From: an uncultured Verrucomicrobiae bacterium
GTDB taxonomy: Bacteria > Verrucomicrobiota > Verrucomicrobiia > Limisphaerales > Palsa-1400
Direction: 5' to 3'
Assembly (NCBI GenBank): GCA_963764165.1
Contig: CAVXRD010000002.1
Location: 704,001 to 768,000, forward strand
DNA: 64,000 nucleotides
Part shown: positions 1 to 64,000 of the stretch, piece after piece
How positions within the stretch are numbered: the stretch's first letter is position 1
Layout: each line of letters opens with the position of its first letter
Position numbers and translations under genes: made by a program
Notes under the pieces: model-generated
Database searches by the model: none
The model's input: the letters and a program-made list of their open reading frames with translations, nothing else
What the model was told of the DNA's origin: nothing

Positions 1-2
1 TG

Positions 3-455
3 GACAGCGCGACGGCGAACACCGCAGAATTCACGGGCTTTCACGCTGAGGCTCTGGGCACTGAAGTGGAGCGTTGTTGGACAACGAACGCAATGCCGCT
101 CGCCGAAGACATCGGCTTTATCGACTTGCCCGGCGTCGACTGGCGGAATCCGCTCGCCATTGGTGAGTTATCAGTGCAATTGCAGCGCTTAAGCTCGCCG
201 CACATTCACCTGGTCCTGAACGGCGCATACGACATCCATGTGCTCCTGGCCCAGACCCGCGCCTTCGCCAAATTGCCTCTCGAAGATTTAGTCATCAGCC
301 ACCTCGACGAAGAAAGCCAGTGGGGCAAATTGTGGAACTTGACACTTGGAACCGGGCTCCCGATTCGGCATTTGAGCGCTGGCCCGAATATCCCCGGGGA
401 TTATTATGAAGCGACGGCGGAAAGGCTGCTATCGCGGCAATTTGCCAGGGCCTGA
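3..455 (+). CDS. flhF: FlhF-like SRP-family GTPase, C-terminal part (5' truncated by window edge)
   Basis: Frame open from base 3. FIDLPG, HIHLVLNG, ISHLDE, WGKLWNL and LSAGPNIPGD follow the order of the FlhF C-terminal motifs DTAG / TKLDE / GQxVPDD, but the motifs are degenerate. Confidence 0.65.
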   Translation, partial: DSATANTAEFTGFHAEALGTEVERCWTTNAMPLAEDIGFIDLPGVDWRNPLAIGELSVQLQRLSSPHIHLVLNGAYDIHVLLAQTRAFAKLPLEDLVISHLDEESQWGKLWNLTLGTGLPIRHLSAGPNIPGDYYEATAERLLSRQFARA

Positions 456-720
456 ACTCCCGCTGGATTAACGCAACCGTTTTGACAACAGTTTGGAACT
501 GTTGGAAAGCTCTGGCATATGAGCAAAGTTATTACGCCTCACTTCGAGCGGCTTTCAGATAGGTTTGGGGCCACTGGGAGATTTAATAACAAACTGAAGT
601 CATTCGAGCCGGATTTGCACCTGCTGGAAGAGATATGGCCTTGCAATAAAAGGTCTTGCAATAAAATGAGATGCGCCCTCAACCGAATAGAACCGTGCCT
701 GTGACAAACTGAATCACTGC

Positions 721-1686
721 TCACTGCATCAGGCTGGCCCGATAGGGGGCATCCCAGATTACGTCCGGGAGGAGCGGCTCGTGTTCGCCGCCGGTGGAAG
801 GATTGTCCTGCAGATACTTGGTCCGGTAGAAGTAGGCATGGCCATCCAGGAAACTCAGGACGGTGCCTTTGTCATGGCGGGAGGCCACGCTGTTCTGCCG
901 GTCAGCCGGGTTGACCGAATTGTATTGCGGCGAGTTGTTCACCACTTCGCTGACCGGATCAAAAACCTGATCGTAGATAAACACGGTGGCGCTGGGCCGG
1001 GCAAATGACGCTATCTTCGGCATGTACGGGTAGGCGAATGCATTGCCGCCGTCCTCGCCATCGGTGCTGTCGCTGCGCTTGAGGTCGCAGTTCATGACGT
1101 AACAAAAGAAGCCTGCGCCGCCAGGCAGGTTATTGGGTGAATTGTCACACGGGGAAAGGATGTTCTCAACGGTGCTTTCAGCCATGGTTGCCGTCGGGCA
1201 CATCCAGATGGGCCCGATTCCGTTCCCAGGGAAAGGCAGGTACTTGGTCACCTTGCCTCCCGTGGTGCCCCGTCCTCCGTTAAGATTATCCTCATAGTAG
1301 GACAGCGAGTGATCCTTCATGTAGGGGGGCAGGACGGTGAACCAGGCGTAGGGGTCATTCGGCCTCCCGCTCGCTCCTCCGGGGATATTCTGTTGGTCGG
1401 CTTGTCCGCACCAGCTGGGGCCGCCTTGCAGCAGGGACGAGCAAAACCCATCGGTTGGCAGCGAATCGCGGCTGTCCGAGGCGTACATCTGCCCCGAGAG
1501 GCCCCATTGCCGGAGGTTGGACGTGCATTGCGTGCGCTGCGCTTTCACCTTGGCCTGCGCGAGCGCTGGCAGCAGCAGGGCCGCCAGGATCGCGATGATC
1601 GCGATGACCACCAATAGTTCGATAAGGGTGAACGCACCCGCCTTGCGGCGTGGCGCGCTCATTGTGACTGTATTTTTTCTAACCAT
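721..1686 (-). CDS. Prepilin-type N-terminal cleavage/methylation protein with H-X9-DG motif (DUF1559-like)
   Basis: [25 protein letters not shown] type IV pilin N-terminus; C-terminal [12 protein letters not shown]. Confidence 0.9.
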
Positions 1687-1704
1687 AAGTTACCACCTGT
1701 AACG

Positions 1705-4026
1705 CTAGGGGCTGGTGACCTCGAAGAACTTGGCTGGCGTGCCGGGGCTGACGGGTTGGCTGTAAGCCCCGTTGGTGGGGTAGTAGGTCAGGCCAAAAGT
1801 TTCATTCGTCCAAGGACCAAGCAGGTTGGTGGCACTGTAGACACTATAGGTGGCCCCGCCGACAGGCGCCCAGCCCATCGTCGCCGTCGCGTTCGTTTCA
1901 CCAATCGAGAGGCTGAACGGCGCCGGGCTGCTGACCAGGTAATCTTCATAGCGCGACGGAATCACTTCATTATAGTGAGCACTGTAAGGCGCGATGATGC
2001 CTGTCAACTGGGCGCAAAACGTGGGAATGGGCTTGCCATTAAACTCATTCGTCGTGCCGGTGAGATTATAGGAGGGTTGGAAGAGTTCCATTACGTAGGT
2101 GTTCGTTACGCCGTTCGTTACGGTGCCATAAGGCGTGCCAACCGTGAAATACAATTGAGTGTAGCTGTTGGTGGCGAATACGCCTCCGGGGCCATTGTGA
2201 GTGCCACTATTTGCGCCGAAGGCACCCCCATTTGAGGTGCCGTAAAGGTAACAATTTGTGAAGGTAACTACAGAACAGGAGTAACGCAACGAGTTGGTGC
2301 CGTAAGGTTGGGAAGCCAAATTAGTCCATATGGGATTGCCCAAGAATGGACGAATGGGAACCGGAGGAGTGGCGTTAGTGACAATCGCAGACGCCGTGGT
2401 GGGCGCAATTTCAAGGGTGCCATAATAAGTTTCCAGCGGGCCGGAAATCGTCACATACGTGCCAATCGGAGGCGTGTTGGTGTTGCCATGCAGACCAAGA
2501 TAAACTTCGCAGCCGTAGCCATTGGTGTCCTGAATGAAGAACTCGCTGTAGGTGCTTCCATAACCATGCCAAACGCTGACAAAACCACTGATGACCACAT
2601 TGTTCGTGTTGATGTAAAAAGTTCCGCTCTCGGCGGCGGGATTCGCCGCGATGGTGTTGTTATAGAAAACGTGAATCTGCTCCAAGGTGGCGACCAGCGG
2701 AGCGATTTCAACGAGCGTGTTGGTGGGACCATAGGCGCTGGAGCCGCCACCGGCCGAGCTGGAAGCAACTACATAATATTGTCCCGGGGCGGTCAAGTCG
2801 GCGAGGTAAACCGCGTAGGAAGGGCTATTCGGCCCAACGGGCACGAAGGTGGCGCCGGCGTTGGTGGCCTGATGATACCATTGATAAGTGATCGGGCCGG
2901 TGCCGGAAGCCGGATCAGTGAATGTGGTTGTCTGGAACAGGTTGTTGGTCGCCGTCACCGCCGTCACGCTCGGGGCGAAGAAGACCGGTGTGTAGGTGGT
3001 GATGACGGTTTCGATGGCAGTGTCGCTGGTGGTGGAGTTGCCATTGGCATCCGTTGCCACAACATAATAACCATCGGTGGCCGCCAAAGACGTCACTTCC
3101 AGGACGTTGCTGGACGAGCCAATATACTCGCCGTTGTCGCTCAGGGCGCCATAAGTGGTCGAATACCACTGATAGGTCACATCGGAGCCAGCCGCCAATG
3201 CGGTGAAGGTCTCGGAGTTGCCCGAATAATTGGTGCCTGATTCCGGTTGGACGCCGAATACCGGCGCCGAGGGCGCGGAATAAACATCCTGGAAGGTTGT
3301 TCCCACGATCAGATTGCTGATCCCAGCATTGATGTAAGGGTCGAATTCGATGCCGGTGATCTCGATGTTGCTCACGTTGGTGTTGACGGCGGCGTCAAGA
3401 CCGTAGACAAAACCATTGTATTCGGTGTCGCCGGCCTCCAAATTGGCGTAGTCCTGCAAGGACGGGTCGATCATCAGGTTGGCGCCTTCCGTCACCGAAC
3501 CCACGGCCGTGTCATAAGCAATGACAATTTCGTAGGTGACATTCGTGGCGAGATCCATGGGGAACGTCACCGGCGGCTGGAGGTTCGAGAAGGAGACGGA
3601 AAAATTCGCAATGCTCAGACGGTAGGTGCCGGGAATGAGGCTTTCAGAACTGCTGATAAAAACATTGCAGCAAAGATTTTTATTGGTGCTGACGAACGAG
3701 CAGAAATAACCATCGGAGGTGGTGGATGGCGCTTTGCTTACGTTGAGGGAGAAGCTCGCCCACACAATTGAGCCGTTGGTCGCGTTGTAGAAGCCATTGG
3801 TCGGTGTGGCGACGGAATCATTATTCGTCGTACTAAAATAAATGACGTCGTTGCTGACGAGAATGTCACAGTTGGTTGCGGAAGCCGGGGAATAAACGTA
3901 CCACTGGCCCTGGCCCGCGATAGGGCCGTTGGTGTAGGGGTAATTGGTTGAATCCATCAACAGCACCGACGCGCGCACAGAGGCCGCCGACAGAACGAGC
4001 ATTAACAATAACAGGATTTTTTTCAT
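1705..4026 (-). CDS. Secreted protein with two Ig-like domains, an OB-fold-like segment and the shared C-terminal domain
   Basis: Signal peptide MKKILLLLMLVLSAASVRA; two TYQWY Ig motifs; FFIQDTNG...GTYVTISG...YYGTLEI OB-fold pattern; C-terminal YSVYSATNLLGPW...KFFEV. Confidence 0.75.
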   Translation of the reverse strand: MKKILLLLMLVLSAASVRASVLLMDSTNYPYTNGPIAGQGQWYVYSPASATNCDILVSNDVIYFSTTNNDSVATPTNGFYNATNGSIVWASFSLNVSKAPSTTSDGYFCSFVSTNKNLCCNVFISSSESLIPGTYRLSIANFSVSFSNLQPPVTFPMDLATNVTYEIVIAYDTAVGSVTEGANLMIDPSLQDYANLEAGDTEYNGFVYGLDAAVNTNVSNIEITGIEFDPYINAGISNLIVGTTFQDVYSAPSAPVFGVQPESGTNYSGNSETFTALAAGSDVTYQWYSTTYGALSDNGEYIGSSSNVLEVTSLAATDGYYVVATDANGNSTTSDTAIETVITTYTPVFFAPSVTAVTATNNLFQTTTFTDPASGTGPITYQWYHQATNAGATFVPVGPNSPSYAVYLADLTAPGQYYVVASSSAGGGSSAYGPTNTLVEIAPLVATLEQIHVFYNNTIAANPAAESGTFYINTNNVVISGFVSVWHGYGSTYSEFFIQDTNGYGCEVYLGLHGNTNTPPIGTYVTISGPLETYYGTLEIAPTTASAIVTNATPPVPIRPFLGNPIWTNLASQPYGTNSLRYSCSVVTFTNCYLYGTSNGGAFGANSGTHNGPGGVFATNSYTQLYFTVGTPYGTVTNGVTNTYVMELFQPSYNLTGTTNEFNGKPIPTFCAQLTGIIAPYSAHYNEVIPSRYEDYLVSSPAPFSLSIGETNATATMGWAPVGGATYSVYSATNLLGPWTNETFGLTYYPTNGAYSQPVSPGTPAKFFEVTSP

Positions 4027-4065
4027 ATTTTGGTCAGAATTTGATATATGCAATTTTGGTCTGCC

Positions 4066-4119
4066 ACACTACCACCGGAAGCCAAGGGTGCAATGACGAC
4101 AGCGTGACAATCGGGTGAA
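4066..4119 (-). promoter_or_regulatory. Pho-box-like (OmpR/PhoB-family) direct repeats with putative -10
   Basis: Minus strand TTCAC-N6-GTCAC-N6-GTCAT (11-bp period; 4115, 4104, 4093), followed by TAGTGT at 4071-4066, upstream of the 4026 start. Confidence 0.45.
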
Positions 4120-4376
4120 ATCGCTGCTGCGTCGGGGGTCGGCGCACCGCTCACGATATCCTTGATCGCGTCTGCTGAGCCCATAAAAGCGGCGCTGAAC
4201 ATAATTTTTGGTTTGGCCTAAAAGCCCTGCACTGTCTTTGGCTCCGAAAACGGAGTGAACGCCCTACAAACCTTGAAAGTAGAATATCCCCACCCCTGGT
4301 GTCCAGAATTATTTAAAAAAATCGCCAAATTTTTAATCTTTCAACCTGCATCCTTTGGCGGTTTAATCCGCCCCAT

Positions 4377-5627
4377 ATGAAAATTGTTCTGGCTTACTCG
4401 GGCGGGCTTGATACTTCGGTTCTCCTTTCATGGATCAAGGAAAAATTTTCCGCCGAGGTCATTGCCTTTTGCGCCGATATCGGCCAGGAGGAGGAACTCA
4501 AGGGGCTCGAAAAAAAGGCGCTCAAAACCGGCGCGTCAAAAATTTTCATAGATGATCTCCAGGAGGAATTCGCCCGCGATTTCATCTTCCCCATGATGCA
4601 GGCGGGTGCGATTTACGAGAATCAATACTTCCTCGGCACCAGCATCGCCCGCCCCCTCATCGCAAAGCGGATGATCGAGATCGCCAAGAAGGAAAAAGCC
4701 GACGCCATCGCCCACGGCGCGACCGGCAAAGGCAACGATCAGGTGCGCTTTGAACTCACCGCCGCCGCCCTCGCGCCTCAATTGGAGGTGATCGCCCCGT
4801 GGCGGGACGCTTCGTTCCGCGCGCAATTCCCTGGCCGCGCCGAGATGATCCAATATTGCGAAGACAAATCCATTCCCGTGCAAGCCAGCGCGAAGAAGCC
4901 GTATTCGATGGACCGCAACCTTCTGCACATTTCGTTCGAAGCGGGCATTCTCGAAGATCCGTGGCTGGACGCCTCGTCAGCCGCGCACAAGGAAATGTAT
5001 AAATTGAGCGTCTCGCCGGAAGATGCGCCGGACAAACCGGAGTATGTCACGCTGGAATTCCTCAAGGGCGATTGCATCGCGGTCAACGGAAAATCGCTCA
5101 ATCCGCTGGGCGTGATGAAGATTTTGAACAGGCTCGGCGGCAAACACGGCGTCGGGCGGGTGGACTTGGTGGAAAACCGTTTCGTCGGCATGAAATCGCG
5201 CGGTGTTTACGAAACGCCGGGCGGCTCGATTCTTCATTATGCGCATCGGCAAATGGAGTCCTTGACGATGGATCGCGAAGTGATGCACTTGCGCGACTCG
5301 CTGATTCCGAAGTATGCGGAATTGGTCTATTACGGATTCTGGTTCGCGCCGGAGCGGCTGGCCTTGCAGGCGCTTGTGACGGAAAGCCAAAAAAACGTCA
5401 CCGGCACCGTGCGCGTGAAATTGTACAAGGGGAACATTATAAACGCAGGCCGCAAATCTCCCGTCAGCCTCTACAATCCGCACATTGCCACCATGGAAGC
5501 CGATCCGACCAAAGCCTACAATCAGGACGACGCGACGGGTTTCATACGGCTGAACGGCCTGCGCCTGAAAGTGGCCGCGCAAGTGCATGGGCAGCAAAAG
5601 GGAAGAGCCAACAATCCTGATGAATGA
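4377..5627 (+). CDS. argG: Argininosuccinate synthase
   Basis: [24 protein letters not shown] and [17 protein letters not shown] signatures. Confidence 0.98.
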
Positions 5628-5716
5628 ACAGAAGCAAACAAAGGTAACGAAGGGCGGGTAAAGATTTTCAGACAAGCGTTTTTTCCCGCTCTTCGCTCAC
5701 TTCGTTTTCTTCTGTT
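5627..5716. repeat. Imperfect palindromic element upstream of the GxxExxY gene
   Basis: AACAGAAGCAAACAAAGGTAACGAAGGGCGGG (from 5627) pairs with CCCGCTCTTCGCTCACTTCGTTTTCTTCTGTT (to 5716); ~32-bp arms. Confidence 0.85.
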
Positions 5717-5738
5717 AGAATGATTTGAACGCCTTCAT

Positions 5739-6140
5739 ATGCATCCCGTTTTCGAGAAAGCAGATGAGTTGAGCCGGATGGTCATTGGTGCGGCGATTGA
5801 AGTGCATCGCTTGAAGGGGCCAGGCCTGATAGAAAGCATTTATGAAAAGTGTCTGATACGGGAGCTGAGCCTGCGGAATTTGACGGCTGTGAACCAGCGG
5901 CTGGTCAAAATCGAATACAAAGGTATCGAATTTGAAGAACCGCTGCGCTTTGATGTGCTGGTCGAAAACTGCCTGTTGCTTGAACTCAAGTCAGTCCAAG
6001 AATTGATGCCTATTCATAAGGCGCAACTCCTCAGCTACATGAAGCTCTTGGATATTCCAATTGGATTGGTGATCAATTTTCACGAAATGCGGCTCGTGGA
6101 TGGCCTTCACCGGATGATTCTCCCCGGGGCCAATGCATGA
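5739..6140 (+). CDS. GxxExxY protein (PD-(D/E)xK nuclease-like superfamily)
   Basis: AAIEVHRLKGPGLIESIYE, RFDVLVE, ELKSV, AQLLSYMK, GLVINF; 133 aa. Confidence 0.93.
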   Translation: MHPVFEKADELSRMVIGAAIEVHRLKGPGLIESIYEKCLIRELSLRNLTAVNQRLVKIEYKGIEFEEPLRFDVLVENCLLLELKSVQELMPIHKAQLLSYMKLLDIPIGLVINFHEMRLVDGLHRMILPGANA

Positions 6141-6144
6141 AGAA

Positions 6145-6235
6145 TTAACAGAAGCAAACAAAGGGAACGAAGGGGGACGGATTTTTTTCAAACAGGGTTT
6201 TTTCCAACTTCGTTAACTTCGTTTCCTTCTGTTAA
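6145..6235. repeat. Imperfect palindromic element downstream of the GxxExxY gene (same family as 5627-5716)
   Basis: TTAACAGAAGCAAACAAAGGGAACGAAG pairs with CTTCGTTAACTTCGTTTCCTTCTGTTAA; left arm nearly identical to that of 5627-5716. Confidence 0.85.
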
Positions 6236-6244
6236 ATCTCCCAT

Positions 6245-7039
6245 ATGACCCCGCCCTTCTACGACACCCACGCGCATCTCGGTTATCCCGATTTTGCGGG
6301 CGAGCTGCCGCAAATCGTCGCGCGGGCTGAGGCGGCGGGGATCACCAAGATCATCACCATCGGCACCGATTTGGAAACGAGCGAGCGAGCCATCGCCATT
6401 GCCGAGCAATTTCCGCAGGTTTACGCGGCCGTTGGCTGGCATCCGACGGATGCCCTCCGAGCACCGGAGGATATTCGCCCCGCGTTTTCCAAGTTGGCGC
6501 GGCATCCTAAAGTCGTGGCCATTGGCGAGACGGGCTTGGACTATTTTCGCCCTCCCGAAGGAGATGTGGGCCGCTACAAGGCGAAGCAGGCGCAGCTTTT
6601 TCGCCAGCAGTTGGAATTGGCGTGCGATCTCGGTTTGAACTGCATCATACACCAACGCAGTTCGTTTGAGGATGCGCTGGAGCAAATGAAGCCGTTTGAA
6701 TCGCGGACGAAAGGGGTTTTCCACTGCTTTTCCGAAAGCTTGGAATCGATGAGACGGGTATTTGAGGCGGGATTCTTGATCAGTTTTACCGGGATTCTGA
6801 CTTTCAAAAACGGAACCAATGTCCGCGAGGCCTTCGCGGCAGCCGCCCCAAATCGCTTCATGCTGGAAACAGATTGCCCCTTTTTGGCGCCGGTTCCGTA
6901 TCGGGGCAAACGCTGTGAGCCAGCTTACGTCCGGGAAATTGCAGGAATGGGGGCCGAAGTGAGGGGGTGTGCGTTGGAAGTGCTCAGCGTCGCCACGTGC
7001 GAAACGGCACACCAATTCTTTCCTAAATTGTTGAATTAA
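6245..7039 (+). CDS. tatD: TatD-family metal-dependent hydrolase/DNase
   Basis: DTHAH, AVGWHP, IGETGLDY, GVFHCF and LETDCPFLAP motifs. Confidence 0.93.
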   Translation: MTPPFYDTHAHLGYPDFAGELPQIVARAEAAGITKIITIGTDLETSERAIAIAEQFPQVYAAVGWHPTDALRAPEDIRPAFSKLARHPKVVAIGETGLDYFRPPEGDVGRYKAKQAQLFRQQLELACDLGLNCIIHQRSSFEDALEQMKPFESRTKGVFHCFSESLESMRRVFEAGFLISFTGILTFKNGTNVREAFAAAAPNRFMLETDCPFLAPVPYRGKRCEPAYVREIAGMGAEVRGCALEVLSVATCETAHQFFPKLLN

Positions 7040-7128
7040 AACGCACTACACACAAAACGAGTTAAATGAACAAACATCCTCAGCTTGACTTGAAACAAAA
7101 CAAGTTAAAAAAGTCGTGACATTTCGCA

Positions 7129-8154
7129 ATGTCCCTGCGAAAGTTTTTTGAAATGAATTTCTCCGCCTCATCTCGGAAAGTCCTGTCTTCTCGCCCCGCC
7201 ACTAGCTTAGACGCAACAGAATGCGGCGCATTCACATTAATTGAGTTGCTGGTTGTCATTGCCATTATCGCCATTCTGGCTGCGCTGTTGTTGCCCGCGT
7301 TAGCCCGTTCCAAACAGCAGGCGATCGCCACCAACTGCATGAGCAATGAAAAACAGCTTGTTATAGCGTGGAAATTGTACACCGATGATAACAAAGGCGT
7401 TTTTCCATATAATGAAGAGAACAATACTAGTGGCGGCGCTTGGGTGGTTGGGTATATGGATTATGGTGGAGAGTCTTACCTTACTAATACCGAGTATATA
7501 CTGAACCCGAATATTATTTATCCGGGAAATGGGCAATCACAAGGTGCTGGTGCCCAAATGGGGCCTTACGTGAGCAAACAGCCCAGGATTTACCGTTGTC
7601 CGGCCGATGCAAGCCTCTCGGAGGGCAATCGTGGACAACCGCGGACTCGCAGTATTTCAATGAATCAAGCAATCGGCTATGCCCTTAACGGAACTCCCGT
7701 GGACGGAGGAAATCCGCAGGGATACTGGTTGCCATCAGTTTATACGGCCTCAACTGGGGGAGCGGAAGGCGCGAATCTCTACCAATGCTATTTTAAGGAG
7801 TCGATGTTGGCTCGCCCGAGCCCTTCCAGCCTCTTCCTTTTCATAGACGAAAATCCCGATACGATCAACGACGCAGCCTGGGCGTTTAGGATGCCGGATG
7901 CCGCGACTGGAACATTCGATTGGATAGATATGCCATCGAAGACTCACGGCGACGCGGGGGGGTTTGGATTCGTTGATGGCCACTCAGAGGTGCATCATTG
8001 GCGCTTTCCCAGCGCCATTCCGACGACAGTCTACAATAATAACCCGCCGGCACAGGTGCCCGTCCCCAACAATAAGGATATATTTTGGGTCGGATCGAGG
8101 GCTTCCGCTCCATCCGAACCCACCCAGCAGCTTCCCTTCCCTTATCAGCAGTAA
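7129..8154 (+). CDS. Prepilin-type cleavage/methylation protein with H-X9-DG motif
   Basis: [33 protein letters not shown] and H-GDAGGFGFV-DG. Start codon uncertain (7129 or 7153). Confidence 0.9.
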   Translation: MSLRKFFEMNFSASSRKVLSSRPATSLDATECGAFTLIELLVVIAIIAILAALLLPALARSKQQAIATNCMSNEKQLVIAWKLYTDDNKGVFPYNEENNTSGGAWVVGYMDYGGESYLTNTEYILNPNIIYPGNGQSQGAGAQMGPYVSKQPRIYRCPADASLSEGNRGQPRTRSISMNQAIGYALNGTPVDGGNPQGYWLPSVYTASTGGAEGANLYQCYFKESMLARPSPSSLFLFIDENPDTINDAAWAFRMPDAATGTFDWIDMPSKTHGDAGGFGFVDGHSEVHHWRFPSAIPTTVYNNNPPAQVPVPNNKDIFWVGSRASAPSEPTQQLPFPYQQ

Positions 8155-8427
8155 GGTCGGGGCCTCTAGGGCAGGTATTTTAATGCACCGATTCATCGGT
8201 GCATTTTTGCGTAGTCGAATTAGTTTTTGATGATCGCGCCACCCGCTCGTGCTTCCTCTCAGTGTGCAAGCTGAATTGTTACATCCAAGTCGAATGCCGT
8301 TGCGAAATCGTAACAACGAAACCTTGCGACATTGACTTTGGCTCAGATGCCCGCCGCCTCTCAAAACTTCCGAACCGCGATGGGTGAGCCGTGGAACTCG
8401 TTCCAACGCTCCACCTGTTTCAAAGCG

Positions 8428-8458
8428 GCTGCGGCTGGTCTTCGACACAGCCGGCTCC
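8428..8458. repeat. Short REP-like palindrome
   Basis: GCTGCGGCTG-GTCTTCGACA-CAGCCGGCTCC intergenic hairpin; single copy in window. Confidence 0.3.
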
Positions 8459-8642
8459 GCGTGTGGCCCTGCGCCCATCACCATTTTCAATTCCCTCCAT
8501 ATATGCAACAGAGCCCTGAATCGGTTTGCTAATTCAGGACCTGGGTGCAGAATGACTGGCTAAGCGAGCAATATCTGGACAATGAAATCGGCTTGCGTGT
8601 ACATCGCATCCGATGTCTGCGTTCGGAATCCGCTTCCGAATA

Positions 8643-10256
8643 ATGCGAAAATATAAACGCCGCATGCAGCAACTCGCCGCGTTGGTGGCGGGGGCCGCGA
8701 CTGGAGTTGCTATGAGTCCAGCATCGGGACAGTTATTGGGCCAGAATCTTTTCCCGTCGAATAATCCATGGAGCCAGAACATCAGCAGCGCACCCGTCGC
8801 CACCAATTCGGCGAGCATCATTTCCGCCATTGGCGATTCGACAAAGATTCACCCAGACTGGGGAGATGACAGCCCGGCCAACGGAACCAGCCCGTTATAC
8901 GGAATTCCCTACAATGTCGTGCATGGCAACAGCACCCCGAAGATAAGCGTCGTCATTGATAATTACCCCGGCGAGAGCGACATCCTTGCCGCGCCAATTC
9001 CAACGAACGCGGTCATCGAGGGCGATTATCAGAATGGGCCAAATCCGAGTGGACCCGGATACAACAACGGCCAGCGCGGCGACTCCCACCTCCTTGTCTG
9101 GGACGAGGACAATAATATTGCTTACGAGTTTTATGGAGCGGCGCGGCCTGCCGATACCAATTTGCTCGACGAGACACCGCACACCGACGGCAACTGGCAC
9201 GCGGCGCAGGAAACGGTTTGGAATTTTAACACGAATGACTTTCGCACTCTCGGTTATACCTCCGCCGACGCTGCGGGATTATCCATTCTTGCGGGTCTCG
9301 CGCGCCCGGACGAAGGGCTGCCGGTGTCGCAAGGCGGCCACGGCGCCATCAATCATGCGCTGCGGATGACCTTGCCGAAAAGCATCGTCAGCGACCAATA
9401 CATTTATCCAGCTTCTCATATTGTTAATGCGTCCGGGACGCTCCCATTTGGCGCGCGGCTGCGCCTGAAGAACAACAGCACCGTAAACACCCTTATGGCT
9501 GCGATGGGGCCGGAATCACAAATTGTGGCCCGCGCGATGCAACAGTATGGCTTGATCCTCGCGGACATTGGCAGCCCGATGTTCGTCACCGGCGCATCCG
9601 CCTCGGTGAATACCACCAACGGCATCAGTGTAGTTTGGAACATGGACGATATCCTGGGCGGATTAGAACAGCTTACCGCCAGTAACTTCGATATAGTAAA
9701 TCTAACACCGGCCGTGACCAACCTTAGCCAAAGCTCCGGAGCGGCAGGCACGCATTTGACGATCGGCGGCTATAACTTCTCCGGCGCCGCCGGGCATATT
9801 TCCGTCTTCTTCGGCGCAACGGAGGCGTCCGCTCCCACGGCCCTAAGTGACTCCCAGATTTCTGTGACAGTTCCGTCTGGCTCGGGGACGGTGGATGTCA
9901 CCGTTCAATCTGGTCTTTATGAGCCGGATACCGACGACGGCCCGGGTGCCAACGTCCATGAACCCATTTTCGGTTATGGAAAATCGGCAACGAATTCGGC
10001 TGACAAATTCACCTACGTGGCTGTGCCAATAATCCTGCACGTGTCAGCGAGTGGCGGCGGCTTCGTGGCGAGCGGGACAAACAATGCCGGGCCCGGCGGA
10101 ACTTACCATGTGATCGTGTCAACAAATCTATTGTTGTCGAAGGCAAATTGGACGGTGCTGACCAACGGCAATTTTGACAGCAAAGGAAATTTCTCGTTTA
10201 CCAACGCTATTTCGCCCATGAACGCGGAGTTGTTCTATAGGCTCCGCGTGCCGTAG
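8643..10256 (+). CDS. Secreted protein with IPT/TIG domain and the shared C-terminal domain
   Basis: Signal-like N-terminus; PAVTNLSQSSGAAGTHLTIGGYNF IPT/TIG pattern; C-terminal YHVIVSTNL...NW...FYRLRVP. Start uncertain (8613/8643/8664). Confidence 0.75.
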   Translation: MRKYKRRMQQLAALVAGAATGVAMSPASGQLLGQNLFPSNNPWSQNISSAPVATNSASIISAIGDSTKIHPDWGDDSPANGTSPLYGIPYNVVHGNSTPKISVVIDNYPGESDILAAPIPTNAVIEGDYQNGPNPSGPGYNNGQRGDSHLLVWDEDNNIAYEFYGAARPADTNLLDETPHTDGNWHAAQETVWNFNTNDFRTLGYTSADAAGLSILAGLARPDEGLPVSQGGHGAINHALRMTLPKSIVSDQYIYPASHIVNASGTLPFGARLRLKNNSTVNTLMAAMGPESQIVARAMQQYGLILADIGSPMFVTGASASVNTTNGISVVWNMDDILGGLEQLTASNFDIVNLTPAVTNLSQSSGAAGTHLTIGGYNFSGAAGHISVFFGATEASAPTALSDSQISVTVPSGSGTVDVTVQSGLYEPDTDDGPGANVHEPIFGYGKSATNSADKFTYVAVPIILHVSASGGGFVASGTNNAGPGGTYHVIVSTNLLLSKANWTVLTNGNFDSKGNFSFTNAISPMNAELFYRLRVP

Positions 10257-10280
10257 CGGGGAGGAAAGGGTTCTGAAATT

Positions 10281-10310
10281 AAACAGGAGAAAAACCGAGA
10301 GAACAGAGAA
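10281..10310. repeat. Half copy of the AAACAGGAG palindrome family
   Basis: AAACAGGAGAAAAACCGAGAG closely matches the reverse complement of the right arm at ~42790-42811. Confidence 0.55.
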
Positions 10311-10332
10311 AAATGGCCTTTGAGGTTGCAAC

Positions 10333-10595
10333 GGGCGCATCTCACTTTTTGGCAATCCCTTGCCGACGAAACGCGGATTCCCTCGCCCCGCCCAGCGGGG
10401 AGAGGGTTAGGGAGAGGGGAGCTTAGCAAACGACTAAAATCCATCGGCCTCAATGCGCATCGCCTCGCCTAGCATTAACGAGTTGCCCCTCTCTCCTTCT
10501 CTCTCCCCGCCAAGCGTGGCGGGGAGAGAGCGATCACTTGTCGCTCTGCGGAGCTTTTTGCAGAAGTCCGCCCTCACTAAAACTGAGATGCGCCC
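10333..10595. mobile_element. MITE-like element with terminal inverted repeats and 9-bp target duplication, carrying CCCTCTCCC-type hairpins
   Basis: TIRs GGGCGCATCTCACTTTT / AAAACTGAGATGCGCCC; GGTTGCAAC directly repeated at 10324-10332 and 10596-10604. Confidence 0.8.
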
Positions 10596-10604
10596 GGTTG
10601 CAAC

Positions 10605-10820
10605 CGGCGTATCTCATTTTATCTCAAGGCTACTATGTCGCCCCGATGGGGCTTAGGAGGTTTTTCGGGCGTGTAACTACAAATATCGGCGCTCGAGCCA
10701 GCTTCTGGCGCCAGATCAGAAGCCCCGTCAGGGGCGAAATATTTGTAGTAACCGATGCTCAAGGTATAAGCCCCGTAGGTGGCGGCATAAACATGTGGAG
10801 GTGCAAAGTGAGATACCCCC
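10605..10820. mobile_element. Second, degenerate MITE of the same TIR family, carrying GCCCC-N-GGGGC REP-like hairpins
   Basis: CGGCGTATCTCATTTT / AAAGTGAGATACCCCC ends; internal GCCCCGATGGGGC, GCCCCGTCAGGGGC and CTACAAATAT...ATATTTGTAG. Confidence 0.6.
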
Positions 10821-10945
10821 CATTGCACCGATGATTTTTCCATCTCCGTTTCCTCGGACTTCCTCCTGTTCAAACCGCCCAAGCAATTTTCAAAACACGC
10901 TCTAAAAACCCGGCTTGACCGCGACACCTCGCAAGTGTGCATTTG

Positions 10946-11209
10946 ATGGGTATGACCGATGTGACTTCCAAGACACTGCACGAAAAGACCGGACAACTTC
11001 TGGATCGCGCGCGTCAGGGCGAGCGATTCCGTGTATTGGGAGACGGTCGCGCAGACGTCTTTCTGGTCCCTGCGGCGGAGTCAATGGATCCGGAGTGACT
11101 CGAGATCATGGCGGAAGTTTGGAAGGCGCAGAAAAAATCCGGGGCGACGCGCCCAAACCCCGTGTTGAAGGAGAGGAAAGCACGGAAGTATGCCGCTCGT
11201 TTACGCTGA
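10946..11209 (+). pseudogene. Phd/YefM-like antitoxin with internal nonsense codon
   Basis: MGMTDVTSKTLHEKTGQLLDRARQGERFRV...DPE, TGA at 11096-11098, then the frame continues LEIMAEVWKAQ...RLR to a stop at 11207-11209 overlapping the PIN gene start. Confidence 0.7.
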
Positions 11210-11656
11210 CACGTCAGCCCTGTTTGCGTTCTTCCGCGCGAAGGGCATTGAGGAGTTTTGGACCTGCGATGAGGAGCAATCAAAGGCTGTAAAGGTGGCG
11301 GGGTTGAAACTCCGCCTGTTGGTTCCTCGCTGTTTTCAATGGAACAATGATGGTGCAGGCATCTTGATGGAAATTTTCAGGGAACGACGGAAAGACGCCG
11401 CGTTTCATGCAACCAGACAGCGCGGGAAGAAATGTTGCGGGTCTGTTGCGGGTTTGTTGCTATTTTTGTTGCCCCTTATCTCGTTGATGGTCAACCGTGT
11501 AGCGGGTGTTGCCCCTTTTTCGAGATCATACATTATACCGAGCTTTGGCCAAGCCAGTGCCAATCCTGGATTCCAAATGGGTTGTCCCGCAGCGACGGCT
11601 GACGAGTTGCCTCATTCCACCGAAAATGGCGAGGAACCCGCCTGTTTGCCCTTTGA
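11190..11656 (+). pseudogene. VapC/PIN toxin remnant (internal deletion plus MITE insertion)
   Basis: PIN N-terminus VYADTSAL joined directly to PIN C-terminus FWTCDEEQSKAVKVAGL. Removing the 11320-11639 element and one target copy restores ...GLKLRLFAL* (stop 11654-11656). Confidence 0.7.
11320..11639. mobile_element. 320-bp MITE (GGGTTCCTC TIR family) with 6-bp target duplication
   Basis: Ends TGGTTCCTCGCTGTTTTCAATGGAA / TTCCACCGAAAATGGCGAGGAACCC; GCCTGT at 11314-11319 and 11640-11645. Confidence 0.8.
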
Positions 11657-11708
11657 ATTCCATATCAGGGGGCGCCGCAAAGGGCAGATCGCCTCGTTTC
11701 CGCTTAAG

Positions 11709-12923
11709 CTAAGTGATGGGTTTTCGCTCCGAAAATTGCGGGTCGCGCCACGCTTTTGTTAACATGACATCTCGCAAAATATCGCCGGCGTTCCATGCGT
11801 CTTCATGGCTTAGATAAAGCGGCGTCAATCCGAAGCGGAGTATGTCGGGCTCCCGGAAATCGCCGATGACGCCGCGCGCGATCAGTGCCTGGATGATGGC
11901 ATAGGCGTCAGGGTGGCGGAAACTTATGTGGCTGCCTCGTTCCGCGGCTTTGCGTGGTGTGACGCATTCAAGTCCAATCAAGTCTCCGGCCTGGGCGAGA
12001 ATGCCGAAGAGCGCCTCGCTCTTTTTCCACACCACGTCACGATCCACGTTGTGCCAGAGGTCGATGCCGCCCTCCAGCGCGGCCATTGCGAGGATGGGCG
12101 GAGTGCCCGCCAGCCAGCGCGTCATGCCGAGCGCGGGCGAATAAGCGTCCGCAAACGCGAACGGGGCGGCGTGCCCCATCCACCCCGAAAGCGGACTTGC
12201 GAGTCGCTCCTGCCAGCGCGCGGCCACGTAGAGAAACGCGGGTGCGCCGGGGCTGCCGTTGAGATACTTGTATGTGCAGCCCACCGCAAGATCGGCGCCC
12301 GCGGCAGTCAAATCGACGGGAATTGCGCCGGTCGAATGGCTGAGGTCCCAAAGCACCACCGCGCCAGCTTTGTGCGCGGCGGCTGTCATCGCGGTCATGT
12401 CAAAACGCGCGCCTGTCTTGTAGTGGACGTGGGTCAGCACGAGCACTGCCGTGTCGCGTCCAAGGGCTGCCGCAATTTCGCCGCGCGGAACTGCTTTCAG
12501 CACGGCGCCGGGAACGCAGCCTGCCGCGCCCTCCGCGACGTGAAGATCGGTTGGAAAATTCCCCTGCTCGCTGACTATCACGCGCCGCGCCGGATCGATT
12601 CGCAGCGCGGCAACCAGAAGTTTAAATAGATTGGCGGACGTGGAGTCGGCGACGATGACCTCACGGGCTGCCGCGCCAATCAATGCCGCGATTTTTGCTC
12701 CGATGCGCTGGGGCGATTCCATCCAGCCTTCATTCCAACTTCGGATCAGCCGCTCGCCCCATTGGCGGTTGGTCGCGTCGGCGAGGACGTCGACCGTGGC
12801 CTTCGGCAAAGCGCCGAGCGAGTTGCCATCGAGATAGATGACTCCTTGCGGAAGCGCAAAACGCTGCTTCATCGAAGCGAGCGGGTCAGCGGCGTCAAGC
12901 GCGCGTGCCTCTTCGCGTGTCAC
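11709..12923 (-). CDS. kynU: Kynureninase
   Basis: IYLDGNSLG, WDLSHSTG, VGCTYKYLNG (PLP lysine), RGSHISF. GTG start at 12923 overlaps the upstream stop (GTGA). Confidence 0.95.
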   Translation of the reverse strand: MTREEARALDAADPLASMKQRFALPQGVIYLDGNSLGALPKATVDVLADATNRQWGERLIRSWNEGWMESPQRIGAKIAALIGAAAREVIVADSTSANLFKLLVAALRIDPARRVIVSEQGNFPTDLHVAEGAAGCVPGAVLKAVPRGEIAAALGRDTAVLVLTHVHYKTGARFDMTAMTAAAHKAGAVVLWDLSHSTGAIPVDLTAAGADLAVGCTYKYLNGSPGAPAFLYVAARWQERLASPLSGWMGHAAPFAFADAYSPALGMTRWLAGTPPILAMAALEGGIDLWHNVDRDVVWKKSEALFGILAQAGDLIGLECVTPRKAAERGSHISFRHPDAYAIIQALIARGVIGDFREPDILRFGLTPLYLSHEDAWNAGDILRDVMLTKAWRDPQFSERKPIT

Positions 12924-13798
12924 TTGCCCAGCGCTTTCTTGATCAGCCGCTTGGACTCGGCCCATGCGGCGGACTCCGGCGCAATAAGTTCCACATGGCC
13001 GGTGCCTGGCATAACGTGAAGCGCAACCACGTCTCCGGCCGCAGTTGCTTTCGCGACATAATCAACCGCCATGCGGCCCGGAATGATTTTGTCCTCGCGG
13101 CCGTTGACAAGATCCTGCGGAACGCCAAGCGGAAAGAGCCTCGGCACCGAAGTGTCGGCATAAGGCTCCGTGCGCCGGGTGCCAATGAGTCGCGCCACAA
13201 CTTCGCACCCGCAGCCGTTATCAGGGCTTGTTGCGGTCGCTTCCAAATCCGGCAATCCTCCAAGCGAGACGACATGAGCGATGCGCAATGGATTTTCGGA
13301 ATGCAGAGGACTCGCCTTGGGCAGCTTCGGGCGCCCCGCGAGCCACAATGCCAGATGGCCGCCTGCCGAATGGCCAACCGCAACCACCGCATTTGTGTCA
13401 AGATGATATTTTGCCGCGTCCGCCGCCATCTGGTCAGCCGCCTTTGCCACGTCGCTGAACGTGCCAGGATATCCGCCGCCCGCGCGGTCGACGCCGCGAT
13501 ACTCTATATTCCACACCGCGATTCCGTCCTTGCGCAGATCGTCGGAAATCCAGTCCATGATATGCCGGTCCGCGATGGCAGTCTGCCAGCAGCCGCCATG
13601 AACCATGACGACGACCGGAAACTCGCCCTTCCCTTCAGGCAGCCAGAGATCAATTTTCTGCAGCGAGTCGGCGCCGTAATCAATGGTCGTTGTCGGGCGT
13701 GGATGCGGGCGATTCAGGAGATCAGGCCAAGTCATGAGCGGGGCGCCGGCGGCAATAGAGACGGCAATCATCGTGATCAAGATGGTGGCAACGCGCAC
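12920..13798 (-). CDS. Alpha/beta hydrolase (esterase/formamidase-like) with N-terminal signal-like segment
   Basis: VHGGCW, NIEYR, GHSAGG nucleophile elbow, GREDKII and GHVELI. Confidence 0.85.
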   Translation of the reverse strand: MRVATILITMIAVSIAAGAPLMTWPDLLNRPHPRPTTTIDYGADSLQKIDLWLPEGKGEFPVVVMVHGGCWQTAIADRHIMDWISDDLRKDGIAVWNIEYRGVDRAGGGYPGTFSDVAKAADQMAADAAKYHLDTNAVVAVGHSAGGHLALWLAGRPKLPKASPLHSENPLRIAHVVSLGGLPDLEATATSPDNGCGCEVVARLIGTRRTEPYADTSVPRLFPLGVPQDLVNGREDKIIPGRMAVDYVAKATAAGDVVALHVMPGTGHVELIAPESAAWAESKRLIKKALGK

Positions 13799-13865
13799 GA
13801 CGGACGTTAAAAAACGCGGAGCGAGCTTTCAATCCCAAAGCAATCGCTGAATTGCAATGGAGCAT

Positions 13866-13886
13866 CAGGTTTGAAAACCTGCGCTA
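13866..13886. repeat. Short REP-like hairpin between glf and the hydrolase gene
   Basis: CAGGTT-TGAA-AACCTG followed by CGCTAC. Confidence 0.3.
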
Positions 13887-14984
13887 CCCTTGGTCTTGCG
13901 CGGCGGTTCCGTTCAAAATGCGTGTGGCGAGGAGTTGCGCGCGGGCAATGGCTTGGTCCATGTCGTAATAACGGTACTCGCCGAGGCGGCCGCAAATCAA
14001 AAGATCCGGCGTGGCTTTGGCCCGTTCGCGATAGGCTTGGTAAAGCTTCGAGTTTTTTTCGTCCGGGAACGGATACTCGAAGGCGTTCGGATCCGTTGGC
14101 GTGACCGTTATCTCACGGGTCAGTACGGTGCCGCGGATGCGTTTGGCGTATTCCGGCTGCATCATCTGCTTCCATTCCAGCGTGCGAATGTGCGGGCCGG
14201 TCGTTGGATCGGGATTGTTGACCTGGCCGCAAGGCTGGGCGAAATCGACGTCCGGCAAATACTCGTGGTGGCGCTGCTGGCCGCGATAGGTCAATCGGCC
14301 CAAATCGCAGCCGAAGTATTCATCAATGGGGCCGGTGAAGATCGTCATCCCGGCGTCTTTGAACTGGTCGCGATTGTTTAGATAATCGCAATTGAGCAGC
14401 ACCGGGACGCCCTTGAACATGTTGATCATCAAATCTGAGTAGCCCTTTTCGGGGATGCCCTGGTACTTGTGCCGCATCAGGCGCGGCTCATCGTCTTCGC
14501 GGACGTCGAAGCGCCGGGCCAGTCCCGCGGAGAGCGAGGTGGCTGGGACGCCCCATTGTTTCTCGTTGTAGCCCTTGACGAATTTCTCGTAGACTATCCG
14601 CGGCATGATCGAGAGCGAGGCTTCCTCGAAATTGGCGGGCGTGCCTTTGAATTCCGGCTCCCATTTCGGACCGAGGACGCGGCGAATGTAGCTGCCGGCG
14701 ATGGGCCAGTTCTCATACTTCCCATCGACCAACGACACCAGCGCCGCTTCGTATTTGTAAAAGCTAGCGAAGCGGTTGACGAAGGCCCACAGATCATCGT
14801 CGTTGGTGCGAAAATAATGGGGGCCGTAGGTGTGAATGCGAATGCCGCTGGGATGGCAATGATCATGGACATTCCCGCCAACGTGTGTGCGCCTGTCCAC
14901 CACCAAAACTTGCCGTCCTGCGTCCACAAGCGCGCGGGCGATCACGGCTCCGGTCAGGCCGGATCCAACGATGAGATACTTCAT
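13884..14984 (-). CDS. glf: UDP-galactopyranose mutase
   Basis: IVGSGLTG, HVGGN, HTYGPHYFRT, GYNEKQWG and GRLGEYRYYDMDQ; ATG at 14984. Confidence 0.95.
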   Translation of the reverse strand: MKYLIVGSGLTGAVIARALVDAGRQVLVVDRRTHVGGNVHDHCHPSGIRIHTYGPHYFRTNDDDLWAFVNRFASFYKYEAALVSLVDGKYENWPIAGSYIRRVLGPKWEPEFKGTPANFEEASLSIMPRIVYEKFVKGYNEKQWGVPATSLSAGLARRFDVREDDEPRLMRHKYQGIPEKGYSDLMINMFKGVPVLLNCDYLNNRDQFKDAGMTIFTGPIDEYFGCDLGRLTYRGQQRHHEYLPDVDFAQPCGQVNNPDPTTGPHIRTLEWKQMMQPEYAKRIRGTVLTREITVTPTDPNAFEYPFPDEKNSKLYQAYRERAKATPDLLICGRLGEYRYYDMDQAIARAQLLATRILNGTAAQDQG

Positions 14985-15376
14985 ATTCAGATAGCTATGC
15001 CTTTTGGCGGAGGAAAGCTCAACAAATCCGCCGGGAACGGTCAACCTAATTGAATCACGAGCCAGCCGCTTGCAAAATGCCGTGGTGGCAGACCCGTCGG
15101 TGACGCAACGCGGCTTTTGGCAGGGTCGCCCGCTGAGCCGAACCGAGGCCATGGCGTGGCAGCGCTGTTTGGTCGAATTTGAGATTGATTAACCACTTTC
15201 CGAAATTCCCTTTTTTTCCCAGACACATAACGACTGCATTATTAAAAATGGCACATGGGCAGCGTGGAGGCACGCAAATCAGCTTACAAAATCTGATTTG
15301 CGCCGCCGTCGATTCATCGCGTCAAATGGACTTGCGCCGGTTCGAGTCTTACCTCACGATGCCGCGCCGAGAAAGA

Positions 15377-16672
15377 ATGACGCTCCTTAAAAAACTGGCC
15401 TCGCACCGTTTTGCAAAACAGGCAGCCAAAATCATCCTTTACCTTGGCCTTTCCCGGCTGATCACGTTTGCCGCCACGATCTACGCCCAGAATTGCCTTG
15501 GTTCGAAAAAGCTCGGTGTGTCGGGGTTCCTTACGCCTGTCTCCCTCTGGCTCACACTGTTTGTAACTTGTTCGCTCGATCCGCTTTTTATCCGGCGGTA
15601 CAAAACAGCCGCGACAAAGGAGGAACGCGAGGGGTGGATCGAGACCGCCATGAGCCAGCGGTTTTTCCTGAGCATGGCCATCGGGCTGCTGGCGATGGGG
15701 GTCGCATGGGTGATTCATCCGCCCGCGGACTGGTGGCTGGGAATCTGGGCATCGTGGCCGTTGCTGGTGTTCACCGCGATTCTGCCCGCCTGGATCAACA
15801 TGGCAGAAGAGGATATGCCGGCCAATTTTCGGGCCTCGACAGTAGCCGCGTTATGCACGGCGGGATTGTACATGACTTTCCGCCCTGGCCAGCCCGCTGG
15901 GTGGGACGTCGTGGTGATGGCGGTGGCGGCCGTAATTCAGTTCTTCGTGCAATGCCATTCCGCCCTAAAACGGCTGTGGCCCCTTCCCATTCGCTGGAGC
16001 AAAATGCGTGGATTCTGGCCTGTTTTTCATGAAGGCCGCTGGCTCTTTGTCTCCGGAATTCTCATCTATGTCTATGTTGCGATGGAATCGCCGATGCTGG
16101 AATTGTTTTCATCGCAAGAAGAACTCGGCAAGTACTCAGCCGCCACAAAGCTGATCGCGTCAGCCCAGCAAATCCTGACTCTGGTCCCTGCCCTGCTGTT
16201 TCCCCGTTTCGTGGAATGGCGCAAGCTCGGCGCGGACGTAATGTGGCGCAAGCAATTGAAGCTGGCGGGAATCTTGTTTCTGTTAAGCGCGCCGGTGTGC
16301 GTGCTGGCCTTTGTGCTTTCGCCGATGGTGTTCCGGCTTCTTTACCGCGGGGATCTGGCGGAATCCGCCATCCCTTTTGCGGTTCTCTTCACGTCAAAGG
16401 TGGTTGTGGTCTTCAACGGATTGTTTGCCCAGGGCTTGTGGGCGCAAGCGGAAGACAAGAAGGTGTTTTGGGTCATATTTCCAACCGCGGCCATCAGCTT
16501 TCTCTGCAATATCTATCTGCTGCCCAAATACGGCATGTACGCGGCGTGCAGCGTCAACCTCTTTAGCGAACTATTGGTGCTGGCCGGCTGCTTCATCCTT
16601 GCGCGCCAGCACGTCAAAATCGCCATGGCCAACGACCAAGGAAGCCCGATTGCGCCGGAACCCACTTTCTAA
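15377..16672 (+). CDS. wzx: Wzx-like polysaccharide flippase (MOP superfamily)
   Basis: Many hydrophobic segments; ELGKYSAATKL, LLFPRF and NIYLLPKYGMYAA patterns; polysaccharide locus context. Start uncertain. Confidence 0.8.
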   Translation: MTLLKKLASHRFAKQAAKIILYLGLSRLITFAATIYAQNCLGSKKLGVSGFLTPVSLWLTLFVTCSLDPLFIRRYKTAATKEEREGWIETAMSQRFFLSMAIGLLAMGVAWVIHPPADWWLGIWASWPLLVFTAILPAWINMAEEDMPANFRASTVAALCTAGLYMTFRPGQPAGWDVVVMAVAAVIQFFVQCHSALKRLWPLPIRWSKMRGFWPVFHEGRWLFVSGILIYVYVAMESPMLELFSSQEELGKYSAATKLIASAQQILTLVPALLFPRFVEWRKLGADVMWRKQLKLAGILFLLSAPVCVLAFVLSPMVFRLLYRGDLAESAIPFAVLFTSKVVVVFNGLFAQGLWAQAEDKKVFWVIFPTAAISFLCNIYLLPKYGMYAACSVNLFSELLVLAGCFILARQHVKIAMANDQGSPIAPEPTF

Positions 16673-16719
16673 AGAGGCCGGTCAAAAACAGGCAGCAGCG
16701 AAATTTTGGCAAAAAACTC

Positions 16720-16748
16720 TTGCAACTCGGCCCCAGTCAGGGTAATAA
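16720..16748 (+). promoter_or_regulatory. Putative sigma70 promoter
   Basis: TTGCAA-N17-TAATAA preceded by an A-tract, ~280 bp upstream of the 17032 ORF. Confidence 0.4.
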
Positions 16749-17031
16749 GAGGCTTGATAGGTGGCGTTGCTTCTTTCCGTTGCTATTCAGGTTTGGGCTC
16801 TGAGACAGCCATGCATTTGTTTACAAGGCGGTGATGGCGTATGTCGCTGACGGAAAGGGAATTAAATCATTGCAGATCTGAAGAAAGCGAACGGGGTCGG
16901 CATTGGAAATGCAACCAGGGACACAGGATTGCAGGTGAGCAAAATCGGAAGTTTGCCGTTGCGAACTGACGGGGCGGAGCTTTTGCCAACAATTGACTTA
17001 TTAAAACTTATCCGACAATCCTTACCATAAG

Positions 17032-17664
17032 GTGAACGTCCATCTTAAGAAATGGGGTGTAATACTGACCACCGTCGTTGCTGTAATGGTGTTGGACTGC
17101 TTGGTCCCCGCGAGGGGGGGAAATGCCAGGGAAGCGACGCCGTTTCTTGCTCTCAGCGCCGTTTCGGTTCCAGAAATGCCCGCCAAAGCGGCAGAATTGG
17201 TCGCCGAAGCTGAACCTGCGGCGCGCGATCTTGTCACCGATGATGTGTTGCGAGCCGCCGCCACCATGACCAAGCCCGGGGTGATGCCGTACTTGGTGAG
17301 CGCCATATGCCATCGATGCCCGACCAACGCAGAGGCGGCGGTGACGACGGCGACTGAACTTCAACCTGATGATGTGCTGATTTTCGTCAAAGCCGCCATT
17401 TGTGCCGCTCCAGGGGAAGTTGAAAAAATCGTCTATTCCGCATGCAAGGAAGCTCCGAACCATTCGGCCAATATTGCGCTGATTGCATCGCGGGAATTGC
17501 CCAGCCAGAAGAATCTGGTGCTGGCAGGATTTGCCAACGCTTTGCCGGGCTTGCAAACGTATCTGGAGAAGGCCAAGCTCCAAGTAGGGACAAACGACAG
17601 CGATGCGGTCATAAAACAAACAGCCCAGCTTTGGGCGGAAGCTGCGAAAGGGCAGCGGCACTAA
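17032..17664 (+). CDS. Exported Ala-rich helical hypothetical protein
   Basis: N-terminal hydrophobic segment; short repeated AA-x-P helical units; co-oriented with the barrel gene. Confidence 0.65.
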   Translation: MNVHLKKWGVILTTVVAVMVLDCLVPARGGNAREATPFLALSAVSVPEMPAKAAELVAEAEPAARDLVTDDVLRAAATMTKPGVMPYLVSAICHRCPTNAEAAVTTATELQPDDVLIFVKAAICAAPGEVEKIVYSACKEAPNHSANIALIASRELPSQKNLVLAGFANALPGLQTYLEKAKLQVGTNDSDAVIKQTAQLWAEAAKGQRH

Positions 17665-17738
17665 TTTTGTGGCGACTGGATTCTAAACTGAAATGGAGGC
17701 GGGGATGCTCACTTGCCTTGCAACCAATTATTTGATTA

Positions 17739-19076
17739 ATGCAAATCGATGCATCTCTGCGGCGTTGCGTGTTGCGGCAAGGCGGTATTATGTTGGCGGT
17801 GGCGGGATTCTTGGCAACGGGGATCGCGGCGCTGGCGCAAGATCAGGCTGGGCCAACGGCGGGCACCAACGGCGCGGCGCCCGCCTACGCCAACGAATCA
17901 ACGAGTGATTCATTTCTAAACAAGCTTTGGGATCGCCGTCTCGGCCCGTTTAATTTGCATCCAAGGCTGATGACCAGCTTCACCTACGATAACAACATCC
18001 TCCTCTCCACGTCTGACAAGGAAGCCGACGGGATCTGGATGGTGCAGCCCGGCTTGCAGGCGGTCGCTGGGGACGACGCGGCGCTCATTGCTTTTCGGCA
18101 GGAATACAACGATGTCCTGAGTTTGACGCCAGGCAATATGATTGTGGTGCCGGCAGAATGGCGCGCGGGGAAATTGCTGATGCTGGATTACGCGCCGCGC
18201 TTCCAGGAATTTGACCGATACACCTCGAACGATTCATTGGACCAGTTCGCGACCTTTGATTTCCTGTATCCCATGAACAAGTTCGTCTTTGGCGCCAAAC
18301 AAGACTATTCGGACCAGAAGATGACGATCGTCGAAGCGGGCCAGCGGACCGTCGTTGAGTCGATGACGACAACGCTTTCCGGCGCATATGAATTCGGCGA
18401 AAAGACCTCTGTTGAAGCCGATTTCCACCGCCTGAGCGTCGACTACGCCGCCACCGATTTGGTCGGCTACACCGAATACAACACCGAGGATTGGTTCAAT
18501 TACAACCTGGCGGAAGACATGCCCGTCAGTTTGGGTGTGCTGGCGGGAGAAGACATCGTGGCGGACCATCAAGACGAAACCTATGAGCAATTGCGCTTGC
18601 GGGGGCGTTATCTCCGCACGCAGAAACTCACGCTGGACCTCTCGGCGGGTGGCGAATTGCGGCAGTATCAAAATGGAAATCCGATGGTGTTCAACCCGGT
18701 ATTTTCACTGCTTGGAGAGTATCGCCCCGGGCCGCGAACCACTGTGCGCCTGAACGCTTATCGCACCTTGTACGCCTCGATTTTTAACGGTTACAATTAC
18801 ACCAGCACCGGCGCTACGGTGGACTTGTCCCAGGGCATCACCAGCCGTTATACCGCGACTTTGAGCTTCGGCTATTTCGGGCAGGATGCAACCACCGTGA
18901 CCCGGCCCATCGTCACGCATACGGACAGCTACAGCTCGGTTCGATTCAGTTTTGCGGCGAAGATCGCCCGTCACTTCACCGGTTCGATATTTTGGCAGTG
19001 GCTGAACCGCCAATCGCAGTTCGACGGCGGCCTGGATGACAGCCAGTTCGGCGTGCAATTGAATCTTAATTATTGA
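17739..19076 (+). CDS. Outer-membrane beta-barrel protein (polysaccharide-export associated, BBP2-like)
   Basis: Signal peptide; LHPRLMTSFTYDNNI start motif; alternating amphipathic strands; terminal GVQLNLNY aromatic end. Confidence 0.75.
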   Translation: MQIDASLRRCVLRQGGIMLAVAGFLATGIAALAQDQAGPTAGTNGAAPAYANESTSDSFLNKLWDRRLGPFNLHPRLMTSFTYDNNILLSTSDKEADGIWMVQPGLQAVAGDDAALIAFRQEYNDVLSLTPGNMIVVPAEWRAGKLLMLDYAPRFQEFDRYTSNDSLDQFATFDFLYPMNKFVFGAKQDYSDQKMTIVEAGQRTVVESMTTTLSGAYEFGEKTSVEADFHRLSVDYAATDLVGYTEYNTEDWFNYNLAEDMPVSLGVLAGEDIVADHQDETYEQLRLRGRYLRTQKLTLDLSAGGELRQYQNGNPMVFNPVFSLLGEYRPGPRTTVRLNAYRTLYASIFNGYNYTSTGATVDLSQGITSRYTATLSFGYFGQDATTVTRPIVTHTDSYSSVRFSFAAKIARHFTGSIFWQWLNRQSQFDGGLDDSQFGVQLNLNY

Positions 19077-19224
19077 CGTTTTTAGTTGGCACAGCGCCTG
19101 ATCCCCTGTAGAGTCCGAGTTATTCACCATTGTTCTCCTTGAAAGCAGTCATTTGCCTTTAGCCGGCACACCTGAGCCCGTCCAAGCGACCGAGCCGGCC
19201 CGCAATTCAGAACCAGTTCATCCC

Positions 19225-22200
19225 ATGTCAACGCAACGCAGTTTGAAATCGTCCTCGCAGTCCACATTCACAGCATGGCTGGCGGCCGGCGCCGCGGCCT
19301 TAACGTTGCTTTCCGCCAGCCCGGCTGGGGCGGAAGGCCTGGTCGTGAACTCCTTCCCCAGCGCCGGAAGCGTCATCGTCGGGAACTCCCCGGGAGTTGA
19401 TTGGGTCAGCTACGGAGAAAATGCCGTCGCCGTAACATGGGACCCCGCGCAAGCCTCGCCCGCCAATCCGAATGCGGGCGCGATGTACGTGACGGTGGAT
19501 TGGCCAACTCCTGGATCCCCCAACTACACCACGGGGTTCAATAGCGTTGTTTTTGCATTTTCCACCGCTGGCTTGGCCGCCAATGAAGAATTTAATTCAG
19601 CCAATCTCCTCGCTTTTGACTGCGATATAAAAGTGGATGTGGCGAATTCGTATCCCGCCACGGACGGATCTTACGGCGTGGTGGAGTTGGCCGTAAATCC
19701 CTGGGAGCCGCTTGTGCTGGCGGCTCCTTTGCAGGCAACAAACGGTTGGCAGCACATCACCGGCTATTTTTCAGCGATTCCCCCGGGTCTTTATGCCGGG
19801 GCAGTCGTAGGATTGGCATCCGAAGGCACAAGCATCCTGACCAACAAGGTCTCATATTGGATTGACAATATCGTGTTCTCGCAGGCTCCAATCTCGACGG
19901 CCGTCATCGATTCCTTCGACGGCCCTTCGACTGTGCAGATTGGCAATTCACCCGGGCTTGACTGGGATGCCGCCGGAACCAACCCCGTTGCGATCACTTG
20001 GGATCCCAAACAAACATCCCCGTCGAATCCAAACAGCGGGTCCATGTATGTGACAGTAGATTGGCCTGGCTTGGCCGGTGGAAATCCTGTCACGCCGCAG
20101 GCCGCCGTGTTTTCGTTTTCGACAGCCTCTTTGGGGGTGAACGAGGAATACTACTCTTCCAATTTCATTTCATTTGAGTTCGATATCAAGGTGGACGTCA
20201 CCAACTCCTATCTGGCCACGGATGGCACTTATGGAGCTATTGAGCTGACTGTAAATCCATGGTCGTTCCTTATAACCAGCGCCACACTCGCGGCGACGAA
20301 CGGCTGGCAGCATTTCGCGGGCTATTTTTCATCCATTCCGAATGCAGCCTACGCAGGGGCGAATATAGGACTTCTCTCCATTGGAAATAGCGCGCTCACG
20401 AACAAAGCTGCTTATTGGATCGACAATGTCGTTTTCCGGCGCGCGCCACCGAGCATCCCCACTCACCCAGTCTCGGTATTAACTTACCACAACGACAACG
20501 CCCGCACGGGCCAAATGACGAACGAAATTGCTTTGACGCCGATTTCGGTGAACACCAACACATTTGGATTGCTCTTCAGTCACGCGGTGGACGGCTACGT
20601 CTGCGCCTCGCCGCTGGTAATGACGAATGTGACGATTCCGGGAAAGGGGCAGCATAATGTCGTTTTCGTCGCCACGGAGCACGACAGCGTTTACGCATTT
20701 GATGCCGATAATGCCACTGGAGCAAATGCATCGCCTCTGTGGAGCACCAGCTTCCTGAACGTCGCGGGCGGCATAACGACGGTGACGCCGGGAGCCGTGC
20801 TCGCTGGGAGCTTCGACGCCGGCATATTTTTGACGCCGTCCACACCCGAGGTGGGCATCACCGGCACACCCGTCATTGATCCTGTGACCGGAACGCTTTA
20901 TGTGGAGGCGGAAACCCAGGAACTCATTGAGGGAATTCCCGTTGTTTTCCACTGGCTGCATGCCCTTGACGTGGGAACCGGTGCGGAGAAATTCGGGGGG
21001 CCGGTTGAAATTTCGCCATCGGTCAGCGGCATTGGCGACAATAGCGTTGGAGGAGTGGTGAGTTTTAACGCCGCGAATCAATTCAACGGATCGGCTTTGC
21101 TGCTGGCCAACGGAAATGTTTACATTGCTTTTTCGAGTCCGGACCAGACCCCGCCGTTCCAAGGGTGGCTCCTGTCCTACAACGCCCAGACACTCCAGCC
21201 GACCGGGATTTTCAACACCGCTCCCAATGGCAGCCAGGCGGGCATCTGGATGTCCGGCGGAGGACCGGCTGCGGACGCGGCGGGCAACATTTACTTGACC
21301 ACCTCTGGCGGAACATTCAGCACCAATTATGCCTCCGCCAAGAGTGATTCGCTGGGTGGCAGCTTTGTGAAGCTGGAAACGACCAATGGATTGGCGGAAG
21401 CCGATTATTTCCGCCCGTACAACGAGTCAACGCTGGAATCTTTCGGAGCCAGCCTTGGTGTGACAGGTGTTGCGCTGCTGCCTGATTCGGCTGGCAGCGC
21501 CGCGCATCCGCACCTGATGGTTTCGGCCCAGGAGAGCGGAACGCTTTATCTGGTGGATCGCGACTCGCTCGGCGGCTATAACGCCTCGGGAGACAGCCGG
21601 ATTCCACAAGAGCTTTCAACGGTGTTATTTACAGCATTCAACGGCACGCCCGCCTATTTCAATAATCAGCTCTTTTTTCAAGGCGATTATAACAACATCC
21701 ATTCAGTCTTCATTACAAACGGCCAAATGGTTTACAGCAATCAATCGGCCAACTCCTTCATTGATGGCGGCGTTCCGGCAGTCTCGGCGAACGGCAACAG
21801 CAATGGGATCGTTTGGACGGTGCAATTTGATAATTACGCCACTGGAGGGCCGGCGGTGTTATATGCCTACAACGCCAATAACTTATCCCAGGAACTTTAC
21901 GATAGCTCCCAAGCGCCTCTTCGCGATCGCGCATTCCCTGCCGTGCAGTTCACTTCACCCACCATTGCGGGAGGGAGAGTGTACGTGGGCGGGCAATATG
22001 GCCTCTCGGTTTACGGTGCCGGCCCATTTGCCGAATTGCCGGTCATCACGCCCCCTGGGGGAGTTGTTATGTTCACCAACTCGGAGACGGTCACGATCTC
22101 CGCTTCCACACCAGGAGCAACTCTCTATTTTACTTTAGACGGATCGACGCCGACCACCAATTCACAGGTTTACACCGGACCCTTTGCGGTGACGAATACC

Positions 22201-25200
22201 GTTATCGTCAATGCGCTCGATTATGCGCCGGGCTATATCGCTGGCGCAGCCCATGGCCCGACGCTTGTTAACGTGTCGCTGGAGGCGCAAGCGCCCGGGC
22301 TGGTGATCGAAGCGGTTTACCCCGGCGCCACCCGAGCGCAGTTGGAGAGTTCGTCTTATACAAATCCTCCGGCCTACGTTCGCCACCTGCCTTCATTTGA
22401 AATAGTGGAGACGGGTGGTGGGAACTTTGCGGAGACACTGACCGGTTGGTTTACTCCGCCCCAGACAGGCAACTATGTCTTTTTTGTTGCCTCAGGAGCC
22501 GATGCCGATCTGTTCCTGAGCACGGATGCAACCAGCGCGAACCTGCACTTGATCGCCCAGGAAACCTCCGCCTCCAATACGAGATCCTGGCTGAGCTCCT
22601 ACGGCGGCAGCGTCGTTTCATCGAAGCGATCGGACCAGTTCGCGGGGACGGCCTGGCCGACGGGGAATACGATCACGCTTACTGCGGGGGTTCCCTACCT
22701 TATGAAGGCAGTTCACCATTCCGTTCCTACGTATGTATCCACCTTCGCCGCGACCTACAAACTCGCGGGGGCGCCGGATCCTGCCAATGGCACTGCGCCG
22801 GCTCTCACCGGCTCCGTGTTGTCGAGCATTGCTGAAGGAAATGCCGCAATCTCCGTTTCGGGCCAGCCCCAAAATGCGGTCATCTACGCTGGCGACGAGG
22901 CCGAATTCACGGTTCAAGCAACCGCGACGTATTTCGCCGATGCTCCGGGCGGAAGCGGCCCCCCGATTTCTTATCAATGGCAATCCGCGCCACCCGGCTC
23001 GACATCGTTCACCAACATAGCCGGGGCCACGAATTTCCAATTCGTGGCATCTGCGCCCGCAACGGCTGCAAATGGATTCCAGTTCCAGGTGGCGATCAGC
23101 GCGCCTGCCGCGCCCACTCTTGTCAGTTCAATTGCGACCCTCTCCGTCAAACCCGCGATCACGACGCCCAACTACGACTCTGTCTTGACCTGGCATTACG
23201 ATAACGCCCGCACGGGCCAGTATACGAATGAGACGGTATTGACTTTGACCAATGTGAATTCCAATTCCTTCGGCGTGGTTGCCACTCATGCTGTTGACGG
23301 ATACGTTTACGCCGAACCGCTCATCCTGACCAATGTGATGATTCCGGGCCTCGGAAGCCGCAATGTCCTCTTTGTTGTGACGGACCATGATTCAGTTTAT
23401 GCCTTCGACGCCGACAGCGTTGCCACCGGCACGAACGCGGGGCTGCTCTGGCAAACCAGTTTCATCAACCCGGCAGCAGGCGTCACGATCGCCGCCCAAG
23501 CCGATTTCAACTACGATTTCACCGGGCCGGCGGGCATCATCGCAACACCTGTCATAGATCCTGTCTCGGGCACAATTTATATCGAAGCTTTGACGAAGGA
23601 ATCCTTGCCAGGCGGAACAAACTTTATTCACCGCCTGCATGCCCTGGATGTCACCACGGGGAGCGAACGCTCGAACAGTCCAGTTGTGATTCAATGCACA
23701 AACTACCCTGGAACTGGAGCTACCGGCTTCCAGGACAATGATGGAAACGGCCATGTGGCGTGGAATCCACTCCTGTTGCAGGCCCGGCCGGCGCTTCTGC
23801 TGGCGGGAGGAAGTGTGTATGTGTCTTTTGCTTCCTACGCGGACGTCCAGCCCTATCACGGGTGGATACTGGGCTATGACGCCGCGACTCTGACCAATAC
23901 AGGAGTTTTCAATGTAACTCCAAACGGCGCCTCCGGCGGCATCTGGATGTCTGGCGCCGGCCTTGCCGCGGACCAATATAACAACATTTACACTCCCACC
24001 GGCAATGGAGATTTCGGCACCAATTACGCGTTGGCGTCCAGCTACAATCTCAGCGAAAGTGTTATCAAACTGGCGACGACGAACGGGCTGGCATTGTTGG
24101 ATTACTTCACTCCCTACAATCAAGCTTTTCTCACCTCGAAGGATTTGGACCTATCTTCAGACGGCGTCATGCTTCTGCCCGCCAGCGCCGGCAGCGCCCT
24201 GTATCCCCACCTCATGGTAAGCTGCGCCAAAGAAGGGAAAATCTATCTCCTCAATCGCGATTCGCTCGGCCATTACAACGCCTTCAACGACAATCAAATT
24301 GTGCAGGAAGTGCCAAATGCGGTTACAGGCACATGGGCTTCGCCGGCCTACTTCAACAACATGATTTATTATCAGGCTGGCACCCTGGGAGGCCCTCCTG
24401 ATGTTCTAAAGGCGTTTGCGATCACCAATGGACAAATAACTCCGACTCCAGTCACGGAGTCCCTGACGCCATTCAATTTCCCGGGCGCAACCCCTGTTAT
24501 TTCAGCGAACGGCGTCAGCAACGCCATCGCGTGGGTTCTGCAAGAGGAATCCCCGCAGTCCAGCCCGTGCGTGCTGCACGCCTACAACGCGACCAACCTA
24601 AGCCAGGAGCTTTACAACTCAAAGCAAGCCGATTCCCGCGACTTGCTCGGCGTCCCAGTGAAACAAACGATCCCGACCGTCTTTCACGGCAAAGTTTATG
24701 TGGGCGCGGCTTATTCGGTCTATGTTCTTGGCATCAATTCGTTCATTCCTGAACCATTGATAGCCCCGGCAGGCGGCCTGTTTACAAACTCGATCAACAT
24801 AACATTGAGCGACGCCGGGACCAACGTCTCGATTTACTACACCCTCGACGGCTCCAAGCCCACTACGAATTCAGCTCTTTACAGCGGGCCGTTTGTATTG
24901 ACAAACACCGCCCTCGTCCAGGCTGCGGCGACAGTCAATGGTTCCTCTTACAGCCCGGTCGCAAGCGCCAGTTTTGTCAATACGGCGGCTGCGGGGAACG
25001 GCACGGGTCTGCTCGGCCAGTACTACGCCGGAATCTTCCCGACAAATATTCCAACGGGCGCTCCGCTCATGGTTCGCACCGACGCCGTGATCAATTTCAA
25101 TTGGTCCGCCGCCCCGCCATCGTCCGCCCTCGGATACATAGATTACTCCATATTCTGGACTGGAATGGTGCGGCCGCAATATTCCGAGAATTACACATTC

Positions 25201-27264
25201 TCGGTTACCGCGGACGACGGCGTTTCCCTTTCGGTCAACGGACAGCCCCTCATCCTGCAATGGCACGATAAGAAGCCAACGACTTGGAGCGCGACGATCC
25301 CGATGCAGGCGCAGCAGTACTACAATATCGTGCTGGGTCATTATCAGGATACGAACAACGAGCAGATCAGCCTCTCCTGGCAAAGCCCATCGACGCCTCT
25401 GGCGGTCGTTCCGCAATCGCAGTTGTATCCGCTGACCAACCCACCGCCTGCGGTTGCATTGACCGCGCCCGCGGCCGGCTCCACTTATACCGCCAGCGCC
25501 GCGATCACAATATCAGCCGCGGCCTCTGACCAATTCAATGAGATCGCCTCGGTCGCTTTTTACACGAATGGCTCGCTCGCGGGGGTGGTTTCCAACGCGC
25601 CCTATTCACTGACAGTCACGGACGTGCCGGCGGGCAGCTACAATCTGGTCGCCGTGGCGTCGGATACGGCGGGAATCACCAGCGCCTCCGCTCCGGTGTC
25701 GGTTACAGTCGCCGCTGGCAGTGGGGCGGGTTATGGCCTTTCCACCAACGGAGCGCTGGCCCCTTTCCTGAATCAAAACATGCCCGGCGCATTCAACGGG
25801 GTTTTCACGGGAACGATTCCGGCGGTGCTGTCGGCAACCGGCACTTACGCGGACTTGCTCAATCGCGTGCCTTCCGCCGGGCTGCTTCCGTATTCGCCAA
25901 ATACCATTCTATGGTCAGACGGCGCGACGAAAAGCCGTTACATGGCGCTTCCCAACATTGTCTCGCCGATTGTTCCATCTGAGCAAATTGGGTTTGCGCC
26001 CACAGGCCAGTGGACATTTCCGTCAGGCACCGTCTTTGTGAAGAATTTTGATCTTGTTGTCAACACGACCAATGCGAGCATCCCGCTGCGCCGCCTGGAA
26101 ACGCGGCTGCTGGTTCGTGACACCAACGGATCCGTCTACGGCGTGACCTATAAATGGCGTCCTGATAACAGCGATGCCGATCTCTTGACGAATAGTTTGA
26201 CGGAGGCTATCTCGATCACCAATGCCTCGGGTGTGACGACGCAAAATTGGTATTATCCCAGTCCCGCCGATTGCTTGACTTGTCACACTCCGGTTGCCGG
26301 ATATGTGCTTGGCGTCAACACGCGCCAGCTCAACGGCGCTAACTTCTATCCCGCGACCGGAGTTTCCGACAACCAGCTTCGAACGATGAATCATCTGGGC
26401 ATGTTCAACCCGGCTTTTGACGAAGCGGCCATTGCCGCCTACGAATACATGTCCGCCATCACCAACACCGGCGCCTCGCTTGCGCAGCGGGCCCGCTCGT
26501 ATCTGGACGCCAACTGCGCCCAATGCCACCAGCCGGGCGGAACAGGGCCGACGTTCGACGCTCGCTATGATACGCCGCTGACCAATCAAAACATCATTGG
26601 TGTCCTGGCTGCGAAGGCGAATTTTGGCTACAACAATGTCGACATCGTCTCGCCGCATGACATCTGGCGCTCGGCAATTTACCAACGCATCAACACCGTC
26701 GATCCCACCATCAAAATGCCGCCCCTGGCGCGCAATATTATTGACACAAATGCGGTGGACGTCTTCACAGACTGGATCAACAGCCTGCCGGGCACGCCGG
26801 CGGAAGCTCCTCCTGTGATTGCGCCCGCGGCCGGCGCCTACGCCGGCCCGCTCACGGTGACGATCCAGCCACCGGACGCGAATGCGACCATTTATTACAC
26901 GCTGGATGGAAGCCTTCCCACGACGAATTCCTTCGTTTATACGGGCCCGTTCGACTTGACAAACTCCGCCACCGTGAGCGCGAATGCGGCCGAGTCCGGC
27001 CTTATCACCAGCGTCGCTCCCAGCGCCACCTACAAAGTAGTCCCCGGGGTGTCTTTCGTTGAAGGCGGAGTTTTTGCGGACGGATATTTCATCATGCAGA
27101 TGGCGGGCCCCGTTGGGCAGGCTTACACCATCCAGACCTCCACGAACCTCATCAACTGGACCAGCGTCCTGAGCATCACGCCCGATTCGACTCCGTTCGT
27201 CGTGGCGGTGCCGCAGACAACCAACTCCCATGCCCGGTTTTACCGCGCGGTGCAGTCACAGTGA
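19225..27264 (+). CDS. Giant secreted multidomain protein: 2 N-terminal beta-sandwich repeats, 2 PQQ-like propellers, 3 chitobiase/FN3-associated domains, 2 PA14, Ig/Big, SO2930-like diheme cytochrome c, shared C-terminal domain
   Basis: Repeats ending YWIDN(I/V)VF; VLT(Y/W)HxDNARTG x2; (Y/F)TLDGSxPT x3; PA14 ADDG; LWSDGATKSR, CLTCH (26272-26286), CAQCH (26515-26529), MPPL; C-terminal STNLINW...RFYRAV. Confidence 0.85.
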   Translation: MSTQRSLKSSSQSTFTAWLAAGAAALTLLSASPAGAEGLVVNSFPSAGSVIVGNSPGVDWVSYGENAVAVTWDPAQASPANPNAGAMYVTVDWPTPGSPNYTTGFNSVVFAFSTAGLAANEEFNSANLLAFDCDIKVDVANSYPATDGSYGVVELAVNPWEPLVLAAPLQATNGWQHITGYFSAIPPGLYAGAVVGLASEGTSILTNKVSYWIDNIVFSQAPISTAVIDSFDGPSTVQIGNSPGLDWDAAGTNPVAITWDPKQTSPSNPNSGSMYVTVDWPGLAGGNPVTPQAAVFSFSTASLGVNEEYYSSNFISFEFDIKVDVTNSYLATDGTYGAIELTVNPWSFLITSATLAATNGWQHFAGYFSSIPNAAYAGANIGLLSIGNSALTNKAAYWIDNVVFRRAPPSIPTHPVSVLTYHNDNARTGQMTNEIALTPISVNTNTFGLLFSHAVDGYVCASPLVMTNVTIPGKGQHNVVFVATEHDSVYAFDADNATGANASPLWSTSFLNVAGGITTVTPGAVLAGSFDAGIFLTPSTPEVGITGTPVIDPVTGTLYVEAETQELIEGIPVVFHWLHALDVGTGAEKFGGPVEISPSVSGIGDNSVGGVVSFNAANQFNGSALLLANGNVYIAFSSPDQTPPFQGWLLSYNAQTLQPTGIFNTAPNGSQAGIWMSGGGPAADAAGNIYLTTSGGTFSTNYASAKSDSLGGSFVKLETTNGLAEADYFRPYNESTLESFGASLGVTGVALLPDSAGSAAHPHLMVSAQESGTLYLVDRDSLGGYNASGDSRIPQELSTVLFTAFNGTPAYFNNQLFFQGDYNNIHSVFITNGQMVYSNQSANSFIDGGVPAVSANGNSNGIVWTVQFDNYATGGPAVLYAYNANNLSQELYDSSQAPLRDRAFPAVQFTSPTIAGGRVYVGGQYGLSVYGAGPFAELPVITPPGGVVMFTNSETVTISASTPGATLYFTLDGSTPTTNSQVYTGPFAVTNTVIVNALDYAPGYIAGAAHGPTLVNVSLEAQAPGLVIEAVYPGATRAQLESSSYTNPPAYVRHLPSFEIVETGGGNFAETLTGWFTPPQTGNYVFFVASGADADLFLSTDATSANLHLIAQETSASNTRSWLSSYGGSVVSSKRSDQFAGTAWPTGNTITLTAGVPYLMKAVHHSVPTYVSTFAATYKLAGAPDPANGTAPALTGSVLSSIAEGNAAISVSGQPQNAVIYAGDEAEFTVQATATYFADAPGGSGPPISYQWQSAPPGSTSFTNIAGATNFQFVASAPATAANGFQFQVAISAPAAPTLVSSIATLSVKPAITTPNYDSVLTWHYDNARTGQYTNETVLTLTNVNSNSFGVVATHAVDGYVYAEPLILTNVMIPGLGSRNVLFVVTDHDSVYAFDADSVATGTNAGLLWQTSFINPAAGVTIAAQADFNYDFTGPAGIIATPVIDPVSGTIYIEALTKESLPGGTNFIHRLHALDVTTGSERSNSPVVIQCTNYPGTGATGFQDNDGNGHVAWNPLLLQARPALLLAGGSVYVSFASYADVQPYHGWILGYDAATLTNTGVFNVTPNGASGGIWMSGAGLAADQYNNIYTPTGNGDFGTNYALASSYNLSESVIKLATTNGLALLDYFTPYNQAFLTSKDLDLSSDGVMLLPASAGSALYPHLMVSCAKEGKIYLLNRDSLGHYNAFNDNQIVQEVPNAVTGTWASPAYFNNMIYYQAGTLGGPPDVLKAFAITNGQITPTPVTESLTPFNFPGATPVISANGVSNAIAWVLQEESPQSSPCVLHAYNATNLSQELYNSKQADSRDLLGVPVKQTIPTVFHGKVYVGAAYSVYVLGINSFIPEPLIAPAGGLFTNSINITLSDAGTNVSIYYTLDGSKPTTNSALYSGPFVLTNTALVQAAATVNGSSYSPVASASFVNTAAAGNGTGLLGQYYAGIFPTNIPTGAPLMVRTDAVINFNWSAAPPSSALGYIDYSIFWTGMVRPQYSENYTFSVTADDGVSLSVNGQPLILQWHDKKPTTWSATIPMQAQQYYNIVLGHYQDTNNEQISLSWQSPSTPLAVVPQSQLYPLTNPPPAVALTAPAAGSTYTASAAITISAAASDQFNEIASVAFYTNGSLAGVVSNAPYSLTVTDVPAGSYNLVAVASDTAGITSASAPVSVTVAAGSGAGYGLSTNGALAPFLNQNMPGAFNGVFTGTIPAVLSATGTYADLLNRVPSAGLLPYSPNTILWSDGATKSRYMALPNIVSPIVPSEQIGFAPTGQWTFPSGTVFVKNFDLVVNTTNASIPLRRLETRLLVRDTNGSVYGVTYKWRPDNSDADLLTNSLTEAISITNASGVTTQNWYYPSPADCLTCHTPVAGYVLGVNTRQLNGANFYPATGVSDNQLRTMNHLGMFNPAFDEAAIAAYEYMSAITNTGASLAQRARSYLDANCAQCHQPGGTGPTFDARYDTPLTNQNIIGVLAAKANFGYNNVDIVSPHDIWRSAIYQRINTVDPTIKMPPLARNIIDTNAVDVFTDWINSLPGTPAEAPPVIAPAAGAYAGPLTVTIQPPDANATIYYTLDGSLPTTNSFVYTGPFDLTNSATVSANAAESGLITSVAPSATYKVVPGVSFVEGGVFADGYFIMQMAGPVGQAYTIQTSTNLINWTSVLSITPDSTPFVVAVPQTTNSHARFYRAVQSQ

Positions 27265-27301
27265 TGACCCTATCGGGTTGCAAACGGATAGACCGATCCA
27301 A

Positions 27302-28228
27302 ATGAGCGAACGCATCGCAGCCATAGTCGTCACCTACAACCGCCTGGCGGATCTCAAAATCTGCGTTGATTCACTGCGAAATCAAACGCGGCGTCCCGAC
27401 TTGATTCTGGCCGTCAACAACGGCAGCAGCGATGGAACTGAGGACTGGCTGCGGGCGCAGCCGGACGTTGAATTTGTTTCGCAGCAGAACGGCGGAAGCT
27501 CAGGCGGGCAATACACGGGAATTCGTGTTGCCTTCGAGAAGGGATTCGACTGGATGTGGTGCATGGACGATGACGGCATTCCCGCCCCCACCGCGTTGGA
27601 GGGATTGCTGAAGGCGGCCCACACCCATGGACTCGGCATGGTTGGCCCGCTGGTGGTCGAGCGCGATGCGGATTACATGGTTTTCGATCACGGGAAAACG
27701 CTGGCCGCCGCCAAAGCCGAAGCGGTGAACGGTTTGATCGATGCGCCCATTTCTTTCAATGGCGTGCTTTTTTCGGCGGATGCCGTGAGGAGGGCCGGGA
27801 ATGTGAAGAAAGAGATGTTCATCTGGGGCGATGACGTGGAATTTTATTGGCGCGTCAGAAGAGCCGGATTCAAAGCAGCGATTACCGTCATGGCGGAGCA
27901 TCGCCATCCCGCCGACCGATTGAGATCAACGAAATTCCCCGCCCTCAAGCTATCCTTCAAATGGATCGCCAACGAACAACGCCGATTGATTTATTACCGC
28001 AATATGGTATTTTTGAGCCGCACTTATGGGGACGCGCAAGAGGTGTATTGGAACAACCCGGCGCGCCTGTGCAAGGACATCGCATTGACTTCGGCTTACA
28101 TCGTCTTTTTCAACCGGTTAAATCTTGCGAGCCTGTGGCGGCTGCTGCGGTATTGCTGGGACGGGTTTACAAATCAATATTGCCTCCCGCCCAGCAAGGA
28201 TTTTCTCGAGTCGATGCTCCTGAAATAA
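27302..28228 (+). CDS. GT2 glycosyltransferase, GlfT1-like (possible galactofuranosyltransferase)
   Basis: IVVTYNR, NNGSSDGT, NGGSSGG, WCMDDDG, FNGVLF and FIWGDDVE; glf is in the same locus. Confidence 0.85.
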   Translation: MSERIAAIVVTYNRLADLKICVDSLRNQTRRPDLILAVNNGSSDGTEDWLRAQPDVEFVSQQNGGSSGGQYTGIRVAFEKGFDWMWCMDDDGIPAPTALEGLLKAAHTHGLGMVGPLVVERDADYMVFDHGKTLAAAKAEAVNGLIDAPISFNGVLFSADAVRRAGNVKKEMFIWGDDVEFYWRVRRAGFKAAITVMAEHRHPADRLRSTKFPALKLSFKWIANEQRRLIYYRNMVFLSRTYGDAQEVYWNNPARLCKDIALTSAYIVFFNRLNLASLWRLLRYCWDGFTNQYCLPPSKDFLESMLLK

Positions 28229-28274
28229 ATTGCCGTCTCCATGCCCAGTGCCTATAAAATAAGAATTCGATAGA

Positions 28275-29618
28275 ATGGCTGCCATCACTTCCACAAACAG
28301 TTCAAAGATCAGCCGCGGCATTGTCATTTTAATTGGTGTCCTGCTGGTGGTGCCATTTGCGACGGGCATCCTGGGCTACTACTCGCGGTTCGGGAATTTT
28401 GGGAGCGGAGCCAAAGCCTATCTGCTGCTGATGGCGGGTCTCGCCGTTGGGGTGGGCGTGATGAGGCATCCACGCCCGTCGCCCGCCATCCTGCTGTTTG
28501 TCCTGTTGCAACTGCTGCGCCTTATCGAAGCATTCTTCCGCAGCAGCGCCACTTATACAAATGCATGGGAAAGGTTGGACGTCGTGCCGGTGCAGATAGG
28601 GTCGATTGTATTTACCATCGCCGTCTTTTGCCTGGGGGGGTCCGGGGCTACGTTGCGAAAAACTGCCCTGATTGCGGCTGGATTGACCATCTTTCTTTGC
28701 ACCGTGGCCAACATGTGGCAGTGGCATGATTCGGACGCCTTTGTCAAAGAAACGCCCGGGCGTTCTGCCGGATGGCTTTGGGACGCCAACGCCAGCGCGG
28801 ATGCCATCGTGGTGATGATGGCTCTGTTTCTGGCCATATCGCCGTCGGCCTGGCTGTCCGCGGCGGTGGTTGCCGTGTCGTCTTGCGGCCTTTTTTGCAC
28901 GCTAAGCCGCAGCGGAGCCTTGGTTTTTGTCCTGACCCTTGTCACCTACTTCATTTTTGTGGGAAGCAAGAGCATCCGGCATATTTTGGTATTCAGCATC
29001 CTGGTGGTCGGATTTTGCATAGGCGGGGCTTACTATTTCGACTTCGATTACCATCCAACGCAGTCAAATTGGGTGGCTAAACAGGATGAAGGCCGCAAGA
29101 ATGCTCTTCTGGGCAAAGGCCTCTCGGAAATTGATCTGGACGGCACGGATCACCTTTATTTGATGAAGGACGCCATCGCCGGGATTAAGGCGAATCCGGT
29201 ATTGGGTTACGGAACCGGGGCTTCCGGAGGGGAGCCGTTTATGCCCCATAACGAGGTTCTGGCTGTCTGGCTGGATAATGGGATAGCCGGCCTTTTCATC
29301 TACCTGCTGGCCATCGGCTGGCTGCTCGCCGAGTGCTGGCGAAGACAGCCAAAGTTGCTGGTTGCATGCGTTCCAATCCTCGCCATTGTCCCATTCAGTC
29401 ACTCCACGCTGGAGGATCGATTTTACACATTCTGCTGGGTGGCGATTATCGGGATATGCCGGAGTTCTGAATCGCTGGCGCCAGCGGCGTTGAAAAAGGC
29501 TGTGAGCTTGAGACCGGCGCCCGTCAGCGCATTGCACGACAAAGTAGGTCATTTCTTCCAACGTTCAGGCACGAATGCCGTTGAAAATTCGCTCGCAAAA
29601 CCCGAAGTCAAACCATGA
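28275..29618 (+). CDS. O-antigen ligase/Wzy polymerase-family membrane protein
   Basis: Polytopic; TLSRSG, NPVLGYGTG and PHNEVL...DNGIAG (Wzy_C pattern). Confidence 0.8.
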   Translation: MAAITSTNSSKISRGIVILIGVLLVVPFATGILGYYSRFGNFGSGAKAYLLLMAGLAVGVGVMRHPRPSPAILLFVLLQLLRLIEAFFRSSATYTNAWERLDVVPVQIGSIVFTIAVFCLGGSGATLRKTALIAAGLTIFLCTVANMWQWHDSDAFVKETPGRSAGWLWDANASADAIVVMMALFLAISPSAWLSAAVVAVSSCGLFCTLSRSGALVFVLTLVTYFIFVGSKSIRHILVFSILVVGFCIGGAYYFDFDYHPTQSNWVAKQDEGRKNALLGKGLSEIDLDGTDHLYLMKDAIAGIKANPVLGYGTGASGGEPFMPHNEVLAVWLDNGIAGLFIYLLAIGWLLAECWRRQPKLLVACVPILAIVPFSHSTLEDRFYTFCWVAIIGICRSSESLAPAALKKAVSLRPAPVSALHDKVGHFFQRSGTNAVENSLAKPEVKP

Positions 29619-30727
29619 CCGGAAGCGTTTCGCAGCGAAGCAGCGACATCATTGCCACTTTTATTCCGACGCTCGGAGGAGCTGGCGCGGAAAAGGTCAC
29701 CCTTACGTTGACAACGGGACTCGTGGCTGCCGGCAGGAAAGTGGATTTTATCGTGGGCCATCGAACGGGGCCGTTTGTGAATTCTGTCCCCCGTGGATGC
29801 AATCTGGTGGATCTCGGTGGACGCCGCGTCCGGCAGTCCATTCTGCCATTGGCAAAGTACCTAAGAAAAGCCAAACCACGCGTCATCATTTCCCAACTGG
29901 ACTTTACAAACGCCGCAGTAGGCTTCGCTGCGCTCCTCTCCAGAACGGGCACGCCTGTTGTCTCGGTGGAGCATAACATTCCGCAGCAGATGGATCACAC
30001 ACACGGCCTGCGCCGGTGGCTGATCCGCCAAATGTATCTCAAGGCGGCCAAGGTTGTCGCGGTTTCTCAAGGCGTCGCCTCGTCCGTTGAAGAGCATTAT
30101 CGCCTGCCGCAGTCGAAAGTCAGCGTCATCCACAATGGAGTCGTCGACGAGTCGCTGGAACGAAGGGCGAAGGAGCCGGTGCCCCATCCGTGGCTCAAGG
30201 ACAATCCAACCATTCCGGTTTTCCTGACGGTCGGACGGCTGCACCATCAAAAGGCCTACGACGTCCTGCTGGATGCCATGGCGCTCGTCGTAAAACGGCG
30301 CGAAGCGCGGCTTATCCTCCTCGGACAAGGCGAATTGCTGGGGGCGCTCAACGCGCAAGTGGATCGCCTGGGCCTTCGCAACCATGTCGATTTTGGCGGA
30401 TTCCAATTAAATCCGTATCCATTTTTTCGAACTGCCTCGTGTTTCGTGCTCTCATCGAACTTCGAGGGCCTGCCAACTGTCATCATCGAGGCGCTCGCGT
30501 GCGGGTGCCCTGTTGTATCAACGGATTGCCACAGCGGGCCCGCTGATATCTTAGACCGGGAAGGCCTTGGCTTCCTTGTGCCGATGCGAAACCCCGCCGC
30601 GCTGGCCGACGCCATGTGCAAGGCGCTGGACACCAAATTCGACCGCGAAAAACTGCGGGCTCGCGCCGCTGATTTCTCGGTGGAAGCGTGCGCGAAAAAC
30701 TACCTCCGCCTCATCGATTCGCTTTGA
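29615..30727 (+). CDS. GT4 glycosyltransferase
   Basis: GAGAEK, VGRLHHQKAY and EGLPTVIIEA (EX7E). Confidence 0.92.
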   Translation: MTGSVSQRSSDIIATFIPTLGGAGAEKVTLTLTTGLVAAGRKVDFIVGHRTGPFVNSVPRGCNLVDLGGRRVRQSILPLAKYLRKAKPRVIISQLDFTNAAVGFAALLSRTGTPVVSVEHNIPQQMDHTHGLRRWLIRQMYLKAAKVVAVSQGVASSVEEHYRLPQSKVSVIHNGVVDESLERRAKEPVPHPWLKDNPTIPVFLTVGRLHHQKAYDVLLDAMALVVKRREARLILLGQGELLGALNAQVDRLGLRNHVDFGGFQLNPYPFFRTASCFVLSSNFEGLPTVIIEALACGCPVVSTDCHSGPADILDREGLGFLVPMRNPAALADAMCKALDTKFDREKLRARAADFSVEACAKNYLRLIDSL

Positions 30728-30760
30728 ACGAAGTTTTTAAATTTGTTCAGCGCCGGCGCT

Positions 30761-30789
30761 GGCCACTCACGATGTGGCCTTTTCTTTTT
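30761..30789 (+). terminator. Putative intrinsic terminator
   Basis: GGCCAC-TCACGAT-GTGGCC hairpin followed by TTTTCTTTTT. Confidence 0.5.
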
Positions 30790-30867
30790 GCGCCTGAAAC
30801 TGGAGCGCAAAGATTCGAGATTCAAAATGTTGCCCAATGCCCGCAATTCATTCTAAATTCTTGAGAG

Positions 30868-32022
30868 ATGACTACTTCGTCTGCTAAACCAACACGAATC
30901 GCCATTTTGGGAGCCGGCGGCTTTGTCGGCGCTCGCCTGATAAAACTCGCTGAAGCCACCGGCGCGTTCGATCCGATTCCTGTTCTGCGCAGTTATCGCG
31001 GTTTATCCCGGCTTGGCACCGCTGTCCCGCGGAGCCTCGTCGTCGACACCAGCAACCTCGAAGCGCTGACCGGCGCCTTCCGCGGAGCCGACGTCGTCGT
31101 GAACCTCACGATGGGCGACGAGCTAAGAGTCCTGGAGGACACGCAACTGGTTTATAAAGCCTCCTTCCAGGCGGGTGCGCGCCAATTGATTCACATGAGT
31201 TCGGCGACTGTATTTGGACGGGTCCTGGATGCTTCGATCAACGACGATTCCCCGCCCGACGAAAACTCGTGGATGCTTTACGCGCGAGGGAAAGCGCAAT
31301 CGGAAACGTGGCTGCGGGGCCAGCAATCCAGAAAGGAAATCCAAGTCGTGACGCTGCGGCCGGGATTGATCTGGGGACCCGGATCGAATTGGTCGGAAAT
31401 GGTCGCGGACCAGTTGATCCACGGCACTGCCGTCCTGTCAAATAATGGAACCGGCATCGCCAACTTGATATTCGTCGATAATTTGGTGCGAATTATTTTG
31501 GGCGTGGCTTCCAAACTCACTGGCCCAGCGGGATTTTACAACGTGGCGGATCAAGAGACGGTCACATGGTCTGAATACTATCGCGGCCTTGCCACCCGTC
31601 TTGGCTATCCCGCGGAATCCGTGCGTTTGTGGCCGGACGGCAAACTTCGCCTGAAGGTCTCGCACGCGGTGGAATGGGCACTCCAGAACGGAACACTTTC
31701 GCAACTGGCGAAAAAGGTTTGGAAACAATGGCTCGGGTCCGAGGCCAAAGCGGTGATCAAAGACAAACTAGTCGGTGCGCCGTCCCCTCCAAGCGGCCAG
31801 CGGAGCGCGGAAGGACCGCCGAGGCTTTCGCGCGCACACTGGGTTTTGCAAAACACAGTTCACAAACTGCCGATCACCAAGATCCAGCGGGATTACGGGC
31901 CCATTCGGCTCGTGCCGTTTAGCGAAGCGCTGGACGTTACGGCGGCGGCTCTTGACTTCGCCGGATTTTCCAATCCGTCAAAAATTTCTCAACCTGTCCT
32001 TCAGGCTGCCGTCGCTGTATGA
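30868..32022 (+). CDS. NAD-dependent epimerase/dehydratase (extended SDR)
   Basis: LGAGGFVG, HMSS, YARGK and LRPGLIWGP. Confidence 0.85.
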   Translation: MTTSSAKPTRIAILGAGGFVGARLIKLAEATGAFDPIPVLRSYRGLSRLGTAVPRSLVVDTSNLEALTGAFRGADVVVNLTMGDELRVLEDTQLVYKASFQAGARQLIHMSSATVFGRVLDASINDDSPPDENSWMLYARGKAQSETWLRGQQSRKEIQVVTLRPGLIWGPGSNWSEMVADQLIHGTAVLSNNGTGIANLIFVDNLVRIILGVASKLTGPAGFYNVADQETVTWSEYYRGLATRLGYPAESVRLWPDGKLRLKVSHAVEWALQNGTLSQLAKKVWKQWLGSEAKAVIKDKLVGAPSPPSGQRSAEGPPRLSRAHWVLQNTVHKLPITKIQRDYGPIRLVPFSEALDVTAAALDFAGFSNPSKISQPVLQAAVAV

Positions 32023-33113
32023 AAATTGTTGTATTGGGATGCGGGGCCATTCTTGAACAGGGCCATCGCAAGCCGCTCGAGCATGTGGCAAAGACTCTTG
32101 ATTGCCACGTTGCCGGGTTGGTTGATGTGAATCCCAAGCGTCTTGCGCAGGCGGGCAAATGGTTTCCGAAGGCCGAGCATTTCGCATCGGCTGAAGCCTG
32201 CTTCGCCAAGTTAAAAGATGTCTCGCTGACGATTGTCATCTCGCCGCCGCCGATGCACGCCGCCAACATCGAAGTCGCTGTCACGGCGGGCAGCCATATT
32301 TTGTGCGAGAAGCCGCTGGCCGGTTCCGTGGAGGATGCGGAGCGGATTATCGAATTGGTTCGCCGTCACAAGAAGGTTCTGACCGTCGGCATGACGCGGC
32401 GCTATCATTCGTGCTTTGTGGAAGCTCGAAAACGCATCCAGGATGGCGCGCTCGGGAGCGACATCACGTTCATTCATCGCGAAGGCGGCCTTTACAGGTG
32501 GCCGGTCGCCAGCGCCGCGCCGTTTCGCCGCGACACCAGCGGCGGCGGGGTGCTGCTCGACAAAGGCGTTCACGTTCTGGATACGCTTGAATATCTTTTC
32601 GGAACGGGTGACGTGGAATCCTCATTCGACGATGGCTCGGATGTCAGCGTTGAAGCCAACAGCGTCGTCCATGTTTCACTCGCCAGGGCCAAAGGGCATG
32701 TCCAGCTCAGTTGGGATATGAACCTTTGCAATGGCCTTCACATCTCGGGTTCCGAAGGCCAATACTGGATCCCGCTCGGGCCGCTGAATACGATTTTTTC
32801 GCGGCGCAAAGCGGACCAGCCATGGGAGCGCCTGACCACCCGCGCGGAGTGGCCCCTGGACCTCCAGCCGGCGAACTCGCGCATGGGCTGCCCGAATGGT
32901 TATGACGACTGCTTTCTTTATCAGCTCATCAAGGCGATTCGCGCGATCAAGCTTTCCGAAAAACCGGCGGTCACGGGCGAGGAAGCGCTTTCGACCTTGC
33001 GCCTGATCAAGGCGGGTTACGAATTGGCGAAGCCTCTGCGCAAGCCGTGGCTGTCGAAGGAAGAATCAAAAGCGGAAGCCGCCCGGCACTGGCGCCACCC
33101 GGAATCGTGGTGA
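32019..33113 (+). CDS. Gfo/Idh/MocA-family oxidoreductase
   Basis: LGCGAI, HILCEKPLA and GGGVLLDKGVHVLD. Confidence 0.9.
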   Translation: MKIVVLGCGAILEQGHRKPLEHVAKTLDCHVAGLVDVNPKRLAQAGKWFPKAEHFASAEACFAKLKDVSLTIVISPPPMHAANIEVAVTAGSHILCEKPLAGSVEDAERIIELVRRHKKVLTVGMTRRYHSCFVEARKRIQDGALGSDITFIHREGGLYRWPVASAAPFRRDTSGGGVLLDKGVHVLDTLEYLFGTGDVESSFDDGSDVSVEANSVVHVSLARAKGHVQLSWDMNLCNGLHISGSEGQYWIPLGPLNTIFSRRKADQPWERLTTRAEWPLDLQPANSRMGCPNGYDDCFLYQLIKAIRAIKLSEKPAVTGEEALSTLRLIKAGYELAKPLRKPWLSKEESKAEAARHWRHPESW

Positions 33114-33131
33114 TGTCCGCGTCCGAAAGAA

Positions 33132-34343
33132 ATGCGCTTTCTTGACATAGCCGTTCATTGCCACGTGCCGCCTTTGGACGGCGCGGACCGGCGCGCCTGG
33201 GAGCTGTACAACGGCCTCGGCGAGACCGGCGCTGAGGGAGTTTTCATCGGGCGCACTGCCACAACGCGCACCGGCGGGGCATTGCGACAATATGTGCCCG
33301 ACTATTCCTGGCGGGATCGAAAGCTGTTTGCCGCGTCGCTTGCCCTGCTGACAGGACAAAGTTACTGGCACGTCAAAATGATCAGGCCGGGAGCGATGCG
33401 CCTCGTCGCAGACGCGCTGGCCGAAAAACCGGACGTCGTTCTGCTGAACCATCTTTACGCGATGCCGCTGGCGGATCCTGTTATCAAGAGTGGAGTCCCA
33501 CTGGTCGTCGACACCCATAATTACGATCCTGTTTTTTACGATGTCCTCGCCAAGGCTTCCACCAATCCGGGGCTGCGCCAGCTTTGCCGCCGCGCCATCC
33601 GCTTCTCGGAAAAATCCCTGGCGCGACTGCCGAAGGGAACGATTCTGGTGCATGTCAGCGAGGCGGATGCACAAAGATACCGCCAGCACCGGCCCGATTT
33701 GGAACATGCAGTCGTTGAAAATGGCGCTTCAATAAAGCCGCGACGGGAGGCAGCCGGACAAAAAAACAGCAAGCGCCCAGTATTGATGTTCGTTGGCAGT
33801 TTGTCCGCGCAAATGAATCAGGATGCGCTCGCCAATTTTGCCAGCCGATTCTGGCCCGCTTTGTCGGAGGTCGCGGAATTCCGCGCAGTCGGTTCCGGGC
33901 CGCCGCCCGCCATCGCCGCGCTTTGCGCGCGGCATGGATGGCAAATGTTCGCGGACGTTTCGGAAGAAAAACTGGACGAGCTGTACGCGGAGGCGGATTT
34001 TGCAATCCTGCCCTTTGCCTACGGCGAAGGAAGCAAATTGAAATTTTTCGAAGCCTGCGGGCGCGGGGTTCCGGTTCTTTCGACCCAAGCCGGATTGTGC
34101 GGGGTGGCCGATGATCCGCTGCCCGTGCTTGTCACCAAGAACGACGATCCGGCGATTTGGAAATCGCGCATCGCCGCCCGCGGCCAATTCACTGAGGCGG
34201 ACGTCCGGGATCTCATTGAATTCTCGGAACGCTATTCCTGGCCGGTGTTGGGCAAAAAATTGAGGGACGTTATGGACCAGGCCGCTTCCAAAACTCGCGC
34301 CGTTCGAGCCGAGACAGCAAGCGAACGGGTTTCGAGCCGCTAA
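33132..34343 (+). CDS. GT4-like glycosyltransferase
   Basis: VDTHN, VVENG, FVGSL and GSKLKFFEA...GVPV. Confidence 0.85.
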   Translation: MRFLDIAVHCHVPPLDGADRRAWELYNGLGETGAEGVFIGRTATTRTGGALRQYVPDYSWRDRKLFAASLALLTGQSYWHVKMIRPGAMRLVADALAEKPDVVLLNHLYAMPLADPVIKSGVPLVVDTHNYDPVFYDVLAKASTNPGLRQLCRRAIRFSEKSLARLPKGTILVHVSEADAQRYRQHRPDLEHAVVENGASIKPRREAAGQKNSKRPVLMFVGSLSAQMNQDALANFASRFWPALSEVAEFRAVGSGPPPAIAALCARHGWQMFADVSEEKLDELYAEADFAILPFAYGEGSKLKFFEACGRGVPVLSTQAGLCGVADDPLPVLVTKNDDPAIWKSRIAARGQFTEADVRDLIEFSERYSWPVLGKKLRDVMDQAASKTRAVRAETASERVSSR

Positions 34344-34361
34344 AATTACGTTCTAGAACCG

Positions 34362-35561
34362 ATGTTCACACAACTTCGCCGCATAACAAGTTCGGGAAAT
34401 TATATTCCGGAAATTGACGGAGTCCGTTTTGTCGCGATTGCGATGGTGTTGGTGGAGCATTTGCACCAGCGCATCCTTCGCGGTGTGGAGGCCCAATACC
34501 AGAGTTTTGTGGGGAGCACGGTGGATCGAATCCTTCTCACTTGCGGAGTGGGAGTGATGATTTTTTTCGCCCTCAGCGGTTATATACTCCACAGCATCCT
34601 GAGGAGTTCGCTCGTAAAAAGGGGCGCTCTCGATCTCAAGCATTACTACTTGCGCCGGGTTACGCGGCTTGAACCCCCCTATATCATCGTCACCACCATC
34701 ATTTTCACTGTGCTGACCCTTGGGCTCTACCACGGCTCTGGAAAATATCTTGGGCATGGGGACGTCCCGTATTGGGAAAGCTATGTCGCAACCATCTTCT
34801 ACTTGAACGGCTTGTTATTCGGCACGCCGCCGAGCGTAAATCCGCCTGGCTGGACGCTGGAGATAGAAGTTCAATTTTACATCATGGCGCCGCTGTTGAC
34901 CTTCTGCCTCCTCAAGATGAAATCCTGGCAAGCCCGAATAACGGTGCTTCTGGCCGCCATGGCTGCCTGGGGATTGTTTAAGGCCTACCTTGCCACGCCA
35001 AATCCCCACCTTAGTTACTCCCTGCTGCTGTGGATTCCGTATTTTCTGGTTGGTTTCATCGTGTTTGAATTGATCAACCGCAGTCCTAGAAAAGCCATAT
35101 TGCCGCCGGGAGTCATTGATTTTCTGGCCGTGGCCGCCTTGATCACGCTGCTATCCGCCGCCGGCCCTTGGGAGCAGGTGGAGCAATGCGCGTGCATCGG
35201 CGTATTTCTTTATGGCGCACTTGCCGGAAGCTGGCTGCGCCGACTTCTCCAATGGCGATGGCTGACAAACATTGGAGGAATGTGTTACACCATTTACCTG
35301 ATACATCTCCCGTGCATTGAGATTCTTGCCAAAGCAACCACCCATCTGAAGCTCAAAGTGCCCTACCTCGTTTATTTGTTTATCCAGGGATTGGTTGTCT
35401 TGCCGGCGGTGCTCCTCATTGCGACGGTTTTCTTTCTTCTCGTTGAGCGGCCCTGCATGGACAAGAACTGGCCGTTTAAGCTTTGGGCGTTTGTCAAATC
35501 AAGGGTGTCAAGTTCTCCGGCCATGGCAGCGCACGCAGCGCCAGAGCAGCTTGATAAATAG
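34362..35561 (+). CDS. Acyltransferase family 3 (OafA-like)
   Basis: IDGVRFVAI..V..H, GVMIFFALSG, RRVTRL, WTLEIEVQFY and YTIYLIH. Confidence 0.9.
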   Translation: MFTQLRRITSSGNYIPEIDGVRFVAIAMVLVEHLHQRILRGVEAQYQSFVGSTVDRILLTCGVGVMIFFALSGYILHSILRSSLVKRGALDLKHYYLRRVTRLEPPYIIVTTIIFTVLTLGLYHGSGKYLGHGDVPYWESYVATIFYLNGLLFGTPPSVNPPGWTLEIEVQFYIMAPLLTFCLLKMKSWQARITVLLAAMAAWGLFKAYLATPNPHLSYSLLLWIPYFLVGFIVFELINRSPRKAILPPGVIDFLAVAALITLLSAAGPWEQVEQCACIGVFLYGALAGSWLRRLLQWRWLTNIGGMCYTIYLIHLPCIEILAKATTHLKLKVPYLVYLFIQGLVVLPAVLLIATVFFLLVERPCMDKNWPFKLWAFVKSRVSSSPAMAAHAAPEQLDK

Positions 35562-35599
35562 GCTTCGCCGGCTCACAATGAGGCTCTCTTTTGGAAACG

Positions 35600-36709
35600 A
35601 TGAACCCGCGGCGAAATAATTTTGACCTGATTCGATTATTGGCGGCGCTCCAAGTCGTCGTGGGGCATGGTTTCCTCTTTTTCCACGTTCCCTGGCACAT
35701 CCCGCTTCTCGACCTGTTCCCCGGAGTGCCCATTTTCTTTTGCATTAGCGGTTTCCTCATCGCCAAGTCGGTCGAACGAAACCAGGGGCGGTTGAAGGCG
35801 TATTTTGAAGCCCGGATTCTGCGAATATATCCCGCGTTGGTTTTCTGTTCGACGCTTTGGCTGGCTTTGATGTTTGCCCTTGGCGTGTTTCAAGGTGTTC
35901 CAATGGTCAAAGTGGCAGTCTGGTATCTAAGCGCGGCGTTGGTGGGCGGAGCCAGTTACAATCCCGAATTTTTCCGCCATTTCGGCACAGGCGTCTGGAA
36001 CGGCGCGCTTTGGACTGTTTGCATCGAGATCACATTTTACATATTTTTACCCATGGTGTATTTGTGCGACCGATTCGGCCGCCGCGTTTTTAATTCGCTG
36101 GTGGCTGTGTTATGCTTGTCGTCATTCGCGCTCTTTATCGTTTTCGACGGACTGCATTTTGGAGAAACGAAGACCCATTCTGCCATCGATAAAATAGTCT
36201 GGTTTAGCCTGGTTGGAAATCTGTGGATGCTTCTTTTCGGCACATTGATTTACCGCTTCTTTGATCAGCTTCGCCCGATTCTAGCCGGAAAAGTGCTATT
36301 GTGGCTGGCGGCTTATCTCCTTTTGGCATTCCTTCAGCCCGTGACTTCTGCGGGAGGATCCGCGAGCCCGGTTATCGGCGCCTATTTGCTCGTGCAGCGG
36401 GTAATACTGGCGCTGTTGACTGTTTCCGCGGCCTACTCATTCACCTCTCTGAGTGATTTGCTGCTCAGGGGAAACGACATTTCCTATGGCATCTATATTT
36501 ACCACATGCTGATATTTAATTTGTTTGTGCAGTACGGACTGGCCAAGCCACAGTATTTTCCAATCGCCCTTGCAGGGGCGCTGCTGTGCGGGGCTTTGTC
36601 CTGGTATTTTTTGGAAAGCCGGATGTTGAAATTGAAAAAGACCGCTCCCGACACGCGCGCTCCGAATGCAAATGCCCCAATCGCTGTCGGAGGCGGAACG
36701 GCGGCGTGA
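35600..36709 (+). CDS. Acyltransferase family 3
   Basis: NNFDLIRLLAALQVVVGH, FFCISGFL, RILRIYP, NGALWTV.IE..FY and DISYGIYIYH. Confidence 0.9.
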   Translation: MNPRRNNFDLIRLLAALQVVVGHGFLFFHVPWHIPLLDLFPGVPIFFCISGFLIAKSVERNQGRLKAYFEARILRIYPALVFCSTLWLALMFALGVFQGVPMVKVAVWYLSAALVGGASYNPEFFRHFGTGVWNGALWTVCIEITFYIFLPMVYLCDRFGRRVFNSLVAVLCLSSFALFIVFDGLHFGETKTHSAIDKIVWFSLVGNLWMLLFGTLIYRFFDQLRPILAGKVLLWLAAYLLLAFLQPVTSAGGSASPVIGAYLLVQRVILALLTVSAAYSFTSLSDLLLRGNDISYGIYIYHMLIFNLFVQYGLAKPQYFPIALAGALLCGALSWYFLESRMLKLKKTAPDTRAPNANAPIAVGGGTAA

Positions 36710-36748
36710 CCTGCGATTTGCCTGCGCCCCAGACTGCCTCTTAGTGCC

Positions 36749-37951
36749 ATGCACGCCATTGTCCATGATTACGCCGGGCACCCGTTCCAGGTGCAGTTGA
36801 GCCGGGAACTGGCGCGCCGCGGCCATTCCGTTGTCCACGCGTATGCGGGCGGCCTGCTCACGCCGCGGGGAAGCCTGGCCAGGACTCCGGGCGATCCTGC
36901 CTCGTTCGAATCTGCCGAGGTGGCGATGAATCCCCATTACCGCCGCGACAAGTATAAATTCATTCGCAGGCGCAAAATGGAAGTCGAGTATGGAAACGAA
37001 ATCTCGGCCTTGATCCGGCGGAAAAAACCGGACTGCGTGATCTCCGCCAACACTCCGACGGAGCCGCAGATGAAGATCGCCCAAACTTGCGCGGAATTGG
37101 GAATTCGCTTTGTTCCGTGGATTCAGGATTTTTACAGTGTGGCGGTGGCCAAGCTGGCCGCAAAGAAACTGCCCGTCATCGGCAGCATCATCGCCGCCTG
37201 GTACCGGCGGCTCGAGATTCAGACCTTGGGCAAGGCGGCGGCCGTCGTATCCATCACGGACGACTTTCTGCCCATGCTCCGCGAATTTGGGGTTCCGCGG
37301 GAGCGCATTGTCACGATCCCGAATTGGGCGCCGCTCGATGAGCTTCCATTGCAACCGCGCAAAAACGCCTGGTCCGCCGCTCAAGGATTCGACGGGAAAT
37401 TTGTGTATCTTTACTCCGGCACGCTGGCCATGAAGCACAACCCGGATTTGTTGAAGCAATTGGCCCTGAAGTTTCGCCACGATGATGCGGTCCGGGTCGT
37501 CGTCATTTCCGAAGGGCCAGGCTCCGAGTGGCTCGCGGAACAGAAGAAGTCGCCGGGCTTGGAAAATCTCGTATTGGTTCCCTTTCAGCCCTTCGACGTG
37601 ATGCCGTTTGTCATGGGGTCGGCAGATGTTTTAATCGCGATTCTCGAACCGGATGCGGGAATTTTTTCGGTTCCTTCCAAGGTATTATCCTACCATTGCG
37701 CAGGCCGGCCCTTGCTGGCGGGCATGCCATCCCAGAATTTGGCTGCTCGGATTATCACGGAAAATCGCACCGGCTTCTGCACCGCGCCGGACGACATCGA
37801 CGGTTTCATCAAGGCGGGCGAGACGCTTTATAAGGACGCGGCGCTCCGGCAGGATTGCGGATCGCGCGCCCGAAAATACGCGGAAGACAATTTCGATATC
37901 GCGAAAATAGCGAACAAGTTCGAGGATTGTCTCCAAGGCCGCAAAAATTGA
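36749..37951 (+). CDS. GT4 glycosyltransferase (WcaI/WbuB-like)
   Basis: WIQDFY, IPNW, YSGTLAMKH and VPSKVLSY..AGRP. Confidence 0.88.
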   Translation: MHAIVHDYAGHPFQVQLSRELARRGHSVVHAYAGGLLTPRGSLARTPGDPASFESAEVAMNPHYRRDKYKFIRRRKMEVEYGNEISALIRRKKPDCVISANTPTEPQMKIAQTCAELGIRFVPWIQDFYSVAVAKLAAKKLPVIGSIIAAWYRRLEIQTLGKAAAVVSITDDFLPMLREFGVPRERIVTIPNWAPLDELPLQPRKNAWSAAQGFDGKFVYLYSGTLAMKHNPDLLKQLALKFRHDDAVRVVVISEGPGSEWLAEQKKSPGLENLVLVPFQPFDVMPFVMGSADVLIAILEPDAGIFSVPSKVLSYHCAGRPLLAGMPSQNLAARIITENRTGFCTAPDDIDGFIKAGETLYKDAALRQDCGSRARKYAEDNFDIAKIANKFEDCLQGRKN

Positions 37952-38092
37952 GGCCCTTGCGGGTTTCCCAATCTTCAATTCTTCACTCACTTTCTATCGC
38001 CTGGCGCGAGACAGAATTCTTCGCCAGACTTCCCAATTTCCCCGGTTTGTCTTTGTCCGCCCGGCTTCTTCGTTACTTCCCATCCCTCCCCT

Positions 38093-39304
38093 CTACCGCA
38101 GGTGGGAAAAGATCTCCTTCATTTGAGGGAATGTGTTGGCGAACAAAAAGAAAGTGGCGGCGCAATAGCAGAAGGTGATCACCACGGCGGCCGCGTGAAT
38201 CCACGGATTTGCGTTATATGCCTTGAAGCCGTCACGCCCCAGCCAGCGCTTGAGGCCAATCGTGTAATAGTGATGGGTTACAAAGCCAAGCGCGTGGGCG
38301 GCGCCGAAGGCGGCATAATTCCAGCCCACCCCGTGCCAGATGCCCACCAGGAGAAATACCACCACAATGGTTAGCGCCACGGCGTGATTGACGCTTTTCG
38401 GCCCCAAGACGCCGACCAGCCATTTTGACAAAGGGGTAAATACGACATCGCGCATGTACTGCGAAAGGGTGATATGCCAGCGATTCCAAAAATCCTTGAG
38501 ATTTCGCGCGGCGATGGGCTCGTCGAAATTCTCGTCCACGGGGAAGCCCATCAAGCCGGCCAGCCCAATCGCCATATCGCAAAAGCCGGAAAAATTGCAG
38601 TAGAGGTAAAGGTAGTAAAAAATGGCGGCCACCTGCAAATCCACCCACGGATGAAAATGATCGTCAAACAAAAGATTGGCATAGATTAGCTGGAAGCAAA
38701 CGTTCCCGATGAATTTATATTTTACAAAACCGATCAAGATGCGCAGCGCAGCGCGGCCCCAATCGATCACGGGCGGCTGATCCCCGAAGGCGCGCTGATA
38801 CTGGCTGAGCGGGCTGATTGGCCCCACCGTCAAGGTGGGCACAAAAAAGCAAAAGCCCGCGTACTTCCAGAATCCCGGCACCGGGACCGAGCCGCTGCGA
38901 ACCTCCAGCACCAGGCGGCTGCTCCGAAAAGCCATGTAGGAAAGGCCGATCAAAAGCGGTCCGTAGCGCAGGACGCTTCCCGAATAGACAGCAGAGCTGG
39001 TCGGAACGTAACGAACCAAAACCAAGGCCAGCAGCGGAACAGAAAAAGCAATCCACGGCAGCCAGCCTCCTTTTCCAACGAAGACGCGCAGGGCCGCATA
39101 CTGCAATGCGATCAGCGCCACATAAGCCGCAAAGGCCAAAGCATGCTGGCGGTCCTCCTTGTAAAACCAAAAAAAATAGACTGCGGCCACATTCAAAATG
39201 CCGAAAGCAGCCTCCCTCCACAGGCCCCGGAGCTTTTTCATGACCAGGCATCCAACCAACAGGTAGGTCAAAATCTCAACCCGCAAACTGATTTGTTGAT
39301 GCAT
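38093..39304 (-). CDS. MBOAT O-acyltransferase (DltB/AlgI-like)
   Basis: GLSYMAFR, LTVGPI, LYCNFSGFCDMAIG, ENFDEP, DFWNRWHITLS and LLVGIWHG (catalytic His). Confidence 0.93.
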   Translation of the reverse strand: MHQQISLRVEILTYLLVGCLVMKKLRGLWREAAFGILNVAAVYFFWFYKEDRQHALAFAAYVALIALQYAALRVFVGKGGWLPWIAFSVPLLALVLVRYVPTSSAVYSGSVLRYGPLLIGLSYMAFRSSRLVLEVRSGSVPVPGFWKYAGFCFFVPTLTVGPISPLSQYQRAFGDQPPVIDWGRAALRILIGFVKYKFIGNVCFQLIYANLLFDDHFHPWVDLQVAAIFYYLYLYCNFSGFCDMAIGLAGLMGFPVDENFDEPIAARNLKDFWNRWHITLSQYMRDVVFTPLSKWLVGVLGPKSVNHAVALTIVVVFLLVGIWHGVGWNYAAFGAAHALGFVTHHYYTIGLKRWLGRDGFKAYNANPWIHAAAVVITFCYCAATFFLFANTFPQMKEIFSHLR

Positions 39305-39308
39305 TTCC

Positions 39309-39440
39309 TCAGAATCCTCCGTAAACGATCTTGATGCCGCTGAACAGGTCCGCGGAAGCGGCTATTAACAGAGCGGTGAAAAGGCACAACAGAACAACCG
39401 CCGCGTAAATCAATGTCTCAAAATTTAACTTGCTCTTCAT
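39309..39440 (-). CDS. 43-aa DltX-like single-TM acyl-shuttle peptide (absent from ORF track)
   Basis: Hand translation MKSKLNFETLIYAAVVLLCLFTALLIAASADLFSGIKIVYGGF*. It overlaps the upstream gene end, stops 4 bp before the MBOAT ATG, and ends in a hydrophobic-hydrophobic-Y-x-x-F hexapeptide. Confidence 0.85.
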   Translation of the reverse strand: MKSKLNFETLIYAAVVLLCLFTALLIAASADLFSGIKIVYGGF

Positions 39441-40506
39441 AAAGCTTTGCCAGGGAAGGCGCCATCACGCGCGTGAAAAACTCCTGTCCGTTCTGATTTA
39501 AGTGTTCGAAATTATAAAAGAACCTCGGCACATCGTCCTGAGATATCCCCTTGAATAAGTGGCTGGGTGCAATCCCCATCATAATCAAATGGGAGCCGAA
39601 TCGATCCGGCCAAAAAGTCGGCTCGTCGATTACCGGCCTGCCTGTTTCCTCCCCTTGCGGCATGTGAAGGAAAACCAGTTTAACATGGTGCTGCTCCGCC
39701 AGGGCGCCGATCTTTTTCGCAAAGGCATCCTGCATGGTCGAAATGGGGGAGGTCGAGAAGCGGAACGCGTCCTTCGTGGCGCTCGAATAAACGCAAACAT
39801 CCGTTTCCTTCGCCTCGGGCTCGGGCGTGAAATCCTCGAATCGCCCGCCGGATCTCAGACGAATCGCCAAGGATCCCAAATGATCTGCCGGGCTCGCCAC
39901 ATTGGTGAAAGATCCCCAGCCAATCTCCGCCGACGGAATAACAGGGAGATTCGTTCGCGCCAGACTCAACAGGCTTCGCGGCATCCCAAGAATGGAACTG
40001 GAATAAAACGTTACCTTCGATGCGAGTGTGAGGCCGTCCAGATCCCCGGCATTATCCGCGAACCGGAAAAGAAAGGGGGCCCGCCTGTGAGCCACGTTGC
40101 CGCCGCCTGTGCTGCAATCGCAAATGACGATCATCCGCGCCCGGCGATGCTCAAGCAAATCTTTCATGATGAAGTACATCGCATCATAACCGGGCCCGTT
40201 CCAGCAGAGCGACCTTGCCACCGCCTTGCGCCCCAGGCGCTCGGAGAGCTGTTTTTCCACCTGCGGAACATCGATGCCCCACCACATTCTTGACGAACCC
40301 ATAAAGGCCACGTCGATATCCCCTTTCTCCTCAAAAATCTGATCGTGAAGATATGGGAACGAGCCCGCTCCCCAGGACAGGGATGAATAAATCTCTTCGC
40401 GCGAGGGCAAAAAGGAGCGCCGCATCACGACAGGCAGCAAAAGAATCGCTGCCAGGATGAAGACAAACGCGCCGGCTTGGCGAGTCGAGGAGAAAGCAGG
40501 CCTCAT
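39418..40506 (-). CDS. DltD/AlgJ-like membrane-anchored SGNH-type acyltransferase
   Basis: N-terminal TM helix; VAFMGSS nucleophile block; C-terminal FYNFEHLNQNG. ATG at 40506 overlaps the ACP stop (TGATG). Confidence 0.7.
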   Translation of the reverse strand: MRPAFSSTRQAGAFVFILAAILLLPVVMRRSFLPSREEIYSSLSWGAGSFPYLHDQIFEEKGDIDVAFMGSSRMWWGIDVPQVEKQLSERLGRKAVARSLCWNGPGYDAMYFIMKDLLEHRRARMIVICDCSTGGGNVAHRRAPFLFRFADNAGDLDGLTLASKVTFYSSSILGMPRSLLSLARTNLPVIPSAEIGWGSFTNVASPADHLGSLAIRLRSGGRFEDFTPEPEAKETDVCVYSSATKDAFRFSTSPISTMQDAFAKKIGALAEQHHVKLVFLHMPQGEETGRPVIDEPTFWPDRFGSHLIMMGIAPSHLFKGISQDDVPRFFYNFEHLNQNGQEFFTRVMAPSLAKLYEEQVKF

Positions 40507-40751
40507 CAGCCTCCCTCCGCGCGCTTGAGAATTAAATCCGCAAATTCCCCGATGTTCTTCGTCGTTTCCACTTCTCCAACTCGAAAGCGGATGGAAAATG
40601 CCTTTTCCACCGAGACAACGAGCGAGATGTGAATAAGTGAATCCCACTCGGGCACGTCCTTGGCCGAAAGCGCAGGAGTCAATACCACCGGCTCCAGAAA
40701 TACGTTGTCGAAAACACCTTGCAATTTCGCGATAACGTCAGATTGATTCAT
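40506..40751 (-). CDS. Acyl carrier protein
   Basis: 81 aa, acidic, DVPEWDSLIH phosphopantetheine site, VEKAFSIRF. Confidence 0.92.
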   Translation of the reverse strand: MNQSDVIAKLQGVFDNVFLEPVVLTPALSAKDVPEWDSLIHISLVVSVEKAFSIRFRVGEVETTKNIGEFADLILKRAEGG

Positions 40752-42606
40752 AAGCTCGGGAGGTAATTTTAATATGGGTGGGAATGGGCGCTGCGCTCTC
40801 CAGCGCCAACTCAAAAGTTCGGCGCCCCGGATTCTCCGCGACCAAGGCAAAGCCCATGCGGGTATAAAAATCCCGCACCATCTCATTCTTGGCCGTAGGC
40901 AAATAGATGCCCTCAAGCCGGGTGCAATCTCTCTTCTTCGCCAATCGCACCAATTCATTGAGAACTTCTTCTTCGACCTGCCGTTTAAGAACCCGGCAGC
41001 TCATAAGCCATGTGTCGATCTCCAAAGTCGAGCCGGAGCGGTGCCCAACGACAATGGAAATCAGTCCGTGATCCCCAAAGCGATCCTTGAGACGGACTGA
41101 GAATCCAACATAATCAGGATCGAGCATGAGCGCCTCGATTTCGGCCTCGGTGCGGCGCCGGGTGGTCAAGTTGAATTGATTGCTCTTGTTGATGAGCTGC
41201 GCAAGCCGCGGAACATCGAGCTTCGTGAATTCGCTGATCGCCGCCTCCATCTCGAGCGACTTCAGATACGAATCCATGTCCGTCACGGAAGCTTCAAGCG
41301 CCTTGCGCTGGGCGTCAGAACGGTATTGGCCCGTGCGCTCGGCGTCCTCGGAAGTGATGCTGCGCGGCTCGAACAACCGGCAATCGGCCAGCTGGCTGAC
41401 GTAGCCGGCCGGGTCCGGTCCAAGCAGAATGGTCGTCACTTCCGGGGCAAACTGGCGCACAATTTCAATTTCGGCCGGGTTGTCATCCACGAACACAAAG
41501 CTATCCAGCCCCAGGTTCAATTCCGCCGCCATCCTCCGCAGATTGTCCGACTTGGGATCCCAGTTGGCCTTGAAGGAAACAATATCGCTCATCCGCAAAA
41601 TCATTTCAGGATGTTTCTCAAACGCTTCCGCCGCCCTGGCATGGTCATTCTTGCTCACGACGGCCAGCAAGACGCCGCGCTGTTGAAGCGAGGCGATGTA
41701 TTTCTGAAATGCTTTGAACGCTTCGCCGCGCGGAGAGGTATCGCCCAGTTCAATGCCCTCCAGTCCATCATCCGCCACCACGCCGCCCCAGAGGGTGTTA
41801 TCCAAATCAAGCGCCAGCACTTTCTTGGGCGAGCGTTTGAGCGAGGCAATCAGATGGGCCGTTTCACGCGCAAATTCCACCAGCAACGCCGAGGAGCAAG
41901 GCTGTTTGCTTTCGAACCAGCCGCGCTCATCGCGCGCGTTCAAGCCGCCGCAGCGATTCGCCAAAAATTCCAGGTCGCACATGTGGACGTAGGCCGGGGC
42001 GTTGAGCCCCAGCTCCATGTTGACCCATTTGCGGAAATTCCAATCCGAACCCATCGTTCTTCCCCGGAACGCGCCCAGGTCATGGTGGGCGGGCAAAATG
42101 AAATTGGAAACGATCACCTCAGCGCCCGTCCGATTATGAGCCTGCCGGGCCAGCTCCAGAATTGACTGCGCCACCTGGCTGGCGGCGGCTTGCTGCGCTT
42201 CCCGCGAATCCGTCAGGCGCCCCTGATAGCGGCACCTCTGCTCGGAGGGCATCAGCAAAACAACTTCCGGCGCAAAAGAATAAAGGCCGCTGGCCTCATC
42301 CATGATTTCAGAAATATAGTTGTCAAAATCGCCCCGCCAAAACTCGCAGGGAGTCCCCTGCATCTCGCACAAGTGCTCGAGCAATTCGTGGAAGGGATAA
42401 AGACTGTAACCGCCCACGATGGCCAATTTTAACTGCTTTCGCAAAGGTGTCGGCCGGGCAATTTCGCGCGAGTAGGCCTTTTTCCGCCAATTCGACAACG
42501 AAAACAGTTCGTCAAAATATTTTGCCGTGCGGGTGTAATCTTCCAGGCAGCCCCAAACCGCAGGATCGCGCTGCAAAAGAAGGGTTTTGATGTTGCCTAT
42601 TTCCAT
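40738..42606 (-). CDS. FkbH-like HAD-IIIC protein (glyceryl-ACP loader) with N-terminal extension and C-terminal GNAT-like part
   Basis: LALDLDNTLWGG, VSKN, NWDPKS, FVDDNPAE, KSNQFN, DRFGDHG and LMSCRVL. Confidence 0.93.
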   Translation of the reverse strand: MEIGNIKTLLLQRDPAVWGCLEDYTRTAKYFDELFSLSNWRKKAYSREIARPTPLRKQLKLAIVGGYSLYPFHELLEHLCEMQGTPCEFWRGDFDNYISEIMDEASGLYSFAPEVVLLMPSEQRCRYQGRLTDSREAQQAAASQVAQSILELARQAHNRTGAEVIVSNFILPAHHDLGAFRGRTMGSDWNFRKWVNMELGLNAPAYVHMCDLEFLANRCGGLNARDERGWFESKQPCSSALLVEFARETAHLIASLKRSPKKVLALDLDNTLWGGVVADDGLEGIELGDTSPRGEAFKAFQKYIASLQQRGVLLAVVSKNDHARAAEAFEKHPEMILRMSDIVSFKANWDPKSDNLRRMAAELNLGLDSFVFVDDNPAEIEIVRQFAPEVTTILLGPDPAGYVSQLADCRLFEPRSITSEDAERTGQYRSDAQRKALEASVTDMDSYLKSLEMEAAISEFTKLDVPRLAQLINKSNQFNLTTRRRTEAEIEALMLDPDYVGFSVRLKDRFGDHGLISIVVGHRSGSTLEIDTWLMSCRVLKRQVEEEVLNELVRLAKKRDCTRLEGIYLPTAKNEMVRDFYTRMGFALVAENPGRRTFELALESAAPIPTHIKITSRAYESI

Positions 42607-42729
42607 TTATTTCAATGAGTTTTTCGCGATTAACGAGCAAGACAGTCTCGCTCTGACGCTATCAATCGGCAAACCACGGCGCAAGTTCATTCGCCGTGAA
42701 ATGCCGTGATTTCCGGCGCCAAAAAATTC

Positions 42730-42811
42730 AAACAGGAGCAAGACCCAGGGCGCGGAGGTGGAAAATCAAGAAGGGATTTTTTCCCTGCGCTCTCGGTTTT
42801 TCTCCCTGTTT
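42730..42811. repeat. Imperfect palindromic intergenic element (AAACAGGAG family)
   Basis: AAACAGGAGCAAGACCCAGGGCGCGG pairs imperfectly with CTGCGCTCTCGGTTTTTCTCCCTGTTT. Confidence 0.6.
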
Positions 42812-42841
42812 ATTTTCAAAGGCCCGGGGCCGATTCAATCC

Positions 42842-45838
42842 TCATTGCTGCATGACACGGTAGAAGAGACGATTGCTCACGCCGCTGCCGCTGTCGGTAA
42901 AATTGAAAAAAGGGCCGCTGAACACGGCGGATGGGATGCCGCTCCAATGGATGAGATCGGTCGAGGATTGCACAACGTAATTCGTGCCCGCAACGGCGTT
43001 GGTGACTGAGAAGTGAATCGGTCCATGCGGCGGGCCGCCGAGAGAATCGGCGACAATCGTCGGCGGCTGGTAGAAAAAGAGGGAAATGACAATGTTTCCA
43101 CCCGGACTGTTCGCCGCGCCGTCGACGTCAATGTGGTAGGCGGTGTTCACCGTGACAGGGAAATCGACATGGCTTGTGAACGTGTTGTGGAGGTTGGCGT
43201 CGAAGGACGCGACAGCAGTCAAATCGTCGAGCGCGAAGCCGGTAAAAACGGCCATGCGATTGTAGAAATCGCTGGTGACATTGACGCGCAGCCATCCGTT
43301 GGTCGGCGCGGTCCAAACCCACCAAACCGTGCGGCCCGCCGCCGGCGCGTAATCGACGATGCCGACGTTGGCGCCGAGGAGCGGTTCACCCGGCTCGGCG
43401 GAGGCATCGACGTTGTTGTTGGTGCCCGAGGCGATGTATCCGCTCAGGACGGCCGCGTTGGAGAAGCTGTCGCTGGCCGGAGGCGTGCCGGTGCCGATAT
43501 TTAAATTGATCGTGCCGGAGGCTGCGTTGTAGCCGAGCACGGCGATGTGATACGTAACTCCCGCCTGGGCAAGAATAGGCAAAACGCTGTTGGTTGGATT
43601 GGCGACGGGCGCACCGACACCGCCCAAGGTTGCCAGCGTGTCGTTGGTGAAAACTTCGAGGTCGGTAAAGAACGAACTGCCGAGCGTGCTGATGACCACG
43701 TTGCCACTGACGGGCGCAGTCCAACTCCACCACACCGAGCGGTCAGCCCCGTAATCGGACGGCTCGCCCGGCTCAAGGGTGGTGTTGGTGTTGGAGCCCG
43801 TGGCGCTGACGGGAAATCCTGTCAAAACAATACTGTCCGCAAAGTCATCGTTGGGCGGCTGCGAGAATGTCAGGGTCAATGAGATGCTGCCCACAGACGA
43901 ATTCTCGCCATCGACGGAAATCTGGTAGGTTGTCCCGGCGCTGACAGGGAAACGGACATCTTCAGCAGTGACCTGCGCATTGGCGTCGTAGTTGGAGGCC
44001 ACCGTCTGAAGTGTGGCCAGCGTGTTGTTATTGTAGACGGAGATCAATGGGCTGATGCCGCTGTAGGCGCCCGAAACCTCGAGCTTGCCGTTGGCCGGAG
44101 CCGTCCACGACCACCAGAGAGAATGAGCGGCGGGAGCATTGCCGTGCGGGGGCTCGCCGGGCTCCGCGGTGGCGGCGGAATTGTTAGCTTGAACGGTCAT
44201 GCGCGCCTCGGAGAGAGCAACACGATTGGCGTAATTGTCATTGCCGTTGATCGATCCCGTTTCGCTGAATTCAGCCAGCAGCGCGTCGGACCAGCCATCA
44301 CCGTAAATCGGTTGGAAGGCATCGGGTGTCGTGGGATAATACGCTGCGAATGAATACGGCGAATCGATGGCCAGCCCGGTAGAGCCAATAACAAAGACAT
44401 TGCCATTGCCAACGCAGGCCACGCCGCCGCAGCCGACCTGATAACTGTTGGCCAGATACCGAAGATAAAGATTGGTGGAACCTGTCGGATCGAGCTTTGA
44501 GACGTAGGCGGCGAAATTGCCTGAAAGCGTGTTGGCGGGGTCTGTTCCCACCGGCGCATCGTAAGACGACGATTGTCCGCAGACATACGCGTTGCCGGAA
44601 GGATCCAGCGCCAACCCGGCGAGGGTCGGGTAGATGTAGCCCTGGGACGCATACACCGGTTCGCGCATGTCCTCCGAGCCGCTGCCGCCGAGATAGGTCG
44701 CGTAGCGCAATGTCGTTCCTGTGGGATCGAGTTTCGCAACGAAAGCGTCCCAATTTCCGCCGCCGTAATTTGGCTGCGGGGCGTTGGTCGTGACGGGAAA
44801 ATTCGTCGCGGACGTCTGGCCAAAAATGCAAGCGCCGCCCGCCGAATCAACCGCTACGCAGGCCGCGATGCTGGCCGCGAGATCATCGCCCGGATCGGAG
44901 CTGAGGCCGTCGCCCAGCAGCGTTACATACTGCAGCGTCCCGAAGCCGGGAGAAAGTTTGGCGATGAAGGCTTTCGTCGGTCCGTTGGTTCCGATTTGAG
45001 TAAAGGCGGCGGCGGCCGGGAGATTGGTCGACGAGGTCTGTCCCGCGATAAATACGTTGCCGGACACATCCAATGTCATGCCCATCCCAAAATCGTCGCC
45101 CTCGCCTCCCAGGAAAGTCGATGACAGCAGATGCGATCCCGTGGCATCGAACTTTGTGAGGAACATGTCGAAACCGCCGCCGAGATTCGTTTGCAACGCG
45201 TCCGGCGTCACAGGGAAATTGGTCGAGTCCGTCGAGCCAAAGACAATCGCCTCACCATTGGAATTGACCGCGATGGCGCGCGCGGCGTCCGCGCCTGATC
45301 CTGAAAGGTAGGTGCAGTAAGCGAGACTCGTTCCGTCCGCGCTGAGTTTCGCGACGAACGCCTCCAGATTGCCCCCAAGGCCGTTAACCTGAAAGGCGTT
45401 GGTCGTCGGCAAGAGGTCTCCGGCGGTGCCGGCGATATAGGCGCAGCCCGCAGCGTCCACCACAATGGCTCGGGCGCTGCACCATGGAACCAGTGTGATG
45501 TAGGAAAACGCCTTGGTTGTTGGATTGAACTTGGCGACAAACGAACCCTGGGTGGCGTTCGTTCCCAAATAGCCGCTCGCGATACGGGCCGTAAATGGGA
45601 AATTCGTGGCCGATGACGAATAGCCTGTCAAATAAACAAACCCATCCGGCCCCGTGGTGATGGCCGCGCCGGTTTCACCGTTATCCCCGGGCGTGCCGCC
45701 CCCGAGGTAAGTTGAGTAGGCCAGGGCCGGCATCGTGGCGTTTTGGGCCTGGATCGGATGCGTGGGCGCAGCGCTGGCGAAAACCGCCAAGGCGAGAGCG
45801 GCAATTTGTCGTGGGCGGTAAATGGGAGCCAAAGCCAT
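42842..45838 (-). CDS. Secreted SBBP-type beta-propeller protein with three repeated beta-sandwich domains and the shared C-terminal domain
   Basis: Signal peptide; repeated YSTYLGG / STNFP / AFVAKL blades; three ND.F...EPGEP...WWxWTAP repeats; C-terminal YVVQSSTDLIHW...FYRV. Confidence 0.85.
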   Translation of the reverse strand: MALAPIYRPRQIAALALAVFASAAPTHPIQAQNATMPALAYSTYLGGGTPGDNGETGAAITTGPDGFVYLTGYSSSATNFPFTARIASGYLGTNATQGSFVAKFNPTTKAFSYITLVPWCSARAIVVDAAGCAYIAGTAGDLLPTTNAFQVNGLGGNLEAFVAKLSADGTSLAYCTYLSGSGADAARAIAVNSNGEAIVFGSTDSTNFPVTPDALQTNLGGGFDMFLTKFDATGSHLLSSTFLGGEGDDFGMGMTLDVSGNVFIAGQTSSTNLPAAAAFTQIGTNGPTKAFIAKLSPGFGTLQYVTLLGDGLSSDPGDDLAASIAACVAVDSAGGACIFGQTSATNFPVTTNAPQPNYGGGNWDAFVAKLDPTGTTLRYATYLGGSGSEDMREPVYASQGYIYPTLAGLALDPSGNAYVCGQSSSYDAPVGTDPANTLSGNFAAYVSKLDPTGSTNLYLRYLANSYQVGCGGVACVGNGNVFVIGSTGLAIDSPYSFAAYYPTTPDAFQPIYGDGWSDALLAEFSETGSINGNDNYANRVALSEARMTVQANNSAATAEPGEPPHGNAPAAHSLWWSWTAPANGKLEVSGAYSGISPLISVYNNNTLATLQTVASNYDANAQVTAEDVRFPVSAGTTYQISVDGENSSVGSISLTLTFSQPPNDDFADSIVLTGFPVSATGSNTNTTLEPGEPSDYGADRSVWWSWTAPVSGNVVISTLGSSFFTDLEVFTNDTLATLGGVGAPVANPTNSVLPILAQAGVTYHIAVLGYNAASGTINLNIGTGTPPASDSFSNAAVLSGYIASGTNNNVDASAEPGEPLLGANVGIVDYAPAAGRTVWWVWTAPTNGWLRVNVTSDFYNRMAVFTGFALDDLTAVASFDANLHNTFTSHVDFPVTVNTAYHIDVDGAANSPGGNIVISLFFYQPPTIVADSLGGPPHGPIHFSVTNAVAGTNYVVQSSTDLIHWSGIPSAVFSGPFFNFTDSGSGVSNRLFYRVMQQ

Positions 45839-45896
45839 AGATATTAAGCATGGGCAAAACGAGATTGCACTGTCAATTGATAAGCAACGAACGTGT

Positions 45897-46066
45897 CGGG
45901 TGTGAGACAAAGCTCTTCATCCCGCTTTGTCTCCCAGCGCCGTAGAGGCGGGAAACCTTTGTAGAAACGATTACCAAGAGATTTCAAGCTCTCCGTCAGG
46001 AGCGGCACCTGCCGCGCCTCTGGCGCTTGGCGGCTATGCGGCATGAGGAATTCCGTCTCACACCCG
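45897..46066. repeat. 12-bp inverted repeat pair in the divergent intergenic region
   Basis: CGGGTGTGAGAC (45897-45908) and GTCTCACACCCG (46055-46066). Confidence 0.5.
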
Positions 46067-46265
46067 TTCTTCGGCACGAATCCCACTTTTTAGCAGCGCC
46101 ATTATATCACGTTCCAGCTATAACTCTGCTAACCTGGCCAAATCGGATATGCACCCGCGAAGTGCCATCTGAACATGCGCAAACTTTCTCCTTGCCTCCA
46201 AGTCGGTGCGCCTTTCATGCTGCCACCTAACTTCAAGCTGAACGCTTTGACTCGTTGCCAATGGA

Positions 46266-46697
46266 ATGGAAACCGCGCGCATTATTGATTTTGCCAATAT
46301 CTCCGAAGGGTCGGAATACGAGCACGACTACGTCATCACCACCGCGGTATTCGAGAATTTCATGCGCGCCTTCGGGGATCGCAGCCCGGTGCATGTCGAC
46401 GCCGAATATGCCAGAGGGTGCGGCTTTCTCGACGCGGTCATGCACGGTGCGATATTGAATGGGTTTGTATCGCATTTTGTCGGCATGATTTTTCCCGGCG
46501 CCAACAGCCTGCTCCTGTCCGTCGAGCTGCGCTATTTGCAGCCGTCCTACCTGGGGGATGCTTTGCGTCTCCATGCGAAGGTCGCACAGAGGCAGGAAAC
46601 GGCCCGCGTTGTCGTCCTTCACGTCCGATTTCAAAATCACACGCGCGGCGTTATGGTTGCCAACGGGCGCATCCAAGTGAAAGTCAGGGGAGCGTGA
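46266..46697 (+). CDS. MaoC/PhaJ-like hotdog dehydratase
   Basis: FGDRSPVHVD.EYA...F...VMHG (catalytic Asp/His), FPG and LRYLQPSYLGD. Confidence 0.88.
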   Translation: METARIIDFANISEGSEYEHDYVITTAVFENFMRAFGDRSPVHVDAEYARGCGFLDAVMHGAILNGFVSHFVGMIFPGANSLLLSVELRYLQPSYLGDALRLHAKVAQRQETARVVVLHVRFQNHTRGVMVANGRIQVKVRGA

Positions 46698-47404
46698 GCC
46701 GCCACACTGTCATTATCACGGGGGGCACCAAAGGCCTTGGACTGGCCACCGGCCTCGCATTTGCCCGCGCGGGGCACAGGGTCATTGCCTGGTACGCAAA
46801 GGACGAGGTGGCAGCCGAATCGGCCCGGACAGAACTGCTCCAACTCTGTCCTGATTCCCTCACACTGAAGCGCGACGCCCGGTTCGAGAACGCTGATTTT
46901 TGGACCCTTCCGGAAATCACGTCGGCCGAGAGCCTCGTTTTGATCAACAATGCCTGGGGTTCGGTCGCACCCCGCCCGTTCCATCTATCGCCGTGGGAAG
47001 ACTGCGAATCCGCTTTGATGTCTGGATTGAAAGCGGGTTGGGAATGTTCCCGGGCGGTGGTGCGTCCGATGGCCAAAGCGGGCCGGGGAGCCATCATCAA
47101 CGTGCTGACGACCACAGTGCATGGGCTTCCGCCGAAGGGATTCGCCGCCTACGCCACCGCCAAACACGCCCTGCGCGGCTTGACGCTCTCGCTCGCCTCC
47201 GAGTATTCGGCACGGGGAATTCGCATCTTTTCAGTTTCACCCGGCCTCATGCCGACGGCCCTCACCGCGGGCTGGGATCCGCGATTCATGGAGGCGGCGC
47301 GCCAGCTCGGGCAAACCAGCGACCCGTCTGCGGCCGGGCAACGGATTCTTGAATTGACCAATTCGCCGGAGACACTCGGGCGCGGTGAGGATTATTGCGT
47401 TTAG
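46694..47404 (+). CDS. SDR-family (FabG-like) ketoreductase
   Basis: ITGGTKGLG, LINNA, YATAK and VSPGLMPT; GTG start overlaps the MaoC stop (GTGA). Confidence 0.88.
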   Translation: MSRHTVIITGGTKGLGLATGLAFARAGHRVIAWYAKDEVAAESARTELLQLCPDSLTLKRDARFENADFWTLPEITSAESLVLINNAWGSVAPRPFHLSPWEDCESALMSGLKAGWECSRAVVRPMAKAGRGAIINVLTTTVHGLPPKGFAAYATAKHALRGLTLSLASEYSARGIRIFSVSPGLMPTALTAGWDPRFMEAARQLGQTSDPSAAGQRILELTNSPETLGRGEDYCV

Positions 47405-47409
47405 TGTCG

Positions 47410-47469
47410 TGTCTCACAGTTTCATGGCACCGCACGGGAGCGGTTCACCCATTCGAGGCGTGTGAGACA
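47410..47469. repeat. Short inverted repeat sharing the TGTGAGAC core
   Basis: TGTCTCACA (47410-47418) / TGTGAGACA (47461-47469). Confidence 0.4.
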
Positions 47470-47581
47470 ACATGGGCGGGATTTCTCTGCCATAACCCCA
47501 AAAAACAAAACGAGCGACATGGGGTCGCTCGTTTTGCGGAAATGCATTCCCGATTAAGGGCGCATCAAGGTTGGCTCGCGC

Positions 47582-49774
47582 CTACGCTTTGACGGAGGTC
47601 TTTTCGGCCCCCTTTTCTGAAGTCTTCTTTTCCTCTTTGCTGCCGTAGTGGCCGTAGCCGTAACCGTGGTAGTAAGAGTAGTAGTACGCGCCTCCCAGAC
47701 GGCGATGCGGGAGCAGATTCAAAACCACCCCGCTCAACGGGGCGCCGGCCCGCTTAAGCAATTGCACGGCGCGCTCCACACCTTTGCGGGAGGTCTTGTA
47801 ACCGTGAACCACCAGCATGACGGTCTGGACTCTGTCGGCCAGCAAAAGAGTGTCGCTGACCGGAAGGACTGGCGCGGTGTCAATAATGACGCGGTCGTAG
47901 TGGGCCAGGCAGTCCTTGAGCAATTGGGTGAAATCAACCTGAGAGAGCAATTCCGATGGGTTTGGAACGGACGTGCCGCTGGGCATCCAGCTAAATTTGG
48001 CGATTTCACCGTGCTGGATGCATACTTCCTCCAGCTTTTTCCGGCCCAATAAATAATCAGTCACACCGGGGAGGATGTGACGCTTGTCGGTGAAAAAGTT
48101 TTCCACCATCGGACGGCGCAAATCCATGTCGATCAGCAGAACGCGAAGCCCCTGCTGGGCCAGGCTGGCGGAAAAATTCAACGCGGTAAACGTTTTGCCT
48201 TCGCCTGGCAGTGAGCTGGTGAAAAGATATGTCCGGCGATCCTTCTCTTTTCCGAGCATGGAAACAGTCGCGCGCAGCGTGCGAAACACTTCTGCGCCGG
48301 ATGAATTGGAGTCGCCGGAGGCCACCAATTTGGCCCCCTCTTTGGGCAGCTTTGGAACCGTCCCCAACACGGGCAGTGCGAGATACTGCTCCACTTCGTC
48401 CACCGTCCTGAACGAGGTGTTCATGGCCGATAGCATAAAGCTTAGGCCAAACCCAAGCGCGAATCCGCCGAAGATCGCCAGGGCAAAAATGGCCTTGATC
48501 TTGGGCGAGGCTGGCAATTCAGGAATCAACGCCGGCTGAACCAGCTTGATGCGTTCAGGAGTGATTTTTTCCGCCACGGAGGTTTCGCCAAGGCGCTTGT
48601 AGAGCGCGTCGTATTGAAGCTTGTTCGCTTCAACCTGCCGGACGAGCACGTTATACTGCACCGCGGCATCGCTCAATTGCATCGCATTGCTTTCCGCGCT
48701 CTTTTCCTCGAGTTCCAAACCTTCCTTGGCGGTCTTGGCATTTTCGTAAGCAATCCGCAGGCCTTCTTGCGTCCGCGCCCGCGCGCGCAGCACGGTGGTG
48801 GCCAGTTGAGCCTTCAGCGCCTTCACCGATTCAGCAGCCTGGATATATTTCGGATGCTTTTCCTTATAGCGAAGACGGATCAACACAAACGAGTCCTCAG
48901 CGCGCTGAACTTCGCTGGAAGTTTGGACCACATCCGGATCAGTTGAAATCTGCGAATAAGCCATCAACGCCTCGATGTTGGTCGACATCTTCATCGCGTC
49001 ATTGTAAGCGCCCTCAGCTTGAACAAACGCGGCTTTGCTTTGGGTCAGGCGAGCACTGATGTTTTGCAATTGCGGGGTGACGATGTTCTGGTTTTCCTGC
49101 AGCGAGATGGTGCCATTCGTCCTCCGATAGTTTTGCAGATTCGTTTCCGACATTTCCAATGTCGCGCGGGCTTTGTCTGCCTCAAGCTTTAGAAACCCGC
49201 TCGCTCCGATGGTGGTGGCGCGCTGCATGGAGGCATCCTGCCCGAGATAGCTGTCCACCAAAGAGTTTGCCAGATCCGCAGCCAGGGCAGGACTCGTGTT
49301 TCGCACAGCAATATCAATCAAGCGAGTATTCCGGCGCAGCGTGGTTTTGACGTTTTTCGAAAACTCTGTGATGATTTCCTCGCGCGACACGATATTGGAT
49401 CCGTTGGTCACAGCATAGCCTTGCGCCGGGAGCAGATGATTGGTGATCAAAACCTGTTCCAGCAGCACAGGGTTGCAAAGCTTTTGAACAATGGTGTTCA
49501 AGACGTCCTGGCTTTGGGCGTCCGCATGCACGACAGCTTCGGCATCCATGATCTTGGCGTCCTGTTGTTCCACTTGAACCGTGCTCACCGCCTCATAGAT
49601 TCGGGTGGCGTGCTTGACGTAGAGCGCAGCGGCCACGACACAAAGGACAACGCAGGTCAGGATCAACCAGCCTTTATCCAGAAGCAGCCGCACCACCCCA
49701 TGCAAGTCCATGGACGAATGCGGCGTGCGAGCCTCCTGCTGTGGATTAAGGTCGAGAGGGTCGAGATTTGTCAT
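47582..49774 (-). CDS. wzc: Polysaccharide co-polymerase / BY-kinase (Wzc/GumC)
   Basis: Two TM helices with coiled-coil periplasm; EVFRTLR, GEGKT Walker A, IDMDLRRP, IIDTAP and tyrosine cluster YYYSYYHGYGYGHY. Confidence 0.93.
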   Translation of the reverse strand: MTNLDPLDLNPQQEARTPHSSMDLHGVVRLLLDKGWLILTCVVLCVVAAALYVKHATRIYEAVSTVQVEQQDAKIMDAEAVVHADAQSQDVLNTIVQKLCNPVLLEQVLITNHLLPAQGYAVTNGSNIVSREEIITEFSKNVKTTLRRNTRLIDIAVRNTSPALAADLANSLVDSYLGQDASMQRATTIGASGFLKLEADKARATLEMSETNLQNYRRTNGTISLQENQNIVTPQLQNISARLTQSKAAFVQAEGAYNDAMKMSTNIEALMAYSQISTDPDVVQTSSEVQRAEDSFVLIRLRYKEKHPKYIQAAESVKALKAQLATTVLRARARTQEGLRIAYENAKTAKEGLELEEKSAESNAMQLSDAAVQYNVLVRQVEANKLQYDALYKRLGETSVAEKITPERIKLVQPALIPELPASPKIKAIFALAIFGGFALGFGLSFMLSAMNTSFRTVDEVEQYLALPVLGTVPKLPKEGAKLVASGDSNSSGAEVFRTLRATVSMLGKEKDRRTYLFTSSLPGEGKTFTALNFSASLAQQGLRVLLIDMDLRRPMVENFFTDKRHILPGVTDYLLGRKKLEEVCIQHGEIAKFSWMPSGTSVPNPSELLSQVDFTQLLKDCLAHYDRVIIDTAPVLPVSDTLLLADRVQTVMLVVHGYKTSRKGVERAVQLLKRAGAPLSGVVLNLLPHRRLGGAYYYSYYHGYGYGHYGSKEEKKTSEKGAEKTSVKA

Positions 49775-49823
49775 ATAATGTCTGCGTATATCGGCAATTG
49801 CGGTTCAATAATAATGCTCAAGC

Positions 49824-50444
49824 TCAAAACACCTTCTCCGGGATATCGATAATGTCATCCGGCTGAATCTCGAAGGGCTTCTCTTTCGAATTCTTCGACA
49901 TTTTATCCGCATCCAAGGTATAGACTTTTTGCTGGCCGTTTTCTTTACGGCGAACCTTGACGGCCTTCGGGGAGCCAATGCGGGAATAACCGCCAGCCGT
50001 GGCAATCGCCTCCAGCAAATTCACCGGCCGGTTCGGGGGAAAATTGTAAACCCCGGGTTTTGTGACATTCCCCATGACAGAGTATTGGCGTTCCGCATAG
50101 TGCTCCACCAAAAGGTTGACTTGCGGGTTGACCAGATAATCCTTGCCGTATAAATCTTGGATGCGCTGGCGCGCCTCGCTCGCCGTCAACCCATCGACGC
50201 TGACTTGGCCCAGAAGCGGAAGCATGACCAGGCCCTTCTTGTCAATAGTCGTTTTAATCGCCAAGTCCTCCTCCTGATAAACGCTTATGGCGATGACGTC
50301 GTTTGGACTGAGCTTCCGATCTGCTTCCACCGCCGGGGCAGCGGGGGCTGATTGATCTTTGGGATCAGCAAAAAGCGTTGTGGACCAGATACTTCCAACG
50401 GAAACAAATGCAAATACTCCGATTCTGAGAATACGCGAAATCAT
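49824..50444 (-). CDS. wza: Short OPX polysaccharide export protein (Poly_export + one SLBB)
   Basis: LSPNDVIAISVY, LPLLGQV...GLT, YLVNPQV, VMGNVTKPG and AIATAGG; no lipobox Cys and no C-terminal helix. Confidence 0.88.
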   Translation of the reverse strand: MISRILRIGVFAFVSVGSIWSTTLFADPKDQSAPAAPAVEADRKLSPNDVIAISVYQEEDLAIKTTIDKKGLVMLPLLGQVSVDGLTASEARQRIQDLYGKDYLVNPQVNLLVEHYAERQYSVMGNVTKPGVYNFPPNRPVNLLEAIATAGGYSRIGSPKAVKVRRKENGQQKVYTLDADKMSKNSKEKPFEIQPDDIIDIPEKVF

Positions 50445-50619
50445 AGATAAACAACTAACAGCGTGGAATTATATACGCCGCGCGGATTATAGCAAGTTTT
50501 TTCTTACTCTCTTACCCGTGTTTTCCCTAGTGCCGATACCCCATATTAATTTCCCCGAGAAAACAACGGACCTGCTGGGCGGACGAGGTGCCGCGGTAAG
50601 CAAATTGTTTCCTTCAATT

Positions 50620-51130
50620 GGGCTCCTCAACCGGAATGTAGCGGGTCTGTAGCGGCTTTGTAGCCCCAATGTTGGGTTCCTCAACGTTTTCGGTGGAATA
50701 GAATCCGGGCACTCGGCCACGAATTAAAACGAGCGACGGGGCGGCTGCGAGCCACAGCTCGCGCCCCGTCGCGGTCGGACAGCGAAACGCTCATTTACAA
50801 CAACTTACCCATGAATGGCTTACAACTATTGGATGGCCCTGAGATGAGGCAGCGAGATTCCCCTGGATTACTGATGTCTGCACCTCCTCAGAGGTTTGGT
50901 TGCTCGCAACCGGGTTTACACGAACTTCTATTCCACTGAAAACGTGGAGGAACCCAATGTTGCCCCTTATCTCGTTGATGGTCAACCGTGTAGCGGGTGT
51001 TGCGGGTTTTTCGGGATTATATGCACATTCACAGATGTGCTCTTCCGGTGGTCCTGCGTTGGTTTCTCCAAGCGGAACTCCGGCAACGTCTGCACAGGGA
51101 TTCTCATTCCAACGAAAACGGGGAGGAGCC
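50620..51130. mobile_element. Degenerate outer element related to MITE 11320-11639
   Basis: Shares TGT(A/T)GC repeats and an identical 46-bp core (50958-51003 = 11467-11512). Right end CTCATTCCAACGAAAACGGGGAGGAGCC; left end only a GGGCTCCTCAAC remnant; no target duplication found. Confidence 0.55.
50674..50955. mobile_element. 282-bp MITE with 30-bp TIRs and 6-bp target duplication, nested in the outer element
   Basis: GGGTTCCTCAACGTTTTCGGTGGAATAGAA versus right-end reverse complement GGGTTCCTCCACGTTTTCAGTGGAATAGAA (28/30); AATGTT at 50668-50673 and 50956-50961. Confidence 0.85.
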
Positions 51131-51135
51131 TCGCA

Positions 51136-52629
51136 CTAAGGCGTGATCCGCCTGGACAGCGTGCTCAAGACGCAGCAAATGACGAGAAACAGCGTCAGAA
51201 CCGAATGCACCTGCATCGGGAAGTCAAAACACGCATGCACCATGCAACCCGCCAGCGAAAGCCACAAAAACATCGCAAAATAGCCGTTCCCATGGACGCC
51301 GCCGCTCCAAAACCAATGCGAGAAGATCAATATGAGTGAGAGAAAAATGGGCGCCGCGCCAACCCAGCCAAAAGTGATGACCGCTTCCAGCCAATCATTA
51401 TGCATGTAAGAAAGCGCCTCGTCCGAGCGCGACCGGCGATAGAGCTGGTGCATGGATTCAAATGTTCCCGGGCCGGTGCCGAAAACAGCGTTGTCCCGCG
51501 CCATGTAGTGTCCGGTTAAATAAAGCCCCGCCCGCGAATCATATCCCTCGTGAATCATTTCCATGCGGGGCGCCAGCGACTCCCATCCCAATAAAATCCC
51601 CGTTCCAACCACGGTCGTCAATACCAGCAGGATGCCCGCCTTGAGCGACCAGTGTCCCGACTTCTGGGCAGTCCACAAAATGACGGAGGACATCACCAGG
51701 TTTGCCATCAAAATCAGGAAGCCGCCGCGGCTGGCGGATATGGCCGGGCCAATCGCCATGATCGCCACACAGGGCAGCAGCATGGCAAAGCGGCTTTTCC
51801 TGGAATGGCTGTCGGCAGGCCGGCGGCGGCGCGTGGCCGACACGGAAGCCCACCAAAATCCGAGAACAGCCGTCCAAAGCAGGTTCAAATATTGCGCGGC
51901 GTTGGCGCGATACGCATAGGGGCCAAATTGCTGGACGGATTCAGTGTTGATTCGCGGCACGACCGTCCAAAGCAGCTTGTTTCCTCCTTCGACGCGCTGA
52001 ACAAGGCCTTGCATGGCGAGCGCGGCGCCATTCAGGGCCAGCAGCCAAAACAACCGCCGCAATCTCAAAGGCAGCCTCGACCCAGCTTGAAACAAAAACC
52101 CTTCCTCCTCAACCCGCTGAATTTCCCTTGGCGCCATCGTCAAAAGCCAGTCGCGCAAGGCCCAGAAAAAACCGGCCAGTCCCAGCAACTGCCAAAATTC
52201 ACCCCAAGTGCTGTCCTGGTCGTAACTATGCGGAAGCCATGGAATGGCAGGAAGATAGTCGAAGCTCCAGGCATTCGGATGGTAAACCGCCCGCGCATTG
52301 ACCGCGCTGACCAGGCAATATCCGAGAATAAGCAGGGTGCCCGCAAAAAGAAGTCCGCTGAACCATCGCTCACGCCGCAGCAGCCGTTCCGGGTTCGTGT
52401 TGGTTGAATACTGGATCCACCGCGCCGGACGATAGCCAAGAACTCGCAGAGCCTGCTTGACCAGCCACAGAAAACCCAGAACGAATCCCACGCCGTTCAT
52501 GACGTGGATGGACCACGTTTGGGTTGTCCCAAATGCCCACGGCCCAAACAATAATCCCAGATAGATCAACAACTCAGTGATCCATTCACAAACCCGGAAA
52601 ATTGTGGCAAGAGCACTGGACATCATCAA
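51136..52629 (-). CDS. O-antigen ligase-family membrane protein
   Basis: Polytopic; FGPYAYRAN, SASRGG, FGTGPGTF, HNDWLE and HACFDFPMQ. Confidence 0.85.
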   Translation of the reverse strand: MMMSSALATIFRVCEWITELLIYLGLLFGPWAFGTTQTWSIHVMNGVGFVLGFLWLVKQALRVLGYRPARWIQYSTNTNPERLLRRERWFSGLLFAGTLLILGYCLVSAVNARAVYHPNAWSFDYLPAIPWLPHSYDQDSTWGEFWQLLGLAGFFWALRDWLLTMAPREIQRVEEEGFLFQAGSRLPLRLRRLFWLLALNGAALAMQGLVQRVEGGNKLLWTVVPRINTESVQQFGPYAYRANAAQYLNLLWTAVLGFWWASVSATRRRRPADSHSRKSRFAMLLPCVAIMAIGPAISASRGGFLILMANLVMSSVILWTAQKSGHWSLKAGILLVLTTVVGTGILLGWESLAPRMEMIHEGYDSRAGLYLTGHYMARDNAVFGTGPGTFESMHQLYRRSRSDEALSYMHNDWLEAVITFGWVGAAPIFLSLILIFSHWFWSGGVHGNGYFAMFLWLSLAGCMVHACFDFPMQVHSVLTLFLVICCVLSTLSRRITP

Positions 52630-52796
52630 TCTGGAGAGTTCAACGAACCAGACTGCGAGCGCAAAGTAAAGATGAATTGGCCAGCGGGCCTCCGCAGGCG
52701 CCGGACAAAATTATTCTGCCGCTGTGTTTCGCTGAAGGTGGCAGAGAACTCTCGCCTCTGACGGACGATCGAATCGAGGACTTCGACCGCGCCTGC

Positions 52797-54281
52797 TTAA
52801 TACGCATTTTTCTGCTTTAGGAACGTCATCATCATGATTCGGAAATCAAGGCCGACGCTCCAGTTTTCGACGTACCAGATGTCATAGCGAATGCGTTCTT
52901 CCAGGCTGGTGTTGCCGCGCCAGCCATTGACTTGAGCCCATCCCGTCATTCCGGGCAGGCACGTGTGGCGCGCGTGGTAATGGGGGATCTTATACTTGAA
53001 TTGGGAGATAAGCTCCGGGCGCTCCGGGCGGGGTCCGACGAGACTCATATCGCCTTTGAGAACATTCCAGAACTGGGGAACCTCATCAATGTTCCATTTG
53101 CGCATGAAAGCGCCCACCTTCAGGCGGCGGGGGTCGTTTTCCTTGCACCATTGCGCGCCCGCCGTTTCCGCGTCCAGGCGCATGCTGCGGATTTTATACA
53201 TTTTGAAGGATTTGCCATTTCGGCCCGTGCGGTGTTGGCAATAGAAGATAGAGCCGGGCGATTCCCGATAGACGAGAAATCCAAAAATCGCAATCAACGG
53301 CGCGGCGATGGCCATGCCGACCAGCGCGCCCACTAAATCAATCATCCGCTTCAAGACGCGATTCGAGAAATAATCCAACGCCATTTCGCCAACGCCGAGA
53401 ACGGGAACACCGCTGATGGATTCCAGCCGCAGCCCGGAGGCTAGAATTTGGAAATAGGACGGAATGACCTTGAACTGCGCAAACTCCATTTCGCACAGGT
53501 TTACCAGGCCAATAATTTCTCCCATGGGCGCGTAGAGATCCGCCAAAATGACAATATCCGCCTGGCGTCGTTCCAGAAGGCCGACCAGATTCTGGTAATC
53601 ACCCAGCACTGGCACCGTTTCTGGCGGCCTGGTGTGAAGCCTGCCTTGCGGGGAGGGCACACAGCCGACAATAGTATATGGGTGGTTATCGTCTTCGCTG
53701 ATTTCCTTTTCCAGTTGGTCTGCCTCCTTGCCCCAGCCGACGAAGAGCACACGCTGGCGCAAATTAAACGCGAGCGCCTCCCAGTGGGTGATCTTAAAAA
53801 GGAGATAGCGCCAACCCAGCATCATCACCAAAAGACACACAGAAGAAGACACCATGAATGCTCGCGAGATGGGCGGATCGAACTTTAGAATCAAGCTCAC
53901 CGCCATGTAGGCGAAAAACCAGAAAATCGCCCCTTGAATCAGCACTTTGGCGGTAAGGTGAAACCGCTTGAAAATACGACGGCTATACAGCCTCAAATAA
54001 CAAAAAGTCCCCACCAAAAAAGATGTTCCGACCGCGAGGAGATTGAAGTAATCCGCAAAAATCAAATGCTCGCCCCCGTGTCCCAGCGGAATCATGCCCG
54101 AAGAAAATCGCACCCAATATCCGAGACAAAGGGAGGCGTAAATGACAACCGCATCCAAAAGAAGCGCAATCGTAAGGACAAATTCGGCAGTCGGCTGCCA
54201 GAAATACTCGCGCCGCGGGGTCGACGACGGAGCAATAGACACAGGCTCTTCTACATTAAGCACTTCGAGTTTAGCATTCAT
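52797..54281 (-). CDS. Priming polyprenyl-phosphate glycosylphosphotransferase (WcaJ/WbaP-like)
   Basis: KRMIDL, F.MYKIRSM, DPR, IDEVPQFWNVLKGDMSLVGPRPERP and PGMTGWAQVNG. Start 54281 or 54311. Confidence 0.93.
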   Translation of the reverse strand: MNAKLEVLNVEEPVSIAPSSTPRREYFWQPTAEFVLTIALLLDAVVIYASLCLGYWVRFSSGMIPLGHGGEHLIFADYFNLLAVGTSFLVGTFCYLRLYSRRIFKRFHLTAKVLIQGAIFWFFAYMAVSLILKFDPPISRAFMVSSSVCLLVMMLGWRYLLFKITHWEALAFNLRQRVLFVGWGKEADQLEKEISEDDNHPYTIVGCVPSPQGRLHTRPPETVPVLGDYQNLVGLLERRQADIVILADLYAPMGEIIGLVNLCEMEFAQFKVIPSYFQILASGLRLESISGVPVLGVGEMALDYFSNRVLKRMIDLVGALVGMAIAAPLIAIFGFLVYRESPGSIFYCQHRTGRNGKSFKMYKIRSMRLDAETAGAQWCKENDPRRLKVGAFMRKWNIDEVPQFWNVLKGDMSLVGPRPERPELISQFKYKIPHYHARHTCLPGMTGWAQVNGWRGNTSLEERIRYDIWYVENWSVGLDFRIMMMTFLKQKNAY

Positions 54282-54517
54282 GGATTGACTCAATCGGGCG
54301 CTTTTCCCCATTACTAAAATGCAGATTGGCTACGATCAGGGTTAAAACCACAAAAACCGATTGATTGGCGCCGCCCTTCACCGGATTCCAAGCTGCTTAA
54401 AGGCCCTATATAAAGCAAGGTTTCTGGCGCGGAGCCATGCTCACATGTTGCCTTGGACGCTTACAAAATGCAAGAGTTCTCTTCAAAAAAGTTGGTGCGG
54501 GAGGCGGCAGACCCCAT

Positions 54518-55477
54518 TCAGCACACAGATGCGCCGGCTCGAAACCATTCCACAAATTGCGGTATGCCCCTCTCGATGCGGACCTTGGGCGCATAGCCAA
54601 GGTGGCGTGCCGACTTTGAAATGTCGGCGTACGTCACGGGCACGTCGCCAGATTGCATGGGCTGCCCGTCGATGACCGCCGGCCTGCCGAGAGCCCGCTC
54701 CAGCAGTTCTATCAGCCGCTTCAGGGTGACGGGTTCTGAACCGCCCAAATTGAAGATATCGAATCCGAATTCTCTTTTTGTGCAGGCCACGACGCCGTCC
54801 ACAATATCGCTGACGTATGTATAATCCCGTGCCGTCATGCCATCCCCAAAAACGGGAATTGGTTTCCCAGCCTCAATCAGCCGGGCAAATTTGTGAATGG
54901 CCAGGTCGGGACGCTGGCGTGGGCCGTAGACGGTGAAAAATCGCACCATCACCACGTCCATCCCGTAAACATGATGATAAACATGGCCGAGCGATTCACA
55001 GGCCAGCTTGCTCGATGCGTAAGGAGAAATGGCCGCGAAAACAGGATCACTCTCCGCGAAAGGGACTTTCGTATTGACCCCATAAACGGAAGAAGAGGAG
55101 GCCAGGATCAATTTCTTGACGCCAGCGCGACGGGCCGCCTCCAGGACGTTTACGGTGCCGATGACATTGACTTCCTGAAAGGCGGCCGGCTCGGCCAGGC
55201 TTTGCCGGACTCCCGCCCGGGCCGCCAAATGGATCACTTGATCAAAGCCGGCCGTTTCGAATAACTCGTTCAGGGCGCCTGTATCCGCCAAATCTGCCTC
55301 CACAAAGGCAAACGGCTTTTGGAGAGCGAAAATCTCGCTTAAATTTTGCCGTTTTATTTCGGGACTGTAGAAAGAACTTAAGCAGTCGTAGGCCCAGACC
55401 GAATGGCCTTCCAGCAGCAAACGCTCGCACACATGGGAGCCGATAAAGCCCGCGCCGCCCGTGACGAGTACTTTCAT
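54518..55477 (-). CDS. NAD-dependent nucleotide-sugar epimerase (UDP-glucuronate 4-epimerase-like)
   Basis: TGGAGFIGSH, HLAARAGVR, ASSSSVYG, SPYASSK and RFFTVYGPRQRPDLA. Confidence 0.88.
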   Translation of the reverse strand: MKVLVTGGAGFIGSHVCERLLLEGHSVWAYDCLSSFYSPEIKRQNLSEIFALQKPFAFVEADLADTGALNELFETAGFDQVIHLAARAGVRQSLAEPAAFQEVNVIGTVNVLEAARRAGVKKLILASSSSVYGVNTKVPFAESDPVFAAISPYASSKLACESLGHVYHHVYGMDVVMVRFFTVYGPRQRPDLAIHKFARLIEAGKPIPVFGDGMTARDYTYVSDIVDGVVACTKREFGFDIFNLGGSEPVTLKRLIELLERALGRPAVIDGQPMQSGDVPVTYADISKSARHLGYAPKVRIERGIPQFVEWFRAGASVC

Positions 55478-55523
55478 GGCTGAACTCGCTGCGCCGCGAA
55501 CTTAGAATGTAGGCCTGATGTTC

Positions 55524-56501
55524 TCAAACAGCCGTTGCCAACTTTTCTGCCGTGCCAGCCGGATTCGCCGCCGGGGCGAAAAGCCGCTGGTAATCCGCAT
55601 AAGCAAGCCGGATTCCCGTTTCCATGTCAATCCGCGGCTTCCAGCCCAAGGCGAAGATGCGCGAACTGTCCATCCATTTGCGCGGCGTCCCATCAGGTTT
55701 GGATGTGTCCCAGACAATCTCGCCGGAAAACCCGACAATGCGGCGGACCATCTCGGCAAGCTCTTTGATCTCCAAATCGGATCCGCAGCCGATGTTGATG
55801 AATTCCGATTCGCTGTAATGATGCATGAGATAGACGGATGCGCTGGCCAGATCGTCCGCGAATAGAAATTCGCGCCGGGGCGTCCCGGTGCCCCAGCACG
55901 TCACCGACGGGGCGCCGGATGTTTTTGCCTCGTGAAATTTGCGGATCAAGGCGGGCAGGACATGGGACTGCTTGAGATCGTAGTGATCGTTAATGCCATA
56001 AAGGCTGGTTGGCATGGCGCTGATGAAATCGCACCCATACTGGCGGCGGTAAGCCTGGCACATCTTGATGCCCGCAATTTTCGCCACCGCATACCATTCG
56101 TTGGTGGGCTCGAGCGGCCCTGTCAATAAATGCTCCTCCTTGAGCGGCTGCGGAGCCAGCTTCGGGTAAATGCACGAGCTTCCCAGGAACAACAGCTTCT
56201 TGACCCCGGAAAGATAGGCGGAGTGAATCAGGTTATTCTGAATCTGCAGGTTTTCGTAAAGGAATTGCGCGGGGTAAGTGTCGTTGGCAAGAATGCCGCC
56301 GACTTTGGCGGCCGCCACGATCACATACTCCGGTTTCTCCCGCTCAAAAAAGCTCTTCACCGCGGCGCTGTCCACCAAGTCCAGTTCCGCGTGGCTTTTT
56401 CCGATTAATCGTGTGTGGCCCAGCCGCTGCAGTTCGCGCCAAATCGCGCTGCCGACAAGGCCCCGGTGTCCGGCCACATATACGCTCGAATCCGTATTCA
56501 T
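55524..56501 (-). CDS. fcl: GDP-L-fucose synthase
   Basis: AGHRGLVGSA, AAKVGGI, LGSSCIYPK, LEPTNEWYAVAK, WGTGTPRREF and KPDGTPRK. Confidence 0.95.
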   Translation of the reverse strand: MNTDSSVYVAGHRGLVGSAIWRELQRLGHTRLIGKSHAELDLVDSAAVKSFFEREKPEYVIVAAAKVGGILANDTYPAQFLYENLQIQNNLIHSAYLSGVKKLLFLGSSCIYPKLAPQPLKEEHLLTGPLEPTNEWYAVAKIAGIKMCQAYRRQYGCDFISAMPTSLYGINDHYDLKQSHVLPALIRKFHEAKTSGAPSVTCWGTGTPRREFLFADDLASASVYLMHHYSESEFINIGCGSDLEIKELAEMVRRIVGFSGEIVWDTSKPDGTPRKWMDSSRIFALGWKPRIDMETGIRLAYADYQRLFAPAANPAGTAEKLATAV

Positions 56502-56721
56502 ATAAAAATCAGTCTGTTGCGCGGGCGCCCCTCCATGAACTCGCAAGCTCTGGAAACCTTGCGGCATCACCAATTTGATCGATTCAATACCGCATCAGCC
56601 ATCGCGCTGAAGAATGGAACCAAAATTTTCTGGTGACAAATCAAAAACCGACGAATCTCCCCACCGGCCTTTGCCGGAAACCTGTTTTCGAGCGAGCATC
56701 GGACGTGCATCCGTCTTGCCG

Positions 56722-57240
56722 TTCCTGAGTTCGTGAGTTCCAGATTATTCCATTTCCGATATTGTATATTGCGAGGGATTGAATGCGTGCAAAGGATGGA
56801 ATGTGCATGAACTCAGAAAATGGGTAACATCGGTTACATTGTTGATTCTCAACAAGATGCAGAGTAACATTTCAGCTACACGTCGGTAACATGAGTAACA
56901 AACCGCTACATTTCTTCCAGCGAGAGCCGGGTTGCCTGCCAGACTTCGCCGGAACCCTGTTTTGCAGGGTGCAACGGGGTTGCAAAAACGGTAGGTGCAA
57001 TAGGGTGCAATAGAGTGCAACGGCTCTTTGCGGCGAAACCCGTTGAATGCAACCCTGTGGACTTTTCTTGGGATTCCTCTGCGCACTCATCTTCTTTGCG
57101 CGAAAGTTTTTTTCCATATAAAATGGCATAGACGCATTCTGGCACGCGGTCGCCGAATAAAAAACCTACCGGAGGTTTTTCACCACGATTTTTTGGGAAA
57201 TATTGCATATTTTTGAATCTGGAACCACGGAACGACGGAA
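56722..57240. repeat. Repeat-rich non-coding region with helically phased hexamer arrays
   Basis: G(T/C)(A/T)ACA at 56824, 56833, 56864, 56875, 56886, 56895, 56905 around TTGTTGATTCTCAACAA; GTGCAA at 56969, 56995, 57005, 57015; imperfect inverted arms at 56722-56746 and 57216-57240. Confidence 0.7.
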
Positions 57241-57367
57241 AAGGGCCTGCTGCAACCGGTTTGGAGGATTTCTCTGGCCGATTGGAACGGCGGTCAGTTT
57301 TTTGTGAATTTTTGTGATTTTGCTTGCAGGCACTCGCGCTCTTCTGAAATACATGAGCTCCGTAGGC

Positions 57368-58903
57368 ATGAGAACCAACGTGGCCCGCAAAAGCGCTTCT
57401 TCCGATTTCAAACACGCAAATTTAACCGATAACAAAGCAGACTTTAAGAGACGCCGCCAAGTGTCTGCACAGCGAGCGAGGATAATTCTGCTTTTTCTGG
57501 GGATGCTTGTTCCCGGCCTGCGCGTGTTCGCAGGCGTGCCGGTGATGACGAGCGGTGGAAACACAAACCAGACGATTCTTGATTCCTGGTCGTTTGCCGA
57601 CACGACTTACTGGACAACTGACCAGGGATTTTCTCCCATTTCCTTCACTAATATCGCCGTTTCCTACGCGGGGCCGGGCAATTCCCTCTTGGTCGATTCG
57701 AGCAATGTGGCATCGCTTAGATATAATCTCGTTGAAACTTCGGGGGCCACAAATCTGCAAATTGAAAGCGAAGGCAGTTTCATGTTCTGGTTTTTCCCGG
57801 ATTGGGCCAGCACCAGCAACACGAATATGACCGGCTACGGCCCCGGTGTTGCCGGTCGATTGATTGAAGTGGGCGCAACCAACAGCCCGGCAGGTTGGTG
57901 GAGCTTCTTCATGGATGAAGGCGGGAACAATTTGTATTTCTCGGCCCAGGACGGCGCGGGCAATTTCACCAACTATCTTGCGGGGCCGATCTCGTTTTCC
58001 AGCAACACATGGCATCTGGTGGCGCTCTCGTGGACGAGCACCAACTCATCGCTTTACGTGGATGGCCAATGGGTCACCAATGGGACTGGTTTGAGCGTGT
58101 TGCCTCCTGCGGGTGCGCTCACCAATGGTTTTACGATTGGGAGCGATCTGGCCACTGGCACCAAGCAGATGCACGGGGCCATGAATGATCTCATCACCTT
58201 TAATTACGCCATTGAAACAAACCAGGTCGAAACGGAGTGGGTGCTTGGGGGCGCTTTTTACGGGATGAACCCGAACCTGATCGGAAATTTGACCAACGCA
58301 CCCTCCAACCCCACGATGGCGGTCGGATTTTACGATGTGGTGGGCGGCTCCGGATATTTGAACGTCGTTGGGACCGAATTCTCCAGTTGCACCAACGGTC
58401 CTGCCGTGGAGATTGTTTTCCCCGAGGTCTGGGGTGTGCCCGGCTCCAACAACATGAGCTTTATGATCGAAGGCGGGAATCCTTCGTGGCTGTATGACGT
58501 CTTTGCGATAGGCTCCCTGCCCAATCCCAAGACCAATGGCACTTGGACGTGGATGGGCCAGGCCTATCCGTGCTACACCAACGTCATTTATGGATTCACC
58601 AACCAGTCCATTTATCTGATTCTCGGCACGCCCCAAGATTCTGATGGTGATGGGCTTACAGATGCCTATAAATTGCTGGTATCGCATAGCAGCACGAATC
58701 AATTCGACACCCTCAACGACGGCATACCGGATGCCTGGAAAGTGCTCAACCGGCTGTGCACCACGAATCCTGGCACATGGGCGAATGACCCTGATGGCGA
58801 CGGGCTCGTGAATCTGCAAGAATATCTTTACGGCACCAATCCCAAAGTGAGCGAAGGCTTTGAGATATGGACTTCCGAGCCCACCGCTTCGGGAATCCCC
58901 TGA
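57368..58903 (+). CDS. Secreted LamG/concanavalin-like jellyroll protein with DxDGDG Ca-binding repeats
   Basis: Hydrophobic segment IILLFLGMLVPGLRVFA; WHLVALSW...LYVDG and TIGSD...G.MNDL.TFNYA; DSDGDGLTD and DPDGDGLVNLQEYLYGTNP. Start uncertain. Confidence 0.8.
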   Translation: MRTNVARKSASSDFKHANLTDNKADFKRRRQVSAQRARIILLFLGMLVPGLRVFAGVPVMTSGGNTNQTILDSWSFADTTYWTTDQGFSPISFTNIAVSYAGPGNSLLVDSSNVASLRYNLVETSGATNLQIESEGSFMFWFFPDWASTSNTNMTGYGPGVAGRLIEVGATNSPAGWWSFFMDEGGNNLYFSAQDGAGNFTNYLAGPISFSSNTWHLVALSWTSTNSSLYVDGQWVTNGTGLSVLPPAGALTNGFTIGSDLATGTKQMHGAMNDLITFNYAIETNQVETEWVLGGAFYGMNPNLIGNLTNAPSNPTMAVGFYDVVGGSGYLNVVGTEFSSCTNGPAVEIVFPEVWGVPGSNNMSFMIEGGNPSWLYDVFAIGSLPNPKTNGTWTWMGQAYPCYTNVIYGFTNQSIYLILGTPQDSDGDGLTDAYKLLVSHSSTNQFDTLNDGIPDAWKVLNRLCTTNPGTWANDPDGDGLVNLQEYLYGTNPKVSEGFEIWTSEPTASGIP

Positions 58904-58925
58904 GACTAACCACGCTCCAAACAAC

Positions 58926-61900
58926 ATGAAGGCAACGAAAGCGAAATTGGCGTCATTGATTTTGGTCATCTTTGCGATGCTGATGGGGCTGCATTCGCAG
59001 CGCGCCTTTGCGGGCGCCTGCACGTGCGCCCGGTTTAACAGCAGCAAGGATTTTGGCTGCCGCCGTTCGGCGGGCGATACAGGCGCGCGGCCGTCTGGAG
59101 TCAGCGGCAATGGTGGAAACAATTGCGTCTGCTCGAATTGCACCGGAATGCCGCGCTGGAGCGTGAGTGAGCCTTACCTTAATCTCCACGTTGGGGACGA
59201 GCCGCTGAGCTACATGACTTCATCAGGGCAAAAACTGGCTTTCCGCTGGAACCTTGTGCAGCCCACGGGCGAGGGCTACTCGCTTCCGCTGGTGGATCAA
59301 GTGCCGGATCTCGCCTCGTCGTGGCCAAGTTGGCCATCCGCCTACTTCGGCTGCAATGTGCGTCTCAACAACGAGCTTATTCCTCCGTTTTACGAATCCT
59401 ATGCGGCGGCGGATTACCTGAATGATGTGTATTCCAGCGTCGTTTGGTATCCAAGCCCGGTCTGGACTCACAATTTCATGTCGGAAATCATCTTTTGGGA
59501 CAGCAACTGGGAGACGAACAACACGACAAACGCCGTATTCCAGAACGGCTATCAAGCCCTGGCTTTGGACCCTTCAGGAGGGTGTTATTATTTCACCAAG
59601 AACGTGACAAACCAAACCCTCAATCCCGCCACGCTTCTGACGAATGCCCAAACCGGAATCATTTTGCAGCCGTTATCCAGCAACGGCTATCCGACCGCTA
59701 CAACGAACGCGGAATGGTCGGGAGTTGCCTGGGGAAATTCCAGCAATGGGTTTCAATTGGTTTATCCTGATGGCAGCAAAGATGTCTACGGATTGGCGTT
59801 CTATGCACCCGGCTTGCTTGAACTCAGCTTCCCTAGCGGTAATTATGTCAAGTCTTCCAACTCGACGGCTTATGCCCTGTTGACGCAAAAGGTCGATCCG
59901 GCTGGAAGAGTGACTCAAATCGGATACGAGTACACGAATGTTCTTGCAATATGGCCTCATACGAACTCCTTCAACACGTTTCGTGTCCGCTATGTTATCG
60001 ATTCAGACGGCCGGACCAATTCGTTCGTATATCAGACCAATGGCGCCGTCTATCCGTGGCAGGTGTCAGAGGTTAATGATCCATTCGGCAGAAAGGCCAC
60101 GTTCACCTATGGATCTGCTGGGGGGGGGGACGGCGAGTTACCGGAATGGGATGTTCCCGGACAGCTCTATAGCATCACTGACACAGAGGGGATAAGCAAT
60201 TCTTTTAATTACAACGGTGTTGGCGATGGAGTCGAGGAGCTGAGTTCCATCACCACGCCATATGGGATGACCACGTTTAAGTATGCCTTCCAAACCGAAG
60301 GCGACACCACGGAAGGATACTCGATGCGGGCCATTTATGTTTCCGAGCCTGAAGGGGCAAATCAACTCTACGCCTACATTCACACGAATAATGTTGAAAG
60401 CAGCGCTGTCGCGCCCGCCGTTGCGGGCTGGGATTTTGACAATGGGGCTTCGACAAATGGAGGTGCGGATGTTGGCCTCTTCCACCGCAACAGTTTTTAT
60501 TGGGGACGCAGCCAGGCGCCCAATCTTTCTGTCTACGGTGAGCTGGGGACAAATCTTGCGGCGGCCATTGGGAATTTGACGGCCAGTGATTTGAAAATCG
60601 GACGGATGCGCCACTGGCTGCTCGACACCGACGGCATTTCCATCACGGAAGCCCTTTCCAGCGAGCGCGATCCGTCGCCTGATTCAGCGGGGTCGATTGA
60701 GGGCCAGCGAACTTGGTTCGCATACACCAACACTGGCCCTGCCGACGTGTTTACATCACCAAACATCGGATGCATCGCCCAAACGCTTCCCGATGGAACC
60801 AGCCAGTATACGCGGTACTCCTATTATCCGTCGGGCCTCGTGGGCACCAACGAACAAAGCTGCGCTTTTCCGGACGGCTCGATTGGCGAACTGGCCACCT
60901 CGTTCTACTACAATAACGGCAATAATGTTGATCTCACCGAAGTCGCCAATTCGATTGGCCAGTCTGTCAATGTCGTCTACAACACGAGGCACGAGCCGCT
61001 CCATATAACAAACGCGCTGGGATATGTCACAACGCTGGCTTGGGATAGTTCGTCCGGCAACCTGACCAGCGTTGTGCTGCCCACCGGCCAGTCAATTTCG
61101 CTAACTTACTATCCGTCGAATACGGGTGGTGTCATTACGAACACCAATTCGTTCTTGGAAAGTGTGACAGTCCAGCCCGAGAATCGCGTCACCACGATTA
61201 CGGACTACACCAATGCCCTGCCGCGCATCATCCATGCCACGGGCACCGCCGTGCCGGATTTGTGGATCACGAATATGTGGGACGGCTTGAGCCGGCTCGT
61301 CTGGGCGGGTTTTCAGGACGGCACCTCCATCTCGAACATCTACACCATTCTGGACTTGGGCGCTCATAAGGATCGTGTCAACAATTGGACAACCTTTGAT
61401 TATGATGGATTGGAGCATTTGATCGCGGTAACCAACGCATTGGGGAATGCGACGCGCTATGGTTGGTGCTCCTGTGGTTCATTGACCTCGATTACCAACG
61501 CCCTGGGCTACGTCACGCATCTCAATCGAGACAACCAGGACCGGCTAATAAGCGTGGTCTTTCCAGACACTTCAAGCCTCACCAACCAGTATGATCTAAC
61601 CGGAAGACTAACAAACCAATTGGATGGCCTCGGGAACTGGCGCCGGTACATGTATAATATCCAGGATCAGGTCGTTCAAGTCCAAAATTCGGCCGGCCAG
61701 ATATATGGAGCGGCCTATGACCCCGCCGGACGGGTTGTGCTCGCGACGAATGCCAATGGAGTGGTCGTCAGCAACAGCTTTGATTTGCTGAATCGCCTCA
61801 CGGAGCGTCGGTGGCTTGCTGGATCGAACATTTACTTTCTCTATAGTTCCAACGGTCTTATCGCCTTCACCAATCAAGACGGCCATTGGACTCATTTCGG

Positions 61901-64000
61901 CCGAGACGCCGCAGGACACTTGACGGCGCTGACCAACGCGGCGCAAACCGAGTCTTTCACCTACAACGGCCTGGATGAGCTTGCCAGCCTGACGGATGGC
62001 AACGGCCACACCACTTCGTGGACCTACAATCAGTACGGCTGGCTGACCAACAAAGGCACGGCTGCGAATGCCCATTTTGGATCTTACGGTTATGACTCGA
62101 ACGGAAGAATGACCAGCCGCTCGCAGGGCGGCGCGAACACCAGCATAACCTATGACGCGGTCGGCAATAGGACGTGCATCTTTTCGACCGATGGCTACAC
62201 CGACTTCAACGGGTTCACGAATTTGTATTACTACGACGCCGTCCATGAGCTGACCAACATGGTTGATGCATCCGGCACGACTGCCTTTACGTGGACAGCT
62301 ATGGGGCACTTGGCCAGCGAGTCTTCGCCTTGGGGAAGCGGGACCATGACCTACGGCTATAATCAGGGCCACCGCACCAATTTGTCGCTCTCTCAGCCCT
62401 CCGGATCGTGGTCGCAAAGTTACAGCTATGACAGTTCATGGCGAATGACCGGCATCGCCTCGCCTGCGGGCAGCTTCGGTTACAGTTATCCCGCGGGTGC
62501 CAATCAATATCAAGTCGGCGGCATATCCTTGCCCAATGGCGCGTCCATTGCGAACAGTTACGACAACCTCAGCCGCCTGACCAGCACTGCTCTGGCCGAC
62601 CATTGGGGCCATGTGCTGGATGGTTACGCCTACGGCTTGGACACGATGGGTTTGCGCACCAACATGACCCGGCAATTGGGCATGGCCACCAACAGCGTGA
62701 CCATCGGCTACGACGGGATTTCCGAATTGACCAGTTGGGCCGGCAAGGAGAGCAGCGGCCAGCCCCGGTTGAACGAGCAACTCCATTATGGCTACGACGC
62801 GGCGGGAAACATGCTCTATCGAAGCAACAATTGGACTTATTTGTCCATTGGCGGCTACAACAATATCAATGAGCCAAGCAATTACGCCGTTTATGGCAGC
62901 TTTACCGCCACTGGATCCCTGAGCGCGCCCGCCACCAATGTCACCGTCAATGGTTATGCCGCCGAGATTTACTCCGATCTGACCTTTGCCAACACCAATG
63001 TTGCCGTTGACTATGGCTACCCGATTTATTTCACCAATGTAGCCCAAAACATCTACGGCAGCAAAACGACCAATCAATACGACGTCAATTGGGTCACGGC
63101 GTTTGGTTACAATCCGGATGGCTCCACTGAAGGCGCGGGCGGAACGGAATTATTCTATGATTCGCTGGGCCGCGCGACCGACATCTCGGCTTACAGCGGA
63201 CCGACCTTGATCGATAATCGATTGACCCTGGACGGGCTGGGCCGCCTTCGGAGCGTTCAGCAATGGCAATTGGTCTATGAGGGGCCAGATGAGGGCAACA
63301 CGTGGGTCTACAGCAACGAAGTCCGCTACATCTATGACGGAATGACCGTGGTGCAGGAGCGGGATTCCAACAACGTGCCGCTGGTCACCTACACGCGCGG
63401 CCTGGACATGAGCGAAAGCCTGCAAGGCGCCGGCGGCATAGGAGGATTGCTGGCCCGGACTGACAGCAACGGCCCTGCCTTCTATCACGCCGACGGCAAC
63501 GGCAACATTACCGCGCTCATGGACAGCTACCAGCGCATCGCGGCCCGCTACGAGTATGACCCGTATGGACGGCTGCTGGGCAAATGGGGCCGCCTGGCGG
63601 ACGCCAACACCTACCGGTTTTCGAGCAAAGAGTATTTTCCAAACACCGGCTTATATAACTTTGGCTTCCGGTTTTACATGCCAGAAATGGCGCGCTGGCT
63701 GAATCGCGATCCGATTCAGGAAGCGGGAGGAGTTAATCTTTACGGCTTCGTGGGAAACAACCCGGTGAACGTAGTTGACCCGTATGGCTTGGACTTCTGG
63801 CAAAGCCAGTATTCCGTAGTTTATCAAGGGCCGCCTATTTCCAGCTACTCGGGTAGCGACTTTGCTGACGCTATTGACGACGTGACGAGCGCCGCAGTTC
63901 AAAGTTCGGAAAGCACCAGCACCACCGGGAACTTCATGGCGTATATGACCCAATCAGTAGCTTCCGGGCTGGCTGATATGCTCCGGTTGGGACAGGGAAC
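58926..64000 (+). CDS. RHS/YD-repeat polymorphic toxin with Sec signal peptide (3' truncated; absent from ORF track)
   Basis: MKATKAKLASLILVIFAMLMGLHSQRAFA; many YDxxGR-type repeats; core YHADGNGN, RYEYDPYG, GFRFY...RWLNRDPI and PVNVVDPYGL (63762-63791). Same frame at all points checked; not every codon was checked. Confidence 0.9.
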   Translation, partial: MKATKAKLASLILVIFAMLMGLHSQRAFAGACTCARFNSSKDFGCRRSAGDTGARPSGVSGNGGNNCVCSNCTGMPRWSVSEPYLNLHVGDEPLSYMTSSGQKLAFRWNLVQPTGEGYSLPLVDQVPDLASSWPSWPSAYFGCNVRLNNELIPPFYESYAAADYLNDVYSSVVWYPSPVWTHNFMSEIIFWDSNWETNNTTNAVFQNGYQALALDPSGGCYYFTKNVTNQTLNPATLLTNAQTGIILQPLSSNGYPTATTNAEWSGVAWGNSSNGFQLVYPDGSKDVYGLAFYAPGLLELSFPSGNYVKSSNSTAYALLTQKVDPAGRVTQIGYEYTNVLAIWPHTNSFNTFRVRYVIDSDGRTNSFVYQTNGAVYPWQVSEVNDPFGRKATFTYGSAGGGDGELPEWDVPGQLYSITDTEGISNSFNYNGVGDGVEELSSITTPYGMTTFKYAFQTEGDTTEGYSMRAIYVSEPEGANQLYAYIHTNNVESSAVAPAVAGWDFDNGASTNGGADVGLFHRNSFYWGRSQAPNLSVYGELGTNLAAAIGNLTASDLKIGRMRHWLLDTDGISITEALSSERDPSPDSAGSIEGQRTWFAYTNTGPADVFTSPNIGCIAQTLPDGTSQYTRYSYYPSGLVGTNEQSCAFPDGSIGELATSFYYNNGNNVDLTEVANSIGQSVNVVYNTRHEPLHITNALGYVTTLAWDSSSGNLTSVVLPTGQSISLTYYPSNTGGVITNTNSFLESVTVQPENRVTTITDYTNALPRIIHATGTAVPDLWITNMWDGLSRLVWAGFQDGTSISNIYTILDLGAHKDRVNNWTTFDYDGLEHLIAVTNALGNATRYGWCSCGSLTSITNALGYVTHLNRDNQDRLISVVFPDTSSLTNQYDLTGRLTNQLDGLGNWRRYMYNIQDQVVQVQNSAGQIYGAAYDPAGRVVLATNANGVVVSNSFDLLNRLTERRWLAGSNIYFLYSSNGLIAFTNQDGHWTHFGRDAAGHLTALTNAAQTESFTYNGLDELASLTDGNGHTTSWTYNQYGWLTNKGTAANAHFGSYGYDSNGRMTSRSQGGANTSITYDAVGNRTCIFSTDGYTDFNGFTNLYYYDAVHELTNMVDASGTTAFTWTAMGHLASESSPWGSGTMTYGYNQGHRTNLSLSQPSGSWSQSYSYDSSWRMTGIASPAGSFGYSYPAGANQYQVGGISLPNGASIANSYDNLSRLTSTALADHWGHVLDGYAYGLDTMGLRTNMTRQLGMATNSVTIGYDGISELTSWAGKESSGQPRLNEQLHYGYDAAGNMLYRSNNWTYLSIGGYNNINEPSNYAVYGSFTATGSLSAPATNVTVNGYAAEIYSDLTFANTNVAVDYGYPIYFTNVAQNIYGSKTTNQYDVNWVTAFGYNPDGSTEGAGGTELFYDSLGRATDISAYSGPTLIDNRLTLDGLGRLRSVQQWQLVYEGPDEGNTWVYSNEVRYIYDGMTVVQERDSNNVPLVTYTRGLDMSESLQGAGGIGGLLARTDSNGPAFYHADGNGNITALMDSYQRIAARYEYDPYGRLLGKWGRLADANTYRFSSKEYFPNTGLYNFGFRFYMPEMARWLNRDPIQEAGGVNLYGFVGNNPVNVVDPYGLDFWQSQYSVVYQGPPISSYSGSDFADAIDDVTSAAVQSSESTSTTGNFMAYMTQSVASGLADMLRLGQG

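Follow-up and report, generated by a model that had tools for sequence, protein, structure and literature searches.

We propose that seven genes in the genome of an uncultured Verrucomicrobiae bacterium form a Dlt-like relay, in which an FkbH-type enzyme would load a glyceryl group onto an acyl carrier protein (ACP), a MaoC-SDR pair would turn this group into lactyl, and the product would be exported across the inner membrane and esterified to a polysaccharide of the cell surface. We give this reading a little better than an even chance. The relay is likely on the grounds of gene structure, conservation, linkage, folds and catalytic motifs, and we infer its chemistry from related enzymes. The genes concerned lie in the window (the whole stretch of DNA analysed, 64,000 nt) as follows:

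27230..37951, plus strand: GT2, Wzy_C protein, three GT4, epimerase, oxidoreductase and two AT3 acyltransferases (Pfam)
38093..39304, minus strand: short MBOAT, DltB-like, 403 aa (PF03062; DltB structures)
39309..39440, minus strand: 43-aa single-helix microprotein ending IVYGGF (Y-x-x-F end; in 41 of 43 complete cassettes)
39418..40506, minus strand: membrane-anchored SGNH-fold protein, DltD-like, 362 aa (AF2, Foldseek, VIA, motif conservation)
40506..40751, minus strand: acyl carrier protein, 81 aa, WDSL (W36-D37-S38; weak NCBIfam ACP matches)
40738..42606, minus strand: FkbH-type loader, long form (FkbH_N + HAD + C-terminal domain), 622 aa (TIGR01686)
42842..45910, minus strand: SBBP-repeat protein, 1022 aa, probably secreted (PF06739; a cluster of its own among the proteins of 80 loci)
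46266..46697, plus strand: MaoC-type hot-dog dehydratase, 143 aa (PF01575, 40.1 bits versus a cut-off of 27)
46694..47404, plus strand: SDR ketoreductase, 236 aa (PF00106, matched on a longer reading from 46418)
47582..54311, minus strand: Wzc, Wza, Wzy_C protein and priming glycosyltransferase (Pfam)

An earlier note, made from the sequence alone, had described five overlapping or abutting minus-strand genes at 38093-42606, and all five ORFs (FkbH-like, ACP, SGNH-fold protein, 43-aa microprotein, MBOAT) are present. Read from the sequence, the FkbH and ACP genes overlap by 14 nt, the ACP stop and SGNH start have one base in common, the SGNH gene overlaps the peptide gene by 23 nt, and a 4-nt gap separates the peptide gene from the MBOAT gene. 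The five cassette genes are real and translationally coupled. A scan for promoters and terminators was uninformative (5 and 15 sites, versus 3.9 and 14.7 in shuffles).

The FkbH-like protein matches TIGR01686 at 324.9 bits (cut-off 146.65) and PDB 3slr (BF1531) at E 7e-53. Its D267-x-D269, K352, D374-D375 and S536-C537-R538 are kept in 70/70 aligned homologues; we take D267 and D269 (the HAD DxD) and C537 (the conserved Cys) to be the catalytic residues. In FK520/tetronate-type pathways FkbH loads glyceryl-ACP from 1,3-BPG, as described in an excerpt of PMC7489565. By analogy with this family chemistry, the first step of the relay is predicted to be the loading of glycerate from 1,3-bisphosphoglycerate onto the ACP, which would give glyceryl-S-ACP on the phosphopantetheine of Ser38. 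The W36-D37-S38 motif of the ACP is kept in 67/67 sequences, with Ser38 as the predicted phosphopantetheinylation site, and two PPTase genes are found elsewhere in the genome. The ACP has weak NCBIfam ACP matches only (E 0.027) and no Pfam match at 0.01; in NCBIfam no DltC model matched at E <= 1, the weak matches being to generic ACP models. Its orthologue in locus L001, 77% identical, matches ACP models at E 1e-5. An NRPS-embedded FkbH domain (G000:C3, 720738-731555), 34% identical and part of a 3605-aa protein, was considered as linked to the cassette and rejected.

The MBOAT belongs to its superfamily by a PF03062 match (60.2 bits, cut-off 27) and an invariant active-site His: H277 and H324 are kept in 45/45 homologues, and H324 aligns to the WHG motif of DltB. 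It scores below the DltB equivalog TIGR04091 (185.2 bits, cut-off 375), and its closest solved relative is DltB (6bug, E 3.5e-33; 8jem, E 5.6e-33). A 45-sequence tree with midpoint root places the clade of this MBOAT as the sister group of three DltBs from Firmicutes (support 0.885). A C-terminal Y-x-x-F occurs in 0/45 short MBOATs, and long MBOATs in FkbH-ACP cassettes carry a tail motif of their own (…FIYFNF in Rhodobacteraceae SC52, …GFIYANF in G744).

The genome contains 46,832 ORFs of 34-55 aa, 748 of them with a hydrophobic helix, and the 43-aa peptide is the only one of these 748 that ends in Y-x-x-F. Third among the ESM Atlas matches of the peptide is a cluster in which DltX makes up 45% of the members (score 0.91). 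The DltX model PF12459 does not match it, while S. aureus DltX matches at 2e-14, and its profile compared with DltX by hhalign gave a non-significant E of 0.067. The helix and the terminal Y-x-x-F are present and the first Phe of F-x-Y-x-x-F is absent, the motif being V-Y-x-G-F here versus F-x-Y-x-x-F in DltX and PatA. Tyr40 is invariant in the peptide alignment, which is partly circular since the peptides were chosen by that motif. In a sister cassette of S. meliloti the same motif is fused to the MBOAT tail (…PPFLYQGF), and this supports a DltX-like role for the microprotein, which is predicted by analogy to be an acyl shuttle on Tyr40. In the third step of the relay, after the tailoring discussed below and as modelled on Dlt and PatA, MBOAT His324 would move the acyl group to Tyr40 on the periplasmic side.

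The earlier note had staked its proposal on an SGNH fold in the 362-aa protein, and the fold was found. No Pfam or NCBIfam model, PF04914 (DltD) included, matches this protein, which has a single hydrophobic segment at residues 10-28. Its AF2 model (pLDDT 91.9) has DltD 3bma and 6pfx as best Foldseek matches (E 5.6e-4, TM 0.37-0.39). VIA on the 1000 Foldseek chains gave Z 9-11 to SGNH enzymes, with the longest alignments to DltD (236-248 residues) and small SGNH esterases ranked as high as DltD. In the alignment of 50 homologues Ser72 is kept in 49 (block I, G70-x-S72) and His335 in all 50; the fold, the block I Ser and the block V His place the protein in the SGNH superfamily. The D-x-x-H motif has Asp in 37/50 homologues and Asn332 in the window copy, and no invariant Asn was found in the same alignment at a position suited to block III. 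The SGNH profile is not significantly similar to that of DltD (hhalign, E 0.31) and has 0 matches among PDB sequences. Ser72 is the predicted nucleophile and His335 the predicted base; in the fourth and last step they would take the acyl group and esterify a sugar hydroxyl of the Wzx/Wzy glycan encoded by the surrounding genes.

Comparative genomics, proposed as a check in the earlier note, found FkbH, ACP, SGNH and MBOAT together in 43 of the 80 FkbH loci, 41 of these 43 with the microprotein, and the cassette in 42/57 FkbH loci at >= 50% identity. The record titles cover Verrucomicrobiota, Acidobacteriota, Polyangiaceae, Armatimonadetes, Obscuribacterales and Magnetococcales. In five genomes with an FkbH locus that has no MBOAT, an orthologous MBOAT was found elsewhere in three and none in two, so that scattered parts tend to share one genome. 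The short MBOAT, the Tyr motif supplied by the microprotein, the SGNH fold and the invariant FkbH/ACP catalytic motifs uphold, at the level of sequence and structure, the Dlt-like architecture that the note had claimed.

Its one-to-one analogy with Dlt fails, however, since the MaoC-SDR pair at 46266-47404, absent from its account, also belongs to the system. The SDR start overlaps the MaoC stop (GTGA). PDB 5cpg matches the MaoC protein at E 1.9e-14; the MaoC D38-x4-H43 is kept in 12/12 linked copies and the SDR Y153-x3-K157 in 11/11, and the SDR is 63% identical to the one that follows MBOAT-MaoC in genome G499. MaoC and SDR orthologues stand directly after MBOAT in 11/43 cassettes, and fused MaoC-SDR proteins lie beside FkbH-ACP in L024, L061, L071, L084 and L131. 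Conversion of glyceryl-S-ACP to lactyl-S-ACP by DH-KR proteins is described for FR901464 and lankacidin biosynthesis in the consulted part of PMC4765723. From this polyketide precedent and the gene linkage, the second step of the relay is predicted to consist of two reactions, dehydration of glyceryl-ACP by MaoC, giving pyruvoyl-ACP, and reduction of that product to lactyl-ACP by the SDR. Because the pair belongs to the system, and by analogy with the polyketide DH-KR enzymes, the group exported in this genome is probably lactyl rather than glyceryl. Exopolysaccharides with lactyl and with glyceryl substituents are known (PMC4432689, excerpt). Of the C3 acid suggested earlier, the predicted glyceryl loading by FkbH is retained, and glyceryl as the exported group is now less likely than lactyl. 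The SBBP-repeat protein between FkbH and the pair is probably outside the system. A search for MaoC fusions into PKS modules gave 1 unrelated fusion among 556 longer-protein candidates, which is weak evidence either way.

The same relay might export unmodified D-glyceryl, with MaoC-SDR detached, weakly expressed or acting on part of the pool, a reading that we regard as unlikely but worth weighing. In this genome the pair is divergent from the cassette: it lies 3.7 kb from FkbH on the opposite strand, with an unrelated gene in between. Neither this MaoC-SDR pair nor the VOC gene of other cassettes is present in the fetched flank of 23/43 cassettes, with a fused MaoC-SDR in one of the 23 (L024), and somewhere the core must therefore work without the pair. 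In addition, gellan is known to bear glyceryl esters (PMC4432689, excerpt). What argues against unmodified D-glyceryl is that the MaoC and SDR genes are both intact with their catalytic motifs and that the gene at 46266..46697 is the sole MaoC match in the whole genome. Furthermore, 400 other genomes of the order have an FkbH orthologue in 7 cases and a MaoC orthologue in 3, and each of these 3 MaoC genes lies next to an FkbH or MBOAT cassette. Export of a different group derived through FkbH (pyruvoyl, 3-phosphoglyceryl or a C3 unit modified further), or of a 3-hydroxyacyl that MaoC-SDR would make from a CoA ester, appears very improbable. The long FkbH N-terminal domain has no known role (PF21211 below cut-off), and MaoC resembles R-specific enoyl-CoA hydratases and the SDR FabG, as such a group would allow; but the invariant HAD phosphatase motifs argue for dephosphorylation, the annotated recurrent neighbours include no thiolase or FabH-like gene, and MaoC and SDR accompany FkbH-ACP as a pair or a fusion.

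With regard to the acceptor, the earlier note had placed the cassette in the middle of a Wzx/Wzy locus. Polysaccharide genes do lie on both sides, but the cassette sits between such operons and not inside one, and the acceptor is therefore not pinned down. The convergent plus-strand run at 27230..37951 is a candidate source of the acceptor glycan; Wzc-Wza (47582-50444) is about 5 kb from the cassette and a Wzx-like flippase (15179-16672) about 21 kb. Some glycosyltransferase or Wz gene is found in 27/36 complete loci of >= 12 kb versus 1/16 distant FkbH loci without MBOAT, a comparison in which part of the glycan reference set was drawn from the loci under study and most of the controls belong to a single clade. 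It is improbable, in our estimate, that the relay and its C3 acyl group serve LPS core/O-antigen, a protein O-glycan or a glycolipid instead of a Wzx/Wzy polysaccharide. Consistent with such an acceptor are the orientation of the cassette, which differs from that of the glycosyltransferase run, the two Wzy_C (ligase/O-oligosaccharyltransferase-like) genes in the window, and the GT9 heptosyltransferase-like and GT-C (PMT_2) neighbours in other loci; on the other hand, the acidobacterial copies lie within priming-GT/Wzz/Wzc/Wzy clusters, and polymers are the targets of characterised MBOAT-SGNH pairs. We give very little credence to two separate functions in one operon, in which the acyl-ACP would feed a cytoplasmic or AT3 acyltransferase and the MBOAT would use acetyl-CoA like PatA. 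Immediately beyond the junction lie two AT3 genes, and 8 loci contain AT3 genes; FkbH+ACP without MBOAT occurs in many Alphaproteobacteria, with a WcbI-type acyltransferase in Niveispirillum; and L087/L088 have short MBOAT, microprotein and SGNH with no adjacent carrier. Against this stand the translational coupling of all five genes and their co-occurrence in several phyla, the sister position of the MBOAT clade to ACP-using DltB, and the MBOAT retained in 3/5 split genomes.

The relay to lactyl esters, which we prefer, may be compared with known systems. To our knowledge, carrier-fed acyl export across the membrane has so far been worked out only for D-alanine. The Dlt pathway uses a carrier protein, an MBOAT, a microprotein and an SGNH transferase (excerpts of PMC12148441 and PMC13653941). 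The cassette likewise has a carrier protein, a short MBOAT without Tyr tail, a separate single-helix Y-x-x-F microprotein and an anchored SGNH protein; in contrast to Dlt, the adenylation enzyme DltA is absent, with no AMP-binding protein in the five-gene operon and FkbH in the loader position, MaoC-SDR or VOC tailoring genes are added, and the context is Wzx/Wzy glycan genes in a diderm instead of teichoic acid. Having no DltA, DltC or DltX family match, the cassette is not a Dlt member, but by analogy it would work like one. A Klebsiella electrica plasmid carries a dlt-type operon (L100) with the same order of DltD, microprotein (…FEYQKF) and short MBOAT; such Gram-negative operons differ in their AMP-binding loader, Pfam-positive DltD and an MBOAT outside the cassette clade in the tree. 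PatAB, AlgI/J/X and WssH also pair MBOAT and SGNH with a Tyr-x-x-Phe shuttle on envelope polymers, the predicted action of the cassette, but they use acyl-CoA and have the shuttle fused to the MBOAT, where the cassette has an ACP gene and a free microprotein. MBOAT-SGNH systems other than Dlt are without carrier protein and DltX-like microprotein in the excerpt of a 2025 paper (PMC12148441); the cassette has both, and its loader and tailoring enzymes appear borrowed from polyketide starter-unit chemistry. By linkage and motifs, its hot-dog dehydratase and SDR beside FkbH and ACP resemble the DH-KR lactyl-ACP modules of FR901464/lankacidin. The earlier note's statement that PKS/NRPS genes are absent agrees with the Pfam scan, which found none among 28 window ORFs (a few long ORFs at the window ends being left out); unlike PKS/NRPS starter modules, the scanned genes include no KS, FabH or C domain, and here the partner of the acyl-ACP is a transmembrane relay.

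It is possible, and we suggest it tentatively, that these cassettes represent a widespread undescribed platform that places glycolytic C3 hydroxy-acids on surface glycans via a carrier and a Tyr shuttle. The tailoring genes would set the group (none, D-glyceryl; VOC, L-glyceryl; MaoC-SDR, lactyl), and the shuttle would be free (DltB-like) or fused (AlgI-like, including S. meliloti pSymB). Other cassettes bear a methylmalonyl-CoA-epimerase-like VOC gene in place of MaoC-SDR, and these perhaps export L-glyceryl as in gellan; no Sphingomonas record was among the matches listed in the plasmid FkbH search (205 records matched). Our literature search found no paper describing such a cassette. The only papers found with both FkbH and MBOAT concern aeruginosin/suomilide clusters, rejected as relatives: in them FkbH forms the starter domain of an NRPS, and the MBOAT transfers an acyl group to a glycoside (PMC10143770, excerpt). 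If true, the proposal would offer a genetic basis for two kinds of ester known chemically from exopolysaccharides, lactyl and glyceryl, for which the search found no pathway, and an acyl-ACP-fed MBOAT usable for engineering polysaccharide esters. It also makes specific predictions for cultured strains. Microprotein-type cassettes or cores are present in Edaphobacter aggregans DSM 19364 (L034), Silvibacterium bohemicum S15 (L045) and Acidobacteriaceae KBS 146 (L005), and S. meliloti holds a fused-type cassette with VOC on pSymB. In S. meliloti 1021 FkbH is in two pieces and the ACP is not frameshifted.

The earlier note had described five overlapping or abutting genes on the minus strand, and all five ORFs are present and translationally coupled: FkbH, ACP, a 362-aa SGNH-like protein, a 43-aa microprotein, and MBOAT. 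In a Pfam/NCBIfam profile scan the ACP gave weak generic matches only, while the 362-aa protein and the 43-aa peptide gave none. The features discussed here are as follows.

15179-16672: Wzx-like flippase
27230-37951, plus strand: the run on which the cassette converges, made up of glycosyltransferase genes with a Wzy_C gene and a pair of AT3 acyltransferase genes
38093-39304, minus strand: MBOAT, above the PF03062 cut-off (DltB model 185 bits against a cut-off of 375)
40738-42606, minus strand: FkbH (TIGR01686, 324.9 bits, cut-off 146.65)
46266-46697, divergent from FkbH: MaoC dehydratase, 3.7 kb beyond the FkbH start and behind an SBBP-repeat gene
46694-47404: SDR, overlapping the MaoC gene
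47582-54311: Wzc-Wza and a priming transferase

The glycan region also encodes two large, probably secreted proteins, a 2703-aa PA14/Fn3/Ig protein (19153-27264) and the SBBP-repeat protein (42842-45910, ending RLFYRVMQQ). A likely terminator, a 14-pair hairpin with a T run after it, occupies 47505-47537 between SDR and wzc, which are convergent.

The system is real and conserved. The comparative genomics proposed in the earlier note took as loci the best 80 of 573 confirmed stretches from a GTDB genome scan with the FkbH query; FkbH, ACP, the 362-aa protein, and MBOAT occur together in 43 of the 80, and within the same best 80 all four were matched in 42 of the 57 loci with at least 50% FkbH identity. 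Several loci lacking the full cassette are short contigs, and loci 58-80 are mostly distant alphaproteobacterial FkbH-ACP pairs without MBOAT. The nearest FkbH relatives among these best 80 are 72-74% identical and come from records titled mostly Verrucomicrobiota. The distribution is patchy: the 400 genomes sampled from the order include seven with an FkbH orthologue, and an MBOAT orthologue, judged by score, was seen in one of 30 further genomes from the family, split across contigs. Among five genomes checked in which the FkbH locus showed no MBOAT, an orthologous MBOAT lies elsewhere in three and is absent from two.

On the donor side, the FkbH DxD, K352, DD, and SCR residues are kept in 70/70 sequences and the ACP WDS motif in 67/67, and the genome encodes two PPTases. 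For the long FkbH, the one relative of solved structure is the uncharacterised BF1531 of Bacteroides fragilis (PDB 3slr, E 7e-53), which spans the N-terminal domain and the HAD domain. The window's genome also has a 3605-aa protein with another FkbH domain, 34% identical, in an NRPS cluster (G000:C3, 720738-734848); next to it is a gene resembling a cyclic-peptide-type ABC exporter, a call made from its N-terminal sequence only.

The SGNH fold claimed for the 362-aa protein was found in its AF2 model (pLDDT 91.9). The top eight Foldseek matches are all DltD (best E 5.6e-4, TM 0.39). In VIA, SGNH enzymes of various kinds score Z 9-11 against the model; DltD ties on Z but has the greatest aligned length (236-248 residues). 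Sequence-profile comparisons gave no link between the 362-aa profile and DltD. Ser72 is conserved in 49/50 family members and His335 in 50/50; the Asp position of the D-x-x-H motif is Asp in 37/50 and Asn in the window's copy. The only PDB sequence matches of the MBOAT are two DltBs, and its H277 and H324 are invariant (n = 45). In a midpoint-rooted FastTree phylogeny built from 45 of the 65 MBOATs collected (385 columns), three Firmicute DltBs form the sister group of the cassette clade (support 0.885), and MBOATs with a fused tail fall elsewhere, under a weak root. Because of this separation FkbH-ACP is taken to have joined at least two MBOAT lineages, with no direction claimed given the weak root.

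All complete cassettes except L042 and L045, where none was found, contain a hydrophobic ORF of 34-55 aa ending in Y-x-x-[FMLY] (41/43 by hand count). A 46-row alignment that leaves out locus L013 and one match that was an MBOAT tail gives VYQGF as the consensus ending. Since the peptides were selected by this motif, invariance of the Tyr alone is circular; position, a genome-wide null, and complementarity with MBOAT tails provide support independent of that selection. The genome has 46,832 ORFs in the 34-55-aa range, 748 of them with a hydrophobic helix, and a single one of those 748, the 43-aa peptide, ends in Y-x-x-F. This ending is found in 0/45 short MBOATs. The long MBOATs of FkbH-ACP cassettes carry the motif at their own ends (PPFLYQGF on Sinorhizobium meliloti pSymB, FIYFNF in Rhodobacteraceae SC52, GFIYANF in genome G744). 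PMC12148441 assigns the acyl-shuttle role in DltX and PatA to the Tyr of this motif. The absence of a Pfam DltX match and the hhalign E of 0.067 against DltX count against kinship with DltX; in the ESM Atlas the microprotein matches a cluster rich in DltX (score 0.91), narrowly short of the recognition threshold.

We conclude that the system probably works like Dlt and is not a Dlt member. A dlt-type operon is found between insertion sequences on a Klebsiella electrica plasmid (NZ_CP041250, L100 3541-7593), with DltD, an unannotated 40-aa microprotein ending FEYQKF, MBOAT, an AMP-binding protein, and ACP. The window's cassette very probably uses the MBOAT-microprotein-SGNH relay to export an FkbH-derived C3 acyl group, and it joins an MBOAT-SGNH relay to a polyketide-type donor branch. 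A search of open-access full texts turned up no account of a polysaccharide-directed MBOAT fed by FkbH/ACP; FkbH and MBOAT were co-mentioned only in two aeruginosin-type papers, and FkbH, capsule, ACP, and glycosyltransferase never together. As to the acceptor, a glycosyltransferase or Wz gene is present in 27 of 36 complete loci of at least 12 kb versus 1/16 among distant FkbH loci that lack MBOAT, counts that are lower bounds with a reference set partly from the same loci. Gene context thus points to a surface glycan, without singling out which.

The earlier note proposed export of glyceryl or a derivative. The conserved relay supports this reading, but the MaoC-SDR pair had been missed, and it makes lactyl the best guess. 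Orthologues of the pair directly follow MBOAT in 11/43 cassettes; in genome G499 the pair after MBOAT is 66% (MaoC) and 63% (SDR) identical to the window's. A second lineage of fused MaoC-SDR proteins sits beside FkbH-ACP in five loci (L024, L061, L071, L084, L131). Three genomes of the 400-genome sample have a MaoC orthologue, all three genes adjoining a cassette, and two fall among the seven FkbH genomes (hypergeometric P 8e-4, overstated because related genomes are not independent). The catalytic motifs of both proteins are intact, and a review (PMC4765723) describes DH-KR proteins that turn glyceryl-S-ACP into lactyl-S-ACP in FR901464 and lankacidin biosynthesis. By analogy, MaoC would turn glyceryl-ACP into pyruvoyl-ACP, and SDR would reduce that with NAD(P)H to lactyl-ACP. 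From this linkage, the motifs, and the precedent, we take lactyl as the group probably exported in this genome; the full reading, lactyl placed on a polysaccharide by this relay, is favored by barely better than even chances.

Other cassettes may deliver a different acid. Of the 43 cassettes, 11 (nine of them without MaoC-SDR) contain a VOC gene whose product is similar to methylmalonyl-CoA epimerase (sub-threshold match to TIGR03081), as do the S. meliloti and SC52 cassettes; that VOC query found none in the window's genome. If it acts as an alpha-epimerase, VOC would turn D-glyceryl into L-glyceryl, a gellan substituent according to a reference title in PMC4432689, which may link these cassettes to gellan-type L-glyceryl. 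L-glycerate would accordingly be expected from S. meliloti 2011, which has VOC, and D-glycerate from Edaphobacter aggregans, in whose retrieved flanking sequence no tailoring gene was seen. In S. meliloti ml46 pSymB (CP140883, L081 7525-13404) and strain 1021 (L082) the genes are VOC, long MBOAT, a 409-aa protein, ACP, and FkbH, close to capsule export genes. The 409-aa protein is annotated 'TonB-dependent receptor', yet it has GGST and DPGH motifs and by these may be SGNH-like; it matched neither the cassette SGNH profile nor Pfam. FkbH was matched in 40 Sinorhizobium records; the record of strain 1021 shows it split in two, whereas 2011 has it intact, reflecting a real lesion or a sequencing error.

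Further arrangements were seen. On a Niveispirillum plasmid (L084 7800-12280), where MBOAT is lacking, FkbH and ACP are accompanied by a WcbI-family acyltransferase and fused MaoC-SDR; together they may make the same lactyl ester by a cytoplasmic route. Two relatives, L087 6670-9158 (G012) and L088 6206-8677 (G029), combine a short MBOAT, a separate microprotein ending QTSKFIYIDF, and an SGNH protein; neither a carrier nor a loader gene lies next to these, and they look like an AlgI/PatA-type system with the tail split off as a free shuttle. About 2 kb downstream of MBOAT-MaoC-SDR in G499 (L124 4572-4952) lie a small hydrophobic ORF ending YYRQF and another ending FIYTLF; they may be additional shuttle-like microproteins or members of an unrelated family. 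Tandem duplication within the cassette is seen as a second SGNH-microprotein-MBOAT set (L014 8001-15381), three SGNH genes (L017 3632-7224), and two SGNH genes (L018 10193-12571).

Follow-up and report, generated by a model that had tools for sequence, protein, structure and literature searches.

The occurrence of a MaoC-type dehydratase gene and an SDR ketoreductase gene side by side within a polysaccharide locus raises the question of which substrate such a pair could serve there. An earlier note on this DNA had proposed that the two enzymes, acting as free-standing counterparts of polyketide synthase (PKS) loading domains, convert glyceryl-ACP into lactyl-ACP and in this way feed an MBOAT that acylates a cell-surface glycan. 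The analysis was carried out on a 64,000-nt stretch of DNA (the window, with all positions counted from its first letter), together with the remainder of its genome and related loci from other genomes. With moderate confidence, we favor the reading that the pair represents the last two genes of a conserved seven-gene operon, here detached from the rest, and that it likely turns glyceryl-ACP into lactyl-ACP, from which a Dlt-like relay would then esterify a surface glycan. The features under discussion are as follows.

46266..46697, plus strand: MaoC-type single hot-dog dehydratase, 143 aa (PF01575), predicted glyceryl-ACP dehydratase
46694..47404, plus strand: SDR ketoreductase, 236 aa (PF00106), predicted pyruvoyl-ACP reductase, likely NADPH-dependent
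40738..42606, minus strand: FkbH glyceryl transferase/phosphatase, 622 aa (TIGR01686), predicted loader of glycerate from 1,3-bisphosphoglycerate
40506..40751, minus strand: dedicated acyl carrier protein (ACP; W-D-S38), 81 aa, assigned from its invariant S38 and a profile match to ACPs in the PDB
39418..40506, minus strand: DltD-like SGNH protein with an N-terminal hydrophobic helix, 362 aa, assigned from its invariant Ser and His and from Foldseek, predicted final acyltransferase
39309..39440, minus strand: unannotated DltX-like single-helix membrane microprotein, 43 aa, ending in VYGGF, predicted tyrosine acyl shuttle
38093..39304, minus strand: DltB-like MBOAT, 403 aa (PF03062), itself lacking a C-terminal shuttle motif
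42842..45910, minus strand: beta-propeller (SBBP) secreted-type gene of ~3 kb (PF06739), which splits the operon and is not counted as part of it
47582..54311, minus strand: Wzc, Wza, O-antigen-ligase/Wzy-type and WcaJ-type genes (Pfam and NCBIfam matches), candidate acceptor pathway
27230-37951: glycosyltransferase, Wzy-type and AT3 genes, the polysaccharide genes on the other side of the pair

Layout of the locus

The description of the locus in the earlier note proved accurate. The GTG start codon of the SDR gene overlaps the TGA of the MaoC gene by 4 nt (GTGA) with both reading frames intact, consistent with the coupling claimed for the two genes, and the distance to FkbH, given as 3.7 kb, is 3,660 nt from the FkbH start (42606, minus strand) to the MaoC start. 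The polysaccharide setting is equally clear, with Wzc, Wza and WcaJ genes on one side and glycosyltransferase, Wzy-type and AT3 genes on the other. The lack of a fatty-acid or PHA context also holds: tblastn gave no match to KS, FabH or NRPS/adenylation genes within the 64-kb window, and a search of the genome, which is 97% complete, turned up no class I PHA synthase. Two phosphopantetheinyl transferases are encoded elsewhere in the genome. FkbH heads a tight run in which its own gene overlaps that of the carrier and the ACP, SGNH and MBOAT genes follow, overlapping or nearly touching. The MaoC-SDR pair lies in the opposite orientation to this FkbH-ACP-MBOAT cassette, with the beta-propeller gene in between.

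On either side of the beta-propeller gene lies a dispersed, partly palindromic intergenic repeat (45897-46066 and ~42715-42825); the two are different, each has many copies across the genome at ~70-90% identity, and they may be a trace of how the operon came to be split. Inverted repeats next to the pair were also considered as a pair-specific element, a possibility that was rejected because they belong to a dispersed genome-wide repeat. Farther along the polysaccharide genes, two tandem AT3 acyltransferases (34362-36709) have a GC content of 0.52-0.53, below that of their neighbors, and with both of them present the polymer may be acylated with several groups. Directly upstream of the glycosyltransferase run, 19153-27264 encodes a 2,703-aa protein that combines PA14, Fn3-associated and Ig domains.

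A conserved operon beyond the window

Orthologues of the window MaoC were compared across 95 loci (15 GTDB loci and 80 metagenome loci retrieved with a MaoC alignment, some of them near-duplicates). An SDR adjoins MaoC in 76 of the 80 loci with at least 500 nt downstream, an MBOAT directly precedes it in 61 of 75 informative loci, and at least one cassette gene is present in 72 of the 75 loci with at least 700 nt upstream. Among the 39 loci with at least 5 kb upstream, FkbH was found in 35 and all four cassette genes in 31, compared with cassette genes in none of 64 generic SDR loci used as a control. The co-occurrence of MaoC and SDR with FkbH-ACP-MBOAT cassettes, which the earlier note had put forward as a check on its proposal, is therefore well established in these loci. 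A scan of GTDB genomes with an SDR alignment yielded 80 loci, comprising 16 orthologues and 64 generic SDRs. FkbH-ACP-SGNH-MBOAT-MaoC-SDR run in one direction in 11 of the 16 orthologue loci; of the other five, two are truncated at contig ends, one shows FkbH-ACP followed by a fused MaoC-SDR, one has the pair separate from the cassette, and the last contains no more than a partial SDR. According to their record titles, these loci span Verrucomicrobiota, Acidobacteriota and Myxococcota. The module occurs only sporadically, in 2 of 61 related genomes including that of the window, and MaoC and SDR each define a tight family.

The usual order of the seven genes is FkbH-ACP-SGNH-microprotein-MBOAT-MaoC-SDR, and in the window the last two are split off and inverted. 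Given the conserved co-occurrence and order elsewhere, the window is best described as a rearranged copy of this operon, and since the pair also stands apart from its MBOAT orthologues in genome G461, such splitting recurs. Where the order is changed (L009, L107/108, L142, L147, L155 and L160), the pair remains beside FkbH and ACP, the loader and the carrier. The family also includes fused MaoC-SDR proteins (P0242-P0245), which resemble DH-KR didomains.

Several variants of the cassette were observed. Tandem duplications involve either two SGNH-like genes (L008, L114, L133 and L156) or a repeated MBOAT (L113 and L149), which suggests more than one acceptor site. At four loci (L161, L190, L193 and L194) FkbH-ACP-MBOAT occurs with neither MaoC nor SDR in the fetched stretch, indicating that the relay can in some cases do without the pair. 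One of these, L161 (5370-10404), comes from pSymB of the model organism Sinorhizobium meliloti and has an MBOAT ending in a fused FLYQGF, an unknown gene, an ACP and FkbH, which makes it a candidate for a version that adds glyceryl only. In two plasmid glycan loci (L163, 8215-12193; L162, 8800-13280) FkbH neighbors a MaoC-SDR fusion, and the fetched stretch contains no MBOAT; in the former a weak ACP-like match falls within the same ORF, and in the latter a WcbI-family gene lies in between. A reverse search with FkbH gave a match in 23 of 401 genomes of the phylum, with no close orthologue other than that of the window, and no DH-KR-FkbH PKS module was seen in the 20 stretches fetched out of 22 other FkbH stretches. 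The genome's own second FkbH is a domain within a 3,605-aa NRPS (L166, contig C3, 8739-19556) that has three condensation, two adenylation and two thioesterase domains. This FkbH was considered as the partner of the pair and rejected because of its position within that protein on another contig.

Predicted chemistry and its alternatives

From the genes, their motifs, the conserved operon and the relationships set out below, we infer a pathway of four steps. In the first, FkbH would load glycerate from the glycolysis intermediate 1,3-bisphosphoglycerate onto the ACP, as expected from its family and intact motifs. FkbH scores 325 bits against TIGR01686 (cut-off 147) and retains the HAD aspartate motif (DLDNT at 267) and the acyl-accepting cysteine (SCR, at 537). 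The ACP gave no Pfam or NCBIfam match as a single sequence; its S38 is invariant in 33 aligned relatives, and its profile matched ACPs in the PDB (best E 1.4e-19) and, weakly, D-alanyl carrier proteins.

In the second step MaoC, probably as a homodimer, would remove the C3 hydroxyl and the C2 proton, and the resulting enol would tautomerise to pyruvoyl-ACP, as suggested by operon linkage and PKS precedent. Hot-dog dehydratases take these groups off thioesters, and glyceryl-ACP offers both. MaoC is the only PF01575 match in the genome (40 bits, over the cut-off) and carries the hydratase-2 motif (D38-x-S-P-x-H43 and H60-G61), of which D38, H43, H60 and G61 are invariant among 53 aligned relatives. 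In the tree its family joins two distant MaoCs that were found independently via FkbH (L196 and L165) with support of 97/97. Since FkbH is the sole loader in the operon and no condensing enzyme accompanies it, a three-carbon unit is the expected substrate.

In the third step the SDR would reduce the 2-keto group with NAD(P)H, yielding lactyl-ACP, a prediction that follows from its relation to PKS ketoreductases (KRs). The SDR matches PF00106 (92 bits) and is 100% identical to a 236-aa database protein, with relatives sharing its start position. It has the motif TGGTKGLG, and Y153 and K157 are invariant, with Thr or Ser at position 139, in 50 of 50. In a careful tree of 35 hand-picked rows (7 of 78 family SDRs, 25 of 97 generic SDRs and three PKS KRs on a long branch), the seven family SDRs and the three KRs split from the 25 generic SDRs at 95/89. 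A larger, quick tree of 61 rows shows the same split at 94, unstarred, with the SDR of cassette L165 falling outside. Likewise, the pre-tyrosine motif P-x-[GD]-[FYW]-x-x-Y-x-x-x-K, which was defined after both sets had been inspected, occurs in 73 of the 78 family SDRs and all three PKS KRs, and in none of 97 other SDRs. Family SDRs did not score above generic SDRs with a profile built from the three KRs, which gave the window SDR a low 21 bits. At the level of sequence, tree and motif support a relationship between the SDR and the KRs of FR901464-type and lankacidin-type DH-KR proteins.

MaoC subtypes occur within the family. The window enzyme belongs to the common S-H type, which is followed by an SDR in 60 of 61 informative loci. 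Another subtype, S-N...[LM]-E-L-S-V, carries Asn and Glu substitutions; it sits after the MBOAT and has an adjacent SDR in none of its three informative loci (L103, L130 and L151), so dehydratase-only operons may exist; at L130 a SAM methyltransferase takes the place of the SDR. The pair could accordingly act on glyceryl-ACP while the exported group is something other than lactyl, such as a pyruvoyl ester or another three-carbon acyl group made in a different order of steps. The SDR-less loci favor this alternative, as does the mention in the available text of PMC6162330 that the lankacidin starter may be pyruvoyl- or lactoyl-ACP. However, the window MaoC is of the subtype that is accompanied by an SDR, and this SDR has all of its catalytic residues and falls with the PKS KRs, so that we consider a product other than lactyl unlikely.

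Ordinary FabG/PhaJ chemistry on C4 or longer acyl-CoA or acyl-ACP, for example for 3-hydroxybutyryl supply, would leave the pair merely traveling with the cassette. The closest solved structures point this way, being (R)-specific enoyl-CoA hydratases for MaoC and FabG for the SDR, as do the generic database names (3-hydroxybutyryl-CoA dehydratase and 3-oxoacyl-ACP reductase) and a FabH-like gene near one locus, L090. Linkage to a PHA synthase or to condensing enzymes was nevertheless not found in the genome and window, respectively, and KS/FabH/NRPS-type matches occur in only 2 of 32 long family loci. In both trees the families stand apart from the PhaJ-like and FabG-like rows, and FkbH remains the only loader in the operon. 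Together these observations make conventional fatty-acyl chemistry improbable. The earlier note had conceded that enzymes limited to enoyl-CoA or 3-oxoacyl substrates would speak against its proposal; as far as can be read from sequence such a limit does not appear to apply, with the SDR siding with the PKS KRs, although the best PDB matches of MaoC are enoyl-CoA hydratases.

If lactyl-ACP is made as we propose, the MBOAT would in the fourth step pass the acyl group to Tyr40 of the microprotein, from which it would move to Ser72 of the SGNH protein and then to a sugar hydroxyl outside the membrane, by analogy with Dlt. The MBOAT scores 185 bits against TIGR04091, below the equivalog cut-off of 375, and is for this reason called DltB-like rather than DltB; its PDB matches are to DltB only (E 1e-53), and H324 and N274 are invariant in 40 of 40. 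Its C-terminus has no YxxF and a free microprotein is present instead, whereas in distant FkbH cassettes 7 of 7 MBOATs end in a fused F[IL]YxxF motif. The putative tyrosine shuttle motif is either fused to the MBOAT or free as a microprotein. In the window this hydrophobic protein (19-residue hydropathy 2.76) is encoded in the gap between the SGNH gene and the MBOAT. A similar small ORF ending in YxxF follows 49 of the 53 SGNH genes examined; the search pattern required YxxF and left V39 and G42 free, and both of these are at least 90% conserved. No member of the microprotein family matches a DltX Pfam model. The SGNH protein gave no Pfam match and nothing useful in NCBIfam and PDB sequence searches; S72 (in GSS) and H335 are invariant in 44 aligned relatives. 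Its predicted structure (pLDDT 91) has DltD in all of its ten best Foldseek rows (best E 2.3e-4, TM only 0.29-0.38), and one of the clusters among its atlas neighbors has DltD on 20% of its members. The model therefore likely has a DltD-like fold, at modest similarity.

Gellan-type glyceryl esters provide a model for the export of unmodified glycerate, which the five-gene cassette might perform here if the displaced pair is not co-expressed with it. The pair is split off and inverted, a promoter scan of 42500-47700 returned only one promoter-like site, no more than chance, and cassettes that lack the pair exist. Both ORFs are nonetheless intact, still coupled and complete in their catalytic residues, and the pair is separated in genome G461 too, leaving export of plain glycerate with only a slight probability. 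With regard to the acceptor, 19 of 32 long family loci have glycan genes nearby, compared with 5 of 43 controls (ABC-ATPase-only matches excluded); no glycan gene was found at the other 13 with the queries used. An acceptor for lactyl-ACP other than a polysaccharide hydroxyl, such as a lipid, a protein or an amino sugar (as an amide), is very improbable given this enrichment and the alcohols of polymers that are acylated by the MBOAT-SGNH pairs discussed in the consulted part of PMC12148441, even though neighborhoods vary (Wzy-type, ABC-type/GT9 or no glycan gene found) and rare amide-linked lactyl groups on bacterial polysaccharides are noted in the excerpted text of PMC9912281.

Esterification of a glycan with lactate remains our preferred reading for the window. 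The natural variants, namely cassettes without the pair and a MaoC subtype without an SDR, fit a modular pathway. We would extend this, with the balance of evidence about even, to a second acyl relay besides Dlt that uses a carrier and a microprotein, operates in Gram-negatives and O-lactylates surface glycans with a polyketide-type starter. Gene content may then set the menu: glyceryl from FkbH-ACP-MBOAT alone, pyruvoyl with the addition of only a Glu-type MaoC, and lactyl with both MaoC and SDR. The simplest version, FkbH-ACP-MBOAT, could be an explanation for glyceryl esters on exopolysaccharides.

Comparison with known systems

No description of an FkbH-ACP-SGNH-microprotein-MBOAT-MaoC-SDR operon was found in the literature searched, and the full texts and supplements of related work may list such clusters. 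The available portion of a bioRxiv paper on mild glycopolymer extraction names lactyl for peptidoglycan only. If the proposed pathway is correct, the acyl group would be edited on the carrier before export, linking polyketide starter chemistry to envelope biology. It would also point to genes that could account for hydroxy-acyl esters on bacterial glycans, and it would predict a base-labile modification of the envelope that may escape notice under harsh extraction.

Three PKS systems were used for comparison: the PKS N-terminus of Burkholderia sp. FERM BP-3421 (L211), a close Ensifer homologue, and the cluster on Streptomyces griseofuscus plasmid pSGRIFU1 (L210), in which DH-KR, ACP and FkbH are stand-alone proteins. 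From the strains and the gene layout, we take L211 to be Fr9C and L210 to be the lankacidin cluster. Bryostatin BryA likewise has a DH-KR-FkbH-ACP loading module. In each of the three comparison proteins a MaoC domain is accompanied by a non-catalytic second hot-dog and by an SDR, so that the FERM BP-3421 PKS N-terminus and the pSGRIFU1 DH-KR amount to MaoC plus SDR beside FkbH and ACP. The gene layout of these clusters is fitted by a figure legend in PMC6162330, and the accessible text of PMC4765723 describes DH-KR proteins as turning glyceryl-S-ACP into lactyl-S-ACP for FR901464 and lankacidin. A DH-MT-FkbH-ACP module is described in the available part of PMC4552970.

The window operon shares with the FR901464 (Fr9C) and lankacidin systems all four parts, namely a MaoC-type DH with catalytic Asp and His, an SDR-type KR, an ACP, and beside it an FkbH that is 35% identical to the FkbH of both systems. 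The KR is closer to these KRs than to FabG by tree and motif, a relation weakened by the non-discriminating profile and the unstarred 94. The first half of the PKS DH also matches PF01575, and MaoC aligns in hhalign with a probability of 94.9 to the FERM BP-3421 protein and 73.8 to the pSGRIFU1 protein. However, the window MaoC is a single hot-dog and groups in the tree with neither half of the double hot-dog PKS dehydratases; DH and KR are usually separate genes in the window family; and the operon has no KS or condensation domain to take the starter, its link being to an MBOAT relay. As in the window operon, the parts of the lankacidin system already stand alone, so that free-standing DH and KR are not new in themselves, and the new part is their link to the MBOAT, microprotein and SGNH relay. 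The earlier note's suggestion of PKS-like chemistry in free-standing enzymes that feed an MBOAT is supported by the operon linkage and the SDR-KR relationship, with the qualification that MaoC does not group with the PKS dehydratases and that the lactyl product and the acceptor are predicted.

On the export side, the available sections of PMC12148441 describe the shuttle motif as fused to the MBOAT in PatAB, AlgIJFX and WssHIFG. These acyl-CoA-fed systems resemble the window operon in combining an MBOAT and an SGNH protein with a Tyr shuttle and in acting on Gram-negative envelope polymers, and differ from it in that the window operon has a carrier and a free microprotein. The same sections of this 2025 mechanism paper present Dlt as unique among MBOAT-SGNH pathways in using a carrier protein together with a separate microprotein as Tyr shuttle, other MBOAT/SGNH pathways having neither, and describe DltX as a membrane microprotein in which the tyrosine of a C-terminal FXYXXF carries the acyl group. 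The window operon has both a carrier and such a microprotein, in Gram-negative hosts.

Dlt (DltA, DltC, DltB, DltX and DltD), which D-alanylates teichoic acid, shares with the operon a carrier, a DltB-like MBOAT with its catalytic His, a membrane microprotein (43 aa, one helix) with an invariant C-terminal Tyr motif, and a DltD-like SGNH protein. The two differ in several respects. FkbH stands in place of the adenylation enzyme DltA, for which the window gave no NRPS/adenylation match; two tailoring enzymes are predicted to act on the carrier; the microprotein motif is VYxGF rather than FXYXXF; the hosts are Gram-negative by their record titles; and the predicted acyl group and acceptor are not those of Dlt. 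The operon is therefore a member neither of Dlt, having no DltA, nor of the PKS loading modules, having no KS and a single hot-dog; by analogy, it would work like a join of the two.
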